Part shown: positions 1-64,000 of the stretch, piece after piece
Layout of the letters: every line of letters begins with the position of its first letter
Numbering within the stretch: the stretch's first letter is position 1
Source: an uncultured Bacteroidota bacterium
Lineage (GTDB): Bacteria > CLD3 > SB21
Assembly (NCBI GenBank): GCA_964563165.1
Contig: CAZLWA010000048.1
Location: 10,086 to 74,085, forward strand
Reading direction: 5' to 3'
DNA: 64,000 nucleotides
Translations under genes and position numbers: made by a program
Notes under the pieces: model-generated
What the model was told of the DNA's origin: nothing
Databases searched by the model: none
The model's input: only the letters and a program-made list of their open reading frames with translations

Positions 1-254
1 TTTATTTTCCGTGTCTGTAAGAAGGAGAATTTTTGAGAATATTTCAAGTGAATAATTTGGTAACCGGACAGCCGACAACTCACATGCCCAGATACCCATT
101 GAAATGTGAAGTCGCAGGGCTAAAGCCCTGCCCTTTGTCGCCTTGATAACCCCGCACTTAAACGCGGGGTTAATGAATTCACCCTTCCCAAGTTTAGGTG
201 CTTTAGCCCCCCATACTATATTGGCTAGGCCTCGGTCCAGGAAGATATTTAATC

Positions 255-283
255 TTGACTTTTTAGTACAGATTGACTATATT
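255..283 (+). promoter_or_regulatory. Candidate promoter upstream of sufB. TTGACT, 17-bp spacer, TATATT. The -10 region also reads TAtaTTTG, the Bacteroidota-type -7 motif.
   Basis: TTGACT at 255-260 and TATATT at 278-283 are read directly from the sequence, about 30 bp upstream of the sufB start. Confidence 0.4.
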
Positions 284-315
284 TGGCTAGTTTAGAGTAT
301 TAGCCGGAGAAATCT

Positions 316-1770
316 ATGAATACGGAAGTCAGCACGATTGAGCAATTAGCCAATCGTGAGTATAAATACGGTTTCGTGACCGATATTGAAGCGGATTCCG
401 CGCCCAAGGGACTGAACGAAGATACGGTGCGCTTCATTTCAAAGAAAAAAAACGAGCCGGAATTCATGCTCGAATGGCGCCTCAAAGCCTATCGCCACTG
501 GCTGAAAATTCAGGACCAGGGCGAGCCGGCGTGGCAGAATGTCCATTTTCCGAAGATCAACTACCAGGAAAGCATTTACTATTCCGCACCCAAAAAGAAA
601 AAAGAAATTAAAAGCCTTGACGAAGTGGATCCGGAACTTTTGAAAATGTACGAGAAGCTCGGCGTGCCCCTGGTCGAACAGCAGATCATGAGCGGGATAG
701 CCGTGGACGCCGTTTTCGACAGTGTCTCCGTCGCCACCACGTTCAAAAGCAAATTAAAAGAGCTTGGAATTATTTTCTGCTCATTCTCCGAAGCGGTTCA
801 GGAACACCCGGACTTGATCCAAAAATATCTCGGGTCGGTCGTTCCTTATACCGATAATTTTTTTGCCACGCTCAATGCCGCCGTCTTCAGTGACGGATCT
901 TTTTGTTATATTCCCAAAAGCGTACGCTGTCCGATGGAGTTGTCAACCTATTTTCGCATCAATGCGGCCAATACGGGACAATTTGAGCGGACATTGATCA
1001 TCGCCGACGCCGGCGCGTACGTGAGCTATCTCGAAGGATGCACGGCCCCGATGCGCGATGAGAATCAACTGCACGCGGCCGTGGTCGAACTTGTCGCGCT
1101 CGACAACGCGCAGATCAAATATTCCACGATCCAAAACTGGTATCCCGGAGACAAAGAAGGCAAAGGCGGAATTTATAATTTCGTAACAAAGCGCGGCAAA
1201 TGCGCCGGAGTGAATTCAAAAATTTCATGGACCCAGGTGGAGACGGGTTCCTCCATTACCTGGAAATATCCAAGCTGTATTTTGCTGGGCGATAATTCCA
1301 TCGGTGAGTTCTATTCGGTCGCCCTCACCAATCACCGCCAGCAAGCCGACACCGGAACCAAAATGATCCATATCGGGAAAAACACCCGAAGCACGATCGT
1401 CTCAAAAGGGATTTCCGGCGGACACGGACAAAATACATATCGCGGCCTCGTTCGGATCATGAAAAACGCGGAAGGCGCCCGAAATTTTTCGCAGTGCGAC
1501 TCCATGCTGCTCGGCGACAAATGCGGTGCGCACACTTTCCCGTATATCGAAGTGAAAAACAATACGGCGCAGGTCGAACACGAAGCGTCAACGACCAAGA
1601 TCGGCGAAGATCAGATCTTTTATTGCAACCAGCGCGGCATTTCCACCGAGGACGCCGTGAATATGATCGTTAACGGTTTTTGCAAAGAAGTGTTCAAGGA
1701 ATTGCCGATGGAATTTGCCGTCGAAGCGCAAAAATTATTGGGCGTCAGTCTTGAAGGAAGTGTAGGATAA
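316..1770 (+). CDS. sufB: Fe-S cluster assembly protein SufB
   Basis: The 484-aa ORF has the SufB/SufD family signature (strings such as [13 protein letters not shown] and a C-terminal region) and is followed by sufC, sufD and sufS. Confidence 0.9.
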
Positions 1771-1775
1771 ACGCA

Positions 1776-2810
1776 ATGAATGAATTTATGAATGTCTGGT
1801 TTGATTGGCTTTTCGGGTATGCTTTCGTCATTCTGACCATCGCAGGTTTTTCCGTCCTTATCATCAAAACCTTCACGATCAAAGAAAGATCAAAGCGGTG
1901 GATCGTGATCGCGGGTGTTTTCGTTGCGCTGAACGCCGCATTCATTTATTATTACCATTATCAAACTTCCCGGATCGGCTATGTCACGAAGATCACCGTT
2001 GCGGATGATTTTATGTTCGTCGAAGGCGTTTTGACGAGTACAGGTTATCAGGAAAGCAAGGGGAGCGCGAGCAGATATCGTGAAGATATATCAACAACGA
2101 CCCATTCCCAAAAGATATTTGTATTCGACAAGCGAAACGGAAAGATCCTCAAACGGATCGAAGATTACCAGGTCGCTCACCATTCTGATCATCGTGCGTT
2201 TCTTGTTCCGACAAACGGAACGAAGTCCTATTCCGTCCTCAATTGCCGCACGCTTGGATTTGACCGGTTCTTCAACTCCGACGAATTGATAGCGGAACTG
2301 CCCGAATATTCAGGCCGGATCGACAAGATATCGTATGACCGTACCTGGATCTTGAAACCCGATGTTTCAACATCGGGCTGGAAACCGGCCATGCCTTATT
2401 TTCAGGTTACCCTGGACGATGGAAGTCAATTCTATTATGACGTCCTGACCGGCAAGACAACGGAATGGTCTAAACCCGGCCCATTGAGTCCGTTGTACGC
2501 TTTCCACCCAAAAATATCCGAGTACGAAGACTTTACGGTAGACTCATCGGACGCACTGGTACTGATGGCGGTCAAAAAACGACAATCGAAGAATGGCTTT
2601 GTACTTTATGGAAAATCACCAAAGGGTCCTAAAAAGTGGACATTAACCGCAGATCAGATCGATTCAAAAATCAATGAAGACGCCTACTTTTTTAGCGAAA
2701 ACCCCGGCACCTATATGGTTGATGAAAATTGTTTGTATTTTTTTACGGAACGCCATGCCGTTTCAGTTGACATTAACAGCGGGAAGCTGCTGTGGGTTGA
2801 GAAAATTTAA
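1776..2810 (+). CDS. Hypothetical membrane-anchored protein inserted between sufB and sufC. It has 2 N-terminal TM helices and a soluble domain with a possible PQQ-like beta-propeller repeat near the C-terminus.
   Basis: The 344-aa ORF sits 5 bp after the sufB stop. Its N-terminus has hydrophobic helices (AFVILTIAGFSVLIIKTF, WIVIAGVFVALNAAFIYYY). The C-terminus ends SGKLLWVEKI. No recognisable catalytic family. Confidence 0.6.
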   Translation: MNEFMNVWFDWLFGYAFVILTIAGFSVLIIKTFTIKERSKRWIVIAGVFVALNAAFIYYYHYQTSRIGYVTKITVADDFMFVEGVLTSTGYQESKGSASRYREDISTTTHSQKIFVFDKRNGKILKRIEDYQVAHHSDHRAFLVPTNGTKSYSVLNCRTLGFDRFFNSDELIAELPEYSGRIDKISYDRTWILKPDVSTSGWKPAMPYFQVTLDDGSQFYYDVLTGKTTEWSKPGPLSPLYAFHPKISEYEDFTVDSSDALVLMAVKKRQSKNGFVLYGKSPKGPKKWTLTADQIDSKINEDAYFFSENPGTYMVDENCLYFFTERHAVSVDINSGKLLWVEKI

Positions 2811-2837
2811 ACTATTTAATTTAATGTTAGGATTCTC

Positions 2838-3596
2838 ATGTTAGAAATTAAGAACCTGCACGCGTCTATTAACGGTAATGAAATTCTTCACGGAATTAAT
2901 CTGAAAGTCAACGCCGGCGAAGTCCATGCGATCATGGGCCCGAACGGATCTGGAAAAAGCACGCTTGCCCAGATCATTGCCGGACGTGAAGCGTATGATA
3001 TCACCCGGGGTGAAATTATTTATAACGGAAAAGACCTGATGGAATTATCTCCGGAAGACCGCGCCTGCGAAGGCGTTTTTCTCGCGTTCCAGTATCCGGT
3101 GGAAATTCCCGGCGTCAACAACACCTATTTCCTGAAAACCGCTTTGAATGCGCTTCGCAAATACCGGGGCGAAGAACCGCTGGACGCGATGGATTTCCTG
3201 ACGCTGGTCAAACAAAAGATCAAACTGATCGACATGGACGAGGACTTACTGAAGCGCCCGGTCAATGAAGGTTTTTCAGGCGGCGAGAAAAAACGCAATG
3301 AAATTTTTCAAATGGCCGTTTTGAACCCGAAACTCGCCGTATTGGACGAAACCGATTCCGGACTCGATATCGACGCTCTTAAGATCGTGTCGAATGGCGT
3401 TAACAAATTCCGGTCAAAGGATAATGGAGTCATCGTGGTCACCCATTATCAGCGCTTGTTGAATTATATTGTCCCGGATTTCGTGCATGTATTGGTGGAC
3501 GGACAGATCGTTAAGTCCGGCGGAAAAGAACTCGCATTGGAACTCGAAGAAAAAGGATATGACTGGACACGCGAAGCAACGGGAGCGACGGCATGA
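2838..3596 (+). CDS. sufC: Fe-S cluster assembly ATPase SufC
   Basis: Walker A motif GPNGSGKST, an ABC signature FSGGEKKR and Walker B LDETDSGLD. The gene overlaps sufD by 4 bp. Confidence 0.92.
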   Translation: MLEIKNLHASINGNEILHGINLKVNAGEVHAIMGPNGSGKSTLAQIIAGREAYDITRGEIIYNGKDLMELSPEDRACEGVFLAFQYPVEIPGVNNTYFLKTALNALRKYRGEEPLDAMDFLTLVKQKIKLIDMDEDLLKRPVNEGFSGGEKKRNEIFQMAVLNPKLAVLDETDSGLDIDALKIVSNGVNKFRSKDNGVIVVTHYQRLLNYIVPDFVHVLVDGQIVKSGGKELALELEEKGYDWTREATGATA

Positions 3597-4903
3597 CGAC
3601 GTATTCGGAAAGAAAAACCTGGTATATCGACCAGTTCAACAAATTCGAGAAAGGCCTCAACGGCCAGCGCACGTCCCCCCTTCATGCGATCCGAAAGCAG
3701 GCGATCGAACAATTTGCCGCGCTGAATTTTCCGGCCGGCGGCAATGAAGATTGGAAGTATACCAATATCGAACCGTTTTTCAAGCATGCGTTTGAGCCGG
3801 CGCCGGCTTATTCCAATGGAAGTCTCTCCCCCGGCAGGATCGAATCGTTTGGTGGATTGTCCTCCATACGGCTGGTGTTCATTGACGGCTGTTTCGCCGA
3901 AGAATTATCGTCTCCGCTCCCGGCGCATTTTAAACTGAGCAATATTTCCGCCGCGTTCCCGACGCACGCGGACCTGATCCGGTCGCAGCTTCAAAATCAT
4001 CTGCAGTCGAACGATAATATTTTTATTTCTCTCAATTCCGCTTTCCTGATGAACGGCGCGTTCATTGAAATTCCGGACGGCATGACCGTGGAAGAGCCAA
4101 TTCATTTACTTTTCATCCATGCGTCAAAAGAAAAAGCGGTTCTTTCTCAGCCGTGCAATTTGATCGTTGCCGGAAAAAACTCCCGGGCCACTATCGTTGA
4201 AACGTATGTCAGCATGGACGACTCGGTCGCGTTCACCAATACGCTGACCTTAATTTCAGCCGGGGACGATTCGGCCATCGATTATGTAAAATTGCAAAAT
4301 GAAAATAATAAGACTTATCATATCGATACGACGCTTCTCGATCTCCGGCGCAACACCCGTTTCATGTCCACGGCCGTTACCTTCGGCGGCGCGCTGACGC
4401 GAAATCTGATCCGGGCGAATTTGAACGCCGAAGGCATTGAGTGTACGCTCAACGGATTGTATCTGACGCAGGACGAACAGCACACGGACAATCGTACGGT
4501 CATCCATCATGCCAAGCCGCATTGCAACAGCCACGAACTTTATAAGGGTATCCTCGACGGAAAGTCCACCGGCGTTTTCAACGGCAAGATCATCGTTCAT
4601 CCCGACGCTCAAAAAACGGATGCGAAACAATCGAATAAGAATCTGCTCTTGTCCAAAGACGCCGCGATCAATACCAAACCGCAGCTGGAAATTTTTGCCG
4701 ACGATGTGAAATGCACGCACGGCGCAACCATCGGGCGCCTGGATGAGGAAAGCTTGTTTTACCTGCGCACCCGCGGCATCGGCATGGAAAATGCCCAACA
4801 TATGCTGACCTATGCGTTTGCAGGTGAAGTTGTAAGTAAAATAAACTGCGAACCGGTCAAAGCTAATTTGGACAAATTGTTATTAGCCCGGCTGGAGCAT
4901 TAA
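3593..4903 (+). CDS. sufD: Fe-S cluster assembly protein SufD
   Basis: 436-aa SufB/SufD-family paralog immediately after sufC. Confidence 0.85.
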   Translation: MTTYSERKTWYIDQFNKFEKGLNGQRTSPLHAIRKQAIEQFAALNFPAGGNEDWKYTNIEPFFKHAFEPAPAYSNGSLSPGRIESFGGLSSIRLVFIDGCFAEELSSPLPAHFKLSNISAAFPTHADLIRSQLQNHLQSNDNIFISLNSAFLMNGAFIEIPDGMTVEEPIHLLFIHASKEKAVLSQPCNLIVAGKNSRATIVETYVSMDDSVAFTNTLTLISAGDDSAIDYVKLQNENNKTYHIDTTLLDLRRNTRFMSTAVTFGGALTRNLIRANLNAEGIECTLNGLYLTQDEQHTDNRTVIHHAKPHCNSHELYKGILDGKSTGVFNGKIIVHPDAQKTDAKQSNKNLLLSKDAAINTKPQLEIFADDVKCTHGATIGRLDEESLFYLRTRGIGMENAQHMLTYAFAGEVVSKINCEPVKANLDKLLLARLEH

Positions 4904-4915
4904 ATTCAAAATCAT

Positions 4916-6175
4916 ATGAGCGTCGCTGAAAAAATAAATATTGAAAAAACGGTTCCTGCCCTGAACGTGGATAAGATCCGGGAAGATTTTCAGATCCTCA
5001 AGGAACTCATTCACGGAAAACCCCTGGTCTATCTCGACAGTGCGAACACCAGTCAGAAACCGCGTTTTGTCATCGATACGATTACGAATTATTACAGCCA
5101 TCAAAATGCCAACATCCATCGCGGTACGCATTATCTCAGCCAGCTTGCGACGTTTGAATATGAGAAAGCGCGCGGTAAAGTGCGGCAATTCATTAATGCC
5201 AAGGACAATAAAGAAATTATTTTCGTACGCGGAACGACCGAAGGCATCAATCTCGTTGCGCATTCTTACGGACGTCAACACATCGGCAAAGGTGATGAAA
5301 TCATCCTGTCGGCGATGGAACATCATTCCAATATCGTTCCATGGCAATTGCTGTGCGAGAGCACGGGCGCCAAACTTCGTATCATACCGATGAACCGGAA
5401 CGGCGAATTGATCCTTGAAGAATATGTCAAACTGCTCAATCCGAAGACCAAGTTCGTTTCGGTCATGCACATTTCCAACGCTTTGGGAACCGTCAATCCG
5501 GTCAAAGAGATCATACGCCTTGCCCATGAACGAAACGCTCCAGTACTGGTGGACGCCGCACAATCCGTTCCTCATACTGCTGTAGATGTGTGCGATCTCG
5601 ACTGTGATTTTCTGGTTTTCTCCGGACATAAGATGTACGGTCCTACCGGCATCGGCGTCTTATACGGAAAACAGAATCTGTTGGAAAGCATGCCGCCGTT
5701 TCTGGGCGGCGGGGATATGATTCGTTCTGTCACCTTTGAAAGAACAACGTACGCCGATCTGCCGAATAAGTTCGAAGCCGGTACCCCGCATATTTCTGGA
5801 GCCATCGGGCTCGGCGCCGCCGTCGATTACATTAACAGAATCGGTATGAGCGCTATCGCGCAGCACGAGCATGAATTGCTCGAATATGCGGCCGAACAAT
5901 TATCCTCTATAAAAAGATTAAGAATTATCGGCACGGCCGCGCAGAAAGCCGGGGCGATTTCATTCGTATTGGACAACGTGCATCCGCATGATGTGGGCAC
6001 GCTTCTGGATGCGGAAGGCGTTGCGATACGAACCGGCCATCATTGCGCCCAGCCCGTGATGCAATTCTATAACGTTCCGGCCACGTCGCGCGCTTCCTTC
6101 GCATGCTACAACACCAAAGAAGAAATCGACGCATTGGTGAAGGGTTTGTACAAAGTCATCGAGGTGTTTAAATAA
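4916..6175 (+). CDS. sufS: Cysteine desulfurase SufS
   Basis: 419-aa class V aminotransferase. PLP-lysine motif SGHKMYGPTGIGVLYG and active-site Cys in RTGHHCAQP. Confidence 0.9.
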   Translation: MSVAEKINIEKTVPALNVDKIREDFQILKELIHGKPLVYLDSANTSQKPRFVIDTITNYYSHQNANIHRGTHYLSQLATFEYEKARGKVRQFINAKDNKEIIFVRGTTEGINLVAHSYGRQHIGKGDEIILSAMEHHSNIVPWQLLCESTGAKLRIIPMNRNGELILEEYVKLLNPKTKFVSVMHISNALGTVNPVKEIIRLAHERNAPVLVDAAQSVPHTAVDVCDLDCDFLVFSGHKMYGPTGIGVLYGKQNLLESMPPFLGGGDMIRSVTFERTTYADLPNKFEAGTPHISGAIGLGAAVDYINRIGMSAIAQHEHELLEYAAEQLSSIKRLRIIGTAAQKAGAISFVLDNVHPHDVGTLLDAEGVAIRTGHHCAQPVMQFYNVPATSRASFACYNTKEEIDALVKGLYKVIEVFK

Positions 6176-6627
6176 TGTCCGACATCAGCGAGCTGTATCA
6201 AGAGATCATTCTGGATCATAACAAGAATCCACAGAATTTTCATAAGATGGAAGATCCGACGTGCATGCAGGAAGGATTCAATCCGCTGTGCGGGGATCAT
6301 CTCTATCTCTATGTGAAATTGGACAACGGGATCATCCGGGATATCAGTTTCGAAGGCAGCGGCTGCGCGATCTCCAAATCTTCCGCTTCGCTGATGACCT
6401 CGATCTTAAAAGGCAAAACCGTCACTGAAGCTGATTCGATGTTTGAAAAATTCCATAAACTCGTGACTGCTTCGATGGATGAACCGCAGGAGCTTGAAAC
6501 ATTGGGAAAATTAGCGGTGTTTGCCGGTGTACGGGAATTTCCCGTGCGCGTGAAATGCGCAAGCCTCGCATGGCACACGCTCCATGCGGCCTTGCATCAT
6601 GAATCAAAACCGGTTTCGACCGAATAA
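6175..6627 (+). CDS. sufU: SUF-system NifU-family scaffold (SufU-like)
   Basis: 150 aa with conserved Cys in NPLCGD, GSGCAISKSSAS and VKCASLAW. Its start overlaps the sufS stop. Confidence 0.85.
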   Translation: MSDISELYQEIILDHNKNPQNFHKMEDPTCMQEGFNPLCGDHLYLYVKLDNGIIRDISFEGSGCAISKSSASLMTSILKGKTVTEADSMFEKFHKLVTASMDEPQELETLGKLAVFAGVREFPVRVKCASLAWHTLHAALHHESKPVSTE

Positions 6628-6671
6628 ATTCTTTTCCCGCAAAACACGCGAAAGGACGCGAAAAATATTTT

Positions 6672-7004
6672 ATGGACATGAATGAAAATCTAGAAATGCC
6701 CTCAGGAATGGAAATGCAGGTTATTGAAGCGCTGCGCACGTGCTTCGATCCCGAAATTCCGGTGAACATTTACGAATTAGGGCTTATCTATGAAGTGAAA
6801 GTAGATCCCAGCGGCTCCGCGTTCGTTAAAATGACATTGACTTCCCCGATGTGCCCGGTGGCCGAATCTCTGCCTCCGGATGTTGAGAACAAAGTCAAGG
6901 CGATCCCCGGGATCATCAATGCCAAAGTGGAAGTGGTTTGGGAACCGGCGTGGAATCCCGGCATGATGTCTGAAGCAGCTAAATTGGAATTAGGAATGAT
7001 GTAA
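6672..7004 (+). CDS. sufT: DUF59 (MIP18/SufT-like) Fe-S assembly protein
   Basis: 110 aa with the DUF59 signature (DPEIPVNIYELGLIY, TSPMCP) at the end of the suf operon. Confidence 0.75.
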   Translation: MDMNENLEMPSGMEMQVIEALRTCFDPEIPVNIYELGLIYEVKVDPSGSAFVKMTLTSPMCPVAESLPPDVENKVKAIPGIINAKVEVVWEPAWNPGMMSEAAKLELGMM

Positions 7005-7033
7005 CTTATACCAAAGGCCCGATGTTAAAGAGC

Positions 7034-7058
7034 CTTCGTGTCTTGGTGCCTTAGTGGC
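7034..7058. repeat. Family-2 CACGAAG-type repeat, solo half-copy (CCTTCGTGTCTTGGTGCCTTAGTGGC)
   Basis: The same octamer-based motif recurs at 7817-7887, 24421-24502, 41911-41952, 56211-56246 and 63477-63614. Confidence 0.7.
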
Positions 7059-7539
7059 GAAAGTGAATTTTATGAAATTCAGTAATCAGGAAGAATTCGG
7101 CGTACGGTGCCTTTTGCAGATTGTCAAACACGGAACTCCCAAAGGTATGACCATTCCGGAGATCAGTCAGGCCGAAGGTCTATCCGAGGCCAATACGGCC
7201 AAGCTTTTACGGATATTGCGAATGGGCGGATTCATCGAAAGTTCCCGAGGCCAGGAAGGCGGGTATCACTTAACGCATCCGGCCAGTGAAATTCTTATTG
7301 CCGATGTGCTTGCGGTTTTAGGCGGCAAATTGTTTGAGGACGATTTTTGCGACAAACATTCGGGGTTCGAAGATACATGTTATCATTCCACGGATTGTTC
7401 GATCCGGCATTTGTGGCAAACGGTTCAAACTCGCATCGATGATGTTCTTTCCGGGATCACGCTTCAAGACCTGGTCGGCCCGGCATCCGCGACCCCGGTA
7501 CAAATTTCTATGCGCTCCATTTCTCCCCTATCCAATTAA
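7054..7539 (+). CDS. Rrf2-family transcriptional regulator with a Cys cluster (IscR/SufR-like). The true start is probably ATG at 7072.
   Basis: Helix-turn-helix of the Rrf2 family and Cys residues in CDKHSGFEDTCYHSTDCS. It sits directly downstream of the suf operon. The first 6 codons of the tracked ORF overlap the repeat. Confidence 0.8.
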   Translation: MAKVNFMKFSNQEEFGVRCLLQIVKHGTPKGMTIPEISQAEGLSEANTAKLLRILRMGGFIESSRGQEGGYHLTHPASEILIADVLAVLGGKLFEDDFCDKHSGFEDTCYHSTDCSIRHLWQTVQTRIDDVLSGITLQDLVGPASATPVQISMRSISPLSN

Positions 7540-7552
7540 CTATCTTTCTTGT

Positions 7553-7807
7553 TTACGATTTTTTTCTTCCATTTTCCAAACCTTTCAGTAAAGCCGCCAA
7601 CGCGACGAGCGTCCATACCGCTTCCAGGATAACAAATGGAATGTAATCAATGAGCACGGAGGCGTAGCATGACAATCCTGCCCCAAACACATTCAGCGAA
7701 ATATAAATTAAACTTTCCTGCGTGAGTTTCTTGAACAGATTCAGTACAAATGCGATCAGCAAAAGCCCTACACCGACCGAACCGATGATTATTTGATAAT
7801 TTAACAT
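7553..7807 (-). CDS. Small membrane protein, 2 TM
   Basis: 84-aa hydrophobic ORF. Confidence 0.5.
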   Translation of the reverse strand: MLNYQIIIGSVGVGLLLIAFVLNLFKKLTQESLIYISLNVFGAGLSCYASVLIDYIPFVILEAVWTLVALAALLKGLENGRKKS

Positions 7808-7816
7808 CTTTGTTTC

Positions 7817-7887
7817 GCCACCAAGTCACCAAGACACAAAGAGTATTTTGCTTCTTGTTTTCCTTCGTGTCTTGGTGCCTTCGTGGC
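7817..7887. repeat. Family-2 palindromic element. GCCACCAAGTCACCAAGACACAAAG, about 20 nt, then CCTTCGTGTCTTGGTGCCTTCGTGGC.
   Basis: An imperfect inverted pair that fills the 85-bp gap between two same-strand genes. Confidence 0.75.
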
Positions 7888-7892
7888 ATGTT

Positions 7893-8852
7893 TTAAGAAT
7901 TCAAGAATTCCAGCGCCCGTGTTTCCGACCAATATTCTCCGTTATCACCGGGCATAATGAAACTTGCGTGACCGCCGGATTTCGGGATCTCAAGAAAAAA
8001 ATTCGGATTCGCCTCGGCCTCTTTCGTCGGATAACAAGGCTCATTCAGGAAAGGGTCGTTCCTCGCGTTAACCAAAAGCGCCGGAATAGAAATGGAGTCT
8101 AAAAATTGCTTGCAGCTTGCTTTTTTCCAATAGTCTTCGGCATCGCGAAAACCATGAATGGGCGCGGTGTAGCGGTCATCAAATTCTTTGAATGTCGCAA
8201 CACGTTTAAAATCCTCGTTCGTAATCTCGCCGGGAAACAGTTCGGATTTGACCTTCATTTTTTCACGCAGCATGCGGAAAAACCGGATCATGTAAATTTT
8301 GTTGGAGGGCTGCGCCATTTTTTCGGCTCCGGACTTAAGGTCGCACGGAACGGAAAAACTCACCGCTTTCTTTACCGCAGGGTGAATGCGGTTTCCCCGC
8401 TCGCCAAGATATTTCAAATTCATATTTCCGCCGAGACTGAATCCGATGAGAGCAATGTCCGTGTAAGGGTCCCGGAGCGCGTGTTCAATGACCAAATGCA
8501 GGTCTTCGGTTGCCCCGCTGTGGTACGACTGGGCTTTACGATTCGGTTCGCCGCTGCATCCGCGAAAATTCCACGCCAGCGCATCCCAGCCGCGGCGATT
8601 CAGCGCTTTCACCATGCCCCGCATATACGCCCGCCCGCTGTTGCCTTCCAGGCCGTGCGATAGAATAGCGACACGCTTCGATCCGGTGCGCGACCAATCC
8701 AGGTCCAAAAAATCATCATCGGGTGTCAGAATGCGCTCGCGTTGATAGTGCACGCCTTCGACTTTTCTAAAAAGCGTCGGTACGATCGTTTGCACGTGGC
8801 CGTTCGATAAATAAAACGGCGGCCGATAGGTTGAATACGTGATGATGGGCAA
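7893..8852 (-). CDS. Alpha/beta hydrolase, YheT/ABHD-like
   Basis: 319 aa with nucleophile elbow GFSLGGN and a C-terminal HGFRD region. Confidence 0.8.
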   Translation of the reverse strand: MPIITYSTYRPPFYLSNGHVQTIVPTLFRKVEGVHYQRERILTPDDDFLDLDWSRTGSKRVAILSHGLEGNSGRAYMRGMVKALNRRGWDALAWNFRGCSGEPNRKAQSYHSGATEDLHLVIEHALRDPYTDIALIGFSLGGNMNLKYLGERGNRIHPAVKKAVSFSVPCDLKSGAEKMAQPSNKIYMIRFFRMLREKMKVKSELFPGEITNEDFKRVATFKEFDDRYTAPIHGFRDAEDYWKKASCKQFLDSISIPALLVNARNDPFLNEPCYPTKEAEANPNFFLEIPKSGGHASFIMPGDNGEYWSETRALEFLNS

Positions 8853-8853
8853 T

Positions 8854-11064
8854 TTATAGATTTTTCATCCAGAATTCGATCATGGTGTTGTACAAATGAA
8901 TATTCGCCGGCCGGTCAATGAAACCGTGTTTACGCATCGGGTAGATCATCAGATCAAATTGAATATTCGCTTTGATCAGTTCATTCATAAAATCCTGCGA
9001 GTTTTGCGGATGCACGTTGTCGTCATACGTTCCGTGGACCATAAGAAGACGGCCGTGCAGATCCTTCGCATATTGATTCAGATTCATCTTTGCATAGCCG
9101 TCAGGATTCTCCTGCGGCGTTTTCATGGTAATTTCAGCGTATTTGGTATCGTAATATTCAAAAGTCGTCACCGGCGCTCCGGCAATACCCGCTTTGAATT
9201 CCTTCGAACGCGTCATGGCAAGCAACGTAAACGTTCCGCCTCCGCTCCAGCCGTACACCCCGATCCGTTCCGGATCGACATACGATTGGCGCTTCAGCCA
9301 ATGAGCGGCATCGACGAGGTCATTGAGTTCGCCGTCGCTTGATTGCTGCTTGTACACGGTTCTCTCCAGCGTTTTGCTGATTCCCGTTGCGCTGCGGTTA
9401 TCGACTTGCAGAACGATGTAGCCCTTGTTCAAAAGAATGTTGTGAAACCAAAAACGCTGGCCGCCCCAGGAATTGGAAACCGTAGGAGCGCCGGGGCCGC
9501 CATAGACATGAATGATAACCGGATATTTCTTATTCAGATCGAAATTTTTCGGCTTAAGAACAGCCGCCGGCATCATAAAGCCGTCGCGCGTAGGGATCGA
9601 AAAATATTCCGGGAACTGCAGCCCGTACGGCGCCAGTAACTCCTGCCGCGGTGCGGCGATCGTACTTACCAGCTTTCCGTCATTCCTGCGCAGGGAGACC
9701 GCGGGCATGGTCTTTCCGTTCGAAAAATTTTCCACATAATACTGTCCACCCGGACCGAGCGTTGCCTGGTGTTTGCCGTCTTCCTGCGAAAGACGCTGCA
9801 TTTTTTTTCCGTCCAGCTGAATGCGGTAGACTTGCCGCTCGATCGAAGATTTTTCCAGCGCTTCGAAATAGAGCAGGTCATTTTTTTCATCCAGACCGAT
9901 GATCCCGCCTGCGCGGTGAAGTCCGGAGAGGCACACGGACCAATTGCCCTGGGTGATCTGATTGATGAGCTTACCGTTCATGTCGTAACGGTACAAATGC
10001 GTGTACCCGCTGCGTTGGGAAGACCAGATAAACTGTTTTCCATTTTTCAAAAAATACAGATCGTCATTTTCCTTCACCCACATGGGATCTGATTCTTTGA
10101 GGATAAGGGACGGCTTACCCGTGACGGCATCCACGAAATATAAATTCACTTCCGTTTGCGCGCGATTCATGGTTTGCACGCTCACACTCTTTCCGTCGGG
10201 GAGCCATTTGACTCGAACAATATACTCGTATGGAATTCCCGCAAAATCAGCCCACGTAATTTTTCCAGAACTGAGATTGACGATGCCCACTTTGATCGAG
10301 GGATTGACGCCTCCGACCTTAGGATAGCGCTGCCTAATGATGCGGGGCACGGCAGGTTTGAAATCAGAAAATTCGACGACGCTCACTTTGGATTCGTCGG
10401 TCTGAAAAAACGCGAGGGACTTTGCATCCGGCGACCACCAATAGGCCAGGTCGTGGCGGTCAAAAACTTCTTCCCAATAGACCCAGGACAGCGTACCGTT
10501 GAGGAGAGTTTCCGAACCGTTGCTCGTGAGCTGCTTTTCGGATTTGGCTGCGAGGTCATATTCAAACAGATTATTGTTGCGAACGTAAGCCACGTTCCGG
10601 CCGTCCGGGGAAAACCGGGGTAACTTCTCTTCATCCGGCGTTTGCGTCAGGCGAATGAATTGCGCCGAAGCCAGTTCCAAAACGAAGATATCATTGCCAA
10701 ATTCATATAACGCCCGGATGCCGCCGTCATCAAACGCTTCCGGCCACGACAGTTCGTCCGGCATACTTTCTTTGCCCAAAAGCGTCTGAAGATTTTCCAT
10801 CGCTTTTCTCATATCCAAAACCGGAATGCGCTGGCCGTTTGCTGGATTCAATTTTTCAAACGTTCTTTCTTCCTTTGATTTGAGTGAATCGAATAGAAGT
10901 AAACTGCCGTCCTTCGTCCACACGTATTCCGGTACTGCAGCCAGGCGCATTGATTCCCCGGAGTATACCCACTCGACGGTGACCCCTTGTTTTTCCTGCG
11001 CGCGGGCACCCATGGCCACCGATGAAAAAACGACCGTCAGTAGAGCTCGTTTAAACATGTTCAT
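8854..11064 (-). CDS. S9-family serine peptidase (dipeptidyl-peptidase IV / prolyl tripeptidyl peptidase-like) with a signal peptide
   Basis: 736 aa. A DPP-IV-type beta-propeller N-terminal region, a catalytic GWSGGG motif, and a signal peptide MNMFKRALLTVVFSSVAMGARAQ. Confidence 0.85.
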   Translation of the reverse strand: MNMFKRALLTVVFSSVAMGARAQEKQGVTVEWVYSGESMRLAAVPEYVWTKDGSLLLFDSLKSKEERTFEKLNPANGQRIPVLDMRKAMENLQTLLGKESMPDELSWPEAFDDGGIRALYEFGNDIFVLELASAQFIRLTQTPDEEKLPRFSPDGRNVAYVRNNNLFEYDLAAKSEKQLTSNGSETLLNGTLSWVYWEEVFDRHDLAYWWSPDAKSLAFFQTDESKVSVVEFSDFKPAVPRIIRQRYPKVGGVNPSIKVGIVNLSSGKITWADFAGIPYEYIVRVKWLPDGKSVSVQTMNRAQTEVNLYFVDAVTGKPSLILKESDPMWVKENDDLYFLKNGKQFIWSSQRSGYTHLYRYDMNGKLINQITQGNWSVCLSGLHRAGGIIGLDEKNDLLYFEALEKSSIERQVYRIQLDGKKMQRLSQEDGKHQATLGPGGQYYVENFSNGKTMPAVSLRRNDGKLVSTIAAPRQELLAPYGLQFPEYFSIPTRDGFMMPAAVLKPKNFDLNKKYPVIIHVYGGPGAPTVSNSWGGQRFWFHNILLNKGYIVLQVDNRSATGISKTLERTVYKQQSSDGELNDLVDAAHWLKRQSYVDPERIGVYGWSGGGTFTLLAMTRSKEFKAGIAGAPVTTFEYYDTKYAEITMKTPQENPDGYAKMNLNQYAKDLHGRLLMVHGTYDDNVHPQNSQDFMNELIKANIQFDLMIYPMRKHGFIDRPANIHLYNTMIEFWMKNL

Positions 11065-11101
11065 GACACGTCCTCTATTTGTTATTCTGAAATTGTAAAT
11101 T

Positions 11102-11854
11102 TTATTTCTTGTTTTCAGTGATGGCCCTCTTTAGCTTACTCCGGCGTTTTCCGCGAAGGGTCCCGTTCGTTGCCATGGCGGGCCCCAGAAGCCAATAAGT
11201 CATCCCCGCCCATCCCGCCGAATCAAACGCCCAAAGCACGAGCAGCGAAAGAACAGCTATCATGATATAAATAATAAGGACGGCTATTTCCGTTCGCGTG
11301 TCAAAAATCTCCAGTTCATTGAGCTCCAGGATTTTCCGCTTCCGGTATGCGTGTCCGTATAGTAAAAGAAAAACGAGGAACACCGCGATAAACCCGAGGC
11401 TGTAGATCACCATCATTTGAGCGGGTTGCCCTGCTTCCATGACGCGCCGGACCGTCCCATCCGCCAGCGTAACGTCCTGACTAATTCCCATGATTCCATT
11501 GAGAATCAGCGTGAAAAGAAATTTCATGGGATAAATATAAAAAAGCACGACAAACAGAAGCACGCCATTCAGCGTAATCGTAAAATTGTCCTGCAATCCG
11601 AATCGCCGGAAAAATGTATAATGAAGGTGCCAGATAGAAAACAGCATGGCGAAGCAGATCCCGAATGCAAAAAAGCCGCGCATCGCGGTCAGAAGCTCTG
11701 TAAAACTTTTCGGTACTTCCAGCGAAACCACTAACAGCGTGACCGCAAACGCGAAAACGGCATCGCTAAAGCCTTCGATACGGCTGACTTCGTGGCCGCG
11801 CCAGCGAAAATCCGCGGCGCCAAAATTGTTTTTAATGAGTTCTTCGCGAATCAT
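11102..11854 (-). CDS. DUF1211/TMEM175-family membrane protein
   Basis: The RxxxFSDAVFAFAVTLLV motif and multiple TM helices. It overlaps the downstream NUDIX ORF by about 23 nt, so the start may be internal. Confidence 0.7.
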   Translation of the reverse strand: MIREELIKNNFGAADFRWRGHEVSRIEGFSDAVFAFAVTLLVVSLEVPKSFTELLTAMRGFFAFGICFAMLFSIWHLHYTFFRRFGLQDNFTITLNGVLLFVVLFYIYPMKFLFTLILNGIMGISQDVTLADGTVRRVMEAGQPAQMMVIYSLGFIAVFLVFLLLYGHAYRKRKILELNELEIFDTRTEIAVLIIYIMIAVLSLLVLWAFDSAGWAGMTYWLLGPAMATNGTLRGKRRSKLKRAITENKK

Positions 11855-12434
11855 ACGTGTTTTCTTTCACGGCAGTGTTTTGACCTGACGTCTTTCTCAC
11901 CATGCGCATCATGGATTCGTCGGTCGTGTATTCTGAAACTTTTTCCAAAGCAATCCATTCTAAATTTTTAGATTCGCCCGATATTTTCAGCGGCGCATCC
12001 TTGTCCGCTTCGAACAGGAATCTAATATCATAATGCAAATGTTTTGGCTCGTTCTTATGCGGTGGAATTTCATGAACGTCCAGATCAAAAATGGCATCCG
12101 AGACCGGAACCATATTTTCCAATCCCGATTCTTCCCGCCCCTCGCGCAGCGCCACCTTCAACACGTCGGGGTCGCCGTCGGCGTGGCCCCCGAGTTGTAG
12201 CCAACGATCCAGCTTGCGATGATGCGTCAACAGTACGTGCGTTCGCCCCCGGTCCAATATCCATGCAGAGCCTGTAATATGTCCTGCCGGCAAGGATCGC
12301 TCAAAACACCGTATTTCCGTACGAACGAAATTTTGAATATGTTCCAGCATTTGCTTTTCGAGTACGTCAGCCGGCCGGTACTGGGAAAGTTGAGTCAAAA
12401 AAACCTGACGGTGCATGAGTAACTCATGATCCAT
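11832..12434 (-). CDS. NUDIX hydrolase
   Basis: A Nudix box-like segment GHADGDPDVLKVALREGREESGLE. Confidence 0.75.
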   Translation of the reverse strand: MDHELLMHRQVFLTQLSQYRPADVLEKQMLEHIQNFVRTEIRCFERSLPAGHITGSAWILDRGRTHVLLTHHRKLDRWLQLGGHADGDPDVLKVALREGREESGLENMVPVSDAIFDLDVHEIPPHKNEPKHLHYDIRFLFEADKDAPLKISGESKNLEWIALEKVSEYTTDESMMRMVRKTSGQNTAVKENTYDSRRTH

Positions 12435-12490
12435 TGTTCTCTATCACGAATTTTTCGGGTTATTGCAGATGTGTTTATTGAGGTTGTCCC

Positions 12491-13774
12491 TTATTCCTGA
12501 AGAACTGGAAATGAAAGCTTGAATGTGGTGCCTTTTCCCGGATCGCTTTCCACTTCGATTTTGCCCTTGTGTTTTTTCATGATTTCCTGCGAGATGGTCA
12601 ATCCCAGCCCGGTTCCTTCCTCGCCGCCTTTGGTTGTAAACCCGGGTTCGAAGATCATTTCAAGATTTTCTTTGGAAATGCCCACGCCGTTATCCCTGAT
12701 ATTTACGACCACATGGCCGTTATGATTCTGTGTGCGGATCCAGACTTCGCCTTTGTCTCCGCTCGCTTGGGCGGCGTTGTTGAGCAGATTGATCATGACC
12801 TGCGATATCGGACCGGGCAAACCCATAATTTTCGGGATTTTGCCAAATTCTTTATGAAATTCCACCTGATGCTTGAACTTAGCTTTCAGCAGCGCCAAGG
12901 CGCGGTCAATTTGCGCGTGCAGGTCAGTCATGACGAATTCCGCATCGTCGAGACGCGAGAAGCCGCGCAAATCCTCTATGATCTCGCTCACTAGATCGCA
13001 GGAATGGTTGATAATATCCACTGCCGATTCGAAGTCGCGAAGCACATCGGCAATACTGACATCGTTCGGAATGCTTTTTTTCAGCTCATCGGTTTTTATT
13101 TTACCGGTGACGAATTTTTGAATGTTTTCCAAGAGAGTTCTTACTTCGGTCCACTCGATCTTGAGCAGTTTCGTGGAATTTCCGATGTTGTTGATAGGAT
13201 TACGAATCTCGTGTGCGATGCTGCCCATGAGTTTTCCAAGCATCGACATTTTTTCGGAACGAATCAATTGCTCCTGCGCGCTCTTCAGCGATTCGTACGC
13301 CTGTTGGATCTGCTTGTTGGCAAGTTCCAGCTCCCGGCTTTGGAAATAGAAATCCACGCCCCGCTTAATGATGATCCTCAGATCGTCCGCTTCGAAAGGC
13401 TTCGTCACGTATTGAAATACGCGTCCTGCGTTGATGGATTCGATAAGATCTTTTACGTCCGTGTATCCGGTAAGTATGATGCGAATGCAATCCGGATTGA
13501 TATTAATCGAGCGATTGAGAAACTCCGTTCCGGTCATCACCGGCATGCGTTGATCCGAAACGATCAATGCGATTTCGGGAGTGGCCTGAAGAATATCCAG
13601 GGCGGCCTTTCCGCTGGATGCCGCGTGGACAATATAATCCTCACCCAGAATGCGCGAAAGCACCTTCAGCACATTCTCCTCGTCATCCACGATTAAAATC
13701 TGCACTTTGGATTCAGGAACCGAAGCTTGTTCATCCAGGACTTGCTGGTCGCTCGTTGGAAGCCTTTTCAGCAT
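12491..13774 (-). CDS. Hybrid two-component protein: N-terminal receiver domain followed by HisKA and HATPase kinase domains
   Basis: The receiver has ILIVDDEENV and a phospho-acceptor Asp. The H-box is HEIRNPINNI. G-boxes are DNGVGI and GTGLGL. Confidence 0.85.
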   Translation of the reverse strand: MLKRLPTSDQQVLDEQASVPESKVQILIVDDEENVLKVLSRILGEDYIVHAASSGKAALDILQATPEIALIVSDQRMPVMTGTEFLNRSININPDCIRIILTGYTDVKDLIESINAGRVFQYVTKPFEADDLRIIIKRGVDFYFQSRELELANKQIQQAYESLKSAQEQLIRSEKMSMLGKLMGSIAHEIRNPINNIGNSTKLLKIEWTEVRTLLENIQKFVTGKIKTDELKKSIPNDVSIADVLRDFESAVDIINHSCDLVSEIIEDLRGFSRLDDAEFVMTDLHAQIDRALALLKAKFKHQVEFHKEFGKIPKIMGLPGPISQVMINLLNNAAQASGDKGEVWIRTQNHNGHVVVNIRDNGVGISKENLEMIFEPGFTTKGGEEGTGLGLTISQEIMKKHKGKIEVESDPGKGTTFKLSFPVLQE

Positions 13775-13845
13775 GAACGGTTACACTTTTTTTTCAGGAC
13801 CATGTATCTGTTAATGGTCAATACTAACAAAAACGCTCGTTTAAA

Positions 13846-14655
13846 TCAAGCATGAACTTTCCACCGCCGATGCTGCCAAAACCATTGTTCCGGATAAAGG
13901 CGTATCGCCGATTCGATTGCGGCGGTATAAGCCTGGGTAAAAGCTTTTCCCGGCTCCAGACGCTCGATCCAAAAGCGGTGGCCGTATTTCCTCTCGCGTG
14001 AGGCCAGACAGATATACCCAGGCAGATTAAATTTTTTCGCCAGAAATTCCGGCCCCGCGGCGGCAAAACAATCCCGCCCGAAGAATGTGACCGGAACGGC
14101 ATTATTTCCAAAGTCCTGATCGGCCAGCAGGGCCAGGCAATATTTTTCTCTAACGCATTGCACCAGCGCCGCGGGATCGTCGTCGTATATCACTTTCATA
14201 CCTGCCCGTTCGCGCTGTTCGTTAATCAACCGATCTACCATTCTGTTCCTTTGCCTTCGGACGATCACCGCAAGCTTTATTTTTCTTTCAACCAAGACCT
14301 TACCCATCAGTTCCCAATTGCCTAAATGCGCCGAAATGAAAATAGCCCCGCCGGAAATGTCTTTAAAAAAATCCGGCGGTAATTCCAAACGGTAATCGCC
14401 GGGTTCGCTCAGCCGGATCCGGCTCAGCAGCAGCAATTCAAAAAACGTCCGCCCCAGGTTTTGATAGGATAGATAAAGAATTTTCTTATCATGGAATTTC
14501 ATGCCGCTGTGAAGTAAGTTGTCTGCCGCGACGGCTCTGCGAATCCCGGCTGCGTAAAATAGCGCTCCGACGCATGCGCCCGCATCCGAAATCTTTGGAT
14601 ACGGGAACCGTGATAGAATTTTTTGGATCGCCCTGAGCCCATACTCTATGAACAT
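13846..14655 (-). CDS. Lipid A biosynthesis lauroyl/myristoyl acyltransferase-like (LPLAT family)
   Basis: 269-aa LpxL/HtrB-like acyltransferase with an HLGNWE motif. Confidence 0.7.
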   Translation of the reverse strand: MFIEYGLRAIQKILSRFPYPKISDAGACVGALFYAAGIRRAVAADNLLHSGMKFHDKKILYLSYQNLGRTFFELLLLSRIRLSEPGDYRLELPPDFFKDISGGAIFISAHLGNWELMGKVLVERKIKLAVIVRRQRNRMVDRLINEQRERAGMKVIYDDDPAALVQCVREKYCLALLADQDFGNNAVPVTFFGRDCFAAAGPEFLAKKFNLPGYICLASRERKYGHRFWIERLEPGKAFTQAYTAAIESAIRLYPEQWFWQHRRWKVHA

Positions 14656-15107
14656 TACTTTTGCCCCAGCGCCTGTTGCGCCAATGCGTCTACGCGCTCA
14701 TTCCAGTGCACCCCGGCGTGGCCTTTCACTTTTTCAAAGCGGATGTCGTGCCTCCGGCATTGCTCCAGGATCATTTGCCAAAGCGTTTGATTCTTAACCG
14801 GTTTTTTATCTTTCGTGCGCCAACCGCTGCGCTGCCAGCGGTCGATCCAGTTTTGATTGAACGCGTTGACAATATACGCGCTATCGGAATGAAGCGTCAC
14901 GCTGCATTTTTTCTTCAAACATTTCAAGGCCTCCGCCACCGCACTGAGTTCCATCCGATTGTTGGTCGTGTTCTCTTCCACGCCGGAGATTTCTTTGACC
15001 GTTTGCTCTCCTCCGGATTCGAAGAGGAGAACGGCTGCCCACGAACCTTGCCCGGGATTTCCTTTGCAGGCCCCGTCGGTATAAATGGTTACATGCGGAG
15101 AATTCAT
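14655..15107 (-). CDS. rnhA: Ribonuclease HI
   Basis: 150 aa with the RNase H catalytic residues in context (IYTDGACKGNPG, SAVAEAL, HAGVHWNERVD). Confidence 0.9.
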   Translation of the reverse strand: MNSPHVTIYTDGACKGNPGQGSWAAVLLFESGGEQTVKEISGVEENTTNNRMELSAVAEALKCLKKKCSVTLHSDSAYIVNAFNQNWIDRWQRSGWRTKDKKPVKNQTLWQMILEQCRRHDIRFEKVKGHAGVHWNERVDALAQQALGQK

Positions 15108-15901
15108 TTCTGTGTCCCTTTTCCCGCAGACGCCGGGATCAATGAAGTGCCGGAGCTTGCGGCATTGTGCGGTTCAATTTCGGGTTCGGTAAATTCGATT
15201 GCAAATTGCTCGGCGAAAGCCTCTTTCAGAGCGGCCTTTAGCGATTCGACTTCAAGGGTCTTGATTTGATCGGTTTCAATTGTTTTTCTATCGAGCGTTT
15301 CCCTCAGGCGCTGTTTATCTTCTTCGGCGAGGTTCAAAAACTCCGGCAGCCGGCGATGGTTCGATCCGATCAGAATGGAACCGTGTTGTAACACCGCGCC
15401 GGCAAAACGCCTTTGGGCGCTGCCGACGAGTTTTTTACCGGCTACCTGGATTTCATGCCTGGCCGAACTCGTAAAACAGGCCATGGAAGATGCCTGTTGA
15501 TAAACATTTCGGAAATCCGCCTGCGTGGCCGTCATGTCCGCGGGAATACCCAGCTTACGCAGGCCCGCCGTAAGCGCCCGGCCTATCTGACGATGGACAT
15601 CCTCGATGCTTCCTCCTCCATCGCCGCCAAAAATCACGCTGTAAGTCAGCTCCTCCGCATGAAGAATGGCCCGCCCGCCGGTCGGACGGCGAACCACGTC
15701 CACGCATTGGGCCAGGCATCTATCCATGTCAATGTCGGTCAGCGTTTGGTTTTTACCTAGTGAAATACAAAAAGGTTTCCACTGGAAAAAACGGAGCGTC
15801 GGCAACGACCTGCCGGAAGCGGCCTCGCGGGCAAGCTCTTCGTCCAGGTTCATATTAAAAGAGCCGGAATTGAATCCCGTATCCAGGTATAGCCATTTCA
15901 T
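15104..15901 (-). CDS. Lipoate-protein ligase / octanoyltransferase family protein (BPL/LPL catalytic domain)
   Basis: 265 aa with an LplA/LipM-like catalytic domain (RRPTGGRAILH, KKLVGSAQRR). It overlaps rnhA with an ATGA junction. Confidence 0.75.
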   Translation of the reverse strand: MKWLYLDTGFNSGSFNMNLDEELAREAASGRSLPTLRFFQWKPFCISLGKNQTLTDIDMDRCLAQCVDVVRRPTGGRAILHAEELTYSVIFGGDGGGSIEDVHRQIGRALTAGLRKLGIPADMTATQADFRNVYQQASSMACFTSSARHEIQVAGKKLVGSAQRRFAGAVLQHGSILIGSNHRRLPEFLNLAEEDKQRLRETLDRKTIETDQIKTLEVESLKAALKEAFAEQFAIEFTEPEIEPHNAASSGTSLIPASAGKGTQK

Positions 15902-16023
15902 TCGTACTGAAGTATTTAAAGAGGAAAAAACTTGCCTTAAAAAAATTTTATTTATACCTTTCGCACAGGAATAATATAAATATAGAAAAGCGCTTTTTTT
16001 ATTACAAGCTATTTCAGTCGTAC

Positions 16024-16653
16024 TTGAGAAATGCTCTTATGAAGTTCATTCCCAACGTGCTTACGGTTTTGCGGATTCTGGTCACACCGTTGTTCGTTTT
16101 CGCTTTACTCGAAGACGGCTGGCAGGTCTATGCCGTGGTGATTTTTTTAGTGGCTTCGTTGACCGATTGGTATGACGGCTACCTGGCACGCAAGTACGGC
16201 TATTCTTCCGATTGGGGAAAATTTCTGGATCCTCTGGCGGATAAAATTTTAGTGCTCGCCGCGTTTTTTTCTTTTGCGTATTTAGGCGTCGTGAAGCTGT
16301 GGATGGTGATGGTCATTGTCACGCGCGATTTTATCATCACGGGCTTACGCTCGTACGCGATGAGTAAAGACAGACCGATGATCACCAACCTGATCGCCAA
16401 ACTTAAAACCGCGACGCAAATGACCATGATCGTCTTGATCCTGATCGTCATCGCACTGCAATCCATACTGGCGCAATTTGCCCTCAGTGTCAGCGCCCAT
16501 ATCGAACAAACGGTTTCCATCGTCATGAAATATAATGTGATCTATTCCGGCATGCTCATCGTGACCCTGTTGACGACGCTTTCCGGCTGTATCTATCTGT
16601 ATCAAAACCGGGAAAGCCTGCGCCAGCTGAGCAATTTTATTCAATTCAAATAA
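16024..16653 (+). CDS. pgsA: CDP-diacylglycerol--glycerol-3-phosphate 3-phosphatidyltransferase
   Basis: CDP-alcohol phosphatidyltransferase motif DGYLARKYG...DPLADKILV. Confidence 0.85.
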   Translation: MRNALMKFIPNVLTVLRILVTPLFVFALLEDGWQVYAVVIFLVASLTDWYDGYLARKYGYSSDWGKFLDPLADKILVLAAFFSFAYLGVVKLWMVMVIVTRDFIITGLRSYAMSKDRPMITNLIAKLKTATQMTMIVLILIVIALQSILAQFALSVSAHIEQTVSIVMKYNVIYSGMLIVTLLTTLSGCIYLYQNRESLRQLSNFIQFK

Positions 16654-16679
16654 ATTCCTTCCTCTCGCCGGCACCGGCC

Positions 16680-17162
16680 ATGACCATTCACCGCATGACG
16701 ACATTAGCAAAAATAATTGCGACCGGTTTCGGCACGGGTTATTTTCCGATAGCTCCGGGCACGGCGGGAAGCGTGTTGGCGTTAATGCTCTATCAGTTAT
16801 TTTTTCCGCCACAGCCTTCGCTGTTGATTCACGCCATTTTTTTTCTTATAATAGCCGCGGTTTTTTTCGCGGGTGTTTGGGCCGCGGGCCGTGCGGAACA
16901 AATTTACGGCCACGATCCAGCCTGCGTCGTGATTGACGAAGTCGTGGGCATGTGGCTTACGATCGTTTTTCTGCCCAAGACTTGGCTTTGGATGGCCGTC
17001 GGACTAGTTCTTTTCCGCATTCTGGATATTACAAAATGGCTCGGCGCCAACCGTGCACAGAACCTTCGGGGCGGTTGGGGTGTCATGACGGATGATGTGA
17101 TCTCCGGAATATGGGGAAACTTAATGATACAAGTTTTTCTGCGCGTGCGTGAGTCTTATTAA
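16680..17162 (+). CDS. pgpA: Phosphatidylglycerophosphatase A
   Basis: 160-aa PgpA-family protein ([16 protein letters not shown]). Confidence 0.85.
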
Positions 17163-17185
17163 TCTTACAATTAGGAGAACCTTCG

Positions 17186-18256
17186 ATGAGTATTCTGGTA
17201 GGTAGAAAAACACGCCTGGTCGTGCAGGGCATAACCGGAAAAGAGGGCACATTTCACACCAGTCAGATGACGGAATACGGACCGTACGTTGTTGCCGGCG
17301 TAACGCCGGGTAAAGGCGGTTTGAAGTATAAAGGCAATGAGACGGACAAACTGAAATATGAAGTTCCGGTGTTCAATACCGTTGCCGATGCGGTCAGATC
17401 CGTCAAGGCCAATACGTCGGTGATCTTTGTACCTCCGGCGTTCGCGGCGGATGCGATCATCGAAGCGGCGGAAGCCGGCATCAAGGTGATCATTTGCATC
17501 ACGGAAGGAATTCCGGCCAGCGACATGGTACGCGCTTATGATTATATCAAAGATAAAGACTGCCATTTGGTCGGCCCCAATTGCCCCGGCGTCATCTCCC
17601 CCGGCAAATGCAAAGTCGGCATCATGCCGGCCTTCATTCACAGAGCCGGCCATGTCGGTGTCATTTCGCGTTCAGGAACGCTAACGTATGAAGCGGTGGG
17701 TCAATTGACGGCGCTGCGCATCGGGCAATCCACGTGCCTCGGTATCGGCGGCGATCCCGTGATCGGAACGCGGTTTGTGGACGCCTTTAAGCTATTTGCG
17801 GAGGATGAGGACACGCACGGTATCGTCATGATCGGCGAGATAGGCGGAACGGCAGAAGAAGAAGGAGCGGCGTGGGTGAAAAAAAATTATAAGAAACCGG
17901 TGGTTGCATTTATCGCGGGTCAAACGGCGCCTCCGGGAAGGCGTATGGGTCATGCCGGTGCGATCATCAGCGGCGGCAAAGGCACGGCGGAAGAAAAAAT
18001 GAAAGCATTAAAAGCGGCTGGTATTCACGTGGTGAAAAGCCCGGCGGATATCGGCGTTACGATGGCGCAGGCGCTCGGAATTAAAATCAAGAAGAAAAAA
18101 GAAAAAGCGGAGAAACCGTCAGCCGAAAAACCGAAGAAGCATACCCCAGAGAAGAAAAAACATAAAAACAAAAAAAAGAAGGATAGGAAGAGAAATAAGA
18201 AGAAAGCTAAGAAGAGGAATAAAAAGAAGAGCAAGAAAAAAAATAAGAAGAAATAG
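17186..18256 (+). CDS. sucD: Succinate--CoA ligase alpha subunit with a roughly 65-aa lysine-rich C-terminal tail. No sucC is adjacent.
   Basis: CoA-binding Rossmann domain and catalytic His in MGHAGAI. The tail reads [55 protein letters not shown]. Confidence 0.85.
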
Positions 18257-18283
18257 TTTATTACCCGAGGTTACCGGTTTTCT

Positions 18284-18727
18284 TCAGCGTTTTTTTATTT
18301 TTTCAAGGTGCCTCATTAAGGCTTCGACCCCAAGCACATATACGTCCGTCCCAAACCCGGAAATCTGCCCGATACACGCCGGTGCGATCATAGAATGCTT
18401 GCGGAATTCTTCCCTGGCATAAATATTCGAAAGATGAACTTCCACAACCGGAATTGGAATACCCGCGACGGCGTCGCGCAACGCGATCGAATAATGCGAG
18501 TAGGCGCCCGGATTGAAAACCACTCCGTCATACTTCTTTCGCGCCCCGTGCAGAAAATTGACCAGCTCACCTTCGACATTCGACTGTTTGAGATCCAAAT
18601 GGTTTTTGGAAAATGTTTTTTTCAATTTTCTCGCCAAATCGTCGGGCGTTTCATTTCCATAAACTTCGGGCTCGCGCTCGCCGAGTAAATTCAAATTGGG
18701 TCCGTTGAGAATGAGAATGCGTAACAT
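18284..18727 (-). CDS. aroQ: Type II 3-dehydroquinate dehydratase
   Basis: 147 aa with NGPNLNLLG, ELVNFLH and HLSNIYAREEFR motifs. Confidence 0.9.
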   Translation of the reverse strand: MLRILILNGPNLNLLGEREPEVYGNETPDDLARKLKKTFSKNHLDLKQSNVEGELVNFLHGARKKYDGVVFNPGAYSHYSIALRDAVAGIPIPVVEVHLSNIYAREEFRKHSMIAPACIGQISGFGTDVYVLGVEALMRHLEKIKKR

Positions 18728-18857
18728 AGAAACTTTTCCGGCTTATTTCGATTAGTGTACCCTATTGGACCAAATATATCAATAGATTTTTGTTCGGCTG
18801 ATGCACATAATAACCGTTTGCACGGTTCTATAAATGCTCTTACATTCAATCGTATTG

Positions 18858-18954
18858 GGGGGTATTTGATTGTCTGGTGACGTCCACGGTCTTCAAAACC
18901 GTTGTGTCCCGCCTTCGGGCGGGACAGGTTGGGTTCGACTCCCACATACTCCCG
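18858..18954 (+). tRNA. selC: Candidate tRNA-Sec (anticodon UCA), no encoded CCA
   Basis: An 8-bp acceptor stem (GGGGGTAT/ATACTCCC, one G-U pair). A 5-bp anticodon stem (ACGGT/ACCGT) with loop cTTCAaa, giving anticodon TCA. A long variable arm with a perfect 8-bp stem (GTCCCGCC ttcg GGCGGGAC). A canonical T-loop GGGTTCGACTCCC that closely resembles E. coli selC. The D-arm is imperfect (4 bp), so the call is not certain. Confidence 0.6.
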
Positions 18955-18967
18955 CAAAAAAACAAAA

Positions 18968-18996
18968 GCCCTGAACGTATCAGGGCCTTTGTTGTG
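18968..18996 (+). terminator. Hairpin GCCCTGA-acgta-TCAGGGC followed by a T-rich tract, downstream of the tRNA
   Basis: Read from the sequence. Confidence 0.45.
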
Positions 18997-19096
18997 ACAA
19001 AGCCCGGCCTGTCAACCGGTTTCAGTAATCCTCGCTGCAAACGACGGCACGTCCGCATCGAAGCTTCGCAGCAATCTCTTCTATATATACACTGAG

Positions 19097-20179
19097 TTAT
19101 CCTTCCCGGCCTGTGTAAATATTTTTTGCGGTGTGCAATAACCGCAGCAGATCAATGCTCATAATGTAAAACCCTTTACCGGAATGCGTATGGATATTCC
19201 ACCCGTACCCAAAGCCGATCGAACTGTTAAATCCGTAGGCGATCAAACCTACTCCGACTTCAATCGTGTGCGTGGGATCAAAATCAACGAACGACACATT
19301 GATGCCCAGTGAAAAATTTTTCCACAGTTTTTCAGATTTCGCGGCTCCGCTGAAACAGCTGTAAAGCAGCGAAGCGCCGGCTGCCGGCTTAAAATTCGAA
19401 CTCCCCGCTCCCGTATTTGAATGCCCGGCCCGTTTGATAAAGCCCAGGGACGGCCGCAATTCAACGTTCCATCCCACCGGTTCGATCCGGAAATAATTGA
19501 TCAGCTGCCGCGAGGAGTTCCTGCTGGTGGCTTCAACGACTATCTTAACCTGGTCGCCTTCGCTCAGATTTTCCCCGGTTAAATTGATCTCAACGTCCAC
19601 GACGTCATCCACGACATCACCTTTCGAATTCACGGAAAGCGACCGCGTTTTGCTGCGCGTGCAATAGCCGCTGTCGGATTGCATAGACTGGAAATAGTTC
19701 GGGATTTCGAGTGGATATTGTTTTCCGCTGCCAAGGATGACCGTACCCCGGACTCCGATGGTCATAGCCGCAAGGCCGGCCTGGATCTCGGCCAGTTCCG
19801 CAAGCGCAGCTTTCAACGGTTCGGCATATTTATCCAGTATTTTTTGCGAATCCGATTTGTCCCCCAGGCGGCTTAGATTATCGTCACGCTCTTTCTGAAG
19901 GACGCCGATGTATGAATTGAGGACACGCATTTTATTTTGAATGGAATCCAGGTTGCCTGAAGTCATCCCTTCCCGCATCAACCCCTTCAAAAAAACAATC
20001 CGGATATTCGTGGAAGGGGCTGTGGGTGTGATCAGGCGGTCGATCTTATTGTCAACCGATCCGTTCTCAAAACGCCGGCTCATCGTAGTAAAGAAAATGG
20101 GATTCAATTTATCGATCTGAGAAAATAACGACGAAGAAAAGCCGGCCGTGAAAACCATAAATAGGATTACGCGTTTCAT
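19097..20179 (-). CDS. Hypothetical secreted protein, possibly outer-membrane associated
   Basis: Signal peptide MKRVILFMVFTAGFSSSLFSQ. The C-terminal half is rich in alternating beta-strand-like segments. No family recognised. Confidence 0.55.
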   Translation of the reverse strand: MKRVILFMVFTAGFSSSLFSQIDKLNPIFFTTMSRRFENGSVDNKIDRLITPTAPSTNIRIVFLKGLMREGMTSGNLDSIQNKMRVLNSYIGVLQKERDDNLSRLGDKSDSQKILDKYAEPLKAALAELAEIQAGLAAMTIGVRGTVILGSGKQYPLEIPNYFQSMQSDSGYCTRSKTRSLSVNSKGDVVDDVVDVEINLTGENLSEGDQVKIVVEATSRNSSRQLINYFRIEPVGWNVELRPSLGFIKRAGHSNTGAGSSNFKPAAGASLLYSCFSGAAKSEKLWKNFSLGINVSFVDFDPTHTIEVGVGLIAYGFNSSIGFGYGWNIHTHSGKGFYIMSIDLLRLLHTAKNIYTGREG

Positions 20180-20242
20180 AGATTTATCCGTTTTGAGTCC
20201 AAGGAATAAGTAACTGAAAAAAATCGGTTAAAGCGTTTCTCA

Positions 20243-21436
20243 CTAGAAATAAATGATCGTTGATACGCTGACTGTTATATAGGAAAGCTTCCGGTTATCG
20301 GGCACAAAATCATCTTTGACCTCAAAAGCCTTTCTCGTAACAGCGAGATCGAGCGCGAATTTCTTGAAAATATATCCCGTACCCACAGAGATCGCGGTTC
20401 CCGTCACCTGGGAAGAATAATTACCGCTGCCGTCGGTGTCCGCAAAAAGAGTCGGAACGGTTTTAAATCCGGCACGGATAGGGATCGCGCCGCTTTCCGA
20501 GACGATCAGGTATTCCGCTCCGATTCGGATCGCGCTCAGGTTTTTCTTGCTCGCGCTGAAGTTGAACTTAGTACCTGGGGGATCGTTATTATCGCTAACT
20601 TTTTCCACTTTGCTTTTGCCAAAAGCTCGGATATCATAATCAACCGCTACGATAAGATTTTCTCCGACACGGTAGGAAGCGCCAATACCGATCATCGTTG
20701 GAAGACTCCATTCCCATTTATAGTTATTCGCATCACTGCCGTCGGTAAAATTCCATTTGTCCGTCATCGTGAACCCCGATCGGTATGACGCACCGATACG
20801 CAATTGCGAGAATTCAGCAAGGGCGCCGGCCTGAAAATTAAATCCCGACCAATCATCTTTGTAGCTGAAAGAGCCCGCGCCGGCCCCGGCTATATCATTG
20901 TAGTTATACTTAGAGCTGCCGGTCCAAATATTTGCTGATGCGCCGAGTGAGAGCTGCGGGATGATTTTATATGCCAGGCCGGGTGAAATCGTGTTGACGC
21001 CGCCCGTTTGTTTTTCCTTAAAAACACCTGCCTGGTCTGAAAACAGAGGAATGTCGATCTGATTTTGGAAAGCTACTGCGGCGGTCAGTCTTTGGCCTCC
21101 GAGATCGAAAGGATACGCGATACTTCCAAAATTAAAACTGAAATGGTTATTGGTGCTGCTGAAGTTCGACGCCGGCGTGGTGGAGTACTTATATGTATCA
21201 AATGACTGTCTCACAACAAAGGATGCTTCCGGCCGCTCCAATTGAGTCAGACCGGCGGGATTCCATGATAGCGCGGTCGCATCATCGGCAACGCCGATAA
21301 ATGCTCCGCCCATTCCTTCCGCTCTCGCACCCGCACCGAGAATGTCCAGCGACCTCAATTGTCCCCATGCCGTGCAAGTGAGGAACACAAACATAATTCC
21401 TGCTGCTGCCAATCTTCTTGTAATCATGACTCTCAC
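20243..21436 (-). CDS. Outer-membrane beta-barrel protein, FadL/PorV-like
   Basis: A signal peptide, then GAGARAEGMGGAFIGVADDATALSWNPAGL (a FadL/PorV-type N-terminal motif). C-terminal aromatic residue (…IIYF). Confidence 0.7.
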   Translation of the reverse strand: MRVMITRRLAAAGIMFVFLTCTAWGQLRSLDILGAGARAEGMGGAFIGVADDATALSWNPAGLTQLERPEASFVVRQSFDTYKYSTTPASNFSSTNNHFSFNFGSIAYPFDLGGQRLTAAVAFQNQIDIPLFSDQAGVFKEKQTGGVNTISPGLAYKIIPQLSLGASANIWTGSSKYNYNDIAGAGAGSFSYKDDWSGFNFQAGALAEFSQLRIGASYRSGFTMTDKWNFTDGSDANNYKWEWSLPTMIGIGASYRVGENLIVAVDYDIRAFGKSKVEKVSDNNDPPGTKFNFSASKKNLSAIRIGAEYLIVSESGAIPIRAGFKTVPTLFADTDGSGNYSSQVTGTAISVGTGYIFKKFALDLAVTRKAFEVKDDFVPDNRKLSYITVSVSTIIYF

Positions 21437-21587
21437 TCCTGAGTTAGTTAATACCTTCGATTTTTTAAAAAGGAAAGATCATTTATCAATATGCATGGTC
21501 CGCAAAGCGATGGCCGCAGCCATTTAATATAAGGAACGGTCAAGGCAAGCGAAATGACTTTCGTCAGCCCATGAGCCCATCGGGCTC

Positions 21588-23099
21588 TCACTTGATCATG
21601 ACCTTGTCCCCGACTTGCATCTTATTTTGCGATTGGACGATCCGGGCGATCGAGAATTGTTCCTGAACTTGCGTAATGACCAATTCGCCTACAGGCGTTA
21701 CTTTTCTGCCGAGGCTCTGTTTTGTGATGGGATGGATGATCTCGTCGCCTTCGCGATAGGCCACGCATTTCGTACCTTTGCGAATACCTTTGTCGGTTCC
21801 GATATCGATGTAAATGGATTCATCGGAGTCGAATTTAATGACCAAGCCGATGAGCAACGGAATTTCGTTATAAATGGAAATTGCCAGTTCTTCTACTTTT
21901 TTTTCAATGCTCTGGAGATCTGTAGCTTCAGTTCCCTTTTCTTTGGCTACAATGGCTTCGGCCGTTTCCGTGTCGATCAGCCTCGCGCTCACTTTGGCAA
22001 ATCCGGTGGTCACGTTGATGCTGCCCAGGACAATGACATCCGCCCCTATTATTTTTCCGACTTTAGCTGCCGTGGCTTCGTCCACATTGTCGGTTAGATT
22101 GAAGTTCTGCTCTTTGGTAATTTTGTCGATCTGATCGCGTTCAATAACCTTGAAGCGGCGCAGATTGACCAATTGCGTCACCAGTTTTTCGCTCACGCCT
22201 TCCCCCAAACCCCGGGCATCCCCTTTATTCTGGAAGGGCAGCACGGCCAGAGACAACCGGGAACCGACCTGGGGGATCTTTGACGCATCATACGTCAGGC
22301 CGCCCAGCAGGATGCCGCCGGCTGCAGCCATTTTTTTGGTCGATTCGGAAATGCGTTTTCTTTCTTTTTCAAGATTTTCCTGTTCGGCCTTTATGCGTTC
22401 ACGCTCGGCATCCAGCTTTTTCTGTGTGTCCTTCTGCCGCTGTAATTCTTTTCGTTTTTCCTCTTCATTTTTCATTTGCTCCATGCGCTTACGTTCTTTT
22501 TCCTGCTTTTCCTGCTCCTGGCGCAATTTTTCTTTTTGTTCATCCAATTCTTTTTGAATTCGAGCCTGCTGCTCCTGCTCCTTTTGCCTTTCCAATTCTC
22601 TTTGTTTTTCCGATGCTTTGTTTTCGACCACCGCGGTGTAGCCGCCATTACATTTTGCCAGAAATTCATTCGCACGGCCGGTCGATGCGTAGGCTAGCGA
22701 GAGTTCTAATTCCCGTTTCGCGTTATCGCATTCTCCCAATTGGAAATACGCGACGCCCATTTCCCGGTGCGGAAAATATTCGATAAAATGCGTGCCGTAG
22801 GTCCGTTTGTTTTTCTTGTCCTCGTACTCCAGAGAAGAGGCCGCTTTCAATTCTTCAAGCGCCCGGAGCCAGTCCGCTCTCTCCAGATATTTTAATCCTC
22901 GGTTGTACATATTATAGAATTTCTCCTGCGCGCTGAGATGGGGCGATAGGAACAACACCAACCCTATGAAAAGTATCAAGGCGTTCATCGGGTTGAATTC
23001 CCGCACGGCATTTTTAAGAACCTCTGAACGCCCCGGCTTACGAATCACCGGAGTTGCTTCAGGTCTGAAACAAGGCATGCGCATTTTGTTCGGGTCCAT
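21588..23099 (-). CDS. Secreted protein with a TPR-like N-terminus, a long Lys/Glu-rich coiled coil and a CsgG/LpoB/FlgO-like periplasmic domain. The true start is probably near 22988 (MNALILF…).
   Basis: The C-terminal domain motif LAVLPFQNKGD…KLVTQLVNLRRFKVIERDQIDKI…VIVLGSI is typical of the CsgG/LpoB/TolB-N-terminal fold. The low-complexity central region (about 22300-22650) reads EQEKQEKERKRMEQ. Confidence 0.6.
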   Translation of the reverse strand: MDPNKMRMPCFRPEATPVIRKPGRSEVLKNAVREFNPMNALILFIGLVLFLSPHLSAQEKFYNMYNRGLKYLERADWLRALEELKAASSLEYEDKKNKRTYGTHFIEYFPHREMGVAYFQLGECDNAKRELELSLAYASTGRANEFLAKCNGGYTAVVENKASEKQRELERQKEQEQQARIQKELDEQKEKLRQEQEKQEKERKRMEQMKNEEEKRKELQRQKDTQKKLDAERERIKAEQENLEKERKRISESTKKMAAAGGILLGGLTYDASKIPQVGSRLSLAVLPFQNKGDARGLGEGVSEKLVTQLVNLRRFKVIERDQIDKITKEQNFNLTDNVDEATAAKVGKIIGADVIVLGSINVTTGFAKVSARLIDTETAEAIVAKEKGTEATDLQSIEKKVEELAISIYNEIPLLIGLVIKFDSDESIYIDIGTDKGIRKGTKCVAYREGDEIIHPITKQSLGRKVTPVGELVITQVQEQFSIARIVQSQNKMQVGDKVMIK

Positions 23100-23265
23100 A
23101 TTAGAAACTTGGAAAGGAAATCGGAGAACCTGTAAGAAAATTCCGGATGATCGATTCAGAATTTGATATCAAAATTACCCGAAAAGTAAACACGGCTATT
23201 GAAATGATAATGATTGGCGTTCAAATGTAAACCCTGCACCATGAAAAGTCAAACAAAATCTGTCA

Positions 23266-24441
23266 CTAAAATCCTATTTTTACCAGCGTTCGATCGTATT
23301 TTGAATTGATCGCATCCACTACTTTCAGCAGCCCGTCGCGCTTTTCCGTTTCCAGCAGATCCAGCGTAAGATCCTTTTCGCCGAATTTGGAAACGCCTAA
23401 GCCGATCAACCGGATCGGATCGTGCGCCGTATCGGCTTTTTCCAGCAGCGCCTTCGCTTTCTTGAACAGGACCGCCGGATCGTACGTCGCAGATACGGCC
23501 GCCTGCCGTGTGTGCGTCTCCCAATCGGCGTACCGTAATTTTATGTGAATGCATTGCGCCTTAAGATCATGAGCACGCAAAGCGGCGGAAAGTTTTAGTG
23601 CCATGCCGTGAAGCGTTTCGAATAAAAACTTTTTATCACGTGTGTCTTCGGCAAACGTCACTTCGGCGGAAATTTGTTTTTGTTCACGGCCGGTCGTCAA
23701 CTGCTGAGGGCCTTTTCCCCGCGCAGATTCCTGGATATGTAATCCCCATTTTCCGAAGGTTCGTCCGACCGAGTCGGAATTCATCCCGGCTAAATGTCCG
23801 CAGGTTTGAATATCGTACTCGTTCAAAGATTTCAGCATCACCCTGCCGACCCCGGGCAGTACGTGGACGTTTAGCGGCGCCAGAAATTCAGCTTCTCTCC
23901 CGCTCTCAATTTCTTTCACGCCGAAGGGCTTAGCCTGATCGCATGCAATTTTCGCGGTGATCTTATTGGAAGCAATGCCGATAGCGGAAGGTAATCCGAT
24001 GGTATCCAAAATATCTTTTTGAATCTTACCCGCGAATTGAAACATCGGTTCATGGAACAGTTTCTCACATCCGGTCCAATCAATGTAAAATTCATCCACG
24101 CTCGCCTGTTCAAAGATGGGCGCATAGGGCTTTAAAAACGATTTTACTTTTTCGGAATACTCGTGATACGCTTCGTGGTGGCTGTCAACCCGGATGGCGA
24201 ACGGGCATTTGCGCTGCGCGATGGCGGTGGACATACCTGCGCGTATCCCGTACGGCCGCACTTCGTACGAGGCGCACGTGACGACCCCGCGCTGTTCCGC
24301 TTTGCCCGCAACCATGATCGGTTTACCGGCCAGACCGGGGTTGATCAACCGTTCGACGGAAACGAAAAAAGCCGTGAGGTCGATATGTGCGATTCTCGTG
24401 TTAAGCAAATATCTCTTTCTGCCACGAAGGCACGAAGCCAC
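23266..24441 (-). CDS. dinB: DNA polymerase IV (Y-family). The true start is probably an internal TTG near 24408, because the first roughly 11 codons are translated from a family-2 repeat.
   Basis: IAHIDLTAFFVSVERL and palm/finger motifs of the Y-family. The N-terminus MASCLRGRK overlaps the repeat at 24421-24445. Confidence 0.85.
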   Translation of the reverse strand: MASCLRGRKRYLLNTRIAHIDLTAFFVSVERLINPGLAGKPIMVAGKAEQRGVVTCASYEVRPYGIRAGMSTAIAQRKCPFAIRVDSHHEAYHEYSEKVKSFLKPYAPIFEQASVDEFYIDWTGCEKLFHEPMFQFAGKIQKDILDTIGLPSAIGIASNKITAKIACDQAKPFGVKEIESGREAEFLAPLNVHVLPGVGRVMLKSLNEYDIQTCGHLAGMNSDSVGRTFGKWGLHIQESARGKGPQQLTTGREQKQISAEVTFAEDTRDKKFLFETLHGMALKLSAALRAHDLKAQCIHIKLRYADWETHTRQAAVSATYDPAVLFKKAKALLEKADTAHDPIRLIGLGVSKFGEKDLTLDLLETEKRDGLLKVVDAINSKYDRTLVKIGF

Positions 24442-24502
24442 AAAGTTTCACAAAGGATTTAATTATTTATAGTGGGACTTAGTGCCTTAGTGTCTTTGTG
24501 GC
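24421..24502. repeat. Family-2 palindromic element. GCCACGAAGGCACGAAGCCACAAAG, about 33 nt, then TTAGTGCCTTAGTGTCTTTGTGGC.
   Basis: An inverted pair that fills the dinB/YdeP junction. It contributes spurious terminal residues to both ORFs. Confidence 0.75.
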
Positions 24503-26720
24503 TATAAATTTCTACAATCGCATTGAAATCGGGAATCAGCGCTTCCGGATCGAGCACGCCGCGTTTCAACAACACATTTCCTTCCGGCCAATGCACCTGG
24601 ACGTTTCCCGGAGTTATCGGAGAAAATTTTACCCGCCCTTTGAATTGGCCTTGCTCATTTTTCAATGTAATGACCTGGCCGTCCCGTAAATCCAATCCTG
24701 CCGCATCCTCTCGGCAAATTAGGATCGAATCTCGAAAAGCACCGGTCAGGGAATCCTCGTTTGCCTGAACCATGCTGTTAAATTGTTTTCCGCGGCGGGT
24801 GGAAACAAAAAATTGGCCGGATCCCAGCTGAAATTCTTTCGGTTTCACGATCGTGAAGTTTGCTTTGCCGTTGATCGTATCAAACTTCCATCCGTCACAA
24901 AGCCGCTGCCCGCCCCACTGCACCTGGTCGCCGGTCGCCCGTAAATGCTGGATCCCTTCATAGAACGGAACGATGGCCGCAATTTCCTTCCGTATATCCC
25001 AACCGGAATCAAAATGAATCTGGTCTTTTCGTTCCGGATAGACCCGCTCGGCCAATTCCATCATAATTTCCCATTCGCTTTTCGCTTCGCCCGTCTCGTT
25101 CCCGTCGATCTGCGGGCTGTAAATGATCCGCCGTTCGGTCGTTGTCTCCGTACCCCCGTCGCGCTGTTCATAGCGTGTTTTCGCCGGCAGCAAAATGACC
25201 GTCTCCGCCGGGTCCATCAGCATTTGATTGGTCAGGATAATATCCTGATGCACACGCAGCGGAATTTTAGCAACGGCGTCATGCACATACTGCGGATCGG
25301 GCAATACTTCCAAGAAATTTCCGCCGACCTGATACAACACATCTATTTCTCCCCGTGCGGCCGCATCGATCATTTCCACCGCCGTCAGGCCGCGCCGGTC
25401 ACGAATGGGAAAACCGTATTGCGCCGATAATGTTTTTGCATTTTCCGCATTCACCGGCTTTCCTCCCGGAAATGCGGTCGCGTAAGCTCCTACTTCCGCG
25501 CCTCCCTGAACGCCCGAATGCCCCCGGATCGGCATCAGCCCGCATTTTTCACGGCCGACAAATCCTTTCGTCAATGCCAGATTGATGATCGCACGCACGC
25601 CGTCGCTGCCGCAGGCGTGCTGAGTAATTCCCATGCTCCAAACAAAAATCGCTGTGCGGGCCTGATGGATCATCTCGGCAAATGTTCTCATACGGTCACG
25701 CGACGCACCGGAAAATTTTTCCAAATTCTCCCACGATTCATGGTCAAGATAACTTTTCAGTTCGTCATATCCGGCAGAATAATTCTTAATGAAGGCCTCG
25801 TCGCAATAATTTTGAATACCCATCCACTTGATCACGCCATTAATGAACGCGATATCGCCGCCTGTGTGCACATGAAAAAATTCATCCGTGATCTTCGTAC
25901 CGAACAGGGCGCTCTCCGTCACCGACGGCACCCAGTAATTTTCCATCCCCGGCTCGCGGTACGGATTCACGCACACGACCTTCGTTCCGTTCTTCTTCGC
26001 GTAGTGCAGATACTTCATGGTCACGGGCTGATCGTTGGCCGCGTTCGACCCAAAAAAAACGATGAGGTCCGTTCCAAACCAGTCCGTGTAACTGCAGGTC
26101 GTGGCGGACGCACCGACCGCGCCTTTCAATGCGCCCGTACTCGGTGAGTGGCAGATGCGCGCGGAATTGTCAATATTATTCGTTCCCAGGAACCTCACAA
26201 CTTTTTGAGCTACGTAATAAACTTCATTCGTGATTCCCCGGGATGTCAGATAAAAAGCCAGGCGGTCCGGCAGTGTCTTTTTTATTCTTTCCGCTATCAC
26301 GCCATACGCTTCATGCCAGGAAATGCGGCGGAATCCGGGTTCCCCTTTTTCCCGGATCATCGGATAGGGTAATCGGCCGAGTTCTCGCAGTTCGTGATTT
26401 TTCATTTTCCGTAAGGACGGAACATCTTCCAGCAGCCGGATTTCCAGAGGAGGCATCGTATTCATGCGCAAGAGTTTTAACCGCACCATGCACAAATGCA
26501 CGCCGTCGATCGTCCAGTCATGAAACCCCGCCACACCCAGCGCACATCCGTCGCACACCCCTTTCGAAAGAACGCGCCACGCATGCCTGAGATTGTCGCG
26601 ATTTTCCCAGACCACTTTCGCCATATCCCAAAAATGATTCGGTTTTGTTTTACCGATACCGTTCGGGGACAGGCTGACCCACGACTTCGGGTTCCAGGAT
26701 TTTTTTATTTTTATGGTCAT
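24459..26720 (-). CDS. FdhF/YdeP-family molybdopterin oxidoreductase alpha subunit (Cys form, no in-frame TGA)
   Basis: 753 aa with the N-terminus KKSWNPKSWVSLSPNGIGKTKPNHFWDMAKVVWENRDNL typical of the YdeP/Fdh-alpha-like family, and a 4Fe-4S Cys motif CDGCALG. Confidence 0.75.
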   Translation of the reverse strand: MTIKIKKSWNPKSWVSLSPNGIGKTKPNHFWDMAKVVWENRDNLRHAWRVLSKGVCDGCALGVAGFHDWTIDGVHLCMVRLKLLRMNTMPPLEIRLLEDVPSLRKMKNHELRELGRLPYPMIREKGEPGFRRISWHEAYGVIAERIKKTLPDRLAFYLTSRGITNEVYYVAQKVVRFLGTNNIDNSARICHSPSTGALKGAVGASATTCSYTDWFGTDLIVFFGSNAANDQPVTMKYLHYAKKNGTKVVCVNPYREPGMENYWVPSVTESALFGTKITDEFFHVHTGGDIAFINGVIKWMGIQNYCDEAFIKNYSAGYDELKSYLDHESWENLEKFSGASRDRMRTFAEMIHQARTAIFVWSMGITQHACGSDGVRAIINLALTKGFVGREKCGLMPIRGHSGVQGGAEVGAYATAFPGGKPVNAENAKTLSAQYGFPIRDRRGLTAVEMIDAAARGEIDVLYQVGGNFLEVLPDPQYVHDAVAKIPLRVHQDIILTNQMLMDPAETVILLPAKTRYEQRDGGTETTTERRIIYSPQIDGNETGEAKSEWEIMMELAERVYPERKDQIHFDSGWDIRKEIAAIVPFYEGIQHLRATGDQVQWGGQRLCDGWKFDTINGKANFTIVKPKEFQLGSGQFFVSTRRGKQFNSMVQANEDSLTGAFRDSILICREDAAGLDLRDGQVITLKNEQGQFKGRVKFSPITPGNVQVHWPEGNVLLKRGVLDPEALIPDFNAIVEIYSHKDTKALSPTINN

Positions 26721-26741
26721 TCGCTGTTTTCAATCATGTTT

Positions 26742-27728
26742 TTAAAATGAGACACGCGTACCCGCATTTTTTCGTTCAGCTTCGGCAATGACAAAACTCG
26801 CGGCAACAAGGTCCTGAGCCGCATTGCCCACGGATTTGAAAAGGGTCATTTCGCTTTCAGAAACTCTTCCCGGAAGCATCCCCGATACAATTTCTCCCAA
26901 TTCCGCATAAACGTGATTTTTGTCAATGATGCCTTCCTGCAACGGGATAACCAGATCGCCCGCTTCCGACCACGCCGCCTCACGCTGGTCAACAACGACC
27001 TTCGATCTCTTCACGGTCGCCGATGGAATTTCGCGTGCAATCGCCAGATACGAACCCATGCCGTTAATGTGGACGCCGGGTTTCAAATTTTCATTCGAAA
27101 AAACCGGTTCAGATGAGGTGGTTGCCGTGCATACAATATCCGCCATTGTCAACTGCCCGGGCGACGAACCGGTCTCAACATCAATTTTATGTCTTCTCCT
27201 TATTTCTTCGGCAAATTTTTCCGTATTCGATCTTTTCCTGCCGAAGACCAGAATTTTTTTTATCGGACGCACAGCGATGACAGCCTCAACCTGTTTTTGG
27301 GCCTGCCCGCCGGTCCCGAAAATGGCGAGTGCTTCTGAATTTTTCCTGGCGAGCAAATCGGTGGCCAGGCCGGAAGCCGCACCGGTACGCATGGCTGTCA
27401 GGTATTCGGCATCGAGCAGCGCCAGCGGTTTCCCGTTTTTTCCGTCCATCACCATCATCATCCCGTGGATCAAAGGCAGTCCATTCGCCGGATTATCATG
27501 ATAAATAGAGACCGTTTTCAAGCCGGTCACTGAGTTTCTGGGGAGATACACGGGCATGAACAGGAAGCGCGCCTTACGATCCACGATTTCCATATGCATC
27601 CGCCGCGGCACGACGGCCTCCCGTGCCGATAGCTGCGAAAAGGCATCCTTCATGCATTCGATGGCTTGATCCATGGACAGCAGATTTTCAACATCTGCTC
27701 TCGATAAGAAAAGAATCTTTTCGGACAT
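26742..27728 (-). CDS. Ornithine cyclodeaminase/mu-crystallin family; likely delta1-pyrroline-2-carboxylate reductase
   Basis: 328-aa OCD/mu-crystallin fold adjacent to a Cys/Thr-type proline-racemase-family enzyme. Confidence 0.7.
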   Translation of the reverse strand: MSEKILFLSRADVENLLSMDQAIECMKDAFSQLSAREAVVPRRMHMEIVDRKARFLFMPVYLPRNSVTGLKTVSIYHDNPANGLPLIHGMMMVMDGKNGKPLALLDAEYLTAMRTGAASGLATDLLARKNSEALAIFGTGGQAQKQVEAVIAVRPIKKILVFGRKRSNTEKFAEEIRRRHKIDVETGSSPGQLTMADIVCTATTSSEPVFSNENLKPGVHINGMGSYLAIAREIPSATVKRSKVVVDQREAAWSEAGDLVIPLQEGIIDKNHVYAELGEIVSGMLPGRVSESEMTLFKSVGNAAQDLVAASFVIAEAERKNAGTRVSF

Positions 27729-27752
27729 AGATCTTTTGGAAAATGAAAATTC

Positions 27753-28811
27753 CTAACGAAAAATAAATCCGTTTTTCAGCGGGTCACCGGGATCGATCAG
27801 AAATTCATTTTTGCCGGAAATATGAGCGGTCCCTTCAATTTCCGGGATGACGGCTTGGTAAGGGCCAAACGTTGTCACTTCCTTGACGCGGCAATGAAAT
27901 TGACTGCCGACGATGCTTTCAATGGTCATCGTTTGATGGATGCCGATGTCTCCCCTCATAAAATGCAGGGCCATCCGTGCACTGACCCCGGTGCCGGTCG
28001 GGCTGCGGTCTACCTCGCCTTCCGCAAAAATGCAGACGTTACGGCTGTGAGCGCCCGAAGACATTGCCGGGCCGGTAAAAATGGTCCCGTATAAGAAACT
28101 TAAATCATTTTCAAAAGGATGCGGGATCGAAAAATTATTCATGACGGCACGTTTAATAGCCATTCCCTTTTCAATGAGCGACCGGTAATCCTCCGCGATC
28201 ATTCTTACTCCGACGTCCTCTGCCTTGACGAAAGCATAGAACGCGCCGCCAAACGCCAGGTCGAACCGCACCCGGCCGATATGCGGAACGTCGACGACTT
28301 GATCGAGCATCAAAACAAATGAAGGCACATTGTGAAAATAAACGCTCCCGACCTTTCCATTCTTTATACGCGCATACGCGGTGATCAACCCTGCCGGAGA
28401 ATCGATCCTCACAACGGTTTCCGGCCGCTTCATTTTTATCAGGCCCGTTTCCACGGCAACTTTGGTAACGGCAATGATCCCATGCCCGCACATCGTGCTG
28501 TAGCCTTCATTATGCAAAAATAAGACGCCGAAGTCTGCATGTTTCGTAATCGGTTCGGTCAGGATACATCCGTACATGTCGGCATGCCCGCGCGGTTCCC
28601 ACATCAGGGCCTTCCGGAAAAAGTCTAAATTTCCTTTCATGTACCGGCGGCGTTCCAGGATCGTTTTTCCCCTTAACGGCGGAATTCCCCCTGTGATAAT
28701 TCGAAGGGGCTCGCCGCCCGTATGCGCATCGATCGTCTTTATGCGAAGCCACTTTTTTGGCGGCGTCCATTTTTGCATTCTTTCCAATTTATTCGATAAT
28801 CGTTGTGGCAT
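27753..28811 (-). CDS. Proline racemase-superfamily enzyme of the Cys/Thr type; predicted trans-3-hydroxy-L-proline dehydratase
   Basis: The first catalytic residue is Cys in STMCGHG. At the second catalytic position the sequence reads VDRSPTGTG, so Thr replaces Cys. Confidence 0.7.
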   Translation of the reverse strand: MPQRLSNKLERMQKWTPPKKWLRIKTIDAHTGGEPLRIITGGIPPLRGKTILERRRYMKGNLDFFRKALMWEPRGHADMYGCILTEPITKHADFGVLFLHNEGYSTMCGHGIIAVTKVAVETGLIKMKRPETVVRIDSPAGLITAYARIKNGKVGSVYFHNVPSFVLMLDQVVDVPHIGRVRFDLAFGGAFYAFVKAEDVGVRMIAEDYRSLIEKGMAIKRAVMNNFSIPHPFENDLSFLYGTIFTGPAMSSGAHSRNVCIFAEGEVDRSPTGTGVSARMALHFMRGDIGIHQTMTIESIVGSQFHCRVKEVTTFGPYQAVIPEIEGTAHISGKNEFLIDPGDPLKNGFIFR

Positions 28812-28843
28812 GACTTGATTTTACTGTAAACGGGTAAGAAGTC

Positions 28844-29569
28844 TTATCTGGCAATTTTTACGTCGAGCCATTTTTCCAGCGTAGAGTAGATTTTTTCCTT
28901 GTCTTCTTTTGAAAAATCCTTTATTCGCGTCCGGTGCGAGCCGCCGGACTTCACCATCTTCACGGCATTCGTTTTTCCGCTGAGCTGAACCGCGCAGGCT
29001 CCCCACGTATCCGACCCTCCGTAAATAAACAGCATGTTGTTGCCTTCGGTGTTCACCCAATTCAAAATATCCGGGATGAATTTGTCGTTGAAAACAATTG
29101 GCGTATTTTTCGGCAAGAAAAACTTATTCGATGGGTGTTTGACCGAGACCAGCAGATCGCTCACGTTTTTTGTGACAAATCCATAATAACCCAGTTCGGT
29201 CATATGCTGATACATGGAAAGTTCGCCGGTTTTGATACCGTCATCCGAATAGAGCCGAAATCCGGGCTTCGCAGTCAGATATTGAAATACGGCCTGGTTC
29301 GAGGAATCTTCGGTCGGAATGGAATCGCAGCTTCCTCCGTATTGCCAAAAGTAAAAGGGAAATTCACACGCGGCGTATTCGAGTACTGCATCCGCACCGA
29401 TGGAAAATCTCACGTTTTTTGTCTTTGCATATTCTTCGATCATCGGTATGAGCACAGGACGCTTTTTCAGGATCATGCGCTGGAATGCAATGACCTTCTT
29501 ACGGCACGATTCGTCTCCGATCGTATCTAAAAAATGATCCGTACGCGGATCTTCCTGCGCCAAATTCAT
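28844..29569 (-). CDS. C-terminal portion of an S28/S37-like prolyl peptidase (alpha/beta hydrolase); possibly split from the upstream ORF
   Basis: 241 aa whose C-terminal part resembles the S28-type C-terminal region (IYGGSDTWGA). No catalytic GxSxG motif is visible. It is joined to ORF 29566..29904 by an ATGA junction. Confidence 0.45.
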   Translation of the reverse strand: MNLAQEDPRTDHFLDTIGDESCRKKVIAFQRMILKKRPVLIPMIEEYAKTKNVRFSIGADAVLEYAACEFPFYFWQYGGSCDSIPTEDSSNQAVFQYLTAKPGFRLYSDDGIKTGELSMYQHMTELGYYGFVTKNVSDLLVSVKHPSNKFFLPKNTPIVFNDKFIPDILNWVNTEGNNMLFIYGGSDTWGACAVQLSGKTNAVKMVKSGGSHRTRIKDFSKEDKEKIYSTLEKWLDVKIAR

Positions 29570-29904
29570 TGCAATTGATTCGCTTTCAGAAGACGGCTCA
29601 ATTCGGTCGGCGAATTTCTCCTGACCGAATATCCTTCCGTATTAAGCACCATAAGCCCCCCCGCGTCGCGGTGCGAAAGATAAATATATTGAAGGAATTT
29701 TTTCCCGTTCGGATCCGCATGATCGAGCGGCTGGGAAAATTTGATCTCAAACGTTTCTTTGAACAGTGAATCGGAGTCCACGATTTTCACTTCAGCGACG
29801 TCCGGCAGCGCCTTTATTCTTTCGAGAATACTCTCCTGTGAAAATACAAACCCTGCTAAACAAAGCGTAAGCAATACGGTTTTTAAAATAATTCTTTTCC
29901 TCAT
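29566..29904 (-). CDS. N-terminal portion of an S28/S37-like peptidase, with signal peptide
   Basis: MRKRIILKTVLLTLCLAGFVFSQ, then FSQPLDH…KKFLQYIYLSHRD, which resembles the S28 N-terminal FxQxLDH…FxQRY motif. Confidence 0.45.
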   Translation of the reverse strand: MRKRIILKTVLLTLCLAGFVFSQESILERIKALPDVAEVKIVDSDSLFKETFEIKFSQPLDHADPNGKKFLQYIYLSHRDAGGLMVLNTEGYSVRRNSPTELSRLLKANQLQ

Positions 29905-29906
29905 AC

Positions 29907-31160
29907 CTAAAATCTTTCCGGTTTAAGCGCCGATACATCGATGCTCGTTGGTTTATGGTGAATGATTTCCGAAACCAATTTACCGGTCACCGGCCCGAGC
30001 GTTAAGCCCAGCATGGAATGCCCGCAAGCGGCGATCAGGTTGTCAATCTTTTCAAATCTTCCGACGAACGGCAGTCCGTCCGGCGAACACGGCCTCAATC
30101 CGGCCCAGACATTCAGCCTCGGAATATTCCTGAATTGTTCCTCATCGAAATACCTGGGAATAGCTTTCAGGATCGCACTCACGCGCCGTTCACTGACGGA
30201 TAAATCCATACTGCTCAGCTCCAACGTTCCTGCAAACCGAACATGGTCCCCCATGGGCGTAACACAGGCTCTCGCTTCCGTGAGAATGAACGGGATTTTC
30301 GGCTGCCGGTCGGTTTTCGGAACCGTCACGCTGTATCCTTTCCCTGCCTGAACGGGAAGCCTGAACCCGAGATCGCTCATTATTTTCCGGGACCAGGAAC
30401 CGCCTGCCAGTACAAATTCATTTGCGCTCAGGGTGCCCTGGCGGGTTTCAAGAGACCGGATGCGGCGGCCCTCCATGTTAAACTTCACAACTTCGGTTTG
30501 CGTGAGAAAAGTAATTCCGTTTTGTTTGGAAACCTCCGCAAGGTTCTTAACAAACTGATCCGGGATGCAATGCGCATCGTTTGGAAAGAATACGCCTCCG
30601 CGTGCCGTACATTTCAGATTGGGTTCTATTTCATTTATTTGCGCGTTATTCAACACGCGCGCGTCAATCCCGATTTGCTGCGCCAGCTGTGCTTCGTGGT
30701 GGTTTTCTTTTTCACCGGTATCCGAATTGAAAACCATCAGCAATCCCCGGTGTTCAAATCCAAAATTAATTTTCTCTGCGGCGGCCATTTCTTTGAACAA
30801 CTGTAAACTATGGTAGGTCAGATCGCGAAGCACCGGTATGCCTCTTTCCATCTGTTCTTTTCGGCAGGACCTGAAATATTTCCACAACCACCAGATCAAA
30901 CCCGCATCCAGCTGAGGATGAATGTAAAAAGGGCTTTCCGGATTGAACATCCATTTCAAACCTTTTTTGATCATGCCCGGTGCCGCCAGCGGAACAAAGT
31001 GGCTTGGAGAGATCAGCCCTGCATTTCCGGCCGCGCAATCCATTCCAATATCATTTTTTTCGACAACGGCCACCCGGAGCCCGCTTTTCGAAAGATAGTA
31101 CGCGGAACAAACACCGATCACACCGCCGCCGATAATTACTACATCGAATTTTTGGTCCAT
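29907..31160 (-). CDS. FAD-dependent oxidoreductase (DadA/DAO family); predicted D-hydroxyproline dehydrogenase
   Basis: N-terminal dinucleotide-binding motif VVIIGGGVIGVCSAYYL, 417 aa, next to a Cys/Cys proline-racemase-family gene. Confidence 0.75.
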   Translation of the reverse strand: MDQKFDVVIIGGGVIGVCSAYYLSKSGLRVAVVEKNDIGMDCAAGNAGLISPSHFVPLAAPGMIKKGLKWMFNPESPFYIHPQLDAGLIWWLWKYFRSCRKEQMERGIPVLRDLTYHSLQLFKEMAAAEKINFGFEHRGLLMVFNSDTGEKENHHEAQLAQQIGIDARVLNNAQINEIEPNLKCTARGGVFFPNDAHCIPDQFVKNLAEVSKQNGITFLTQTEVVKFNMEGRRIRSLETRQGTLSANEFVLAGGSWSRKIMSDLGFRLPVQAGKGYSVTVPKTDRQPKIPFILTEARACVTPMGDHVRFAGTLELSSMDLSVSERRVSAILKAIPRYFDEEQFRNIPRLNVWAGLRPCSPDGLPFVGRFEKIDNLIAACGHSMLGLTLGPVTGKLVSEIIHHKPTSIDVSALKPERF

Positions 31161-31267
31161 AAAATTCAGAATTTTGACGCTGATATACGCTGATTATGTA
31201 TGACATTTATTTTAAAGTTCATAAAATATTTTCTGCGCCAATCATAAAGATCTTAATTAATCAGCGT

Positions 31268-32389
31268 CTAAATAACCTGAAACCCGTGGGCATACGGATC
31301 TTCGTCGTCTATGAAAATGGTATTGTGACCGGTAATATAAGCCCAGCCCTCGACACTCGGAATGATCGCTTCATAACTTCCGACCTTGGTCTGCGATTCC
31401 ACGCGCCCGCGAAACATACTGCCGATGATGCTTTCATGAATAAATGTATCCCCGACTTTCAATTTTCCTTTAGCCGCCCACTGCGCCATACGGGCGGAAG
31501 TGCCGGTGCCGCATGGAGAACGGTCTATCGCTTTATCTCCGTAAAACACTGCGTTGCGCGCATGGGCCTCAGAATTGTTCGGTTTGCCCGTCCACTCAAG
31601 ATGCGACAGCCCGCAAATCGTGGAATTTTCCGGATGAACAAATGAATATTTTTCATTCATGCGTTTTCGCACGACCGGGCTCCAGCGCAAAATATCGCCC
31701 GCGGTGATCGACTCGAGCCCCTGATAATTCTTTTGCGGGTCAACGATCGCATAATAATTTCCGCCGTAAGCTACGTCCACGGTGATCATTCCCAGATCAG
31801 GACATTCGATCTCCAACCCGCTGGAATGTAAATAGGAAGGCACATTGACAATACGAACAGATTTAACTTTACTGCCTTCCATCGTGTAATACACTTCCAC
31901 AATTCCGGCCGGGACTTCGAGCCGGAGTTTGCCCGGCGTTTTGGGCGTGACAAGTTTTTCTTCGATCATGACCGTTGCGGTTCCGATCGTGCCGTGCCCG
32001 CACATCGGCAGACAACCGCTGGTCTCGATAAAAAGGATCGCGGCATCAGAATCTTCGCGCGTTGTCGGGTACAAAATGCTTCCCGACATCATATCATGTC
32101 CGCGCGGCTCGAACATCAGCGCGGTGCGGATCCAGTCGTATTCTTTCAGGAAATGCTGACGCCGCTCGCTCATGTTTTTCCCCTCAAGCGAAGGCCCGCC
32201 GCTCGTGACAACACGAACCGGATTCCCGCACGTATGCGCGTCAATACATGAAAATGTTTTCTTTGCCATGGAAGAATATGATAAATTCTTTGGAAAGAAT
32301 CGAGAAAAAATGATCGACAGTTTTCCTTCAAAAGGGGTCGCGTTTTCGTGCCCCTTGGAAAGGGGGTTAGGCGGATTTTTAGTTTGCAC
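31268..32389 (-). CDS. Proline racemase-superfamily enzyme of the Cys/Cys type; predicted 4-hydroxyproline 2-epimerase. The true start is probably ATG at 32269 (MAKKTF…).
   Basis: Catalytic Cys in LPMCGHG and in IDRSPCGTG. The first 40 codons of the tracked ORF (MQTKNPPNPLSKG…) are translated from family-1 repeats. Confidence 0.75.
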   Translation of the reverse strand: MQTKNPPNPLSKGHENATPFEGKLSIIFSRFFPKNLSYSSMAKKTFSCIDAHTCGNPVRVVTSGGPSLEGKNMSERRQHFLKEYDWIRTALMFEPRGHDMMSGSILYPTTREDSDAAILFIETSGCLPMCGHGTIGTATVMIEEKLVTPKTPGKLRLEVPAGIVEVYYTMEGSKVKSVRIVNVPSYLHSSGLEIECPDLGMITVDVAYGGNYYAIVDPQKNYQGLESITAGDILRWSPVVRKRMNEKYSFVHPENSTICGLSHLEWTGKPNNSEAHARNAVFYGDKAIDRSPCGTGTSARMAQWAAKGKLKVGDTFIHESIIGSMFRGRVESQTKVGSYEAIIPSVEGWAYITGHNTIFIDDEDPYAHGFQVI

Positions 32390-32463
32390 GGACGGACTCT
32401 GTAAAACGTAAAATCGAGTAGGCTTTACGTTTTCTTCCCCCTTGTAAAGGGGTCAGCGGGATT
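32351..32463. repeat. Two family-1 GC-hairpin repeat copies (32351-32377 and 32437-32463) flanking a 10-bp perfect palindrome AAAACGTAAA…TTTACGTTTT
   Basis: The copies read CCCCTTGGAAAGGGGGTTAGGCGGATT and CCCCCTTGTAAAGGGGTCAGCGGGATT. Confidence 0.8.
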
Positions 32464-32658
32464 TAGTATTTTCTTTGAACAAATTCTGCCGTTAATCAAG
32501 AAATTGATTGGTTTGCGGCCTTCGATTTTCTTCCCGGATCAGTAGGAAGACAATGCCCGCACGGCCCAACAGGGAGGCGTGACCGCCGAGATCACGGTCG
32601 TAGCCCCCTTTTAAAGAGCCTGTCCCAAGTTTGTCGAGGAGGATTCGCTGGATTGAGT

Positions 32659-34104
32659 TTATTTGTACAAACGCGTTGTTACTTCAGTTGACTTTTTTAC
32701 GGTCTTCATTTTTCGTCTTATCAATATCACAACGATTACAATCAGCCCGAATACGGACGTCGCTATCCAGAGCGCGCCTCTTAAGGGCCGTTGTTTTTTC
32801 TCGGCCATCTTGGCAGAATAAATTTGATAAACATCCGGGAAGAGGGCCCCATGTTCATCGATCCATTGGCCATTAATAAGGCTTGCATTAACATCTACTG
32901 AATCCAATTCAACAAAAGCGCTGTCAGATTCGGCAGACCTCCAGCTATATTCGTGTACTTTCCCCGAATAGGTGTTCTCCTTAAGATGTCCTCTGAAAGC
33001 CTCATTTCGTTTCATCCATATGATCTTATTTGTCACAATAACGGGAATTTTGTCGCTCGCCACAAGATGACACAGTACCCGTAATTTAAATTCGTCACCC
33101 TCTTCAAAATCTCTTCGCGCAGTATCCGCAGGGTTGACTTCGACTTCATTTGCTTCGAATATCATCCAGGACGAGTCCAGCGATTGATCGGTACCTGATC
33201 CGTGAATGATGCTTTTATTCAAATAAACGTCAAATTCACTTTGATTGATCACATCCGGAATTGTATCTGAGATCAGATCCGACCGTCTCACAACAAATAT
33301 CGGTAACGTAAACCGGTTTTGCTTCACGTTTTCTAAAAGAGACATCCCCAAAGGCGATGAAAATCCTGCGTAAACTTTACGGCCCTTGGCCGGATAATTT
33401 CTGAGTATAACGTACCGATGGAATTCATGCAAGTTACTGACAACAAACTCTACGTTTCTTGGAAACTCACTGAATCTCGCGTAAACTGGCCATTCCCTTG
33501 AATTGATTTTCTTTATTACCCATGAGCCTTGTTCCTTTGTTAATCGGACTTCGTCATGGATATCGCGTACAAAAGCAGACACAAACCTCTCGTTTCCATT
33601 TGTCGTGTAATCTTTTTCAGAATACGGGAAAGGCACATCCCATAGGACGGGCTGCAATTGGGCGTCTCCCAGAACCATACTGTCGAGCGTACTCCAGTCA
33701 TAGGAAGCATCTTCTTGCTTCTTCCGTAAGTCTCGAAACTTGCTTTTGTTAATAAGAAACAGTGATTCCCTGAAATAGAGCTTTTTGTCCTCAATTATTT
33801 TAAATCCAGTCCGAAATTCATCGAAGCTCATTCGAATCTTTGTTTTGCACAACAAAAAGAAACCCGGGTAGGACTCTAAGTTGACTATCGTTGTCGATCC
33901 ACCAGATCTACGATAGCCACGCGGCGGCTCAGGTAAGACCAAGGCATCCAGCCAGCCTCCCAGCGCAAATGAAGAAGCAAGAATCAATATCACAATAATC
34001 ATTTTTTTCATAACGGTAATTCCGCGTTTGCAGTTTTTCTTCTCATCAAAATTCCAATCCCCAAGCACACCGCGCTCACGATTGTGAGCGTCGGGAACCA
34101 CCAC
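32659..34104 (-). CDS. Hypothetical exported or membrane-anchored protein (about 450 aa; the true start is probably 34011, MKKMIIVILILASS…)
   Basis: N-terminal signal/TM segment, a large soluble domain and a C-terminal TM anchor (ALWIATSVFGLIVIVVILI). With the start at 34011 it overlaps the downstream membrane-protein gene by 4 bp. Confidence 0.55.
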   Translation of the reverse strand: MVVPDAHNRERGVLGDWNFDEKKNCKRGITVMKKMIIVILILASSFALGGWLDALVLPEPPRGYRRSGGSTTIVNLESYPGFFLLCKTKIRMSFDEFRTGFKIIEDKKLYFRESLFLINKSKFRDLRKKQEDASYDWSTLDSMVLGDAQLQPVLWDVPFPYSEKDYTTNGNERFVSAFVRDIHDEVRLTKEQGSWVIKKINSREWPVYARFSEFPRNVEFVVSNLHEFHRYVILRNYPAKGRKVYAGFSSPLGMSLLENVKQNRFTLPIFVVRRSDLISDTIPDVINQSEFDVYLNKSIIHGSGTDQSLDSSWMIFEANEVEVNPADTARRDFEEGDEFKLRVLCHLVASDKIPVIVTNKIIWMKRNEAFRGHLKENTYSGKVHEYSWRSAESDSAFVELDSVDVNASLINGQWIDEHGALFPDVYQIYSAKMAEKKQRPLRGALWIATSVFGLIVIVVILIRRKMKTVKKSTEVTTRLYK

Positions 34105-35045
34105 ATTTCCCGCATCGACACTTCAAACGCGCCGGGCATTCCGCCTGCGGCAATGCCGAGCCCCAGCACAAGCCCCGAAGCGGTCGCGGGATACTTTGGC
34201 ATTAGCCGGCCCATCGCGGTCAATATAATAGGCGTCGATGCTTGTAAACATAAAATTCCTGTCAAGAAGGCGAGACGGAATTCCTGTCCGAAAAGCAGCA
34301 AAGGCGCCGACAGAATCAGCGATCCCATTCCTACGTACCGCCATGAAATTTTATCCGATAGAAATCCGCCGAGCAATTTACCGCTCGCCGCCGCGATCGC
34401 CATTTCGATCAAGAGATCCGACTCGCCCGATAATATAGCCTGAAAGGTCGTCCACACGAGCGAGCGAAATGCAATCGCCGCAAGAAGAAGGATCATCACC
34501 AGATCATGTCGTTCTAGTATCGGTTCATCCCGCTTAGAATCCGCCGACGCTTCGGGCGTTTTTACGAAAAATAAAATGGTACCTGCAATCAACAGTAAGA
34601 TCGTCAAATAGACGATCGCATTAAAGCCCTGAATTGCCAAAAGCCCGCCGATGGCAAGCCCGATCACACCCGGTGCGGCAAAGAGTCCTGCGCCCGTCTG
34701 CTTTTTTTCCGGCATCGCTATCGCCAGCGCTCCGCCGCTCACATGGAAGAGCGCGCTCGCCAGTCCCGCGCACGTCGCCGCGGCATATAAATTAACACTC
34801 GCGATCCAAAGCGCTCCCGCCATCAGGATCATAGCGCCCACCACGCTTTTGCGCGATATACTCAAAAGATCCACGGCATAACCCACCAGCGGCTGTGCGC
34901 CAAACGCGAGCGCATTATAGATCAAGAACAATTCCGCCGCATGACGCCAGTCCTGCGCCGCATAGAATCCCAGAAGCCAGCCCGCCGATCCGTCGGACAC
35001 CGCATGCGCGAGCCCGAGTAAAAGCGGAAGTCGTAATGTTTTCAT
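34008..35045 (-). CDS. Polytopic membrane protein with about 12 TM, MFS-like putative transporter
   Basis: 345 aa and roughly 12 hydrophobic helices with short loops. Confidence 0.55.
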   Translation of the reverse strand: MKTLRLPLLLGLAHAVSDGSAGWLLGFYAAQDWRHAAELFLIYNALAFGAQPLVGYAVDLLSISRKSVVGAMILMAGALWIASVNLYAAATCAGLASALFHVSGGALAIAMPEKKQTGAGLFAAPGVIGLAIGGLLAIQGFNAIVYLTILLLIAGTILFFVKTPEASADSKRDEPILERHDLVMILLLAAIAFRSLVWTTFQAILSGESDLLIEMAIAAASGKLLGGFLSDKISWRYVGMGSLILSAPLLLFGQEFRLAFLTGILCLQASTPIILTAMGRLMPKYPATASGLVLGLGIAAGGMPGAFEVSMREMWWFPTLTIVSAVCLGIGILMRRKTANAELPL

Positions 35046-35134
35046 AACGATTCCCTATTTTTTAATTTTCTTCGAATGACTGCAAAATCGATCTCATTCT
35101 TTCGTCTCCCATATTTGGAGGTACAACTGAATTG

Positions 35135-35599
35135 TCAAAAAATAAAACTCATACTTGCCGTAATTCCATTGGCAGAAAATGAGATCCAGAATGCTCTTCG
35201 CCAGGATACTTCACACAGCATCCTGATTAGAAGCCATTCGACTAAGACAACACTGACTTCAATTATAAACAGCGACGGGAGATGATGGCCTATCGTTACC
35301 GGCGCGAAGAGATCGATCAAGGACCAATACCCGTGCACCGCGAGCGGCTGCGTGAAGGTATTGACTAAAATGCAATATCCGGCATGCACCAGCGGACGGC
35401 GGTGAAGCCAGATCATCCAAATCGCATACTCCACCGCGACCGTCAATCCCCACGCGATAAGTAAGGTCATATCCACGAGTCTCCTTGTGATACGTGAATT
35501 TTCTTGGCTAAATTTTGAAATTAGAAAAAATGACGCCGGGTCTGAGTCAAGACTTTTTTCTACCTCCTTGGAAAGGGGGTTAGGGGGATTTTTGTGCAT
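35135..35599 (-). CDS. Small membrane protein (the true start is probably 35470, MTLLIAWGL…)
   Basis: A hydrophobic core. The N-terminal 43 codons of the tracked ORF (MHKNPPNPLSK…) come from a repeat and the overlapping DUF559 gene region. Confidence 0.45.
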   Translation of the reverse strand: MHKNPPNPLSKEVEKSLDSDPASFFLISKFSQENSRITRRLVDMTLLIAWGLTVAVEYAIWMIWLHRRPLVHAGYCILVNTFTQPLAVHGYWSLIDLFAPVTIGHHLPSLFIIEVSVVLVEWLLIRMLCEVSWRRAFWISFSANGITASMSFIF

Positions 35600-35979
35600 G
35601 CTTGCACAAATGCCTCGATCGCCTGCAACACGCTATCCGTCTTATTTCGAACTTCGCCTTCTGTAAATCGCAAAACAGTCAATCCCATCGCTTCCAGATC
35701 CCGCTGCCTTGAAATGTCCTTTTCATATACTTCTTTAAGTCCATGACTGTAACCGTCAACCTCGATAACAATCTTCATCGCTTTGCAATAAAAATCAACT
35801 ACATATTTCCCCAGTGGTTTTTGACGATTGAACTGCAGGCCGAAACATTTTCTGCCGCTCAGGTATCTCCAAAGCAGTGCTTCACCCAATGTCGAATTTT
35901 TTCTCAGCTTGCGTGAAACTTTTTTGAGATTCTTGTTATACGGTACGGTCTCCATCAAGATATTTGTTTGTTCGTCCAA
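35560..35979 (-). CDS. DUF559 (Vsr-like, PD-(D/E)xK) endonuclease-domain protein
   Basis: The 139-aa protein has the conserved core YVVDFYCKAMKIVIEVDGYSH…R…VLRF. Its stop lies inside a family-1 repeat, and an inverted repeat copy lies immediately upstream. Confidence 0.75.
   Translation of the reverse strand: MDEQTNILMETVPYNKNLKKVSRKLRKNSTLGEALLWRYLSGRKCFGLQFNRQKPLGKYVVDFYCKAMKIVIEVDGYSHGLKEVYEKDISRQRDLEAMGLTVLRFTEGEVRNKTDSVLQAIEAFVQACTKIPLTPFPRR
35564..35590. repeat. Family-1 repeat copy (CCTCCTTGGAAAGGGGGTTAGGGGGATT) at the 3' end of the DUF559 gene
   Basis: Read from the sequence. Confidence 0.8.
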
Positions 35980-35982
35980 GTA

Positions 35983-36010
35983 ATCCCCCTAACCCCCTTT
36001 TCAAGGGGGA
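35983..36010. repeat. Family-1 repeat copy in inverted orientation (AATCCCCCTAACCCCCTTTTCAAGGGGGA) at the 5' end of the DUF559 gene
   Basis: It is the reverse complement of the consensus CCCCCTTGAAAAGGGGGTTAGGGGGATT. Confidence 0.8.
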
Positions 36011-36014
36011 AAAG

Positions 36015-37475
36015 TCACGGCTGCATATACGTCGTCTTTACCGTTGTATAAAATTCCGCGGCGTAACGCCCCTGCTCACGGCTGCCGTAGCTGGAACCTT
36101 TTCGTCCGCCGAACGGCACGTGATAATCAATGCCCGCCGTCGGCAGATTGATCATCACCATACCTGCTTGCGCGTGCTGTTTGAAATGATGCGCCAATTT
36201 CAATGACGTCGTGCAGATTCCTGAAGTCAATCCGAACGGCGTATCGTTCGCGATTGCCAAAGCTTCGTCATAATTTTTTACGCGGATCACACTCGCGACA
36301 GGCCCGAAAATCTCTTCGCGATTAATTTTCATTTGCGCATGCGTCTCAGTGAATAGCGCAGGCGCCATATAAAATCCTTCTTTATCGCGTTTTAATCGTT
36401 CGCCGCCGAAAACTAATTTTGCATTCTCTTTTTTCCCGATCTCGATATATTCGAGATTCTTTGAAAGCTGATCCTGATCGACCACCGGCCCGATATCCGT
36501 TCCTTTTGCAAGCGCATCGTCAATTCTAAGAACTTTTAATTTTTCAACAACCGCTTTAACAAAATGATCGTGAATGCCTTCCGTTACAATTAGCCGGCTC
36601 GATGCCGTGCAGCGCTGGCCGGTCTGGAAGAAAGCGCCTTGTACCGCACAATTCACCGCGACTTCCAGATCCGCGTCATCTACGATCACCAGCGGATTTT
36701 TTCCTCCCATTTCCAATTGGACTTTTCCCATACGTTGCGCGCATTGGGCGGCAATTTTCCTTCCGACCTCGACACTGCCCGTAAAGCTTACTCCGGCAAT
36801 GTCCGCATGATTGACCATCGCCTGTCCGGCCGTTTCTCCCCGGCCCATGACCAAATTGAATATCCCTTTCGGCAAACCCGATCGGGAAATAATCTCGGCC
36901 AGCGCCCAGGCGCATCCCGGAGCAAGTTCCGCCGGTTTCAAGATCACCGCATTCCCGAACGCCAAAGCCGGTGCCGTTTTCCAGGCAGGTATCGCCATCG
37001 GAAAATTCCATGGGGTCAGGAGCCCGACCACACCGATGGGTTCGCGTACGACATCCACAATAACATTGGGACGGACGGACGGCTGATAATCGCCGGAATT
37101 GCGCAGCGCTTCGCCCGCAAAAAATTTAAAGATATTTCCCGCGCGGTTAACTTCCCCGATCCCCTCGGGCAAAGTTTTTCCTTCTTCCCGGGAAAGCAAT
37201 TTTCCTAATTCATCCTGCCGTGCCAGAATTTCCGTTCCGATAAAATCCAAAATATTGAATCGCTGCTGCGGGGTGCTCTGCGCCCAACCCGGAAATGCGG
37301 ACCGGGCGGACTTCACCGCCGTGTCGACATGCGATGCATTGCCTTCGGCATACTCGCCGACCACATCGTGAATATCCGAAGGATTGATATCCGGCTGCAC
37401 AGCCGAACCGTCAATCCATTCCCCGTTGATGAATAATTTTTTTGTTTCCATTCGAATCCCTTCATGGTTTTGCAA
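36015..37475 (-). CDS. NAD(P)-dependent aldehyde dehydrogenase; candidate alpha-ketoglutarate semialdehyde dehydrogenase
   Basis: 486-aa ALDH fold with catalytic Cys in QRCTASSR and Glu in LEMGGKNP. Confidence 0.8.
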   Translation of the reverse strand: MQNHEGIRMETKKLFINGEWIDGSAVQPDINPSDIHDVVGEYAEGNASHVDTAVKSARSAFPGWAQSTPQQRFNILDFIGTEILARQDELGKLLSREEGKTLPEGIGEVNRAGNIFKFFAGEALRNSGDYQPSVRPNVIVDVVREPIGVVGLLTPWNFPMAIPAWKTAPALAFGNAVILKPAELAPGCAWALAEIISRSGLPKGIFNLVMGRGETAGQAMVNHADIAGVSFTGSVEVGRKIAAQCAQRMGKVQLEMGGKNPLVIVDDADLEVAVNCAVQGAFFQTGQRCTASSRLIVTEGIHDHFVKAVVEKLKVLRIDDALAKGTDIGPVVDQDQLSKNLEYIEIGKKENAKLVFGGERLKRDKEGFYMAPALFTETHAQMKINREEIFGPVASVIRVKNYDEALAIANDTPFGLTSGICTTSLKLAHHFKQHAQAGMVMINLPTAGIDYHVPFGGRKGSSYGSREQGRYAAEFYTTVKTTYMQP

Positions 37476-37538
37476 CGACCACCCCGCCCTCCTCAGGTCT
37501 GGCGCAGGACACCCCTCCTTGACAGGAGGAGAATATTA

Positions 37539-38561
37539 CTATAGTACAGGCCTGGTCGCCAAAGCTTTTTTCACAATTTCTTCAACTTGTTTTCTTTCCT
37601 CGCCGATCAACGGCAGACGCGGCGCGCGCACCGTTTCCGAACCCACGCCCACCAGGGCTTCCACGAGTTTAATATTTTGCACGAACTTAATGGATACATC
37701 CAAATGCAGCAGCGGCATGAACCAGCGATACAGTTTCACCGCTTCCTCAGTTCGATTGGTTTTCACCAATTGATACAAGGCAACCGTTTCTTTCGGAAAA
37801 GCGCACACCAAACCCGCGAGCCAACCCGACGCGCCAAGAATTAAACTTTCCATCGCCAGATCGTCAACACCGGAAAAAATCTGATAACGATTACCGACCT
37901 GATTGATAATGTCGGTCAAGCGCCGGATATTGTCCGAGGATTCCTTGATAGCAACAAATTTCGGCTCATCGGCTAATTCCGCAAACATATCCGGCGTAAT
38001 ATCCACGCGATACGCGACCGGATTATTGTAGATCATGATAGGCCGATCCGTCGCCGCAGCCACCGCCCGCAGATGCGCGATCGTTTCACGCCGGTCAGAA
38101 ACGTATTGCATCCCGGGCAGAACCATAAAACCGTCCGCGCCCAACTTCGCAGCGTTTTCAGTAAATTTACATGCGCCGGCCGTGGTCGTTTCCGCCACGC
38201 AGGACAAGACCGGAACTTTTCCTTTCGCAGCGCCGACCGCGGTTTTCAGCACATCCAATTTTTCTTCGGCCGTCAGCGTCCCGTTCTCTCCGAGCGAACC
38301 CAGCATGACTAATCCGTTTACGCCGGCATCCAATTGAAATTGGATATGCTTCTCGATCGCCGGAAAATCGATCGAGTAATCTTTTTTGAATTTCGTCGTC
38401 AACGCGGGAAAGATCCCGCTCCAATTTGTTTTCATTTTCAAATCCTTTTGTGTTATGCGCGCATAGAATCCCCCGCCGGAGCCTGCCCTGAGCAGGTCCT
38501 TCGTTTCGCTCAGGATAAACTTCGGAGCGCCCCCTTTAATCCCCCCCGCCGGAGCCTGCAC
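37539..38561 (-). CDS. Dihydrodipicolinate synthase-family lyase; candidate delta1-pyrroline-4-hydroxy-2-carboxylate deaminase. The true start is probably 38435.
   Basis: DapA/NAL-family Schiff-base lysine in VAIKESS and GxxGE motifs. The first 42 codons (MQAPAGGIKGG…) are translated from a family-1 repeat. Confidence 0.75.
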   Translation of the reverse strand: MQAPAGGIKGGAPKFILSETKDLLRAGSGGGFYARITQKDLKMKTNWSGIFPALTTKFKKDYSIDFPAIEKHIQFQLDAGVNGLVMLGSLGENGTLTAEEKLDVLKTAVGAAKGKVPVLSCVAETTTAGACKFTENAAKLGADGFMVLPGMQYVSDRRETIAHLRAVAAATDRPIMIYNNPVAYRVDITPDMFAELADEPKFVAIKESSDNIRRLTDIINQVGNRYQIFSGVDDLAMESLILGASGWLAGLVCAFPKETVALYQLVKTNRTEEAVKLYRWFMPLLHLDVSIKFVQNIKLVEALVGVGSETVRAPRLPLIGEERKQVEEIVKKALATRPVL

Positions 38562-38613
38562 TGAGCATCGCGAAGTGGCGCCCCCCTTTATTAAAGGGGG
38601 GTTCGGGGGGATT
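38467..38613. repeat. Family-1 long-variant repeat cluster (AATCCCCCGCCGGAGCCTG…CTTTATTAAAGGGGGGTTCGGGGGGATT)
   Basis: Termini AATCCCCC and GGGGGGATT, with internal hairpins CCTGAGC…GCTCAGG and CCCCCCTTTATTAAAGGGGGG. Confidence 0.8.
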
Positions 38614-39184
38614 AAGTCTTCGGAAAATCCATCATCTCATACATCCGTTTTGCCTGAAGGATGTGCCGCCGTTCATGCGCCATCATGATCGAAAAACTTT
38701 CGCCCAAACTGATCCGGATCAGTTTACTCAGGGGAGATGTGAGTTTGATTTCCGCGAGGTCAAGACCGTTCGCGCGTTTCATGAGTGCCAGCAATTGCCG
38801 CTGATGTTCGGCAAAATCGTTCAGTACAATTTTCCCTTCCGTACGATTCGACGGCTGAAAACTTTTCGGCGCTTTGAATTTGAAAAATCCGTCCGGCTTG
38901 ACAAATAACATATAGAATTTTCCCATCCAACTGGCGCGATACGGTTTTTCATCTGTTGCTTGTTTGGCCGCCGGTTCGTCCATAGCCCTTTTGATCCCGG
39001 TAAAATATTGCTGGTCGGTTACGATCACGTGGTCGAGGCACTGCGCAATGCTCCACGTATGTTCGTTCGGTTTCCAATTTAATTGCGTGTCGCTGAGCGT
39101 AGAAAAAAATGTTGTGATTTCCTCCAACACCGCTTCCGCCTCTTTGGTCAGTTGATTCAGATGCGAACTAGACAGCTCTGCCAT
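38612..39184 (-). CDS. DinB/YfiT-like (DinB_2) metal-dependent four-helix-bundle protein
   Basis: Conserved His positions: CLDHV, MMAHERRHILQ. Confidence 0.65.
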   Translation of the reverse strand: MAELSSSHLNQLTKEAEAVLEEITTFFSTLSDTQLNWKPNEHTWSIAQCLDHVIVTDQQYFTGIKRAMDEPAAKQATDEKPYRASWMGKFYMLFVKPDGFFKFKAPKSFQPSNRTEGKIVLNDFAEHQRQLLALMKRANGLDLAEIKLTSPLSKLIRISLGESFSIMMAHERRHILQAKRMYEMMDFPKT

Positions 39185-39226
39185 ATCCTTTGACTATTTC
39201 ATAATTGATAAAATAAAATTGCACGG

Positions 39227-40147
39227 CTACCGTGATTCATGCGCATGCGCGGAACGGCTTTCCTTTTTTATTTGTTTTTTGATTTCGTTCCATAAATTAA
39301 CGTACGATTCTGCCGCGTGGGAGCGCGTATCGTAGGACAAGAGCGGCGCGCGCCGCACGCCCATCTTTTCAATGTCCGAAGCGTACGGGATATAGGTTTT
39401 CAGGAAATTGTTGTCGTGCTTGGTAAACTCTTCGATCGTATCCCGGTGAATATCTTTCCGCATATCCACCATCGTAAAGAACGCCAGGATCCGCTCGGGT
39501 TTCAATCCGTGCTTTTCAAAGAATTTGATCACCATCGTATAGCTGCGGATGGATAATACGGTGGGAATCATCGGCATTAAAATATAATCCGCCGCATTAA
39601 AAATATTTTCCGCGAGCATGGACAGGGCCGGGGGCGAATCGATAAAAATCATATCAAATTCCTTTTCCATCGGCTCCAGCAAACGCACCAGCTCCGTCTT
39701 TTTCATCCCGTCCAGTATGACATCCAGTTTTCTTCCTGAAAAATCTGCCGGCAACACCTTCAAGCCCTCGTACGTCGTAATGCGGATGTGGTCTGCCAGG
39801 TCGTCTTTGCCTTTGATCACGTCTTTGATCTTGCCGTCATCTTTCGGCAAGACCTGATAATAATACGTCGCCGAGGCCTGCGGATCGAGGTCCCACAAGA
39901 GCGTGGTTTTGCCATCACGGGAAGCTAAAAACGAAAGATTTACGGCGGACGCGGTTTTACCGACGCCGCCTTTCAGATTATAAATGGCGAACGTGATCAT
40001 GATGAAAAATCCGGTTTGGAAATACGGAGACAACTTAGGAATATATTTTCCGGAAGGAAAGAAATTTTTTAAGACACTGGCCGCAACGAGTGCGAAGGAT
40101 TGATGTGATAAAAATACAAACGTTCTTTTTCGAACGTGCTTCAACAA
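39227..40147 (-). CDS. ParA/MinD-family P-loop ATPase (the true start is probably near 40000, MITFAIYNLKGGVGKT)
   Basis: Deviant Walker A KGGVGKT. The N-terminal 49 codons of the tracked ORF are probably not translated. Confidence 0.75.
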   Translation of the reverse strand: MLKHVRKRTFVFLSHQSFALVAASVLKNFFPSGKYIPKLSPYFQTGFFIMITFAIYNLKGGVGKTASAVNLSFLASRDGKTTLLWDLDPQASATYYYQVLPKDDGKIKDVIKGKDDLADHIRITTYEGLKVLPADFSGRKLDVILDGMKKTELVRLLEPMEKEFDMIFIDSPPALSMLAENIFNAADYILMPMIPTVLSIRSYTMVIKFFEKHGLKPERILAFFTMVDMRKDIHRDTIEEFTKHDNNFLKTYIPYASDIEKMGVRRAPLLSYDTRSHAAESYVNLWNEIKKQIKKESRSAHAHESR

Positions 40148-40183
40148 GTCTTCGCGCGTTTGCTTCCGCGGTTTATGAAAAAT

Positions 40184-40612
40184 CTAGCCTTCTTTATATA
40201 CAGCGCAGCCCGCCAGAGCGCCGGCAATGATCGCGATGTATCCGCCGAGGGCCGAAACAGCAATGAGATTCAGAGGATAAATTCCGAGAAATACGTACGA
40301 TGAATGAACCAGGGTCATCACAAACCATATTGCTGCTCCGGCGATGATCGCCGTTTTCGGACCGGCGCCGTAGCGCGGGCGTATCGAAGCATACAGCCAC
40401 ACCAGCGCAATGCCGGCAAGAAAATCCGTCGTGATCCATCCGGCGGCCGATCCCCCTTCGGATGTCATGGTCGTAAGATTCAATGCCTTCGTGGCCACCG
40501 CCCATTGTTCGCCGAGCAGCGGCACATTAACGATAAAATCGATCACGTTCATTACGAGGCCGGCGAGCAGACCTCCAATGATAATTTTCGCTCTGTTCAT
40601 GTTTTCCTCCAT
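40184..40612 (-). CDS. Small membrane protein, 4 TM
   Basis: 142-aa hydrophobic ORF. Confidence 0.5.
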   Translation of the reverse strand: MEENMNRAKIIIGGLLAGLVMNVIDFIVNVPLLGEQWAVATKALNLTTMTSEGGSAAGWITTDFLAGIALVWLYASIRPRYGAGPKTAIIAGAAIWFVMTLVHSSYVFLGIYPLNLIAVSALGGYIAIIAGALAGCAVYKEG

Positions 40613-40765
40613 GTTGGGTTTAGAGTTCTATTACAATTTCTCCGTTCCGCAAATCAAAATCAAGTGTTATTCAATTTCCTTCCGAATAGACCTGAGGGGT
40701 ACCCGCCTCGTCTTGTCAGAGGTTGATTTTGATATCAAATGTCGTAATATTTTACTTGGAGGCCC

Positions 40766-41899
40766 TTGATGTTGCGCCAAGGTATTTTCTTAGCAGTGAC
40801 CGTTGTATCAATCTTTGCGGGATGCCGCAGGGACGATCTCAATACCGTTACTGACGGGCCGGTGAATTTCCTGACTACCGATAATCTTAACGGTGAAGAG
40901 GATGATCCCGCGGTGGCTGTGGATTCTCAGGGGACCATTCATGTCGTCTGGTTCTCTGATCGCGACGGAACGAATGACCTCTATACGGTTCATTCGACCG
41001 CGATCAATCCGGACATCGGACAGATCACCTGGTCAACTCCTGTTCAAATTACTCATAACGATACGGCTCAATTTCCTCCTCCTTCTCATGGCGACTATTT
41101 CCCTTCTCTGATCATAGATGAAACAGGCACGTTTCATTTGGCGTGGCATCGGGTAAACCAAATATCCGCTTCGCACATTCTCTATATGAAAAGCGACGGA
41201 ACGACGGCGGGATGGGCGGCGGCGACTCTGGACAGTATTACGAGCGGCCTCAATTACGATCGCTTTCCCGGCCTCGTGAATTTTTCGAGCGGCGACCTTC
41301 GGGTCCATTTCAATTCGAGCACGCGGACAACGCCCGGCAAGAATTCCATTTACGTCTCCCAATCGGCAGATAACGGCGTTACGTGGGGAGCGCCGGCAGA
41401 AGTCCCTTCGCTGAATGCACCTTCAGAGCAATCTGCTTTTCCTGACGTAGTCAAGTTGCCAAACGGATCCTTTGTCGCGGCGTTCGTGCGCTGGAAATTG
41501 GAACCGTCATCCGATTTATTCGATGAGACGTCCGATATTTTTTATGCCGCATCCCCGGATGGAAATAATTGGATCGTAGATCAGGTAACCAACGATCCCG
41601 TGGACGTCGTCAATGATCTGGCACCGGCGGTCTTTTTTGATCATGCGGACAGCGTGCACCTGGCATGGACGACGATCCGCTTCGGCGATATCTCAGGCGA
41701 TATCGTTCAGACAAAGGCGAGTGACAGGGCTTTTTATCCGAATCGCGCCACGCTGCTTTCGTCCGAAGTAGGAACACCGGATCATTCTGCTAAGATCATC
41801 CCCATGACGCTGAGCGGGCATCAAGTTTACTTACAGATCTGGGTTCGCATACCTTCACTCCACAACCAGGTTGTGTACAGAATTTTGACAAGCTTGTAG
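40766..41899 (+). CDS. Secreted BNR/Asp-box repeat protein (sialidase-like beta-propeller)
   Basis: Signal/TM N-terminus and an Asp-box SADNGVTWG. Confidence 0.6.
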   Translation: MMLRQGIFLAVTVVSIFAGCRRDDLNTVTDGPVNFLTTDNLNGEEDDPAVAVDSQGTIHVVWFSDRDGTNDLYTVHSTAINPDIGQITWSTPVQITHNDTAQFPPPSHGDYFPSLIIDETGTFHLAWHRVNQISASHILYMKSDGTTAGWAAATLDSITSGLNYDRFPGLVNFSSGDLRVHFNSSTRTTPGKNSIYVSQSADNGVTWGAPAEVPSLNAPSEQSAFPDVVKLPNGSFVAAFVRWKLEPSSDLFDETSDIFYAASPDGNNWIVDQVTNDPVDVVNDLAPAVFFDHADSVHLAWTTIRFGDISGDIVQTKASDRAFYPNRATLLSSEVGTPDHSAKIIPMTLSGHQVYLQIWVRIPSLHNQVVYRILTSL

Positions 41900-41910
41900 T
41901 ATTATTAATA

Positions 41911-41952
41911 ACCACGAAGACACAAAGTTCTTTGTGTCTCTGCGCCCTTGTG
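41911..41952. repeat. Family-2 palindromic element (ACCACGAAGACACAAAG ttc TTTGTGTCTCTGCGCCCTTGTG)
   Basis: Read from the sequence. Confidence 0.7.
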
Positions 41953-42082
41953 ATAAAGTTTCCTTCGAAGAACAGGAATTAATAAATGGATCTCCCCGCG
42001 CCGGAACGTGCGTGGAGCCCTTCGGCAGAAGGGTGCCATCTTTTAAACTCCGCACTATCCTCGATCACCGTTCCGGCATAAG

Positions 42083-42121
42083 AAAAAAAAAGCCATGTCG
42101 CATAAACGACATGGCTTTTTG
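42083..42121. terminator. Bidirectional intrinsic terminator. A-run, hairpin GCCATGTCG-cataaa-CGACATGGC, T-run, between convergent genes.
   Basis: Read from the sequence. Confidence 0.6.
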
Positions 42122-42141
42122 ATCTCTAAGCGAGGAACGGA

Positions 42142-45100
42142 TCAGTTAAACATATACCGTATGCCAAGCTGCATGCGCCAGCGTGACAGAGGTCCCGGGT
42201 CGTCTACAAACGTTTTGGCCGGTCCCACAAACTGAAATACTGGTTCTCCGCCGCCGTCAAATCCATAGAGCGACAAAGGCTTCGTGGCTTTAGAACTGGC
42301 GACTTTGCGCACGCCCCAGTCGGAATTGAAGAAATTGGCAAGATTCAGGATATCAAGGCTGATCTGTAATGTATGGCGCTGATTCCCTGATTTGAAAAGC
42401 ACATCCTGGGTGATACGCAGATCAATGTTACTATACCATGGATTCAGTGCTCCAAATCTTGCCGCATTTTTTCCACGGTTTTTGCTCAGGTAATCATCCT
42501 GTTTGATAAAAGCGTCGAAAGCCGTCCACTGCTGTGCTGCGGTCAGGCCGCTCGGAATATCTTGAAATACAATCTCACCCTGATTGGCGGGAATGTAGAT
42601 CAGATCATTGCCGGCGTTACCGTCGCCGTTGACGTCTCCGGCATAAGTAAACGAGTAACGATTGCCGCCTGCTCCCTGGAACGAATTACCTTCGGCGACC
42701 TCAAAAAAGAGACCGAACGTTGTGGCGAACTGTTCATTCCATTTGTGACGATAGGTGCTGTGGCCGATGATACGGTTGCGCTGGCCGAATTCGGAATTGG
42801 CCAGTCCGGGTCTATTAGGATCGCCCTGAACGGGATTTTCCTGGAAGAGCACACTGGCGATTTCAGTGGATTTCATCAGACTTTTGGCCACCATGTGTGT
42901 GTACGCAAGTCCTGAACTCATACCAAACGAAAAGTTTTTCCGAAACTGAGTCGTGAAGCTGTAGTTGAATCCCTTACTGGTGTTGTCGAGAACGTAAATA
43001 CCGGCGCCATCTGGATTCAGTTCATTGCTGCCGCTGCCGCCGTAATAGGGTCTGCCGCCGGCGCGTACCAGAACGGGGTGAGATGCGAGAGGTGTCACAA
43101 GATCGGCATTTCTCATATAAACCGCATTGATGTCCTTGCTGTAAACGAACTCCAGTGTTCCCAAAACGTCCCACGGCAATTTCTGGTCTACGGCAATATT
43201 GGTCGTCCAGACCTGCGGCCACTTGAAGTCTTTGACCACAGCGTTGAGGTCGAACGATTGAGTCGGAATCGTATTAGTTGAATCTTTGCCCGGTACCGGC
43301 ACGCCGCCTGCGGGCAGGTTAGGATTGAATCCGGGGTTGGAGATTATGTTTCCGATCCACACGAACGGGATTCTCCCGGTAAAGATTCCGGTACCGCCCC
43401 TAAATTGAGTGGATCGATCTCCGTTCAAGTCGAAGTTGAATCCGGCGCGAGGTGAGAATAGAGGCCTTGTGGACGGCAGCTTGGCCTGATCGACAAGTTC
43501 CGTATTGTCGCTTGCGTCCAGCGCTGTCAGCCCGGTGGAAAAAGGATTGGGCCTCGGTTTTGTGTAATACACCGGGAAGTCGACGCGCAAGCCACCTGTC
43601 AGTTTCAGTCGGTCGGTCGCTGCGAACTCATCCTGCGCATACACCGCAAATTGGCCTACTTTGATATTCTCGCCCTTGAATGGAACGTTACCGGCAACGT
43701 CCCCTTGAAAATCTACGCCTCCCGTACCGCCGGCCCCGCTATCGGTTGCTGCAAAGAAATCTGCGAGCGACAGAAAAGCCGTTGATCCCGGACCAAAAAA
43801 AGGATAAGCCGAGAATCCGAATAAACCGTTACGGAAAATGTTGAACGAGTTAAAGAAGCTGAACGTTTCGAAATTGGCACCGAACGTCATGACATGAGGG
43901 CCGGTGAAATAACTGAAGTTGTTGGTAAACTGCCATACGTCCTGGTCAAGAATGTTGTGCGAAGAGAACGGCTCGTGGCCGACCGTCGCGTAGGTTACGC
44001 CGCCCTCGGCGATTTCGATCGTCGGATATGGCCGGCTATTCGGGTTTCGGAAATCCCGAAACCGATTGTAGCTGGCAAAGAACCGGTTGCTGAATTTAGA
44101 AAAGCTGCTGTTGACTTCCAGGGCATAGGAACTCAGGTGATTGTTAATTTCGTATCCTGAATTCGAAAAAGGCAGAGTACTTTCATTGGGACCACGGCCG
44201 GAGCCGTTGATGGTGAGCACAAACGGATGGGGCCCTTTTTCCTGGCTGGCTCGCAGGTAGTTGAACCGGAAGCTGACTTTGTGATTCTCAGTGGCGTTCC
44301 AGTCCAGCTTGGTCAGGAATTTCTCATTGTTGGTCTTATGATCGTAACCCTGATACTCGCCCGGATCGTAACCGTAAACATTTTTCATCCGGTTGCGGAT
44401 AGAGTCCATGGTGGCTACCGTGACGCGTGAGACGCCAGCATTGCCACTATTGGTTCCGTTGTCGGCGACGAAGTCGCTGCCCGGATCCGTGCGGCGCTCA
44501 CTTTCAACATTGAAAAAGAAGAACAATTTGTCTTTGATCAGCGGGCCGCCAAAGTTAAACCCGGACTCCAAATAAGAAAGGTTTGGATTGGCGATTACAG
44601 TGTTTCCCCTTACGGTATTTCCGACGAAGCTTTCATTTTTGAAGTAAGAATAAATCGATCCGCGGAACATGTTAGTGCCGCTCTTGGTAACGGAGTTGAT
44701 ATTAGCTCCGGTGAAACCGCCTTCGCGTATATCGAACGGTGCGATCGAGACCTGAACCTGTTCGATGGCATCGAAGGGAACCGGCTCCGCATTCGTCTGT
44801 CCGCCCGGCGCGGGATTGTCCAGACCGAACGAGTTGTTGAAATAAGATCCGTCCAGAGACAAGTTATTGAACAGCCAATTGCGTCCGCCGAAGCTGAAGC
44901 TGCCGTCGCTGCGCGGGTCAAGCCGTGTCATATCCTGCGTTGACCGCTTGATGGACGGCAATTGGGCGAGATCAACAGTACTAATATAGGTGGCTGCTCC
45001 GGTGCGATCGCGGTTTAGAACTTCATCCCTCTCGGCGATGATCACGGTTTCTTCGCCCTGGATGGCCGTTTCGCTTAAACGAAAGGTGAGTTTGACCGTT

Positions 45101-45429
45101 TGGCCGATACTGACCGTGATGTCTTTTTCTTCCTGATCTTTATAACCGATGTAAGTTGCCTTCACGGTGTACGGCCCGCCGATGCGCATATTCAATATGC
45201 TGAAGGCTCCGCTGGAAGTCGATACGATACCGTAAACCGTTCCGCTGGGTTCGTGCGTGGCCGAGACATTGGCTCCGTAGAGCGGCTGGCCTTTCTCGTC
45301 CATGACGTACCCGCTGATAGCGCCCGTGGTGACTCCCTGGGCGAAGAGGGTGTGGCCCGTAAGCCACAGGACGCCTGCGGCCAGAACCATGCCTATCCGC
45401 CAGGATACGCGATGAGTACTTCTTCTCAT
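42142..45429 (-). CDS. TonB-dependent outer-membrane receptor, SusC/RagA-like, with an N-terminal carboxypeptidase-regulatory-like domain
   Basis: 1095 aa with a signal peptide, a CarbopepD_reg-like beta-sandwich (GYVMDEKGQPLYGANVS), a plug domain and a long barrel. Confidence 0.85.
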   Translation of the reverse strand: MRRSTHRVSWRIGMVLAAGVLWLTGHTLFAQGVTTGAISGYVMDEKGQPLYGANVSATHEPSGTVYGIVSTSSGAFSILNMRIGGPYTVKATYIGYKDQEEKDITVSIGQTVKLTFRLSETAIQGEETVIIAERDEVLNRDRTGAATYISTVDLAQLPSIKRSTQDMTRLDPRSDGSFSFGGRNWLFNNLSLDGSYFNNSFGLDNPAPGGQTNAEPVPFDAIEQVQVSIAPFDIREGGFTGANINSVTKSGTNMFRGSIYSYFKNESFVGNTVRGNTVIANPNLSYLESGFNFGGPLIKDKLFFFFNVESERRTDPGSDFVADNGTNSGNAGVSRVTVATMDSIRNRMKNVYGYDPGEYQGYDHKTNNEKFLTKLDWNATENHKVSFRFNYLRASQEKGPHPFVLTINGSGRGPNESTLPFSNSGYEINNHLSSYALEVNSSFSKFSNRFFASYNRFRDFRNPNSRPYPTIEIAEGGVTYATVGHEPFSSHNILDQDVWQFTNNFSYFTGPHVMTFGANFETFSFFNSFNIFRNGLFGFSAYPFFGPGSTAFLSLADFFAATDSGAGGTGGVDFQGDVAGNVPFKGENIKVGQFAVYAQDEFAATDRLKLTGGLRVDFPVYYTKPRPNPFSTGLTALDASDNTELVDQAKLPSTRPLFSPRAGFNFDLNGDRSTQFRGGTGIFTGRIPFVWIGNIISNPGFNPNLPAGGVPVPGKDSTNTIPTQSFDLNAVVKDFKWPQVWTTNIAVDQKLPWDVLGTLEFVYSKDINAVYMRNADLVTPLASHPVLVRAGGRPYYGGSGSNELNPDGAGIYVLDNTSKGFNYSFTTQFRKNFSFGMSSGLAYTHMVAKSLMKSTEIASVLFQENPVQGDPNRPGLANSEFGQRNRIIGHSTYRHKWNEQFATTFGLFFEVAEGNSFQGAGGNRYSFTYAGDVNGDGNAGNDLIYIPANQGEIVFQDIPSGLTAAQQWTAFDAFIKQDDYLSKNRGKNAARFGALNPWYSNIDLRITQDVLFKSGNQRHTLQISLDILNLANFFNSDWGVRKVASSKATKPLSLYGFDGGGEPVFQFVGPAKTFVDDPGPLSRWRMQLGIRYMFN

Positions 45430-45706
45430 AAATCCTCCGTTAGTTTGATGGGTTCAGATAACGTTAAGGAACACTGTATAAGCCGAACAGGTACTCGAGA
45501 ATGCGGCCCGCGTGGATGCGGTCCGTTAGGATCTGACAGGAAGATTACAAATTACACGTGTGCAAAAGCCGGCACTGATAAGAAAACCGGCATAGATGGC
45601 AAAACGAATACGAATGCCCGAAACTCAGGTGAGTGATGGGTCCTTCGAAGACCTTCAAGAAGCTACACACTCAATTTATTTTTTGCAAGAGAAAATTAAA
45701 ATTTAA

Positions 45707-45853
45707 TAATCCCTTTTAATCCCCGCCGGAACCTGACCTGAGTTCTTCCACTTCACTCAGGATAAACTCCGTCGAAAGGGCACCCACCTTTGGTAAAGGA
45801 GGGACATGGGAATTCGGTTTTCTGCCCCCTTGAAAAGGGGGTTAGGGGGATTT
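45707..45853. repeat. Family-1 repeat cluster (long variant plus canonical copy)
   Basis: AATCCCTTTTAATCCCCGCCGGAACCTGACCTGAG…GCCCCCTTGAAAAGGGGGTTAGGGGGATT. Confidence 0.8.
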
Positions 45854-45891
45854 TTGTTTTTCCCCAATATTGAAGAAGGTTCAGGGGAATC

Positions 45892-46704
45892 CTAATGCTT
45901 GAAGGCTTCCAGCGTTGTTGTTGTTCTATAGGGATTCCGGAAAAAATCTTCCAGGATCATATTGAACCAGTCCGGACGTTCGTACGCCCCGCCGTGCGTG
46001 GAACCCGGCATCACAAAAAGAAAGCCCTGCGGTATATTTTTGAATATCTCGGCCGAATGCTCGATCTGGATCGCGTCACGGTCTCCCATCATCACGAGAA
46101 ACGGCGCACGTATCTTGTGAAGGTCGGAAACGGGAATATGCGGTTCATAGATCAGCAAATGCATCAGTTGTTTTTCTTTCTTATTGGTGGATGCTTTCTC
46201 GACCTGTTCGGCAAAATGCAGCAGTTCAGCAACTACCGCTGTCGTATCCGGCCGTAAATTAGTTCCGAAGCCTGCCGCTTTGCGGACTTTATTAGGATAA
46301 TGTATGGAAAGCAATAGCGCCAATATCCCGCCGTCGCTTTGACCCCAGATGTACGCCGAATCGATCTTCAATGTGTCCAGAAGATCGTTAATATCTTTCG
46401 CCATCATTTCATAATTGAGTACGGAAGTGGAGTCGATCGATTTCCCGTGTGCGCGGCTGTCGATCGCAATGACTTTATATTTCTTCGAAAAATAATCTAT
46501 GCGATTTCGCTGATTGCCGATCGAACCGCCGTTACCGTGCAGCAAGACGAGCGGCGCACCTTCGCCGTAGATCTCATAGTACATCCTGATCCCATTGACC
46601 GAAACATATTTTCCCGCTTTCGGATTATTGCCGTACGGCGTCTGTGAAAAAGATATCCCATTTGCGATCAAAAATAAGAATAGAAAACAGCTGACTCGTT
46701 TCAT
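45892..46704 (-). CDS. Secreted alpha/beta hydrolase
   Basis: Signal peptide, nucleophile elbow GQSDGG, and an HG oxyanion motif (LLHGNGGS). Confidence 0.75.
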   Translation of the reverse strand: MKRVSCFLFLFLIANGISFSQTPYGNNPKAGKYVSVNGIRMYYEIYGEGAPLVLLHGNGGSIGNQRNRIDYFSKKYKVIAIDSRAHGKSIDSTSVLNYEMMAKDINDLLDTLKIDSAYIWGQSDGGILALLLSIHYPNKVRKAAGFGTNLRPDTTAVVAELLHFAEQVEKASTNKKEKQLMHLLIYEPHIPVSDLHKIRAPFLVMMGDRDAIQIEHSAEIFKNIPQGFLFVMPGSTHGGAYERPDWFNMILEDFFRNPYRTTTTLEAFKH

Positions 46705-46768
46705 ACAGATTTCTCCAAAACAATTAATGGTTGAAAATGATTTTAATACGCAAGGAGTTAGAGAATGT

Positions 46769-46944
46769 TCTGTTTTCTTCCCCCTTGAAAAGGGGGTTAG
46801 GGGGATTATTTCCCGTCGGAGCTTGTCCTGGGCGCAGACGAAGGGGCGCCCTAAGAATCCCCCCGCTTCGCTCGCCCCCTTTAGTAAAGGGGGCTGATAA
46901 GATTCTGTTTTCTTCCCCCTTGAAAAGGGGGTTAGGGGGATTTC
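46769..46944. repeat. Two canonical family-1 copies (46769-46806 and 46906-46944) flanking a GC-rich variant segment
   Basis: TTCTTCCCCCTTGAAAAGGGGGTTAGGGGGATT occurs twice. Confidence 0.85.
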
Positions 46945-46958
46945 TTTTTCACTACTTG

Positions 46959-47225
46959 TTAATCATAATGAGTCCACATGCGCAAAATTTTCACGAAATG
47001 AATTTCTTTCAGAACCTGGTAAACAATGCGGTGTTGAATATTGATCCTGCGGGAGTAAGCTCCTAAGAGATCTCCCACGAGTTTTTCATAAGGCGGCGAA
47101 TTTCGGAATGGATTTTCTTCTAATATATCTAAAATGGATTCTGATTTGGGTTTCAAACCTGCTGCCGCCAGTTTTTTGGCGTCTTTCTGAGCTTGTTTGG
47201 TAAAACCAAGCCGCCATCTTACCAC
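46959..47225 (-). CDS. yoeB: YoeB/Txe-family type II toxin (mRNA interferase)
   Basis: 88 aa with C-terminal YSRRINIQHRIVYQV…HY that matches the YoeB signature. It overlaps the upstream antitoxin gene. Confidence 0.8.
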   Translation of the reverse strand: MVRWRLGFTKQAQKDAKKLAAAGLKPKSESILDILEENPFRNSPPYEKLVGDLLGAYSRRINIQHRIVYQVLKEIHFVKILRMWTHYD

Positions 47226-47455
47226 TTCAATTTCCTTGAGAGCTTCTGGACCGGAGTTTTCATGCCTTGCACGATAGATTTTTTCATACCCGGAATGGAG
47301 ATCAAAAACAATGTTTCCTGGATCGCGCGCCAGTCTTCTTCGGAAATGATCACGGCATTGCCGTGTTTGCCGGTGACGTAGATCGGCTCATTCGATACGT
47401 CATCGATCAGGTTGTATATGTTTTGACGAACTTTGCTGACGGTTAATGTTTTCAT
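47219..47455 (-). CDS. yefM: YefM/Phd-family antitoxin
   Basis: 78 aa: MKTLTVSKVRQNIYNLIDDVSNEPIYVTGKHGNAVIISEEDWRAIQETL. Confidence 0.8.
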   Translation of the reverse strand: MKTLTVSKVRQNIYNLIDDVSNEPIYVTGKHGNAVIISEEDWRAIQETLFLISIPGMKKSIVQGMKTPVQKLSRKLKW

Positions 47456-47542
47456 AATAAGTTCTTGCTTTCAGAAACGTACGTAATTACGTACGTAATA
47501 GCAAGTGAAAAAAAACCGAGACTAAGGAATTTCGGTTTTATT

Positions 47543-47716
47543 CCCCCTTGAAAAGAGCCTGTCCCGAGCTTGGCGAGGGAGGGTTAGGGGGATTATTACC
47601 CGCCTGAGCCAGCCTTGAGCGCAGCCGAAGGAGCGCCCCCCTTTGGTAAAGGGGGGACTTGGTAACAGACGATTTCTGAATTCCCCCCTTTATTAAAGGG
47701 GGGGTTCGGGGGGATT
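47543..47716. repeat. Composite family-1 repeat. It is a canonical copy with the CCTGAGC-type motif inserted into its hairpin loop, plus a long-variant copy.
   Basis: CCCCCTTGAAAAG-AGCCTGTCCCGAGCTTGGCGAGG-GAGGGTTAGGGGGATT … CCCCCCTTTGGTAAAGGGGGG…CCCCCCTTTATTAAAGGGGGGTTCGGGGGGATT. Confidence 0.8.
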
Positions 47717-48150
47717 CTTTTCTCGACTTCACTTTCGATCATCTTACAAACACCGTCAAATTCATGCAGCACTTCGTAATTGGTAAATCTCAAAACCTTC
47801 AATTTGTAAGCCTCAAGCACTTTCGTGCGGCCTTTGTCATAATCTTTTCCGTCGTCCGTATAATGGCTATCGCCATCCACTTCAATCACCAATTTCAGTT
47901 TAGCACAATAAAAATCTACAATATAATGATCGATGGGCTTTTGTCTCAGAACGGGAAATTTTAAATGCTTTAAAAAGCCATGCCAGAGTTTCTTCTCCGC
48001 CCGTGTCATGGTTCTCCTGAGAGTCCGCGCACGCTCCTTAAGCTTAGGATTGAAAGGCAAGTGATGGCCGGTGGTAATGAGGCCTTTGGCTTTGGCGTCG
48101 TTTTTCATTTCATAGGTTCCCTTTTTTAATCCCCCCGGCGGAGCCTGCAC
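47596..48150 (-). CDS. DUF559 (Vsr-like) endonuclease-domain protein. The core gene is about 47720-48105. Both termini of the tracked ORF are translated repeats.
   Basis: Core HYIVDFYCAKLKLVIEVDGDSH…VLRFTNYEV. The C-terminal tail PPNPPFNKGG… and the N-terminal MQAPPGGLKKG come from family-1 repeats. Confidence 0.75.
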   Translation of the reverse strand: MQAPPGGLKKGTYEMKNDAKAKGLITTGHHLPFNPKLKERARTLRRTMTRAEKKLWHGFLKHLKFPVLRQKPIDHYIVDFYCAKLKLVIEVDGDSHYTDDGKDYDKGRTKVLEAYKLKVLRFTNYEVLHEFDGVCKMIESEVEKRIPPNPPFNKGGNSEIVCYQVPPLPKGGAPSAALKAGSGG

Positions 48151-48246
48151 TGAGCATCGCGAAGTGGCGCCCCCCTTTGGTAAAGGGGGGACTTGGTAAC
48201 AGACGATTTCTGAATTCCCCTTTATTAAAGGGGGGTTCGGGGGGAT
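48128..48246. repeat. Family-1 long-variant copy (AATCCCCCCGGCGGAGCCTGCACTGAGC…GGGGGGTTCGGGGGGATT)
   Basis: About 95% identical to the copies at 47637-47716 and 48519-48597. Confidence 0.85.
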
Positions 48247-48273
48247 TCTCTTGGAGCACTCGAGGAGACCATC

Positions 48274-48462
48274 TTATTTTTTTAGCCAATTGGATAATCG
48301 CTGTTCAGCAGCTTGATGAGAAATGCCTTTGCCTTCGTCCAATTCTTTCAACCCCTGATCCACTTGCATTTTGAAATGAAGCTCTTCTATAATATCTTCA
48401 ACGGTCGAACTCTTGGGCATTTTCTTGATTATCTTAATGACGTGATCTTTTACTGCAGGCAT
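48274..48462 (-). CDS. Putative orphan addiction-module antitoxin (small coiled-coil protein)
   Basis: 62 aa: …STVEDIIEELHFKMQVDQGLKELDEGKGISHQAAEQRLSNWLKK. No cognate toxin is adjacent; a family-1 repeat lies where one would be expected. Confidence 0.5.
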   Translation of the reverse strand: MPAVKDHVIKIIKKMPKSSTVEDIIEELHFKMQVDQGLKELDEGKGISHQAAEQRLSNWLKK

Positions 48463-48497
48463 GCGTTCTCCTTAAAATGATATGCTGCCCCTCCCAA

Positions 48498-48597
48498 AAT
48501 CCCCCGCCTTCGGCGCCCCCCTTTGGTAAAGGGGGGACTTGGTAACAGACGATTTCTGAATTCCCCCCTTTTATTAAAGGGGGGTTCGGGGGGATTC
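48498..48597. repeat. Family-1 long-variant copy
   Basis: AATCCCCCGCCTTCGGCGCCCCCCTTTGGTAAAGGGGGGACTTGGTAACAGACGATTTCTGAATTCCCCCCTTTTATTAAAGGGGGGTTCGGGGGGATT. Confidence 0.85.
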
Positions 48598-49040
48598 TCC
48601 TGAGCGAGCGAAGCGAGTCGCAGGAGTCATTCCCACGAACGCGGGAATCTATTTCACATCCTCAAATCAGGCTAATTAGAGATTTTATTCCATTCTTTGA
48701 TGCGTCTGATCGCTTCACTAATTTGTTTTTCCAAATCTAATTGTCCAACTAGGTTTTGTTTCGTCAAGAACTTTGAAATTTTTGCGGCGAACAAAACTTT
48801 GTTTTGGAGAAACTTACTGCCTTCGTCTTTCCTGAATTATTTCTTCCAATAATAATATTAATAGGTAATATCGAATCAAATCCATGTTCAACTTCCTTGA
48901 AACATTTATGGTGTTTTAATTTTGATTGATGTCTTGTCTAACATTACTGATCTCTTCCAAATGCGAAAAAAGGCACAAAACCTTCCCATTTTCGGGACGT
49001 CTTGTGCCTTAAATTAAAATTACTTTTCTAATTCAGCTTT

Positions 49041-49156
49041 GCGTCCCCCTGACGCGGAAAATCCCCCGCCTTCGCGGAGCCTGTCCTGAGCGATAGCGAA
49101 GGGCTCAGGCCGCCCCCTTTATTAAAGGGGGCAAGCGCCGAAGGTGCTGGGGGATT
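49041..49156. repeat. Family-1 long-variant copy abutting the nrdJ stop
   Basis: AAAATCCCCCGCCTTCGCGGAGCCTGTCCTGAGCGATAGCGAAGGGCTCAGGCCGCCCCCTTTATTAAAGGGGGCAAG…GGGGGATT. Confidence 0.8.
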
Positions 49157-52100
49157 CTACGAGCACCCCATGCTATTCCCGCAGTTCAGGCATTTGTAGC
49201 ATGCGCCGTTGCGCACGGTCATATGCCCGCACACGTCGCACGCGGGTGCGTCGCCCATCATCTCGCTCAGATGTTTATCGAGTAAATTCTGCGAAGTTTC
49301 TTTCGGGGTCTCCGCGGGCGTATGGTCCACGACCGTCGGCGTAGCCGGGTCGTGCGATTCGCCGTTGAGCGTCGGCGGAATGTGAACGAAATCCATGCGC
49401 TTGAGATATTCCATGCCGAGCACGCGGAAAATAAAATCCAGTATCGAGGTCGCGTTTTTGATGTTCGGGTGATTCGTAAATCCGCTCGGCTCGAAGCGCG
49501 TGAATGTGAATTTCTCCACGAATTTGTCCAGCGGCACGCCGTACTGCAGTCCCATTGAGACCGCGACGGCAAAACAGTTGAGTAAACTGCGGTAGGCTGC
49601 GCCTTCTTTGAACATATCGATGAAGATCTCGCCGATCTGGTTGTCATCGTATTCTCCGGTGCGGAAATAAATTTTATGTCCGCCCATTTCGACTTCCTGC
49701 GTGAATCCCTGCCGTTTGTGCGGCATCGGTTTTTTCTGCCCGCGGCGTAATTCTCTGCCGGACTTTTCGATCGCGTCCTGAACGGCTTTATCCAATTGCG
49801 CTTGCGTGATCGTCATCTCGTCTTCGACCGATTCTTTGGAGGACGATTTATTGCTGAGCGGCTGGGAGAATTTCGATCCGTCGCGGTAGAGCGCCACGGC
49901 TTTGAGCCCGAGCTTCCAGCCTTCGAAATAAATGCGCTCGATATCTTTTACGGTCGCTTCCGAAGGAATATTTACCGTTTTGGAGATCGCACCGGAGAGG
50001 AACGGCTGAACCGCACCCATCATCTTCACGTGCCCCATCGGGTCGATGTAGCGTTTGCCGATACCGCATTTATTCGCGCAGTCGAACACCGCGAGATGTT
50101 CTTCTTTCATTAAGTGAGTTCCTTCCACGGTCTGCGCGCCGGCGATATAGATCACCGCGCGTGAGATCTGTTCACCGGAAAGGCCTTTTTGCTTCAGCGT
50201 CTTGATATTGATATGCGGCGTCCATTCGTCCAGCGATTTATTTTTATTGACGTAAGCTTCGGCTTCGGCAATTTCAGGATCCGTGAAACCCATTTGTTTC
50301 AGTTGTTCCGGATTCACATAGGGCGCACCGTCGAATGTGCCGTGGCCGAGAATGTATTTGATGATACCGTCGATCTCTTCTTTATTATATCCTAATTTGC
50401 CGAGCGATTGCGGAATGGAGCCGTTGACGATCTTGAAATATCCGCCGCCGGCTAATTTTTTCCATTTCACCAAAGAGAATTCCGGTTCGACGCCGGTCGT
50501 GTCGCAATCCATCAAAAGCCCGATCGTTCCCGTTGGGGCAAGCACCGTCGCCTGCGCATTGCGGTAACCGAACTGGCCGCCCATGGCCACGCAGGCGTCC
50601 CAGTCTTCGCGCGCCGCACGGACCAGGTCGTCCGGGCAAAATTCGTTACTGATTTTATAAGCCGCATCGCGGTGTTTGTTCATCACGCGCATCATCGGTT
50701 TTTCATTTTTCTTGTAGCCGGGAAAAGCGCCTTTGACGGAAGCCACCTCCGCGGAACCGCGGAATCCCCACGCATGCATGATCGCGGTGATCGCGCCGGC
50801 CCACGCTCTGCCTTCTTCGGAATCGTACGGAATGCCGTTGACCATCAATAGGGTCCCTAAATTCGCATAACCCAATCCGAGCGGGCGGTAATCGTGGCTG
50901 TTCTGCGCAATTTTCTGGGTCGGGTAGGAAGACATGTCCACGAGAATTTCCTGCGCGATAATGAACACGCGGCAGGCTTCGCGGAATCCTGCGATATCGA
51001 ATTTGCCGGATTCATCGGAACATTTCATCAAATTGACCGACGCGAGATTGCAGGCGGTATCGTCGAGGAACATATATTCCGAGCAGGGATTCGACGCGTG
51101 AATCTTGTCGGTCGACGGGCAGGTGTGCCAGTCATTGATCGTGTCGTCGAATTGAATGCCGGGATCGGCGCATGCCCATGCGGCGTAAGAAATTTGATCG
51201 AACAGATCGCGCGCTTTGTAGGTATCGATGACTTCGCCGGAAGTGCGCGACGTGGTTTTCCATTCGCCGTCGTCGAGAACGGCGTTCATGAATTTATCGG
51301 AAACGCGGACCGAGTTGTTGGAGTTTTGTCCGGAGACGGTTTGGTACGCTTCGCCGTTGAAATCGCTGTCGTATCCGGCGTCGATGAGGGCTTTGACTTT
51401 CTTTTCTTCTTTCACTTTCCAATTGATGAAATCCACGATCTCCGGGTGGTCCATATCGAGGCAGACCATTTTCGCCGCACGGCGCGTGGTGCCGCCGGAT
51501 TTGGTCGCACCCGCTCCGCGGTCCAGAACGCTCAGGAACGACATGAGGCCCGAGGACGTTCCTCCGCCGGAAAGTTTTTCCTGTTTGCCGCGCAAAGATG
51601 AAAAATTGCTGCCCGTGCCGGAACCGTATTTGAAAAGCCGGGCTTCGTTCTTGGCCAATTCAAAAATGCCCATCAGGTCGTCACTCACCGCCTGAATGAA
51701 GCACGCCGAGCATTGCGGATGTGAATACGAATCGGGGGTCATTTCGATGTTGCCTGTTTTAGGATTCCAAAAATAATTTCCGCCCGAACCTTCGATATGA
51801 TATTCCTGGGAAAGGCCGCAATTGAACCAGACCGGCGAATTGAATGCGCCCATTTGATTGACTAGCAGATGCGTGAGTTCCATTTCAAAGATCTCGGCAT
51901 CGTTCTTCGAATCGAAGTATCCTAATTTTTCACCTTCCGCCCGGATCGTATGCGCGACGCGATAGACCAATTGTTTGGCGCTCGTTTCATTGCCGGTTCC
52001 AGGTACTCCCGCTTTGCGGAAATATTTGGAGGCTGCGATGTCCGTAGCCAATTGCGACCAGCTTTTGGGGATATCGAGGTCCTTCATTTCGAAAACAACT

Positions 52101-52306
52101 CTGCCGTCCGGCTCGGTGATCACGCTCGTGCGCTTTTCCCATTCGATCGCGTCGAACGGGTGAACGCCTTCTTTGGTGAAATAGCGTTTGAAACGCAATC
52201 CTTTCGCGCCGTCGTAGGCGATCCCGTTGATGGTGCGCGGGGTGGACTTGCTCGGGGACGGTTTTTTTGCATCCTTGACTTGGGCATCAGGGTTCTGAAG
52301 GGCCAT
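49157..52306 (-). CDS. nrdJ: Adenosylcobalamin-dependent (class II) ribonucleoside-diphosphate reductase
   Basis: The 1049-aa protein has the RNR catalytic core (NPCSEY) and the class II C-terminal Zn-ribbon CDVCGHMTVRNGACYKCLNCGNSMGC. Confidence 0.9.
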   Translation of the reverse strand: MALQNPDAQVKDAKKPSPSKSTPRTINGIAYDGAKGLRFKRYFTKEGVHPFDAIEWEKRTSVITEPDGRVVFEMKDLDIPKSWSQLATDIAASKYFRKAGVPGTGNETSAKQLVYRVAHTIRAEGEKLGYFDSKNDAEIFEMELTHLLVNQMGAFNSPVWFNCGLSQEYHIEGSGGNYFWNPKTGNIEMTPDSYSHPQCSACFIQAVSDDLMGIFELAKNEARLFKYGSGTGSNFSSLRGKQEKLSGGGTSSGLMSFLSVLDRGAGATKSGGTTRRAAKMVCLDMDHPEIVDFINWKVKEEKKVKALIDAGYDSDFNGEAYQTVSGQNSNNSVRVSDKFMNAVLDDGEWKTTSRTSGEVIDTYKARDLFDQISYAAWACADPGIQFDDTINDWHTCPSTDKIHASNPCSEYMFLDDTACNLASVNLMKCSDESGKFDIAGFREACRVFIIAQEILVDMSSYPTQKIAQNSHDYRPLGLGYANLGTLLMVNGIPYDSEEGRAWAGAITAIMHAWGFRGSAEVASVKGAFPGYKKNEKPMMRVMNKHRDAAYKISNEFCPDDLVRAAREDWDACVAMGGQFGYRNAQATVLAPTGTIGLLMDCDTTGVEPEFSLVKWKKLAGGGYFKIVNGSIPQSLGKLGYNKEEIDGIIKYILGHGTFDGAPYVNPEQLKQMGFTDPEIAEAEAYVNKNKSLDEWTPHINIKTLKQKGLSGEQISRAVIYIAGAQTVEGTHLMKEEHLAVFDCANKCGIGKRYIDPMGHVKMMGAVQPFLSGAISKTVNIPSEATVKDIERIYFEGWKLGLKAVALYRDGSKFSQPLSNKSSSKESVEDEMTITQAQLDKAVQDAIEKSGRELRRGQKKPMPHKRQGFTQEVEMGGHKIYFRTGEYDDNQIGEIFIDMFKEGAAYRSLLNCFAVAVSMGLQYGVPLDKFVEKFTFTRFEPSGFTNHPNIKNATSILDFIFRVLGMEYLKRMDFVHIPPTLNGESHDPATPTVVDHTPAETPKETSQNLLDKHLSEMMGDAPACDVCGHMTVRNGACYKCLNCGNSMGCS

Positions 52307-52813
52307 GACAAAAATCCTTATGGGTTAAAAAGTGGAACCTGGGTTTTTAAGAATAAATTTCCAAAAAAGACGTCAATGTTTCATCTCATACTTCAAAAAA
52401 AGAAAATACGTTAGCGATGAAGTACTTCAAGAATTGTTCTCTTCTACAAATGTAGCGGAGTATTGATGTCAATTCTAATGAAATGCTCTCTCAATAACAG
52501 GGGTGAACACATTATAAAGCACCGCCTTTTTATAAGCAAGAAGTATTTTTAAACTCACACAATCCACAAGTTATTAACATCATTAATCTAATAAAAACAG
52601 CCCTTGAAAGCCAGAAAAAAAAGTTATCAACATAAAATTGATCTTCACAAATTAATCACAATTTACGAAGCAGAAAAATATATTTTCGTAAAATAATCAT
52701 AATTATAGAAACAGATCGGAGAAAAAGTCTTTTGGAGAGACAAAAAGAAGAATCCCGGGAAAATACAAAGCGTTTAATGCGAATCTGACCAACAACAAAT
52801 CTTCAATTCTCCC

Positions 52814-53578
52814 TTGCTTTTTCTTTTCAATTCCGTTATAATTTATCCGGCCTTTTTCCCCATTGAAATTCCATTTCTGTTCACCAATGGAGCTTGCGAT
52901 ATGCCTTCCTTGTCAACCGCGGTTTGGTCATCGGTCGGAAAAAAAATTATCACCGGGCTCACCGGGCTTGCCCTATGCGTGTTCGTTCTCATGCATCTGT
53001 TGGGCAATCTGAATTTGTTTGTCGGCGCGGATGCTTTTAATCTGTATACGCATAAGCTCGAAAGTTTCGGCGGAATATTGTATGTGATCGAGGCGCTGCT
53101 GGCGATGGTTTTCGTACTGCATGCGGTCGTCGGCGTTTCTGTGTGGGTGAAAAAGAGGCAGGCGCGGCCCGTACCTTACGAGCAGGTCGCCAACGCCGGC
53201 GCACCCAGCCATAAATCGCTCTCCTCCCTTTCGATGATCTACACGGGAATTTTGCTCCTTATTTTTTTGGTCCTGCATTTGAAGACCTTCAAATACGGAC
53301 CTTTTTACACGACCTATATTGACGGTGTGGGCGACGTAAGAGATCTTTACCGGTTGGTCATCGACGTCTACCGCGATCCGGTCTATGTGATTTCTTACGT
53401 TATCCTGATGGTTTTGCTCGGCGTGCATTTACGCCACGGTTTCTGGAGCGCATTCCAGTCGCTCGGCGTGAGCAATCCCCGCTTCACCCCGGTGATACAT
53501 ATTTTTGGAATTGCCTTCGCAGTCGCGATCGCCGTGGGGTTCCTAGTGATGCCTGTGTGGATTTATTTGACGAATTAA
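52814..53578 (+). CDS. sdhC: Succinate dehydrogenase/fumarate reductase cytochrome b subunit, type B (the true start is probably ATG at 52901)
   Basis: About 5 TM helices with conserved His (LMHLLGNL, LHAVVG, LHLKTF, HLRHGF). It lies immediately upstream of sdhA and sdhB. Confidence 0.8.
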   Translation: MLFLFNSVIIYPAFFPIEIPFLFTNGACDMPSLSTAVWSSVGKKIITGLTGLALCVFVLMHLLGNLNLFVGADAFNLYTHKLESFGGILYVIEALLAMVFVLHAVVGVSVWVKKRQARPVPYEQVANAGAPSHKSLSSLSMIYTGILLLIFLVLHLKTFKYGPFYTTYIDGVGDVRDLYRLVIDVYRDPVYVISYVILMVLLGVHLRHGFWSAFQSLGVSNPRFTPVIHIFGIAFAVAIAVGFLVMPVWIYLTN

Positions 53579-53579
53579 A

Positions 53580-53674
53580 TACATGTTTCCCCACGAAACA
53601 CACGAAAAAGGCACGAAAAATTTTAATGCAAAATACAAGTGATTGCCCGCGAAATACGCGAAACATGCGAAAAA
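53580..53674. repeat. Family-2 repeat array in CACGAAA orientation upstream of the GxxExxY gene
   Basis: CCCCACGAAACACACGAAAAAGGCACGAAAAA … TTGCCCGCGAAATACGCGAAACATGCGAAAAA. Confidence 0.8.
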
Positions 53675-54085
53675 ATGAATACAAAAAATATTGTCTTTGC
53701 TGAAGAAAGCTACAAAATCCTCGGGGCATGTTTCAATGTTTACAAAGCGAAAGGGTGCGGATTTTTAGAGGCAGTCTATCATGAATGCCTGCAAATAGAA
53801 TTTGAATTTCAGAAAATTCCTTTTGTATCCCAGAAGGAACTGGCAATAGAATATCGAGATCGGCTACTCAAACAAAACTACAAAGCCGATTTTATTTGTT
53901 TTGACAAGATCATCGTTGAAATAAAGGCGGCTTCCAAAATAATCGATGAACACCGGGCACAGGTATTGAATTATGTTAATGCGACAAATTCTAAACTCGG
54001 CATTTTGGTCAATTTCGGACATTATCCTAAATTGGAATACGAACGGTTTGCGTTGACTGAAAAAAAAGTTACAAAAACAGTTTAA
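53639..54085 (+). CDS. GxxExxY-family protein (PD-(D/E)xK-like). The true start is probably ATG at 53675.
   Basis: GCGFLEAVYHECLQIEF (the GxxExxY motif) and DFICFDKIIVEIK (a PD-(D/E)xK core). It is inserted between sdhC and sdhA and bracketed by inverted repeat arrays. Confidence 0.75.
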   Translation: MIAREIRETCEKMNTKNIVFAEESYKILGACFNVYKAKGCGFLEAVYHECLQIEFEFQKIPFVSQKELAIEYRDRLLKQNYKADFICFDKIIVEIKAASKIIDEHRAQVLNYVNATNSKLGILVNFGHYPKLEYERFALTEKKVTKTV

Positions 54086-54289
54086 AAACTTTTGCGCCTT
54101 TTCGCGTGTTTCGCGGGCAAATAGTTTCTGTGTTTCGTGGGAAAAAGTTTTCGCGTGTTTGGCGGTTTAATAGTTTTCGTGTCTTTTCGTGTTTTTCGTG
54201 GGAAAAGTTTTCGCGTATTTCGCGGGCTAAGTTTTTTTCGTGTCTTTCGTGGGGAAGTATTCTGCGGGCAAGCATAAGGAGAATGATAA
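54086..54289. repeat. Tandem array of about 7 copies of a degenerate 25-bp unit (GTTTTCGCGTGTTTCGCGGGCAAAT) in TTCGTG orientation
   Basis: Contiguous units are visible: GTTTTCGCGTGTTTCGCGGGCAAATA / GTTTCTGTGTTTCGTGGGAAAAA / GTTTTCGCGTGTTTGGCGGTTTAATA / GTTTTCGTGTCTTTTCGTGTTTTTCGTGGGAAAA / GTTTTCGCGTATTTCGCGGGCTAA / GTTTTTTTCGTGTCTTTCGTGGGGAA. Confidence 0.85.
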
Positions 54290-56203
54290 ATGAAACTAGA
54301 TTCAAAGATCCCGTCCGGGCCGTTAGCCGATAAATGGGACAAACATAAATTCGATATCAAATTGGTCAACCCGGCCAACAAACGGAAATACACTATAATA
54401 GTAGTCGGGACCGGGTTGGCCGGCGGATCTGCGGCGGCGAGCCTGGCGGAATTAGGCTACAACGTTTTGAGTTTTTGCATTCAGGATTCGCCGCGCCGTG
54501 CGCACAGCATCGCCGCCCAAGGCGGCATCAACGCCGCCAAGAATTACCCTAACGACGGCGACAGCGTGTGGAGGTTATTTTACGATACCATCAAAGGCGG
54601 CGATTACCGTTCCCGTGAAGCCAATGTCTATCGCCTCGCACAGCTGAGCACCAACATCATCGATCAATGCGTCGCCCAGGGCGTTCCGTTCGCCCGCGAG
54701 TACGGCGGACAATTGGACAACCGGTCCTTCGGCGGTGCGCAGGTATCGCGCACCTTTTACGCGCGCGGGCAAACCGGCCAGCAGCTTTTACTCGGGGCAT
54801 ACAGTTCGCTGATGCGCCAGGTGGATACGGGCCGCGTCAAGTTATTTCCCCGCCGGGAAATGCTGGATCTTGTTATCGCCGGCGGCAAAGCGCGCGGTAT
54901 TGTCGCCCGAAATCTCGTCGACGGCACCATCGAATCCTATGCCGCGGATGCGGTCATACTGGCTACCGGCGGTTACGGTAACGCATACTATCTTTCGACC
55001 AACGCAAAAAATTCGAATGTCACCGCCGCATGGCGCTGCTACAAGCGCGGTGCACTGTTTGCCAATCCGTGCTTCACGCAAATTCACCCGACGTGCATCC
55101 CGGTTTCCGGCGATCACCAGGCGAAGCTCACCTTGATGAGCGAAAGCCTGCGCAACGACGGACGTGTATGGGTTCCGAAAAATAAAGGCGACCGGCGCCC
55201 GCCGGAACAAATTCCGGAAGAAGACCGCGATTATTATCTCGAAAGAAAATATCCGAGCTTCGGCAATCTCGTTCCGAGGGACGTGGCTTCCCGTAATGCG
55301 AAAGCGGTGTGCGACGAAGGCCGCGGTGCGGGCGATTCGGGCTTGTCCGTATATTTGGATTTTCGCGACGCCCTTAAACGCGTCGGAGAACATTCGATCA
55401 AAGAAAAATACGGCAACCTCTTCGATATGTATCAACGCATCACGGATGAGGACCCGTACCACGTTCCGATGCGCATTTATCCGGCGATCCACTATACGAT
55501 GGGCGGCTTGTGGGTGGATTATAATCTGATGAGCACGATTCCCGGACTGCATGTATTAGGCGAGGCGAATTTCTCCGACCACGGTGCGAACCGCCTCGGC
55601 GCGAGCGCACTCATGCAGGGTTTGGCGGACGGTTACTTCGTGATCCCCTATACGATCGGTCATTATCTGGCAACTGCCGATCTTCCTAAGATCGATACGG
55701 ATCAAAAAGAATTCAAAACAGTTGCCGAGGAAGTGAAAACGAAAACCGCAAAAATGCTTGCCATCAAAGGCAAAAAGACTGTTACGGAATTCCATCGCAG
55801 CATCGGAAAATTGTTGTGGGATTATGTCGGTATGGCACGGAATGAAAAAGGATTGAAAAAAGTGATTAAAGAAATTCCGAAATTACGCGAAGAGTTCTGG
55901 CAGAACGTTTCGATTCCTGCGGACGGCGATTCGCTGAACAAGAATCTGGAATTTGCCGGGCGCGTTGCCGATTTTCTGGAATTGGGTGAATTGATGGCGC
56001 GGGATGCACTGAACCGCAAAGAATCGTGCGGCGGGCATTTCCGCGAGGAATATCAAACTCCGGACGGCGAAGCGAAACGCGACGACACCAATTTTTCATA
56101 CATTGCCGCGTGGGAATATGCCGGCGATAAAAAGGAACCGGTTTTGAATAAAGAAAAACTGGAATTCGAGAACGTTCATTTGAGTCAACGCAGTTATAAG
56201 TAA
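54290..56203 (+). CDS. sdhA: Succinate dehydrogenase/fumarate reductase flavoprotein subunit
   Basis: FAD-binding motif [15 protein letters not shown], a covalent-FAD His region (HSIAAQGG) and 637 aa. Confidence 0.9.
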
Positions 56204-56210
56204 TTGGGCG

Positions 56211-56246
56211 GCCACAAAGGCACGAAGGCACAAAATATTTTGTAGA
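56211..56246. repeat. Family-2 repeat fragment between sdhA and sdhB (GCCACAAAGGCACGAAGGCACAAAATATTTTGTA)
   Basis: Read from the sequence. Confidence 0.65.
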
Positions 56247-56252
56247 AAAGGA

Positions 56253-57011
56253 TTGCGGTATATGGAAAATATGACCCTTCATTTGCGCGTATGGCGTCAG
56301 AAAAATACTTCGAGCAAGGGTAGGATGGTCGACTACACGCTCACCGGCGTTTCGCCCGATATGTCATTTCTGGAAATGATGGACACGCTCAATGAAAAAT
56401 TAATTAAAGAAGGCGTCGAACCCGTCGAATTCGACAACGATTGCCGCGAAGGCATTTGCGGCATGTGCAATATGGTGATCAACGGCATCGCGCACGGCCC
56501 CCAAAAGGGCACGGCGACGTGTCAATTGCACGTGCGTAAATTCAAGGACGGCGATACGATCACCGTCGAACCCTGGCGCGCCAAAGCGTTTCCCGTTCTG
56601 AAAGATCTCGTGGTCGACCGCAGCGCGTTCGATCACATTATCGCGGCAGGCGGCTACACGTCCGTGAATGCCGGGGGCGCACCGGATGGAAATGCGATTC
56701 TGATCTCAAAGGAATTGGCCGATAAAGCGATGGACGCGGCGGCATGTATCGGCTGTGGAGCCTGCGTGGCTGCGTGTCCCAACGGATCGGCATCTCTTTT
56801 TGTCGCAGCAAAGATCGCCCAGTTTACGTTTCTTCCTCAGGGCCATCCGGAACGGGGGCGCCGCGCGCTGCGCATGGTTGAAAAAATGGACGAGCTGGAA
56901 TTCGGCGATTGCTCCAATCACGGCGAATGCGAAGCCGTTTGCCCGAAGGAAATTTCCATTTCACACATCGCCCTCATGCGCCGGGAATATCTTAAGGCCG
57001 CTTTCGACTAA
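56253..57011 (+). CDS. sdhB: Succinate dehydrogenase/fumarate reductase iron-sulfur subunit
   Basis: A 2Fe-2S motif (CREGICGMC) and two 4Fe-4S/3Fe-4S Cys clusters ([24 protein letters not shown]). Confidence 0.9.
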
Positions 57012-57042
57012 GTTTTGCATCCAACAGCCCCAGTCTTTAAAA

Positions 57043-57075
57043 AGTTCCGTCTCCTCAGAGATGGAACTTTTTTTA
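57043..57075 (+). terminator. Intrinsic terminator after sdhB. Stem AGTTCCGTCTC/GAGATGGAACT followed by T7.
   Basis: Read from the sequence. Confidence 0.65.
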
Positions 57076-57149
57076 TGATTTTATTGAAACTTTGGCGGGG
57101 TCCTTCCGTATGGATATATGGTAAGACGGGGTTTCACTAAACCGCAAAG

Positions 57150-58892
57150 ATGTGGTATAAATTTATGAGAGATTTTAACATCAAAACCTTATTGATCGGC
57201 TTTTCCTTTTGGGCCATCGGGACAGCATCGCTTTTCTCCCAGCACGTCATTGCGGATCTGAAGAATTTCGAACCGGACAAGATCTACGTCAAGGGATTCA
57301 CGGTCAAGCGTACGTCCGCGATCGCCATCAATGCCGTCGGAGTGAAGGCGCAATCGCATAAGTGGAATCGCTGGAATCCGATGATCGCCTACGGATGGAT
57401 TTTGAACACCGATACGCATGAAGCCGTGTGGGCCATGTCTCCGGAAAATACGGGCAGGGCTTTGGGAACCAACAACCTTAAATTTGAAGGAACCCTGACG
57501 CTGGAACCGGGCAATTACGAAGCCTATTATTCCACTTACGGACAACGAATTATAAGAATTTCCAGGTCTGGAAGCTATCTCGGCGAATTTGTAAAGAATC
57601 TCGTGAAAGTGTTTGTCGAGGACGAGGATATATATGAAAACGCCGACCAATGGCATTTGAAGATCGTCACCAAGGATGGAGATAGTTTTGAAACTTTTGA
57701 CGGATCGAAATCCAAGAACGTTTTCGTGGATCTGACCGGCGCGCGCGACAGCGATTTCCTTGAAAAAGGATTTTCTGTTGATAAGAATATCAAAGTCAAA
57801 ATCTATTGCAACGGCGAAGGGCAGGACAGCCGGATGTTCGATTTCGGATGGATCACCAATGACAAGTCTGCCAAACAGGTTTGGGAAATGCGCTATGATA
57901 ATACGTCGTACGGCGGGGGTGCGGAAAAAAATCGCATATACGCCGGTATTATTACTCTGCCGGCAGGCGACTACATCGCAACGTATGTCACCGACGATTC
58001 GCATTCATTCAACGAATGGAATATGCAGCCGCCGTATGATCCTGCAAATTGGGGACTGTCCCTCAGCATCGTCGATGAAAACGATTTAACGTTCATCCGT
58101 GACTATAAAAAGGCCAAGAAACAGGAAATTCTGGCGATCACTAAAGTCAGCGATAATCAATTTCGTTCTGAAGGATTTTCGCTCTCCAAATCAACGGATA
58201 TTGTGATCTACTCGCTGGGTGAAGGACGCGACAGCCGCATGTACGATTACGGCTGGATTACCGATGCCAATACGGGGGAGACGGTTTGGCAGATGCGCTA
58301 CAGCGAAACTAAATTTGCCGGAGGGGATGAGAAAAACCGTTTGTTTGAAGGATCCATCACGCTGCCTCCGGGTAATTATATGGCTAATTACAGGACCGAC
58401 GGCTCGCATTCGTGCGAAGACTGGAATACCGATCCCCCGTACAACAAGAACAAATGGGGCATCACGCTGAGTTTGGCGAATAACAATGACACCAAGAACA
58501 TTTCAAAATACAGCGAGAGTGACGACCGGACGCTGTTGGCGCAGATTGTCCGCGTGGGTGACGATGAGTACCGTACCAGACCGTTCGCGTTGGAAAAAGA
58601 TTCCAAGATCCGGATCCTCTGTATCGGAGAAGGCAGGCACGGGCAAATGTATGACTACGGCTGGATCAAGAATACGGAGACGGGTCAAACGGTGTGGGAA
58701 ATGACCTTTGGTATGACGCGGCCTGCCGGCGGCGCCCAGAAAAACCGCATGCTTGACGGCACCGTTTTTTTGGAAGCAGGAAAATATGAAGTCACATTCA
58801 TCAGCGACGGTTCGCATTCATTCGAAGACTGGAACGACGATGCGCCGAATCAACCCGACAAGTGGGGCATTACGCTGAAGCTCGCGAAATAA
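57150..58892 (+). CDS. Secreted protein made of four tandem divergent repeats of about 130 aa of an unrecognised domain
   Basis: Signal peptide. Each repeat contains …IxxxGEGxDSRMYDYGWIxN…GxxVWxMxY…GGxxKNRxxxGxxxLxxGxYxxxYxxDxSHSxxxWNxxPPxxxxKWGxxLxL. Confidence 0.7.
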   Translation: MWYKFMRDFNIKTLLIGFSFWAIGTASLFSQHVIADLKNFEPDKIYVKGFTVKRTSAIAINAVGVKAQSHKWNRWNPMIAYGWILNTDTHEAVWAMSPENTGRALGTNNLKFEGTLTLEPGNYEAYYSTYGQRIIRISRSGSYLGEFVKNLVKVFVEDEDIYENADQWHLKIVTKDGDSFETFDGSKSKNVFVDLTGARDSDFLEKGFSVDKNIKVKIYCNGEGQDSRMFDFGWITNDKSAKQVWEMRYDNTSYGGGAEKNRIYAGIITLPAGDYIATYVTDDSHSFNEWNMQPPYDPANWGLSLSIVDENDLTFIRDYKKAKKQEILAITKVSDNQFRSEGFSLSKSTDIVIYSLGEGRDSRMYDYGWITDANTGETVWQMRYSETKFAGGDEKNRLFEGSITLPPGNYMANYRTDGSHSCEDWNTDPPYNKNKWGITLSLANNNDTKNISKYSESDDRTLLAQIVRVGDDEYRTRPFALEKDSKIRILCIGEGRHGQMYDYGWIKNTETGQTVWEMTFGMTRPAGGAQKNRMLDGTVFLEAGKYEVTFISDGSHSFEDWNDDAPNQPDKWGITLKLAK

Positions 58893-58910
58893 GAAATTCA
58901 GATTCACAAT

Positions 58911-58946
58911 AAAAAAAAGCGGTCTCCGATGACCGCTTTTTTTTAT
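58911..58946 (+). terminator. Intrinsic terminator: A8, GCGGTCTCCGATGACCGC, T9
   Basis: Read from the sequence. Confidence 0.65.
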
Positions 58947-59011
58947 TGGCCCGCAGAATTGACTTTGGTCGCTGAATATAGCTAAATTGCCTCCATAACA
59001 AAGGAGGTTCT

Positions 59012-59338
59012 ATGTTTGACCGGATCCGATTCACGCTCAGACGCAAATCCGTTCACGTAAGTTGCGACCCTCTCTTTATTACAGCCCACACGGCCTATCA
59101 CGGAGAGGGCAATGATATTCATATCCTGGAAAGGAATTTTGAGGGCTTCGACGTTACCGAACCGATTTCCATTTATGACAATTACAAAGGACTACAATAC
59201 AACATCACGAAAGACGGCGAGGCGTTTACCCTGACGATAGAAGAAATGTCCTTGAACAACCTGTTGAACCTGGGTTTGCCGCGTGAAGCCCTGGATGAAA
59301 CCATCATTCTGCAGAAGAGGCTTTTAAACCCAAGATAA
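59012..59338 (+). CDS. Hypothetical protein, 108 aa
   Basis: A strong Shine-Dalgarno AAAGGAGG lies 6 nt upstream of the ATG, and a hairpin terminator follows. Confidence 0.55.
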   Translation: MFDRIRFTLRRKSVHVSCDPLFITAHTAYHGEGNDIHILERNFEGFDVTEPISIYDNYKGLQYNITKDGEAFTLTIEEMSLNNLLNLGLPREALDETIILQKRLLNPR

Positions 59339-59351
59339 GATATTGACCTGC

Positions 59352-59383
59352 GAAGAAAGCGGTCCCCCGCGGCCGCTTTCTTC
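59352..59383. terminator. Hairpin GAAGAAAGCGG…CCGCTTTCTTC between convergent genes
   Basis: Read from the sequence. Confidence 0.5.
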
Positions 59384-59397
59384 GCCTCCGCAGGCGG

Positions 59398-62300
59398 CTA
59401 TTTTTCCAATATCAACGCCGGAATATCCTGCTCCTTCACCCGCGCATTAAAAGCGGGAAGCTGCTGCTCCAAAATCGGTTTAAGCTTTGATAACTGAACA
59501 CCCACTTTTGCCGCGAGCATTTCCAACACCCCATACGCCTGTTTGGTCGGCCGAGAATCGGCGGACGCGACGTTGCTGAACAGCGAAACTAATTTGTTGT
59601 TCAGTTTGATCGGAAAATTCAAAACGTCCTGGCTGCTTTTGGCTTTGGTCTGAATGAGTTCGTTTTCGATCACCGAGAGACTATCCGACAAAGGTTTGGC
59701 AAAATCTTTAATCCTTTTCGCGGCGGTAGTGTCTTTAATTTTCCCCGCCAGGTCATTGATCTGTTTTTGAATATTCCGAATCACATTGACCGCTTGGTGT
59801 GTTTCCGAAATTTTTCGGTGAATGGCCGTCAGCAGTTCCCGCTGCGCGTTCAAGTCTTCCAGAGAGGCTTCGACGCGAGGATCTTTTTTGATTTCAAAAG
59901 GCTGGGTTTGTGAGAACTTTCCCGCAGTCAGACGTACCTGATACTTCCCGGGAACCGCTTTCGGTCCGCGTAAATCGCCGTCCCACAAAACCGCGCCGGG
60001 AATTTCGACGGCGTCCGAATCGCGCAGATCCCAAACGAACCGGTTTTGCCCCGTGTCCGCGGGAACCAGGTCCATACGGGTTTCCTTGGGTTTCTCGTAG
60101 AATTCTTTCGATTCCTCCACGGCCTTTCCTTTCTTGTCTTTTTTGCTTGAATAGGACATGATCAATTTTCCGTTCGCATCGAGAAATTCAAGCCGTACCT
60201 CGTCTTTGGGCTTTTCCTTGAAATAATAATAAATGAAAGCTCCATTCGGAGGATTCTGACCGAGCGCCAGCCCGGGGCGACGGAATTGAAATCCTTCGGT
60301 GCGATACGCTTCCCGCGGCTTGAAAAGAACCGTTTCGGATCCGGCTACTTCATCCGACAATTGATACAGCGGCGTGACGTCGTCTAAGATCCAAAGTGAC
60401 CGCCCGTGCGTTGCGACGATTAAATCTTTTCCATGAACGATTAAATCATGAATCGGTACCACAGGCAAATTTAGCTGCAGGGATTGCCAGGAATCTCCAC
60501 CGGTAAACGAAACGTAGACGCCGGTTTCCGTTCCCGCATAGAGCAAGCCTTTTCTATTCGGGTCTTCCCGAATCACGCGCGTGTAATCATTTTCCCGTAT
60601 ACCGCCGGTTATTTTCTTCCATGTCTTTCCATAGTCTGCGGTCTTAAACAAATAAGGATGAAAATCATTCAGTTTGTAGCGTGTGACTGCGGCATACGCC
60701 GTCCCTGCATCAAACGGGGACGGCTCGATGATACTGACGAGCGATTCGGGTAAATCTTTCGGCGTAACATTCTGCCATGTAGCGCCGTGGTCAAGGCTCA
60801 GGTGAATGAGACCGTCATCGCTTCCGGCCCAGAGAACGCCTTTTTGAACCGGCGATTCGGCTAAAGAAAAAACCGTATTGTAATATTCCACGCTCGTGTT
60901 GTCCTTCGTAATGGGGCCGCCGGAAGATTTCTGTTTCGCAGTGTCATTCCGCGTCAGATCGGGACTGATCTCATCCCAGCTCATTCCTTCGTCCGTACTT
61001 CGAAAAACACATTGCGCAGCCGCATACAGGACCCGGGAATCGTGCGGAGAGATCAAGATCGGATAGGTCCATTGAAAACGGTACTTCAACGCCTGAGCTC
61101 CGGACCCGATTCCGTTATCGGGCCATATGTCAATGTTCTTTTCCTGCCCGGTTTGATAATTTAGTTTCGTCATATAGCCTTCGTAGCTGCCCCCGTACGT
61201 GAGGTGAGGTTTTTCAGGATTCACGGCCACGTATCCGCTTTCACCCCCCGCCGACGCATGCCAATCTTTAACGCCGATGCCGGCGCCCGATGTACGGCTG
61301 ACGATTTCGATCGTGCTGTTGTCCTGCTGAGCCGCGTACAGATGATACGGATATTGATTATCCGCAACGACGTGATAAAACTGCGCGGTGGCTTGATTTT
61401 CCTCCGTCCATGTCTTGCCCCCGTTGTAGGTCACTTCCGCGCCGCCGTCATCTCCTAATATCATGCGATCGGGGTTCGTCGGATCGATCCACAGATCATG
61501 ATGATCGCCGTGACGCGATGAGATGGTTTTGAAGGTTTTTCCCCCGTCCATGGACTTGTGAAATTCGACGTTTAAGACGTAGACCGTTTCAGGATTTCTT
61601 GTATCCGGATAAATCTCGCTATAGTACCAGGCACGTTGGCGCAAATTGCGATCGTCATTGACCCTCTGCCAGATTTGGCCCGCGTCATCGGAACGAAACA
61701 CCCCGCCGTTTTCATTTTCTACGATGGCCCATACCCGATCCGCCTGAACCGGCGAAAGTGCAATTCCGATTTTTCCGACGATGCCCTTCGGCATCCCAGG
61801 GTTTTTTGTCAGATCCGCCCACGTATCGCCGCCGTCGGTTGATTGGTATAGCCCTGAGCCCGGTCCGCCGCTGGACATGCTCCACGGATTGCGGTACGCC
61901 TCCCACAGGGCTGCGTAAATCACGCGCGGATTATTCGGATCGATCTTAATGTCCACGGCGCCGGTTCTTTCATCTTTGAATAAAATATTTTTCCATGAAT
62001 GCCCTCCGTCGGTTGAACGGTACACGCCGCGCTCTTTATTGGTTCCAAACATCTGTCCCATGGCGGCCACGTACACCCAATCCGGATTCTTCGGATGAAC
62101 GGCTATTCGTCCGATAAATTGCGTTTCTTTTAAACCCATATTCGTCCAGGTTTTTCCGGCGTCGAGTGACTTGTAGACGCCGTCGCCGTACGACATATTG
62201 CCGCGAATGCACGTCTCACCCATTCCGGCGTACACAACATTCGGATCCGATCCGGCTACCGCCAACGCGCCAACCGTTCCGGTTTTGAGAAATCCGTCGG

Positions 62301-62556
62301 AAACATTCATCCACGTCATTCCGCCGTCCGTGGATTTCCAAATCCCGCCTCCGGTGCTGCCGAAATAAAAGGTGTACGGCTGATCCGCGTGGCCCGCTAC
62401 GGCAATCGAACGCCCTCCGCGATACGGCCCGATGCTGCGCCATTGCAGTGCCTTATACAAGTTCTTGTCGAATGAGATTTTGCTTTTTTCCTGCCCGCTC
62501 CCGAGCGCGGAAAATACGATCAGAATGATCCCGGCTACGCATAAGGTGTGTTTCAT
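59398..62556 (-). CDS. Large secreted BNR/Asp-box repeat protein (sortilin/VPS10 or Ycf48-like double beta-propeller)
   Basis: 1052 aa with a signal peptide and many Asp-box motifs (STDGGMTW, SLDAGKTW, STDGGHSW, STDGGDTW, SDDAGQIW, SMDGGKTF, TYNGGKTW…). The C-terminal region is helical. Confidence 0.75.
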   Translation of the reverse strand: MKHTLCVAGIILIVFSALGSGQEKSKISFDKNLYKALQWRSIGPYRGGRSIAVAGHADQPYTFYFGSTGGGIWKSTDGGMTWMNVSDGFLKTGTVGALAVAGSDPNVVYAGMGETCIRGNMSYGDGVYKSLDAGKTWTNMGLKETQFIGRIAVHPKNPDWVYVAAMGQMFGTNKERGVYRSTDGGHSWKNILFKDERTGAVDIKIDPNNPRVIYAALWEAYRNPWSMSSGGPGSGLYQSTDGGDTWADLTKNPGMPKGIVGKIGIALSPVQADRVWAIVENENGGVFRSDDAGQIWQRVNDDRNLRQRAWYYSEIYPDTRNPETVYVLNVEFHKSMDGGKTFKTISSRHGDHHDLWIDPTNPDRMILGDDGGAEVTYNGGKTWTEENQATAQFYHVVADNQYPYHLYAAQQDNSTIEIVSRTSGAGIGVKDWHASAGGESGYVAVNPEKPHLTYGGSYEGYMTKLNYQTGQEKNIDIWPDNGIGSGAQALKYRFQWTYPILISPHDSRVLYAAAQCVFRSTDEGMSWDEISPDLTRNDTAKQKSSGGPITKDNTSVEYYNTVFSLAESPVQKGVLWAGSDDGLIHLSLDHGATWQNVTPKDLPESLVSIIEPSPFDAGTAYAAVTRYKLNDFHPYLFKTADYGKTWKKITGGIRENDYTRVIREDPNRKGLLYAGTETGVYVSFTGGDSWQSLQLNLPVVPIHDLIVHGKDLIVATHGRSLWILDDVTPLYQLSDEVAGSETVLFKPREAYRTEGFQFRRPGLALGQNPPNGAFIYYYFKEKPKDEVRLEFLDANGKLIMSYSSKKDKKGKAVEESKEFYEKPKETRMDLVPADTGQNRFVWDLRDSDAVEIPGAVLWDGDLRGPKAVPGKYQVRLTAGKFSQTQPFEIKKDPRVEASLEDLNAQRELLTAIHRKISETHQAVNVIRNIQKQINDLAGKIKDTTAAKRIKDFAKPLSDSLSVIENELIQTKAKSSQDVLNFPIKLNNKLVSLFSNVASADSRPTKQAYGVLEMLAAKVGVQLSKLKPILEQQLPAFNARVKEQDIPALILEK

Positions 62557-62654
62557 GAGGGTTTTCCTTTGTCGTGAAATATTGGATTGGCGGTTTCGGC
62601 CTTTTTTTTATATATTCAAGTTAGGTGATATACAATTAAAATTCCAAAACATTT

Positions 62655-63470
62655 ATGTGCCGCTTGGTCATCTATAAAGGTGCGGAAATTCCCATCAGCC
62701 GCTTGATCTTTGATCCCCCGCATTCAGTTTTCAAACAGAGTTTTGATGCAAAGGAAATGTTGTCGGGAAATATGAATGCGGACGGTTTCGGGATCGGGTG
62801 GTATAATCACGCGCTGAACCGGTCCCCGGCGGTGTATACCAACACCGCCGCCATCTGGAACGACTTCAATGCGCCGCGCATCATGAACAAAATCTCTTCC
62901 GGACTTATTTTTGCCCACGTCCGGGGCGCCTCGGACGGGATGCCGGTTACGATGACGAACACCCATCCGTTCGCCTATAGGAATTTTGTCTTCATGCACA
63001 ACGGCGCCATCGATGAATTTCCAGAGCTCGTTTTTCCTGAAATCGCCGGGAGAATAAATTCGCGGCTCTGGGCGCACGTAAAAGGCAACACCGATTCGGA
63101 ACATTTTTTTGCGCTGTGGCTGAGCCATTTGGATTGGAAGCAGCTGCATTCGGACAAGGGCGTTCCATTGAAAGCGCAGATCGCCGCGCTGCGTGAGACG
63201 ATTCGGTTTTTGGAAACGATCGCGAAAAAAAAGAAAATTGAAATGGTCTTGAATTTGGGAATATCCGACGGAGAGAATATCATCGCGGCGCGTTATCATT
63301 TCGGAAAACGCAAAGCGACGTTGTATGTTATCGGGGATTCGAAACGTTTTCCGCGATCCAAGATCATTGCGTCGGAAAAATTGTTCGCCGATACCCGCTG
63401 GAAAACCGTGCCGGAACGATCCCTGGTCGCGATTGATAAAAAGAATAATTTGTCGATTCAATCACTTTGA
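62655..63470 (+). CDS. Class II (Ntn) glutamine amidotransferase-like protein, YafJ type
   Basis: N-terminal MCRLVIYKG (a nucleophilic Cys2 after Met removal) and the GATase_2 fold. Confidence 0.7.
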   Translation: MCRLVIYKGAEIPISRLIFDPPHSVFKQSFDAKEMLSGNMNADGFGIGWYNHALNRSPAVYTNTAAIWNDFNAPRIMNKISSGLIFAHVRGASDGMPVTMTNTHPFAYRNFVFMHNGAIDEFPELVFPEIAGRINSRLWAHVKGNTDSEHFFALWLSHLDWKQLHSDKGVPLKAQIAALRETIRFLETIAKKKKIEMVLNLGISDGENIIAARYHFGKRKATLYVIGDSKRFPRSKIIASEKLFADTRWKTVPERSLVAIDKKNNLSIQSL

Positions 63471-63476
63471 AAACTG

Positions 63477-63614
63477 TTGCCCGCGAAACATGTGAAAAAA
63501 AACAGAAAACAAATTTTGCCGCTAAGACACAAAGTTTTAGTGTTTAAGAAACCTTAGCGTCTTGGAGTCTTAGGGGTTATGAATTTGTTGTTTCTTCGCT
63601 TTTTTCGCGGGCAG
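63477..63614. repeat. Family-2 gene-less inverted pair (TTGCCCGCGAAACATGTGAAAAAAAAC … TTCGCTTTTTTCGCGGGCAG) enclosing about 90 bp with ACACAAAG and CTTAGCGTCTTGG motifs
   Basis: The termini match those that bracket the GxxExxY gene. Confidence 0.7.
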
Positions 63615-63619
63615 GTCTC

Positions 63620-64000
63620 TTAACGAACCTCAAATTCAACCGGTTCGCTTCTGATTTTTCCTGTCCAGAGCCCGTAGGCCTTGCTTTGGTAGGAATTCTT
63701 ATACACCGCGCGCAGCTTGTACTTTCCGGGCGGAAACTTGAACGGGTCTTTTGATCCGTCATTCGCTAAAATGAATCCGCTCACGCACGTTGCTTTTTCT
63801 CCGGGATATAGGATCTGGACGTGTTTGGTCGACAGGTCAGGATAGTCGGCCCTGCGAAAAAAATATCTGGGATCGGGATCCATTTCAAAAGTGACTTCTT
63901 CGCCCTCATGATCAAGAAAATTGCCTGCAAATCTCGCGTTGATGAAAAAAACATCTTTCGATTCGTTCTTCAAAAACACATATGCGACAATGCTTTCGGT
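63620..64000 (-). CDS. Hypothetical protein, C-terminal portion. The ORF runs off the window edge.
   Basis: Open frame to the end of the window. No family recognised. Confidence 0.4.
   Translation of the reverse strand, partial: TESIVAYVFLKNESKDVFFINARFAGNFLDHEGEEVTFEMDPDPRYFFRRADYPDLSTKHVQILYPGEKATCVSGFILANDGSKDPFKFPPGKYKLRAVYKNSYQSKAYGLWTGKIRSEPVEFEVR

Follow-up and report, generated by a model that had tools for sequence, protein, structure and literature searches.

A DUF559 nuclease gene framed by inverted hairpin repeats with the anatomy of intrastrand-triplex motifs

To our knowledge, neither the function nor the origin nor the spreading mechanism of the repeats called BoxC, PIT or TM is known. 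In the REP/REPIN-RAYT systems, the enzyme RAYT is a Y1 HUH transposase, which cuts and rejoins single-stranded DNA, with GTAG as the tag. These systems were reportedly described in Nunvar 2010, Bertels & Rainey 2011 and Ton-Hoang 2012. BoxC was noted in 1992 in a paper on envM (fabI) and was renamed PIT in 2000 and TM in 2015. The motifs (Bergler 1992; Hoyne & Maher 2000, 2002; Holder 2015) are widespread in Enterobacteria and Cyanobacteria, where they are intergenic and multi-copy; hundreds of genomes carry them in abundance, and they are linked to genome rearrangement, to which the loci carrying them are prone (PMC4666352). Holder et al. 2015 never found mobility genes or an associated enzyme near TM motifs (PMC4666352). 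[quoted passage not shown]

The window, i.e., the whole analysed stretch of 64,000 nucleotides from an uncultured Bacteroidota bacterium, contains a DUF559 nuclease gene (gene 1), which, as the preliminary description had proposed, is flanked on both sides by a hairpin repeat in inverted orientation:

35560..35979, minus strand: ORF of 139 aa for a DUF559 (Vsr-like PD-(D/E)xK) nuclease with a PF04480 match (gene 1)
35563..35590, plus strand: 3'-side arm of gene 1, found in the inverted-repeat search, with a degenerate C-arm CCTCCTT and the tail GGGGGATT
35982..36009, minus strand: 5'-side arm of gene 1, found in the inverted-repeat search and by folding

This arrangement may represent a minimal nuclease-plus-repeat module, in which a hairpin with its G-tail, present in two inverted copies, encloses the DUF559 gene, a reading to which we assign a probability of about one half. 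The arms are 28 nt long, 93% complementary and 391 nt apart, and the coordinates given for them before were one base off. The 3'-side arm comprises the C-arm CCTCCTT, the loop GGA, the G-arm AAGGGGG, the loop TTA and the tail, which points at gene 1, and its hairpin is weak (-2.9 kcal/mol, z -0.44 in the fold computation). The 5'-side arm, which reads CCCCCTTGAAAAGGGGG-TTA-GGGGGATT on the minus strand, is the sole inverted copy in the window and is 100% complementary to the unit at 45825-45852. It folds into a 7-bp stem with a GAA loop and its tail fits the triad mirror rule. Outward extensions were seen for the 3'-side arm (GACTTTT, 35551-35557) and the 5'-side arm (AAAAGTC, 36010-36016), the latter overlapping the stop codon of the neighbouring aldehyde dehydrogenase gene (36015-36017). 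The stop codon of gene 1 (35560-35562), thought earlier to be embedded in the repeat, lies one base outside the 28-nt arm, but the last ~9 codons (KIPLTPFPRR) do come from repeat sequence. The adjacent ORFs whose starts had also been placed in the repeats (35135..35599 and 35964..36206) are mechanical and probably not genes. The CDS of gene 1 probably starts at ATG 35955, since its homologues begin there (M..PYNK).

The repeat had been taken for a plain GC-rich hairpin and its class was not recognised. Its elements follow each other in the order C-arm, loop, G-arm, a loop of ~3 nt (TTA) and a tail mirroring the G-arm, which in the window copies gives AAGGGGG-TTA-GGGGGAT. To judge from its sequence, the window repeat has the anatomy of the BoxC/PIT/TM intrastrand-triplex motifs, and the repeat class is not new. 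The tail fully fitted purine-motif triads (G.G:C, A/T.A:T) in 88% of 204 distinct units and in 1.7% of shuffled tails, and the second loop was 3 nt long in 104 units. Like BoxC/PIT/TM, the repeats are intergenic, multi-copy and sometimes arranged in inverted pairs. The window repeat, CCCCCTT-GAA-AAGGGGG-TTA-GGGGGATT, nevertheless differs in sequence from the TMECO consensus CCCTCNCCC-N3-6-GGGNGAGGG-N3-GGGNGAGGG and has stems of 7 nt (CCCCCTT/AAGGGGG/GGGGGAT) instead of 9 nt. Unlike the described motifs, two of its copies hold a DUF559 gene between them, the window triplex being putative and its hairpin folding computed only.

The PF04480 (DUF559) match of gene 1 had E=8.5e-32 and 109.7 bits (Pfam cutoff 20.6), and PF04480 and PF18741 were the only Pfam families seen. 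In profile searches, the protein matched PDB 3HRL (E=1.6e-28) and I-Bth0305I (E=5e-4). Its AF2 model (pLDDT 84.3, pTM 0.77) displayed the Vsr-type alpha/beta nuclease fold and matched 3HRL (TMt 0.90), I-Bth0305I (TMt 0.79) and Vsr (1vsr, prob 1.0) in Foldseek, in agreement with the Vsr-like PD-(D/E)xK fold assigned earlier. Residues D62, E73, D75, H79 and D88 were invariant across 57 DUF559 sequences (pattern D...ExD...H...D) and are the predicted catalytic residues. The product in these units is a predicted Vsr-like PD-(D/E)xK protein of the EDxHD type and of ~125 aa, whose modelled fold and predicted residues match those of an active Vsr/EDxHD nuclease, and the closest characterised relative suggested by the searches is a homing endonuclease. 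Gene 1 resembles I-Bth0305I in the Vsr-like catalytic fold and as a putatively selfish nuclease gene framed by its own target, whereas the DUF559 genes considered here are free-standing, code for nothing but the domain and have a dispersed repeat around them instead of unique target halves.

The framing was compared across 80 related loci, which come from Bacteroidota, Cyanobacteria, Nitrospirae, Calditrichota, Ignavibacteria, Patescibacteria and proteobacterial MAGs. A C-rich hairpin was present on at least one side of the DUF559 gene in 76/80 loci, the layout being hairpin+tail, 0-40 nt, ATG to stop codon, tail'+hairpin. As many as 138 of the 301 perfect hairpin units (46%) were located at most ~130 nt from a DUF559 gene, in ~2% of the sequence. 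Upstream of the gene, the hairpin+tail (HT) orientation was found 38 times vs 6 for TH, and downstream TH 43 times vs 7 for HT, the G-tails being turned towards the gene. An inverted-repeat score of at least 30 was reached by 69% of 75 DUF559 genes and by 1.7% of 940 control ORFs drawn from the same loci, and a score of at least 40 by 47% and 0.4%, respectively; the best-scoring control was a second DUF559 gene (L077 4793-5158) with a different cognate repeat. The C-termini of the homologues extend into repeat sequence, and each of the three reading frames is used (NPPNPL, IPLTPF and SP-stop). The comparison showed framing by repeats to be near-universal in this DUF559 subfamily, and the consistent flanking anticipated in the preliminary description was borne out.

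The arm type was also related to the protein. Nearest protein neighbours had an equal tail type in 65/73 cases, 25.7 being expected (permutation p<=2e-4). Identity is 71% between the proteins of Nostoc (L062) and Pontibacter (L079), which have one tail type, and 55% between those of L077 and L077b, which come from one genome and differ in tail type. Some genomes contain several divergent DUF559 paralogues, each with its own repeat. As judged from these comparisons, the tail type follows the protein clade and not the host, in line with the earlier suggestion that the repeat is linked to DUF559.

The same architecture had been claimed for 47543-48246, where a paralogue of gene 1 is located:

47596..48108, minus strand: DUF559 paralogue (gene 2), PF04480 E=1.5e-29
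47540-47594: extra repeat unit preceding the composite at 47595..47716
47595..47716, plus strand: composite repeat 3' of gene 2, with two C6/G6 hairpins and the tail GTTCGGGGGGATT, found in the direct-repeat search
48128..48247, plus strand: composite repeat 5' of gene 2, starting with AATCCCCCC and ending with GGGGGGATT, found in the direct-repeat search

The domain of gene 2 is coded by about 47722-48060 and its ORF continues across two repeats to a stop at 47596. The protein is 42.6% identical to that of gene 1 (tblastn). The composite at 48128-48247 forms one long hairpin closed by its AATCCCCCC/GGGGGGATT ends (-29.9 kcal/mol, z -4.37, 0/200 shuffles as good). The claim holds in part: gene 2 is bordered not by a simple inverted pair but by direct copies of a composite, self-complementary element of ~120 nt, and the gene-proximal bracket, GGGGG(G)ATT, gene, AATCCCCC(C), is common to both loci and identical on either strand. 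Apart from genes 1 and 2, neither DUF559 copies nor GIY-YIG genes were found in the window.

The many gene-less copies mentioned in the preliminary description are indeed present:

32351..32377, plus strand: variant hairpin+tail copy GGGTTAGGCGGATT; a degenerate one is at 32437-32464
38467..38613, plus strand: gene-less composite repeat between the DHDPS and DinB_2 genes, fold z -3.62
45719..45852, plus strand: gene-less composite repeat ending in the perfect hairpin+tail unit 45825-45852
46780..46942, plus strand: two perfect hairpin+tail units (46780-46807 and 46915-46942) with one more hairpin between them
48497..48598, plus strand: third composite repeat copy, 95% to the reference copy
49062..49157, plus strand: composite repeat adjoining the class II ribonucleotide reductase gene at its stop codon

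The 16-mer AATCCCCCTAACCCCC (up to 2 mismatches) occurred 7 times in the window vs 0.04 expected, a number reached in 0/100 shuffles, and 10 of the 11 hairpin+tail copies in the window were on the plus strand. The tail of the 38467-38613 copy overlaps the DinB_2 stop codon (38612-38614), and the units at 46780-46942 lie between a hydrolase gene and a toxin-antitoxin pair.

Other identities of the repeats were considered and rejected. No T-runs followed the hairpins and 2 terminator-like sites were found vs 1.7 expected from shuffles, unlike intrinsic terminators, and no Rfam RNA family matched at E<=1 over 31-50 kb. An integron cassette array was suggested by the alternation of small genes with ~100-nt repeats at 45.7-49.2 kb. 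It was dismissed because the element ends, AATCCCCC/GGGGGATT, are unlike the attC core RYYYAAC/GTTRRRY (CCCTAAC/GTTAGGG in the repeat is one base short of it) and the scan of 20 window ORFs did not yield an integrase.

In the genomes with gene units, gene-less copies come as solos, palindromes and tail-to-tail doublets. Among HT->TH neighbour pairs, 31 fell into the gap bin of 351-650 nt, which corresponds to the length of a DUF559 gene; gaps of 41-150 nt were found in 10 gene-less doublets. The doublets of locus L033 retain the first ~85 nt of the DUF559 ORF between the same arms and, judging by this remnant, are internal-deletion derivatives of the gene unit. They sit in a local array in which the spacers are repeated too, so that segmental duplication, and not transposition, could be their origin. 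A TA at the doublet ends is a possible duplication, the same as an extension of the repeat would give.

E. coli YcjD is 42% identical to the window DUF559 protein (E=3e-28). Its gene, near fabI, directly adjoins triplex-motif units on the downstream side; unlike at gene 1, the motifs are on one side only and the upstream boundary is the sapF terminator hairpin. The preliminary description knew of no account of DUF559 in such a role, and in a search covering largely non-subscription journals no paper linking it to these repeats was found. An earlier link between ycjD or Vsr-like nucleases and intrastrand triplex repeats was not found in the same search.

The view of the DUF559 gene as a mobile unit was not upheld. 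Two exact proteins, P0044 (24 contigs) and P0011 (12 contigs), always had the same neighbours, and recent transposition was rejected on these look-ups, which gave one context each. Near-identical gene copies at unlinked sites were absent among these contigs, and the window paralogues are ~43% identical. No unambiguous target-site duplication was found at DUF559 units. The empty sites expected in close relatives did not turn up in clean form, the closest relatives of the window locus being only 77-80% identical. The nearest relatives of the aldehyde dehydrogenase are uninformative on insertion, since the genes downstream of them differ and the corresponding position is occupied by a solo element of a different type. 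The exact aldehyde dehydrogenase was found on two Logan contigs only, both ending inside the repeat.

The proposed analogy to REP/RAYT or to MITEs and their parent elements is apt in view of the framing, the clade co-variation, the gene-less copies and the L033 derivatives, and it is unsupported as regards mobility and departs in chemistry. As in REP/REPIN-RAYT systems, an enzyme gene lies between inverted hairpin repeats with hundreds of dispersed gene-less copies, including doublets, is usually single-copy and stable in position, and has a repeat family for each enzyme clade. The DUF559 protein, however, is a predicted hydrolytic PD-(D/E)xK enzyme with no joining chemistry and not a Y1 HUH (IS200/IS605-like) one, and the window repeat has a mirror-repeat tail in place of a tetranucleotide tag. 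A hydrolytic PD-(D/E)xK nuclease alone is incapable of the cut-and-rejoin chemistry of RAYT or DDE enzymes. With MITEs and their parents the units share terminal inverted repeats and short non-coding derivatives with a piece of the parent ORF (L033), but a DDE or other transposase is lacking, and near-identical copies of the gene were not seen at unlinked sites.

DUF559 and the repeats are likely to form a RAYT/REP-like partnership with a different enzyme fold. Each DUF559 nuclease would recognise and nick or cut its cognate arm, possibly as a folded hairpin or triplex, and the breaks would be repaired by host recombination or replication restart with other copies as templates. Such repair could homogenise and spread the repeats, sometimes copy the gene unit and cause rearrangements at the motifs. 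The gene would behave like RAYT, with about one copy per repeat type and short-term stability, and together with its arms might be exchanged between lineages over long times. A bolder extension, in which DUF559/YcjD-type nucleases are the missing partners of BoxC/PIT/TM repeats, cut their own element, perhaps as triplex or H-DNA, and thereby let repair spread the repeats, is put forward as a tentative idea that is somewhat more doubtful than not.

The arrangement could also be explained by repeats that spread apart from DUF559, with DUF559, toxin-antitoxin pairs and hydrolases as captured cargo and the co-variation as a result of co-transfer. In accordance with this, a hydrolase gene, a YoeB/ParE-Phd/YefM pair and a 62-aa ORF at 45.7-49.2 kb are each separated by the same elements, and the window-type repeat has a DUF559 gene on its tail side in 5/109 copies, leaving ~95% without one. 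The preliminary description had named abundance of the repeat without DUF559 as an outcome speaking against the pairing, and E. coli presents it in part: genomes lacking ycjD still hold up to 22 repeat copies. Moreover, ycjD with its motifs and the 7.5-kb eef operon are alternative occupants of one E. coli site, and because of this alternation the locus is not a clean empty site; ST69 and ST182, which have sister lineages carrying eef, represent an independent ycjD state. On the other hand, the few control ORFs that were flanked (1.7% of 940) were small nuclease or four-helix-bundle genes with their own repeats, and the arms adjoin the DUF559 ORF at a conserved distance and even supply stop codons. 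The two arms of a unit are near-identical while the proteins differ to about 50% identity, and paralogues in the same genome each keep their own arm type. Capture as cargo is considered unlikely, at perhaps one chance in several.

A domesticated DUF559 nuclease which clears hairpin or triplex structures, is autoregulated by its own sites and limits the repeats is a slightly less probable explanation. Stable single-locus residence among housekeeping genes, a fixed position across genera upstream of a ubiA-like gene (L015, L058 and L059) or of an rsmI-like gene (L004 and L007) and the kinship with Vsr are consistent with a maintenance role, as is the block of DNA polymerase by PIT elements in vitro, as cited in PMC4666352. 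If the nuclease limited the repeats, ycjD-positive genomes would be expected to hold fewer copies, but they hold more (median 20 vs 12.5 in ycjD-negative genomes, p=1.3e-7, in a sample confounded by phylogroup), a difference that also speaks for the partnership. The gene, single-copy at one locus in E. coli, is dispensable in the 38% of genomes from which it is absent. Its distribution is patchy, the units appear to cross phyla by transfer, and truncated gene derivatives multiply in L033.

Programmed inversion of the nuclease gene by its arms, i.e., phase variation, was considered in view of PMC9881135, in which DUF559 domain-containing proteins were 14-fold enriched (OR 14.3) among genes with predicted inversion-type inverted repeats, and of the 28-35 nt inverted arms around the whole gene; the enrichment counts in favour of the nuclease-plus-repeat module as well. 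No orientation variants were seen, as all 36 contigs with P0044 or P0011 had one orientation relative to the neighbours, and the ORFs scanned beside the window units included no recombinase gene. Hundreds of gene-less copies and a mirror-symmetric tail would be left unexplained, which makes such a switch very improbable. Least credible of all is a coincidence of generic REP-like or terminator hairpins with short intergenic regions, including the short flanks of DUF559, since, although repeats also adjoin ordinary genes at their stop codons (38612 and 49157), inverted repeats are ~40-fold enriched beside DUF559, the tails are oriented and co-vary with the protein clade, and a U-tract terminator signature and an excess of terminator-like sites over shuffles are lacking.

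In practical terms, tails encoded by the repeat, such as NPPNPL, IPLTPF and KRGLGG, end up in DUF559 gene models, and short-read assemblies are interrupted at the repeats. The DUF559 family is very large, with E. coli YcjD and the solved structure 3HRL among its members, and a link between it and BoxC/PIT/TM would give each orphan a candidate partner. The question is testable in E. coli K-12, which has 23 TMECO sites and where ycjD adjoins triplex motifs, and the gene is naturally missing from 38% of sequenced strains. If true, the proposed relationship would define a new class of selfish or domesticated elements, made of a PD-(D/E)xK nuclease with triplex-forming terminal repeats, as a chemically unrelated analogue of RAYT/REPIN, and the repair of breaks would explain the genome instability at BoxC/PIT/TM sites. 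Beside RAYT, a second and unrelated class of enzymes would then be involved in maintaining a population of short structured repeats genome-wide.

The DUF559 gene (Pfam PF04480) described as lying between inverted hairpin repeats, here gene 1, was analyzed together with the second gene of the family and the other repeats of the window.

Genes and repeats of the window (window positions)
35560..35979, minus strand: gene 1, DUF559 ORF of 139 aa, Pfam match over nearly its full length (E=8.5e-32)
35563-35590 / 35982-36009: 28-nt inverted repeat around gene 1, 93% complementary
47596..48108, minus strand: gene 2, second DUF559 gene (E=1.5e-29), ~43% identical to gene 1
46959-47225: YoeB/ParE-type toxin, repeat-rich stretch 45.7-49.2 kb
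47219-47455: Phd/YefM antitoxin, same stretch
38470-38567, 45720-45744, 46810-46834, 47555-47621, 48132-48156, 49068-49092, 32598-32645: second repeat family (GGAGCCTGYCCTGAGC...GCTCAGG)
7027-7062, 7813-7888, 24420-24502, 56211-56234, 63552-63577: dispersed repeat family GCCACGAAGGCACGAAGCCACAAA and complement, unrelated to DUF559 units
53587-54256 and 6626-6663: TTTCGCGTGTTTCGCGG / CGCGAAACA.. repeats, direct and inverted, around ORFs at 53639-54393

The true start of gene 1 is probably the ATG at 35955, because homologues start with M..PYNK. Its repeat extends outward via GACTTTT/AAAAGTC, and the right-hand extension overlaps the stop codon of an aldehyde dehydrogenase gene (36015..37475). 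The 16-mer repeat core occurred 7 times in the window (0.04 copies expected by chance). A pattern scan of the window revealed 11 tail motifs, 10 of them on the plus strand, together with 26 C-run/G-run hairpins, of which 15 qualified as perfect hairpin units; they cluster in about 10 intergenic regions. Short-read (Logan) assemblies of the source organism stop exactly within the repeat 3' of the aldehyde dehydrogenase gene (L081 2565-2598, L082 1716-1749); the repeat elements break up assemblies. Relatives ~79% identical carry, after the same stop codon, a solo tail-hairpin-tail element that belongs to a different type (AACCCCA...CCCTCCCCTTGGCAAGGGGAGGG...GGGTGGGGTT; L085 7437-7500); in L083 (7437-8048) a 540-nt insert full of other hairpins follows. 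The aldehyde dehydrogenase 3' end is a recurrent landing or retention site.

The preliminary description assigned the same architecture to both DUF559 genes. This held only next to the genes, in the bracket GGGGG(G)ATT, gene, AATCCCCC(C); beyond it, gene 2 has on either side, in direct orientation, a ~120-nt composite element, which starts with AATCCCCCC, ends with GGGGGGATT and folds as a single long hairpin (z=-4.4). In such composite elements, closed by the AATCCCCCC/GGGGGGATT stems, hairpin+tail units are fused with the GGAGCCTGYCCTGAGC...GCTCAGG family, which is similar to repeats beside GIY-YIG genes elsewhere. Between 45.7 and 49.2 kb, every small gene is set apart by these elements in a cassette-like layout, for which no integrase was detected among the 20 window ORFs scanned.

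The DUF559 protein consists of little besides the nuclease domain. A profile of 57 homologues matched PDB 3HRL from N. gonorrhoeae (function unknown; E=1.6e-28) and the catalytic domain of the homing endonuclease I-Bth0305I (E=5e-4), with D62, E73, D75, H79 and D88 being invariant. The AlphaFold model (pLDDT 84) resembled 3HRL (TMt 0.90), I-Bth0305I (0.79) and Vsr, as well as the nuclease domains of PvuRts1I and AbaSI. A published classification places Vsr, DUF559 and DUF2726 in one group with these structures (PMC3424549).

A protein search returned 1466 relatives. The C-termini of many of them read NPPNPL, IPLTPF or SP-stop, that is, AATCCCCCTAACCCCCTT in three reading frames, and some N-termini read KRGPGGL, its reverse strand. 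Eighty loci with relatives 40-70% identical were fetched from Bacteroidota, Cyanobacteria, Nitrospirae, Calditrichota, Ignavibacteria, Patescibacteria and proteobacterial metagenome-assembled genomes (MAGs). Nearly all showed, in coding orientation, a C-rich hairpin with G-tail, 0-40 nt, the ATG, the stop codon and a C-tail with hairpin. The arms varied by lineage, e.g., CCCCTCTTGAGAGGGG-TTA-GGGGTGTGT, CCCCTCCTCGGAGGGG-TTA-GGGGTGGGTT and CCCTCCCCTGGGAGGG-TGTA-GGGAGGGGTTT. The consistent flanking by inverted hairpin repeats that the preliminary description proposed to test for was borne out. A hairpin unit was present on at least one side of the gene in 76 of the 80 loci. When the upstream flank was locally aligned with the reverse complement of the downstream flank, 69% of 75 DUF559 genes scored at least 30 vs 1.7% of 940 other ORFs from the same loci, and 47% vs 0.4% at least 40; the top-scoring 'control' ORF was a second DUF559 paralogue with a different repeat. 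Among perfect hairpin units in the 1.2 Mb surveyed, 138 of 301 lay within ~130 nt of a DUF559 ORF. Tails pointed to the gene in 38 vs 6 cases upstream and 43 vs 7 downstream.

Small GIY-YIG nuclease genes (~107-110 aa; L039 15837-16160, L060 4147-4479) were also found framed by inverted repeats of other families (GTCCTGAGCTTGTCGAAGG..., TCTCGACTGCGCTCGA...), so the arrangement in which inverted repeats of its own enclose a small nuclease gene may reach beyond DUF559. Four-helix-bundle genes (~110-160 aa), by eye similar to the 23S rRNA intervening-sequence protein, lay between inverted short tandem-type repeats, e.g., TCATTGGGTCATTGGG.

Four-helix-bundle genes with flanking inverted repeats
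L070 7992-8324
L051 2417-2779
L010 9031-9384
L078 18699-19190

In every DUF559 repeat family the tail mirrors the G-arm, so that each G faces a G and each A faces an A or a T, as in the G-arm/tail pairs AAGGGGG/GGGGGAT, AGAGGGG/GGGGTGT and GGAGGGG/GGGGTGG. The G-arm-to-tail loop is mostly 3 nt, and 88% of 204 distinct units were triad-consistent throughout vs 1.7% with the tail letters shuffled. Judged from sequence, the repeats are built like the purine-motif intrastrand triplex repeats named BoxC (Bergler 1992), PIT elements (Hoyne & Maher 2000, 2002) or TM/TMECO (Holder et al. 2015, PMC4666352). The window family is a putative triplex former of this class with a different, shorter sequence. 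TM motifs number 23 in E. coli MG1655 and 3610 across 262 proteobacterial genomes, and related G/C-rich motifs are abundant in cyanobacteria; a motif oligonucleotide formed a stable triplex in vitro, and loci with the motif were rearranged more often between strains (PMC4666352).

The tail types GATT, TGTGT, TGGGT, AGGGGT, GTTGT and GATG track the protein tree: the nearest protein neighbour had the same tail type in 65 of 73 cases vs 25.7 expected (permutation p<=2e-4). Host taxonomy does not explain this co-variation. Nostoc and Pontibacter proteins, both with TGGGT arms, are 71% identical, one Pontibacter locus carries paralogues with TGTGT vs GATG arms (55% identical), and GATT-type and GTTGT-type genes occur together in one MAG. 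The association of a minimal Vsr-like nuclease gene with triplex-motif repeats is conserved, oriented and co-varying. The main rival explanation, that DUF559 is cargo swapped between recombinogenic repeats, fits the cassette-like window array with its hydrolase and toxin-antitoxin pair, but fits poorly with the ~40-fold DUF559 specificity and with arm types particular to each paralogue.

Many copies of the repeat are gene-less, part of them derived from the gene unit. Tail-to-tail neighbour units formed 31 pairs with the gap of a DUF559 gene (351-650 nt) and 10 gene-less doublets with gaps of 41-150 nt. In L033, a Bacteroidales MAG locus, a 9-kb stretch holds 27 arms, two DUF559 genes ~90% identical and several ~175-nt doublets, which are internal-deletion derivatives of the gene unit, because the interior of each consists of ~85 nt from the start of the ORF and a further ~45 nt. 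They may come from local duplication, not transposition, since the spacers between the units are likewise repeated. A repeat-centred scan of metagenome contigs gave 129 copies of the window-type 18-mer. On the tail side, 109 copies could be evaluated and 5 had DUF559; on the head side, 1 of 105 did. Most copies were solo units, long palindromes, head-to-head composites or tail-to-tail doublets (55-75-nt spacers). The gene is nearly always with the repeat, the repeat seldom with the gene. Four metagenome contigs, some from human gut (L097, L112, L123, L158), had a common ~100-nt conserved sequence (…GGCGATGGAAAGCCCG.AGGCCCTGATGTGCCCCCTTGAAAAGGGGGTTAGGGGGATTGAGA.AAGC…) around a hairpin+tail unit, which could be a conserved locus or structured RNA containing the motif.

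The single DUF559 gene of E. coli K-12 is ycjD, whose product shares 42% identity with the window protein. It is located between sapF and fabI, the gene formerly named envM. The paper cited for the BoxC discovery is the envM sequence paper, and we infer that the founding BoxC copy is the one beside ycjD. On the 3' side of ycjD, a degenerate motif overlaps the stop codon; a second copy of part of the ycjD 3' end, with GGGTTAGGGG after it, and the complete motif CCCCTCGCCCCTCTGGGGAGAGGGTTAGGGTGAGGGG also lie there. Of 5426 complete E. coli genomes, 3378 carried ycjD, as a single copy; in those lacking it, the site was occupied by the eefRABCD efflux operon. This census agrees with the reported presence of ycjD in phylogroups A, B1, C and in ST69 and ST182 (PMC12817139). 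At this site (L224, E. coli K-12, 5163-5420; L225/L227, UPEC 536), the alternative occupants are a ~650-nt ycjD+motif segment and the 7.5-kb operon. The sapF terminator hairpin is common to both arrangements and overlaps the ycjD GTG start codon in K-12; the fabI-side breakpoint lies ~40 nt from a complete triplex motif. Motifs were counted with a chimeric query (ycjD plus motif core) in 59 evenly spaced E. coli genomes. The median was 20 copies with ycjD (range 12-30, n=37) and 12.5 without it (range 1-22, n=22), a difference (Mann-Whitney p=1.3e-7) confounded by phylogroup. The suggested correlation of repeat number with DUF559 presence thus agrees in direction, but motifs persist without ycjD.

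Over short time scales the DUF559 gene is stable, as two exact proteins on 24 and 12 independent contigs always had the same neighbours and orientation, and several gene positions are shared across genera. The window locus had no relative close enough to define an empty site. Movement is suggested only by the cross-phylum sharing of gene and arm types and by the L033 array; the unit is not a demonstrated transposon or homing element.

The nuclease would act on its cognate arms, and break repair would spread and homogenise the repeats. The asymmetric occurrence of gene and repeat is the same as for RAYT genes and REP elements. The proposed parallel with REP elements and their transposases is apt, and the unit probably works like RAYT/REPIN, but it is not a member, the enzyme not being a Y1 transposase and the repeat having no GTAG tag. 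We rate the unit as of the kind 'enzyme gene with its own dispersed cognate palindromes'. Both the repeat class and the protein family were already known; their association was not found in the searchable literature, in line with the earlier remark that DUF559 is not known to have been described in such a role. Published work comes nearest to it with a survey in which DUF559 is statistically enriched among predicted targets of inversion (PMC9881135) and with the explicit negative of Holder et al. that no mobility genes were found near the motifs (PMC4666352). To a repeat family that has gone three decades without a partner, DUF559 offers a candidate that can be tested.

Follow-up and report, generated by a model that had tools for sequence, protein, structure and literature searches.

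Organisation of the repeat-dense island

The interval at 45707-49156 of the window (the 64-kb stretch of DNA that was analysed, drawn from an 86.8-kb metagenome-assembled contig) lies between a TonB-dependent receptor gene and nrdJ. It contains six clusters of G/C-run hairpin repeats, located at 45718-45852, 46766-46942, 47531-47716, 48128-48247, 48498-48596 and 49060-49156, with other hairpins at 48600-48650 adjoining the fifth of these. A preliminary description of the region had recognised the repeats but counted five clusters. The sequence CCCCCTTN5AAGGGGG, allowing one mismatch at most, was matched 10 times against 0.01 expected, and GGGGGATT 17 times against 3.4 expected. Together with Pfam matches for the intervening genes, these frequencies far above chance bear out the earlier picture of a repeat-dense island holding a hydrolase, a YefM-YoeB pair and a DUF559 gene. 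The family also occurs outside this interval, at 32349-32463, 35560-35590, 35982-36013 and 38464-38613. Its members are short, GC-rich, imperfect palindromes that are dispersed, extragenic, multicopy and mosaic in construction. The distances between them (1091, 762, 534, 45, 301, 48 and 548 bp) are irregular and the 'spacers' are genes; with palindromic, mosaic units and no family matched in an Rfam search of the region, the view that this is not a CRISPR array holds.

All accessory genes of the island are on the minus strand. The alpha/beta hydrolase gene (45892..46704; 270 aa; Pfam Abhydrolase_1, E=4e-22) is situated between direct copies of the type-A half-site defined below. The adjacent, overlapping genes for YoeB (46959-47225; Pfam PF06769; TIGR02116, 90.6 bits against a cutoff of 51.8) and YefM/Phd (47219-47455; Pfam PF02604) have the Phd/YefM and Txe/YoeB arrangement of a type II toxin-antitoxin system. 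A further gene at 48274..48462, described earlier as an orphan antitoxin, encodes 62 aa that gave no HMM match. The part of that label that stands is genomic context: all five plasmid homologues (5/5) were found at a RelE/ParE toxin gene, no such toxin gene follows 48274-48462 here, and the product is thus termed a putative antitoxin from its neighbourhood. The small accessory genes share one strand and each is followed by an imperfect palindrome of 76-135 bp.

The interval therefore does hold genes of accessory type, as had been proposed, and it also holds decayed DNA. The AT-rich stretch noted earlier is real, with a GC content of about 33% at 48700-49000. The start-less frame on the minus strand, previously given as about 55 aa at 48655-48820, comprises 54 codons at 48675..48836. 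It aligns with the very C-terminal end of OLD/GajA/AriA-type AAA_15/AAA_21 ATPases that are 509-572 aa long (E=2.5e-7), a match that identifies it, by homology, as a true remnant of an OLD/GajA/AriA-like ATPase gene. At least one gene has thus been reduced to its last 54 codons, in agreement with the suggestion of gene decay; a homology search with the AT-rich DNA upstream of the remnant, as far as 49059, returned no match.

Sequence plan of the repeats

The basic half-site follows the plan X'-loop-X-linker-X-AT, with the AT side facing the DUF559 gene, and in the window reads C5-6, loop, G5-6, TTA or TTC, G5-6, ATT. Gene-less copies take two forms, the lone half-site and the 76-135-bp AATC6...G6ATT element. 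The ends of elements are AATC5-6 and G5-6ATT (GATC in cyanobacteria), and the linker between runs varies (TAA, GAA, TTC, AA or TAG). Elements are found mainly at the 3' ends of genes, with gaps of -2 to 39 bp. Their single-strand folds are stable, with z mostly between -4.3 and -5.2. The exception is the 135-bp composite element at 45718..45852 (plus strand, as are the coordinates of the elements that follow; z -1.3), which lies 39 bp past the hydrolase stop codon and consists of an AATCCCC left end, degenerate inner modules and a type-A half-site, CCCCCTTGAAAAGGGGGTTAGGGGGATT, at 45825-45852.

The second cluster (46766..46942; dG -23.1, z -4.8) comprises a type-A half-site with leader (46766-46807), the left part of a truncated element (46808-46855) and a complete 87-bp element, AATCCCCCC...GGGGGATT, at 46856-46942. 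In the third (47531..47716; dG -31.4, z -4.5), a type-A half-site split by a 25-nt insertion (47531-47594) precedes a long-variant element (47595-47716) that contains two hairpins and a 26-nt linker and ends in TTCGGGGGGATT. The 120-bp long-variant element at 48128..48247 (dG -31.3, z -5.2) has perfect 10-bp termini, AATCCCCCCG and CGGGGGGATT, and its right half-site is 26 bp past the stop codon of the 62-aa gene. The third near-identical long copy, of 99 bp, is at 48498..48596 (dG -28.4, z -4.3). As reported earlier, the three long variants (47633-47718, 48167-48249 and 48513-48598) are closely similar: they are 96.5-97.7% identical, and indels in homopolymer runs are their sole differences. 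The last member of the island, a 97-bp single-hairpin element at 49060..49156 (dG -30.4, z -4.6), directly abuts the nrdJ stop codon with zero gap. Outside the island, two adjacent elements occupy 38464..38613 (dG -23.6, z -4.3), with a DHDPS-family gene on one side and a DinB/YfiT-like gene on the other. The 76-bp second element (38538-38613) represents the single-hairpin type in its minimal form, and the final two bases of this element belong to the TAA stop codon of its neighbour. Two degenerate type-A half-sites occupy an intergenic region at 32349..32463.

The DUF559 genes and their flanking half-sites

The window contains two DUF559 copies, 44% identical to each other and both on the minus strand. 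DUF559 gene 1 (47596..48108; PF04480, E=1.5e-29) is a 170-aa ORF in which residues 1-131 form the nuclease and residues from about 132 to 170 are read-through into a repeat element; pLDDT in the AF2 model exceeds 90 for the former and is 51-69 for the tail. The gene ends in a type-C half-site (47683-47716, in the third cluster), which constitutes the downstream end of a unit spanning about 47683-48190, and just upstream lies the long-variant element at 48128..48247, also with a type-C half-site, whose left part forms the upstream end. The second unit (35560..36013, 454 bp; 139-aa ORF; NF007294, E=1e-22) terminates in mirror-image type-A half-sites at 35560-35590 (plus) and 35982-36013 (minus). 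Each DUF559 gene is accordingly bracketed by its own half-site subtype, and both subtypes also occur nearby as gene-less copies.

The sole ORF of a unit encodes a DUF559 (PF04480) protein with a PD-(D/E)XK fold and belongs to no recognised transposase class. The protein matches PDB 3HRL (E=4e-25) and is a relative in both sequence and fold of the homing endonuclease I-Bth0305I (PDB 3R3P; E=3e-5, TM 0.83). It belongs to the Vsr-like (EDxHD) group on the basis of PF04480, the Vsr-like fold and the conserved acidic and His residues E76, D78 and H82 within IEVDGxxH. The long variants in the island flank DUF559 gene 1 as direct rather than inverted copies, and gene-less AATC6...G6ATT elements have a polarity opposite to that of the gene-bearing unit; parsing of these sequences as 'element' or as 'junction' is therefore ambiguous.

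Linkage of half-sites to DUF559 genes in other genomes

For comparison, we assembled 79 DUF559 loci from other genomes belonging to many phyla. Their flanks are built as a hairpin, a short linker and a second G-rich hairpin arm with AT next to the gene, the two ends being mirror images. The X'-loop-X-linker-X plan was found in 39/75 upstream and 33/75 downstream flanks compared with 2.6% of control windows. The strict half-site pattern, whose background is 0.05 per kb, occurred within 200 bp upstream in 30 of the 79 loci and just downstream in 25. The inverted repeats running from flank to flank are 45-90 bp long and in 45/69 loci exceeded every control of the same geometry; by this control test no flank repeat was detected in about a third of the loci. 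Within one genome the flanking half-site has the sequence of the dispersed copies, and it differs between lineages. DUF559 homologues at 39-68% identity are spread over widely differing phyla.

In homologues from many phyla the protein ends with IP[PL]xPP..KGG, a translation of the repeat. The downstream half-site is read in all three frames (14, 5 and 3 loci) and lies beyond the stop codon in 11/22 loci, from which we conclude that the constraint acts on DNA and not on protein. In a reciprocal scan in which 80 metagenome loci were picked by the half-site alone, DUF559 is encoded at four, each of which shows the geometry expected. Overall, half-sites are enriched at DUF559 genes at least 20-fold, with a fixed spacing and orientation on either side of the gene in many phyla, and both the repeats and their linkage to the gene recurred in about 160 independent loci, some of them from complete genomes. 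Judged by sequence comparison, these data demonstrate that the association of DUF559 with the repeats is tight, crosses phyla and operates at the DNA level. DUF559 is the partner gene of the repeat family and not mere cargo; its earlier treatment as one more passenger is not supported, since both copies in the window and most of the 79 loci carry the repeats as their two ends. Our literature search found no description of a link between DUF559 and hairpin repeats, and the pairing across many phyla points to what may be an undescribed kind of selfish DNA element.

The same evidence bears on the assembly. The contig is metagenome-assembled, and identical 86-bp repeats, three copies of which differ in homopolymer length alone and whose size is within reach of short-read k-mers, could have caused mis-joins in the gene order of the island. 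That unrelated loci were joined in this way is nevertheless distinctly unlikely, given the recurrence of the repeats and of their linkage to DUF559 in those independent loci and the intact flanking core genes.

The arrangement of small genes on one strand, among them the toxin-antitoxin pair, each with a palindrome of 76-135 bp behind it, could also be read as a cassette array of the integron kind, in which clustered attC sites have no integrase. We find this barely credible: most repeat copies lack the attC core sites RYYYAAC and GTTRRRY and the linker varies, no tyrosine recombinase or integrase was found in the window, single repeats also adjoin core genes located 7-13 kb away, and in unrelated genomes they flank DUF559 on both sides.

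Evidence bearing on possible mobility

Units sharing 90-97% identity across 450-600 bp occupy non-homologous flanks. Everted repeat pairs are bimodal in their spacing, with 34 having gaps of 24-63 bp (mode 50-57), 23 having gaps of 357-610 bp and only three in between; the wide-gap pairs hold the gene inside, and the same terminal inverted repeats are common to gene-bearing and gene-less forms. In a syntenic relative about 70% identical at the nucleotide level (L094), a 130-bp everted pair is located between sufD and sufS, which are separated by 13 bp in the window. No direct repeats indicative of target-site duplication were detected outside 22 units, the boundaries of which were set by local alignment and are imprecise; within these limits the units lend no support to classical transposition. 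The comparison of synteny proposed in the preliminary description revealed five differing neighbourhoods downstream of nrdJ in the closest available relatives (77-86% aa identity of nrdJ), with no copy of the repeat in these relatives; this establishes that the repeat family is lineage-restricted and nothing more.

A role for the repeats mainly as RNA 3'-end hairpins that stabilise or punctuate transcripts, maintained by selection and spread by unrelated means, with DUF559 carrying UTR structures of its own, would account for the stable hairpins and for the orientation of the half-sites, of which 11/12 in the window point the same way with respect to co-directional genes, mostly just past stop codons; effects of REPs and MITEs on mRNA stability are documented (PMC3184786). 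However, no T-run follows the hairpins on the gene-sense strand, the terminator-like matches all being antisense, and no Rfam family was matched. Such a role also leaves unexplained why mirror-image copies lie upstream of DUF559, why everted pairs are bimodal and why the sufD-sufS operon of the relative contains an insertion. As a main explanation we consider it fairly unlikely, and an RNA role could in any case be compatible with mobility of the repeats.

It is similarly unlikely that these are ordinary REP/BIME-type palindromes, moved by a RAYT (Y1 HUH transposase) encoded elsewhere, with repeats gathering at gene ends and so coming to adjoin DUF559. They do resemble such sequences in being short, GC-rich, intergenic and mosaic palindromes mostly at gene 3' ends, their doublets resemble REPINs, and the folds of their single strands are stable (z -4.3 to -5.2). 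On the other hand, the GTAG or CGTC tag is absent from the hairpin base, a search of some 50 large ORFs in the 64-kb window found no Y1 transposase, and passive gathering cannot account for a two-sided enrichment of at least 20-fold at DUF559 in many phyla or for units that carry repeats into new flanks.

Predicted targets of programmed inversion are enriched for DUF559 and for 'endonuclease domain-containing' proteins (odds ratios of 14 and 9.6, respectively; PMC9881135), and the DUF559 enrichment fits the presence of flanking inverted repeats. These figures, with the repeat length of 45-90 bp, would favour inversion sites of a phase-variable switch over ends of a mobile unit. We regard this as very improbable, as no invertase adjoins either DUF559 copy in the window and the dozens of gene-less copies and the identical units in different flanks would be unexplained.

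Proposed origin of the island

On balance we lean towards the view that the island is a pile-up of one hairpin-repeat family, which would be the terminal module of DUF559-only units and would have spread through the nuclease. Such a unit, of about 0.45-0.63 kb, would consist of a half-site, a DUF559 gene of the Vsr/EDxHD type and a second half-site in mirror image, both AT ends pointing towards the gene; two would be present in the window, every other copy being a gene-less derivative. The nuclease may recognise the half-site and nick or cut there, and homing-style break repair from another repeat-bearing copy, or a transposition-like step, could then spread both the unit and its gene-less forms. 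The functional link between nuclease and repeat spread that we infer is correlative. We know of no strand-transfer activity in a nuclease of about 130 aa. Homing of the DUF559 gene would be consistent with the identical units in new flanks and with the finding that a single chromosomal site in E. coli is occupied alternatively by ycjD or by the eef operon (PMC12817139). Recombination among repeats might also have trapped the hydrolase, YefM-YoeB and orphan antitoxin cassettes and truncated the ATPase gene beside nrdJ.

More tentatively, stand-alone DUF559 genes with X'-loop-X-linker-X-AT ends might represent an unrecognised, domain-wide class of bacterial mobile element, driven by a Vsr/EDxHD-type nuclease alone, that gives rise to hairpin repeats resembling REPINs or MITEs (E. 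coli boxC and small cyanobacterial repeats possibly among them) and can capture and shuffle small gene cassettes via break repair. If so, an integron-like island could arise without an integrase, through break repair between repeats.

Comparison with known systems

In E. coli, ycjD (DUF559) is followed by CCCCTC-G-CCCCTCT-GG-GGAGAGGG-TTA-GGGTGAGGGG, an X'-loop-X-TTA-X plan. This GC-rich repeat is dispersed (median of 16 places per E. coli genome) and is probably 'boxC'; it differs from the repeats of the window in arm sequence and is seen on one side of ycjD only.

The system resembles REPIN-RAYT in having short, GC-rich, intergenic hairpin repeats that are dispersed and form inverted doublets, and a single-copy enzyme gene bracketed by inverted repeat copies whose sequence co-varies with the gene between lineages. 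Unlike in REPIN-RAYT, the enzyme and repeat-flanked gene is DUF559, a Vsr/EDxHD-type PD-(D/E)XK nuclease rather than an HUH tyrosine transposase, and the half-site has an additional copy of the 3' hairpin arm (X'-loop-X-linker-X). Moreover, REP palindromes carry a conserved GTAG (or CGTC) tag at one end (PMC3733652), which DUF559 units lack. With insertion sequences and MITEs the units share terminal inverted repeats of 30-90 bp, filled and empty sites, and an 'autonomous' gene-bearing form alongside a short gene-less form of discrete size with the same ends. They differ in having no recognised transposase (DDE, HUH, serine or tyrosine) and in length, at 0.45-0.63 kb compared with 0.8-2 kb for insertion sequences (PMC3733652). 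The EDxHD homing endonuclease I-Bth0305I has a catalytic fold in common with DUF559, and DUF559, like it, would be an enzyme of a selfish element. I-Bth0305I resides in a group I intron of a phage and has a single cognate target, whereas the genes for DUF559 described here are free-standing and chromosomal, and are bounded by hairpin repeats that exist in many gene-less copies.

Hairpin repeats and gene remnants in the island

The interval 45707-49156, which lies between the TonB-dependent receptor gene and nrdJ, contains six repeat clusters rather than the five counted in the preliminary description. G/C-run hairpin motifs greatly exceed chance expectation, one giving 10 matches against 0.01 expected and another 17 against 3.4. 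The three long variants of the repeat (47633-47718, 48167-48249 and 48513-48598), already noted as near-identical, indeed have 96.5-97.7% identity, with homopolymer indels as their sole differences. Alignment of seven repeat copies revealed a modular plan. From an AATC5-7 left end, the elements pass through an optional inner hairpin module, the C6-loop-G6 hairpin, in some copies a 26-nt linker plus another hairpin, and a TTC or TTA linker to reach a G5-6ATT right end. The recurring basic unit, which we designate the half-site, consists of C5-6, a loop, G5-6, a 2-4-nt linker, G5-6 and ATT, and occurs as type A (CCCCCTTGAAAAGGGGGTTAGGGGGATT) or type C (CCCCCCTTTATTAAAGGGGGGTTCGGGGGGATT). Single-strand folding gave dG values of -23 to -31 kcal/mol and z of -4.3 to -5.2 for most elements, the degenerate first cluster forming a weaker fold (z -1.3). 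After the third long variant, two hairpins of other types are present at 48600-48650, CTCCTGAGCGAGCGAAGCGAGTCGCAGGAG and ATTCCCACGAACGCGGGAAT, the former similar to the inner 'CCTGAGC...CGAAGG' module of the repeat elements. The family is also found outside the island, at 32.3, 35.6, 36.0 and 38.5 kb.

One orientation is shared by 11 of the 12 half-sites in the window, and most are located -2 to 39 bp past the stop codon of the preceding minus-strand gene; one element directly abuts the nrdJ stop codon and another overlaps the TAA of its neighbour. The repeats may have a role at the RNA level; however, the hairpins are not followed by a T-run on the gene-sense strand, and all terminator-like matches are antisense. 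At the gathering threshold, the sole Rfam match in the window is a tRNA-Sec (18858-18953; RF01852, 65 bits), and the 26-nt linker of the long variants had no match in a metagenome scan. Readings of the island as a CRISPR array or as an integron were tested and rejected. Comparison of synteny around nrdJ, proposed earlier as a check on mobility, was uninformative, as the neighbourhoods all differ in five relatives (77-86% at the amino acid level) and the repeat is absent around nrdJ in each. Elsewhere in the window, ORFs listed at 35135-35599 and 37539-38561 begin within repeat elements (MHKNPPNPLSKE..., MQAPAGGIKGG...), and their 5′ ends are probably over-extended via repeat read-through; the alternative GTG start of the DUF559 gene in the island shows the same effect. 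Degenerate half-sites also follow the last gene of a cluster at 26742-32389 (two proline-racemase-family paralogues, ornithine cyclodeaminase, a DAO-type oxidase and an S37-type peptidase), which looks like a pathway of proline or hydroxyproline catabolism.

Every gene from the TonB-dependent receptor (42142-45429) through nrdJ (49157-52306) is carried on the minus strand, in an order that is provisional where the metagenome-assembled contig crosses identical 86-bp repeats. Pfam or NCBIfam matches identify an alpha/beta hydrolase (45892-46704), YoeB (46959-47225), YefM/Phd (47219-47455) and a DUF559 protein (gene 1, 47596-48108). Exact-sequence look-ups with the nrdJ and DUF559 proteins of the window found no match on record. 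A 62-aa ORF (48274-48462) matched nothing in Pfam or NCBIfam, even when E-values up to 10 were allowed, but its earlier designation as an orphan antitoxin is reasonable from gene context, since all five plasmid homologues are located at a RelE/ParE toxin gene and no toxin gene follows at the island locus. The AT-rich DNA said to carry gene remnants drops to ~33% GC and does contain one, a start-less minus-strand frame of 54 codons (48675-48836). This frame aligns with the last ~50 residues of OLD/GajA/AriA-type AAA_15/AAA_21 ATPases that are 509-572 aa long (E=2.5e-7), and is therefore the 3′ end left from a truncated defence-type ATPase gene. A tblastn search of plasmids gave no match to the remnant, and its identity emerged only from the full HMMER search.

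Many DUF559 genes are bracketed by half-sites

DUF559 is not a bystander among the repeats. Gene 1 terminates within a type-C half-site, and directly upstream of it lies a long-variant element that contains a type-C half-site. A second DUF559 gene in the window (gene 2, 35560-35979; 44% identity to gene 1) is bracketed by a type-A half-site (35560-35590) and its mirror image (35982-36013). The 170-aa ORF of gene 1 reads through the repeat, and AlphaFold assigns pLDDT >90 to residues 1-131 and 51-69 to the repeat-encoded tail. Homologues at 54-68% identity are found in cyanobacteria, Margulisiibacteriota, Chitinispirillaceae and others, and nearly all of them end in IP[PL]xPP..(F/L)xKGG, which is translated repeat.

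When representative genomes were scanned with an alignment of DUF559, 80 loci were returned, and 79 of these were analysed. The same flank arrangement, in which a C-run, loop, G-run, linker and G-run-AT precede the gene and an AT-C-run, linker, C-run, loop and G-run follow it, recurs in cyanobacteria, Chloroflexia, Aminicenantes, Stahlbacteria, Thiobacillus, Competibacter, Gracilibacteria, Leptospiraceae and Trueperaceae. The strict half-site pattern is present upstream in 30 of 79 loci and downstream in 25 of 79, against a background of 0.05 per kb. A sequence-agnostic test with 6-nt exact arms detected the plan X'-loop-X-linker-X (a hairpin followed by a second copy of one arm) in 39/75 upstream and 33/75 downstream flanks, compared with 2.6% of control windows. 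Moreover, the flank-to-flank inverted repeat exceeded all same-geometry controls in 45 of 69 loci (median score 41 versus 18), with arms of 45-90 bp and units of 440-630 bp. At about one third of DUF559 loci, these tests detected no flank repeat. The plan also holds in Clostridia and a viral contig, where the arms are different (CCTCCC/GGGAGG, CCTTCTCC/GGAGAAGG). Downstream half-sites occur in all three frames (14/5/3) and lie entirely past the stop codon in 11 of 22 loci, indicating that conservation is in the DNA and not in a protein tail. Flanking and dispersed copies in a genome share one half-site subtype, which differs between lineages. Tandem half-site arrays were observed in Microcoleus (169-bp units; locus L017, 15615-16319), Aminicenantes (64-bp units; L021, 9535-9860) and Gracilibacteria of the candidate phyla radiation (42-bp units; L042, 4323-4475), and an array of alternating orientations in Okeania (L026, 10352-11506).

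In PDB, the DUF559 profile has matches to 3HRL (E=4e-25) and to the catalytic domain of I-Bth0305I (3R3P, E=3e-5), a Vsr-like 'EDxHD' homing enzyme (PMC3239194). Foldseek with the predicted model gave TM scores of 0.84 to 3HRL and 0.83 to 3R3P, and weaker matches to PvuRts1I, AbaSI, an R2 retrotransposon protein, TnsA and Vsr. Within IEVDGxxH, the acidic and His positions (E76, D78, H82) are invariant across the alignment, both window copies included. Repeat ends are also found in the window at a small PD-(D/E)XK nuclease gene of a second kind, a 148-aa PDDEXK_3 gene (53639-54085; PF13366, E=1.5e-39) bracketed by inverted repeats of another family (53586-54256), one example of which is TTCCCCACGAAACACACGAAAAA / TTTTTCGTGTCTTTCGTGGGGAA (23 nt, 96% complementary); several tandem repeat copies lie downstream.

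Signs of mobility

Some units are 90-97% identical over 450-600 bp while the surrounding flanks do not align, for example between loci L002 and L011, among four Microcoleus genomes and between two Floridaenema genomes. Some loci with near-identical units have only one flank in common, as expected if repeated units mediate rearrangements. When the type-A half-site alone was used in a reciprocal metagenome scan, four of the 80 returned loci encode DUF559, and all four genes directly adjoin the half-site in the predicted orientation. Gaps within everted pairs (two half-sites with AT ends inward) are bimodal over all loci: 34 measure 24-63 bp (mode 50-57), 23 measure 357-610 bp and three lie between. 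The pairs with 357-610 bp gaps enclose the DUF559 gene, and the short class consists of elements of ~105-115 bp with conserved ends and drifting spacers; the two classes stand to each other as an autonomous element does to its internally deleted, MITE-like form. An everted pair of the short class, 104 bp arm to arm (~130 bp with flanks), is located between sufD and sufS in a metagenome contig (Ga0164242_10000658, L094 793-896) that is syntenic with window positions 358-5712 at ~70% nucleotide identity. The window has 13 bp at the corresponding position (~4903-4916), and the element is present on many other contigs of the same metagenome. No target-site duplications were seen around 22 units, and screening of ~50 large ORFs of the window detected no transposase, integrase or RAYT. 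The long variants around DUF559 gene 1 are direct copies, and the polarity of AATC6...G6ATT elements is opposite to that of the gene-bearing unit; elements of the latter form may represent a separate mobile form, or junctions at which neighbouring units are fused.

E. coli ycjD, a DUF559 gene, appears to have the same plan. Downstream of ycjD in K-12 (L235, NC_000913.3 1351000-1351800) lie a decayed second copy of the gene's 3′ end and then a GC-rich repeat, CCCCTCGCCCCTCTGGGGAGAGGGTTAGGGTGAGGGG, which has an X'-loop-X-TTA-X plan and occurs at a median of 16 dispersed sites per E. coli genome. This repeat probably belongs to the boxC family. BoxC is 56 bp long with ~32 copies (PMC2267715). The region beyond fabI differs in ~38% of E. 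coli genomes. This polymorphism was rejected as a clean empty site, being the known alternative in which ycjD or the eefRABCD operon occupies the fabI-sapF site (PMC12817139); one differing genome carries a TetR/RND efflux operon there, matching eef, which was lost at least twice in E. coli (PMC12817139).

Discussion

To our knowledge, the widespread DUF559 family (PF04480) has no assigned role, and we know of no mobilising enzyme for several small hairpin-repeat families. Small dispersed repeats in cyanobacteria were reportedly described by Elhai et al. in 2008. The DUF559-repeat association is not described in the literature that we found to mention DUF559. Predicted targets of programmed inversion are enriched for DUF559 and for 'endonuclease domain-containing' proteins (odds ratios 14 and 9.6; PMC9881135), as flanking inverted repeats would produce.

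The association itself is solid. As to how DUF559 might spread the repeats, we infer that the nuclease would cut at or near half-sites and that the unit would spread by repair from another repeat-bearing copy, while DNA between two repeats could travel along. Cutting, repair and carry-along would account for an array in which near-identical repeats separate small cassettes, and also for truncation of the ATPase gene. The reproducible link gives both partners a testable function, and explains the odd proline/glycine tails (IPPNPP..KGG) that gene callers give DUF559 proteins; since ycjD apparently has the same plan, the idea can be tested in E. coli. For annotation, the repeats mark sites where small accessory and defence genes gather and decay.

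The closest analogy is REPIN-RAYT, in which an enzyme gene is likewise bracketed by inverted hairpin repeats, many doublets lack a gene, and gene and repeat co-vary. Unlike in that system, the repeats here lack REP tags, no RAYT was found among the ~50 large ORFs of the window, and the enzyme is a PD-(D/E)XK nuclease. With this link, the 'repeat plus guardian gene' pattern, which to date had been seen with RAYTs alone, gains a second enzyme class.

Follow-up and report, generated by a model that had tools for sequence, protein, structure and literature searches.

The window, the 64-kb stretch of DNA analysed here, carries two DUF559 genes, DUF559-1 and DUF559-2, with repeat units on either side of each. 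The genes and the units adjoining them are listed below.

35560..35955, minus strand: DUF559-1 coding sequence, 131 aa from the ATG at 35955 (Pfam E 8.5e-32)
35563..35590, minus strand: downstream arm of DUF559-1, variant A (inverted repeat I6, 93% complementary to 35982-36009)
35982..36009, minus strand: upstream arm of DUF559-1, variant A (inverted repeats I1, I2, I5, I6; sequence)
47543..47594, minus strand: variant-A unit whose hairpin is interrupted by about 25 nt, plus-strand end TTAGGGGGATT (sequence; repeat families D13, D15)
47596..48108, minus strand: DUF559-2 coding sequence (ORF list; Pfam PF04480 E 1.5e-29; identical to P0001)
47633..47718, minus strand: 86-nt composite direct repeat, copy a (repeat family D5, three copies)
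47683..47716, minus strand: gene-proximal downstream unit of DUF559-2, variant B, C-C-G type (sequence; alignment with other units)
48128..48190, minus strand: upstream arm of DUF559-2, C-G-G type with a long second loop (sequence; repeat family D10; alignment)

The original prediction of a second DUF559 gene on the minus strand was borne out. The PF04480 match lies in a longer ORF (47596-48150), within which the likely coding sequence starts at the ATG at 48108 and encodes 170 aa, the same as the called protein P0001. Exact-protein look-ups returned no record for P0001 or for the Phd antitoxin. DUF559-1, whose ORF spans 35560-35979, is 42% identical to DUF559-2, and the two are paralogous, as had been proposed. 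Both are members of the Pfam family DUF559 (PF04480), matching profile positions 2-108 of 109 with bit scores of 109.7 and 102.5 against a gathering cut-off of 20.6. This very large family, which includes E. coli K-12 ycjD, has no known function. Asp65, Glu76, Asp78, and His82 (D...ExD...H) are invariant in 39 DUF559 sequences. The AlphaFold2 model of DUF559-2 (mean pLDDT 87.9) shows an intact restriction-endonuclease-like nuclease fold, in which residues 1-131 form the nuclease core (pLDDT >95) and the tail from residue 132 is a coil of lower confidence. The top structural match to this model is 3HRL; together with the catalytic domain of the homing endonuclease I-Bth0305I, it is the closest solved structure.

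Both genes read into a repeat at their 3' end. The last nine codons of DUF559-1 (IPLTPFPRR) and residues 132-170 of DUF559-2 are repeat-encoded. In DUF559-2, the last codons are overlapped by a AATCCCCCC-GAA-hairpin, and the unit at 47683-47716 (CCCCCC-TTTATTAAA-GGGGGGG-TTC-GGGGGG-ATT on the plus strand; AATCCCCCC-GAA-CCCCCCC-TTTAATAAA-GGGGGG on the gene strand) covers codons 132-142 (IPPNPPFNKGG). Of the two repeat-encoded termini that had been proposed, PPNPPFNKGG thus lies inside the called coding sequence, whereas MQAPPGGLKKG is repeat-encoded only in the GTG-extended ORF, upstream of the likely ATG.

On the upstream side, the arm of DUF559-1 reads CCCCCTTGAAAAGGGGG-TTA-GGGGGATT on the gene strand and ends 26 nt before the ATG. 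The arm of DUF559-2 reads CCCCCCTTTACCAAAGGGGGG, then 33 nt, then GGGGGGATT, which lies 19 nt upstream of the ATG; on the plus strand, it starts at 48128 as AATCCCCCC-GGCGGAGCCTGCACTGAGC... and runs into the hairpin CCCCCCTTTGGTAAAGGGGGG at 48170-48190. This arm matches 38530-38601 at 89% (family D10). DUF559-2 is also flanked by gene-strand direct repeats of 86-120 nt (47633-47718, 48167-48252, and 48513-48598; family D5), in copy a of which 26 nt of spacer separate the variant-B unit from a second hairpin CCCCCCTTTGGTAAAGGGGGG (47636-47656).

Architecture and class of the repeat units

The repeat unit consists of a C-run, a loop, a G-run, three bases, and a further G-run, a mirror image of the earlier one, with an AT tag. 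Two variants are distinguished: in variant A, the runs are C5, the spacer TAA, and the loop TTGAAAA, and in variant B they are C6, GAA/TTC, and TTTATTAAA. The two copies were expected to have the same flanks; instead, DUF559-1 carries variant A on both sides and DUF559-2 carries variant B downstream, while the upstream arm of DUF559-2 has the C6 runs of variant B but differs in its loop, TTTGGTAAA, and in having 33 nt inserted between the G-runs. Nevertheless, the four flanks can all be aligned with four solo units as a single unit in which the G-runs and the ATT tag are invariant. The flanks thus share more than G/C runs; had they shared these alone, the original prediction would have failed. 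DUF559 is placed between a unit whose G-tag faces the start codon and the reverse complement of that unit, whose C-tag overlaps the stop codon; we refer to this arrangement as the bracket. Neither precise element ends nor target-site duplications, both of which the alignment had been expected to reveal, could be defined at the units or cassettes, and the same holds for a cut site.

BoxC/PIT/triplex repeats have been described since the 1990s, with hundreds of copies in some cyanobacteria and tens in E. coli and Neisseria; we know of no origin, function, or partner protein assigned to them. The window repeats show their published three-block layout of a C-stem, a complementary G-stem, and a mirror G-stem joined by short loops (PMC4666352), read in the window as CCCCCCTTT-AAT-AAAGGGGGG-TTC-GGGGGGATT and CCCCCTT-GAA-AAGGGGG-TTA-GGGGGATT. 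Judged from their sequence, they are BoxC/PIT/intrastrand-triplex motifs, a class already in the literature (PMC4666352). The flanks had been described as inverted termini of a 'family-1' repeat; they are indeed homologous inverted units, though of this known class and not of a private family. The three-base loop is often TTA, and as in TM/BoxC motifs, the units are multi-copy and intergenic, with the C-C-G form on the complementary strand. TM motifs are reported to be abundant in Enterobacteria, cyanobacteria, and Neisseria (PMC4666352), groups in which units adjoin DUF559 in our data. Unlike the published stems (CCCTCNCCC), the window stems are homopolymer runs (C5-6/G5-6 extended by T/A), and the paper describes neither a DUF559 bracket as found here nor any associated protein.

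In an example unit, C6T3-loop-A3G6-TTC-G6ATT, nine triplets are predicted to be possible as a hairpin with a third strand; Holder et al. observed the triplex in vitro for single strands, not in vivo. At their ends, complete units carry inverted sequences of 8-9 nt, AATCCCCCC and GGGGGGATT. Hairpin folding of four composite or complete units as DNA gave z-scores of -3.7 to -4.6. A general search for hairpins in the interval separating the G-runs, in which many units were composite, gave a mean stem length of 1.7 versus 1.25 in shuffled sequences. Small second hairpins, CGCCGAAGGCG, TGACCGAAGGTC, and GTCCCGCAGGGAC, were clear by eye only. No Rfam family reached the gathering score in the whole window except tRNA-Sec, and no match at E <= 1 was found in 45600-49200. 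A CRISPR-like array was rejected because the 'spacers' of the tandem arrays are themselves repeated. Intrinsic terminators for the window genes were likewise rejected, since the terminator-like matches lie on the opposite strand.

The 64-kb window contains ten GGGGGATT and seven AATCCCCC tags, all within 35.5-49.2 kb and located at gene ends or in intergenic regions. Further units and a small ORF within this part of the window are as follows.

38538..38613, minus strand: solo complete unit, AATCCCCCC to GGGGGGATT (sequence; DNA fold)
45720..45852, minus strand: composite unit downstream of an alpha/beta-hydrolase gene (repeat families D1, D3, D4; inverted repeat I5; sequence)
46780..46942, minus strand: gene-less units between the YoeB and hydrolase genes (sequence; DNA fold z -3.7)
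48167..48252, minus strand: 86-nt composite direct repeat, copy b (family D5; sequence)
48274..48462, minus strand: 62-aa ORF (ORF list; flanks)
48498..48598, minus strand: composite repeat, copy c (family D5 at 95%; sequence)
49060..49156, minus strand: solo complete unit directly 3' of the TAG stop of a class II ribonucleotide reductase (RNR) gene (sequence; DNA fold)

The solo unit at 38538..38613 folds as single-stranded DNA at -24.9 kcal/mol (z -4.0), its tag is overlapped by the TAA stop of a DinB-family gene, and a second partial unit lies at 38467-38537. The unit at 49060..49156 folds at -30 kcal/mol (z -4.6). Variant-A units occupy 46780-46807 and 46915-46942 in the interval separating the YoeB and hydrolase genes, where a G-tag/C-tag pair (46800-46807 and 46856-46864) separated by only 48 nt resembles an empty cassette. 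Copy b of the composite repeat contains a variant-B unit (48217-48247) downstream of the 62-aa ORF, and copy c is ordered as a variant-B unit, spacer, hairpin, CGCCGAAGGCG mini-hairpin, and GGGGATT. The 62-aa ORF, which has no Pfam or NCBIfam match, is bracketed as DUF559 is, with GGGGATT 35 nt before its ATG and AATCCCCCC 25 nt past its stop. In addition, downstream-type units adjoin the stops of the RNR, DinB, YoeB, and hydrolase genes. From the window alone, DUF559 is thus not distinguished from these other genes; that distinction comes from the comparative data described below. Given their presence at the ends of unrelated genes, the units may have a gene-independent role in the genome of the window.

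The island at 45.7-49.2 kb resembles an integron-like cassette array with attC-like repeats in that small same-strand genes (the hydrolase, the YoeB/Phd pair, DUF559, and the 62-aa ORF) are separated by imperfect palindromes of the same orientation, and GTTAGGG matches the attC R' box GTTRRRY at 6/7 positions. However, attC requires R'' RYYYAAC and R' GTTRRRY; the R-box consensus is absent here, as variant B has GTTCGGG, and Pfam scanning of 17 window proteins (genes at 31.3-48.5 kb) found no match to recombinase families. We rejected the integron reading on these two grounds. The repeat sequence is moreover conserved across phyla, unlike attC, and some units stand after housekeeping genes (RNR, DinB) that belong to no array. 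Such an array, or a mere coincidence of the flanks with a repeat-dense region, is scarcely plausible as an explanation, and the second of these is contradicted by the comparative statistics.

Repeat units at DUF559 loci of other genomes

We surveyed 82 DUF559 loci, comprising the two window copies and 80 loci from genomes of many phyla, the latter being the best matches to one subfamily, whose ancestry may be shared through horizontal transfer of whole cassettes. Downstream, 48 of the 82 loci have a strict C-C-G motif that begins no more than 150 nt past residue 120, mostly at exactly +24 or +48 nt. Upstream, 46 loci have the reverse complement (C-G-G) in the 150 nt preceding residue 18, and 39 loci carry the two together. 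The background of the strict motif more than 400 nt away from the gene is 0.06 per kb, corresponding to about 0.7 loci expected. Simple tags were found downstream in 64/82 loci, upstream in 64/82, and on both sides in 52/82, against an expectation of 0.036 per 220 nt, and control ORFs of the same loci had them in 1/83 and 0/83 cases. Over the strict and simple counts, about 0.7-3 loci are expected by chance. These statistics exclude coincidence as the source of the geometry around DUF559, which had been argued from only two copies. Similar brackets occur at other loci, enclosing DUF559 genes of cyanobacteria, Calditrichaceae, Margulisiibacteriota, Chloroflexi, Geobacter, Neisseria, E. coli, and others. 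Neither simple tag was present in six of the 82 loci, three of which (L053, L059, and L069) have variant motifs by eye; L118 has units upstream only.

The units also have a consistent polarity, as the nearest upstream unit is C-G-G in 47/57 loci and the nearest downstream unit is C-C-G in 49/52. Furthermore, the two arms co-vary: their loops are identical in 16/34 loci, compared with 6.8% between arms of different loci. Inverted arms of about 30 nt could let the gene segment flip and thereby switch expression on and off, and 'DUF559 domain-containing protein' is 14-fold enriched among predicted targets of programmed inversion (PMC9881135, Table 1). Two loci, L027 and Deinococcus L252, do have units of reversed polarity relative to the gene. 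However, polarity is constant in about 85-95% of the loci, so that inversion must be rare, no invertase gene was found nearby among the 17 window proteins scanned, and a switch leaves the tandem arrays and solo units unexplained. We regard it as highly improbable.

At some loci, the units form arrays with fragments of the gene ends. In upstream arrays, the repeated segment is the unit together with the first ~35 nt of the gene; in downstream arrays, it is the final ~30 nt of the gene together with the unit. Deletion derivatives consisting of a unit, a short remnant, and a unit were also observed. Most units are solo: in a viral collection, we found 43 motif occurrences on 39 contigs, only one of which carries a DUF559 gene. 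One gene with many solo repeats is what would be expected by analogy with REP/RAYT systems.

Movement of the cassette as a discrete element is weakly shown by one case, in which two near-identical DUF559 cassettes lie at different places in one Tychonema genome. This pair, together with protein identities of 55-68% across phyla, which suggest horizontal transfer, would fit a selfish homing gene that cuts the palindromic tag junction GGGGGGAT|ATCCCCCC and is copied in by repair. In that case, the repeats would exist independently as landing pads or homology arms, and the gene would end up splitting its own target. DUF559 lies exactly between a G-tag and a C-tag that jointly form a would-be palindrome, the gene-end fragments by the units resemble aborted conversion tracts, and the closest solved structure of known function is the homing endonuclease I-Bth0305I (EDxHD/Vsr-like, PDB 3R3P), which has the same catalytic fold (hmmsearch E 2.4e-5, Foldseek E 7e-5). 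I-Bth0305I is the nuclease of a selfish element; it is encoded within a group I intron, and a large part of the protein at its N terminus serves to bind DNA. By contrast, the window proteins are free-standing with only a short conserved N-terminal helix, and their genes lie between two half-palindromic tags and not inside another gene, an intron, or an intein. The gene is also usually found at one locus conserved among related species, as for the Nostocales protein P0086, whose neighbourhood is the same on most of 11 contigs, and genomes carrying the gene also have short uninterrupted tag-to-tag junctions. Close relatives are rare in viral contigs and nearly absent from plasmids; searching the plasmid collection at E 1e-15 gave nothing, and at 1e-4 the matches were all distant DUF559 genes. 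Finally, the repeat stems change with the nuclease lineage, which fits co-evolution better than opportunistic targeting. We consider the homing reading unlikely.

A metagenome scan of RNR 3' ends with a degenerate 36-nt pattern returned 120 loci and no close relative of the window genome, so that no orthologous empty allele was available for a filled-versus-empty comparison. The distant DUF559 genes from the plasmid collection served as out-group tests. The bracket rule appears to extend to distant DUF559 genes (33-45% identical) with lineage-specific stems, judging from nine distant loci read by eye without control genes. Units occur on both sides of the gene in Picosynechococcus, Neisseria gonorrhoeae, Sphingomonas, Pseudanabaena, and Deinococcus (with reversed polarity in Deinococcus), downstream only in E. 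coli K-12 ycjD, Sinorhizobium, and Photobacterium, and upstream only in Azospirillum. In Citrifermentans bemidjiense and Tolypothrix, the arms are perfect and the loops are reverse-complementary.

In E. coli K-12, the ycjD-fabI spacer holds the TMECO-type unit CCCCTCGCCCCTCTGGGGAGAGGGTTAGGGTGAGGGG, and ycjD shows the same duplication of a 3' fragment as in the downstream arrays. BoxC-like places numbered a median of 18 in 37 sampled ycjD-positive E. coli genomes versus 5 in 23 ycjD-negative ones, a correlation that follows the phylogroups and is confounded by them. ycjD is replaced by eefRABCD in phylogroups B2, D, E, F, and G (PMC12817139), and the ycjD-negative state is accordingly this replacement and not an empty site. 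O157:H7 lacks ycjD and yet has about 12 copies, equal to two strains with a divergent (92%-identical) ycjD, which indicates that the repeats persist in the absence of the gene.

DUF559 as a candidate cognate nuclease of the repeats

We consider that these repeats may have their cognate nuclease in DUF559, much as REP repeats have RAYT, and put the chance of this at about even. Equally balanced is our view that the window is one instance of a widespread pairing between small PD-(D/E)XK nucleases of the DUF559 family and BoxC/PIT/TM repeats. As in REP/REPIN-RAYT systems, the gene is present once or a few times, it stands between inverted copies of a short hairpin repeat whose other copies are scattered through extragenic DNA, every paralogue is accompanied by a repeat variant of its own, and inverted units form doublets. 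As to the single-copy, vertical inheritance of RAYT genes, the observations on DUF559 are mixed: the neighbourhood of P0086 is mostly constant, yet there are two DUF559 copies in the window and two identical ones in one Tychonema genome, and identities across phyla are 55-68%. Unlike RAYT, an HUH/Y1 single-strand DNA transposase (TnpA-REP; IS200/IS605-like), DUF559 is a PD-(D/E)XK nuclease with no known strand transfer, and, in contrast to MITEs and insertion sequences, there is no transposase. Unlike REPs, the window repeats have no GTAG/CGTC tags, and the DUF559 gene reads into the repeat.

We infer that DUF559 binds and cleaves the repeats and that repair drives their spread. DUF559 would recognise the units and cut at or beside them, and repair of the break would copy sequence out of another unit. 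Such copying would homogenise the units, spread them, and occasionally spread the gene, accounting for the mini-cassettes that lack a gene, for the tandem arrays, and for the solo units. A nuclease of 125-170 aa cannot transpose alone, and we assume that its spread uses host repair.

The positions of the units, 4-60 nt upstream of the start and over the stop, are also typical of regulatory elements, and window units stand at the 3' ends of many genes like mRNA-end structures. The units could therefore be cis-acting elements (an operator, a 5' leader, or a 3' stabiliser) that travel with DUF559, the solo copies being decayed cassettes or unrelated structural DNA. The nuclease would then act at other sites; it could, for instance, be a solitary T:G mismatch endonuclease of the Vsr type, as VsrA of Caulobacter is. 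DUF559 shares a superfamily with the very-short-patch repair endonuclease Vsr, and a DUF559 protein has been tied to cytosine methylation damage in Caulobacter (PMC12907096). However, the structural similarity to Vsr is weak (Foldseek E 0.7), and no cytosine methyltransferase was found among the neighbours scanned beside either DUF559 copy. The solo units also far exceed the genes, as seen in the viral collection and in E. coli K-12, which has 23 TMECO motifs and one ycjD (PMC4666352). PIT elements had neither promoter nor terminator activity in work cited in PMC4666352, and the terminator-like matches in the window are on the strand opposite to the genes. A cis-acting role of this kind seems quite unlikely to us.

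Returning to the cognate-nuclease reading, E. coli YcjD (NCBIfam NF007294; E 1e-18 to 1e-23) and N. gonorrhoeae NGO0050 (PDB 3HRL; E 7e-26) are homologous to the window proteins over their full length, and both also have triplex-type units alongside. The window proteins differ from them in being only 33-40% identical, with scores under the equivalog cut-off, and the units beside YcjD and NGO0050, two proteins of unknown function, have CCCTCTCCC-type stems. By analogy with RAYT, DUF559 proteins including YcjD and NGO0050 might be cognate structure- or sequence-specific BoxC/PIT nucleases throughout bacteria, forming a second, independently evolved system of a repeat and its resident nuclease, which would operate by a PD-(D/E)XK nuclease and break-repair copying and not by HUH transposition. 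They might thereby cause the raised local instability that was reported in 2015 for TM/BoxC loci with no mobility gene nearby (PMC4666352). We hold this wider reading tentatively, at somewhat less than an even chance.

A literature search found no report linking DUF559 with BoxC/PIT/triplex repeats; the repeat class itself is already known (PMC4666352). If DUF559 and the repeats belong together, both puzzles become testable in standard strains, and a long-term association of a repeat with a resident enzyme in the style of REP-RAYT would have arisen more than once, with a different enzyme chemistry. A practical consequence concerns annotation: read-through into these repeats is the source of many 'hypothetical proteins' and of many C-terminal extensions of the type ...IPPNPPFxKGG....

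The DUF559 genes and their flanks

The second of the two minus-strand DUF559 genes in the window (copy 2) occupies the minus-strand ORF 47596-48150 (Pfam E 1.5e-29). Its start is likely the ATG at 48108, giving a 170-aa protein that is the same as protein call P0001 of the source contig. Copy 1 (35560-35955, E 8.5e-32) shares 42% identity with copy 2.

Repeat units in the window
Copy 2, 5' flank, gene strand: CCCCCCTTTACCAAAGGGGGG, 33 nt, GGGGGGATT, 19 nt, ATG
Copy 2, 3' end, gene strand: coding frame runs into AATCCCCCC-GAA-CCCCCCC-TTTAATAAA-GGGGGG
Copy 1, both sides: CCCCCTTGAAAAGGGGG-TTA-GGGGGATT and its reverse complement (inverted pair I6, arms 93% complementary)
RNR gene, minus strand: TAG stop, then directly AATCCCCC (C-tag unit)
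DinB-family gene, minus strand: TAA stop overlaps the tag of the unit
YoeB, alpha/beta hydrolase and 62-aa ORF, minus strand: C-tag unit at or just 3' of the stop
62-aa ORF and DHDPS-family gene: G-tag also 5'
46780-46893: G-tag and C-tag with only 48 nt between, resembling internal-deletion arrays of other loci

The 3' repeat of copy 2 encodes ...IPPNPPFNKGG, and 39 repeat-encoded residues in total precede the closure of the frame. The units at the two genes are different variants, variant A having C5 runs, a TAA spacer and the loop TTGAAAA, and variant B having C6 runs, a GAA spacer and the loop TTTATTAAA. Since the four flanks and four solo units, which have no DUF559 gene beside them, align as one unit type, the relationship between the two sets of flanks proposed in the original prediction goes beyond shared G/C runs. 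Judged on the window alone, a generic intergenic repeat would account for the flanks equally well.

Copy 1 lies in a cluster (31268-38561) of proline racemase family, MFS transporter, aldehyde dehydrogenase and DHDPS family genes, all on its strand, which looks like a hydroxyproline catabolism cluster. The N-terminal extensions of the long ORFs 35135-35599 and 37539-38561 (MHKNPPNPLSKE..., MQAPAGGIKGG...) come from repeat sequence.

The unit is a mirror repeat, C6T3-AAT-A3G6-TTC-G6ATT. Judging from the sequence, its third block can pair antiparallel with the purine block, giving six G*G.C, one A*A.T and two T*A.T triplets, and this pairing would explain the conservation of the AT(T/C) tag. Such BoxC/PIT/TM elements, studied by Holder et al. 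2015 (PMC4666352), have the consensus CCCTCNCCC-N3-6-GGGNGAGGG-N3-GGGNGAGGG; that study counted 23 of them in E. coli K-12, about 100 in N. gonorrhoeae and hundreds in cyanobacteria. Local instability is reported to be raised at these repeats, and the word "endonuclease" is absent from that paper (PMC4666352). Its authors state that remnants of transposases or integrases were never found near the repeats (PMC4666352).

Units around DUF559 genes of other genomes

Homologues of copy 2 (55-68% identical) occur in cyanobacteria, Margulisiibacteriota, Chitinispirillaceae and others, and very many share a C-terminal peptide (IPPNPPF, IPPSPP, IPPTPLFKGG, NPPFPPLIKGG). Since their stop codons vary in position inside the motif, it is the DNA that is conserved rather than the peptide. 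Repeat-type tails are also found in a sizeable minority of copy 1 homologues, mostly from Bacteroidota. The comparative set consisted of 80 fetched genome loci and the two window copies; C-C-G denotes the C-tag form and C-G-G its reverse complement.

Units at DUF559 genes and at control ORFs of the same loci
Strict motif, <=150 nt: 3' C-C-G 48/82; 5' C-G-G 46/82; both 39; ~0.7 expected
Simple tag, <=220 nt: 3' C-C-G 64/82; 5' C-G-G 64/82; both 52; 0.036 expected per locus
Control, 83 ORFs, strict motif: 3' C-C-G 1; 5' C-G-G 0; both 0

In most cases the strict 3' motif begins at exactly 24 or 48 nt past residue 120. The units have a strong polarity: the nearest one is C-G-G on the 5' side in 47 of 57 loci and C-C-G on the 3' side in 49 of 52. 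The units might be cis-regulatory parts of the DUF559 gene, which we consider improbable; the repeats are reported to lack promoter and terminator activity (PMC4666352). In 16 of 34 loci both arms carry an identical loop, compared with 6.8% of between-locus pairs, which indicates that the arms are kept alike inside each locus. In two cultured examples, Citrifermentans bemidjiense Bem and Tolypothrix, the loops are exactly reverse-complementary.

Arrays, possible mobility and the nuclease

Polar tandem arrays surround the gene, with C-G-G units 5' and C-C-G units 3'. The 5' array has a period that takes in the initial ~35 nt of the gene, and the 3' period often includes its final ~30 nt. In some arrays (L013, L058) two units enclose a short 5'+3' remnant; such arrays derive from the cassette by internal deletion. 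In Tychonema bourrellyi, a ~800-nt module of two 5' units, gene and one 3' unit is near-identical on two scaffolds with unrelated flanks (L043, L051), and its boundaries on both sides are formed by a ~38-nt direct repeat instead of units. This repeat, which begins and ends with HIP1 sites (GCGATCGC-ACGTTTTGACTAATTCCAAAAGG-GCGATCGC) and is a further dispersed cyanobacterial repeat, may be the recombination site.

The polarity is opposite (C-C-G 5', C-G-G 3') at L027, from an Anaerolineales genome, and L252, from Deinococcus wulumuqiensis. Inversion of the gene segment between the arms would produce such units, and the arrangement may bear on a report that DUF559 is enriched among genes predicted to be invertible. 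An invertible switch is nevertheless a less likely account of the DUF559 segment, whose polarity is strong across loci.

The AlphaFold2 model of copy 2 is confident (mean pLDDT 87.9, core >95), with the repeat-encoded tail as coil. Among solved structures, the closest are 3HRL and I-Bth0305I, a homing endonuclease matched in its catalytic domain; the match to Vsr itself is only weak. The D, ExD and H residues do not vary. The main rival reading, in which the gene is a homing-type parasite and the repeats exist for other reasons, seems to us unlikely. An integron-like array is a less likely reading as well. Most units are solo. In the viral-contig collection, the motif occurs 43 times on 39 contigs, one of which carries a DUF559 gene, and none of the 43 occurrences lies directly 3' of such a gene.

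The best-supported reading, held with moderate confidence, is a functional partnership in which DUF559 acts on the triplex-type units. Most plausibly, the protein would cut units where they fold or at their tags, after which repair by the host would copy sequence from unit to unit; uniform arms, arrays carrying pieces of the gene ends, mini-cassettes and solo units would result. The repeats and the DUF559 family are each already known; we found no report of their association in the searchable literature, whose incomplete coverage makes an earlier description possible.

Distant DUF559 genes and other features of the window

Nine further loci, whose DUF559 genes are only 33-45% identical to the window protein, were inspected by eye without control genes.

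Units at distant DUF559 genes
E. coli K-12 ycjD: end ...SPSP* within CACCCTCTCCCTGAAAGAGCGAGGGGG, then duplicated 3' gene fragment, then TMECO (E. coli type) unit
N. gonorrhoeae NGO0050 (homologue of PDB 3HRL): C-G-G unit 5', C-C-G unit 3'
Picosynechococcus: inverted units flank the gene on both sides
Sphingomonas and Pseudanabaena: doublet C-C-G + C-G-G on both sides
Deinococcus: units on both sides, polarity reversed
Azospirillum: 5' unit only
Sinorhizobium and Photobacterium: 3' units only

Since these loci carry units with lineage-specific stems (CCCTCCCC/GGGGAGGG and similar), the association appears to span the DUF559 family, the stem shifting with the nuclease lineage. At the K-12 locus (L127, NC_000913.3, 1351039-1351760), a tandem copy of the last ~50 nt of ycjD precedes the BoxC/TMECO unit in the spacer 5' of fabI. 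BoxC was probably first described beside envM (= fabI), hence beside ycjD.

Of 5,426 complete E. coli genomes, 3,377 carry ycjD; in the remaining ~38% the sapF-fabI gap holds eefRABCD, in agreement with PMC12817139. Among 60 genomes sampled at even spacing, those with ycjD (37) contained 10-26 BoxC-like places outside the ycjD locus (median 18) and those without it (23) contained 1-16 (median 5; Mann-Whitney p = 7e-10), the number being lower in most ycjD-negative genomes. O157:H7, which lacks ycjD, has ~12, and 11-12 occur in two strains whose ycjD is divergent (92% identical). The difference fits the DUF559-repeat hypothesis but tracks phylogroups.

The window holds several other features. 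Its sole Rfam match is a selenocysteine tRNA gene (18858-18953, plus strand; tRNA-Sec, 65 bits). A perfect 20-nt palindrome, ACGTACGTAATTACGTACGT (47478-47497), just 5' of the Phd/YefM-YoeB toxin-antitoxin pair (46959-47455, minus strand), is probably its operator. A second repeat family, based on TTGCCCGCGAAACACGCGAAA and unrelated to the first, has direct and inverted copies (D6, D11, I3, I12, I16, I17) at 6626-6670, 53587-53680, 54090-54256 and 63477-63514, clustered at ~53.6-54.3 kb. A third short repeat, CCTTCGTGTCTTGGTGCCTTAGTGGC, has four copies (7033-7058, 7862-7887, 24477-24502, 63552-63577; D9, inverted partner I10). At 48600-48655, GAGCGAGCGAAGCGAGTCGCAGGAG and then TCATTCCCACGAACGCGGGAATC adjoin the third composite repeat; TCATTCCCACGAACGCGGGAATC forms a hairpin (ATTCCC...GGGAAT), and hairpins of this type are presumably dispersed repeats in other phyla. 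An 84-nt direct repeat (58397-58480 and 58805-58888, 74% identical) inside ORF 57150-58892 is probably a repeated protein domain.
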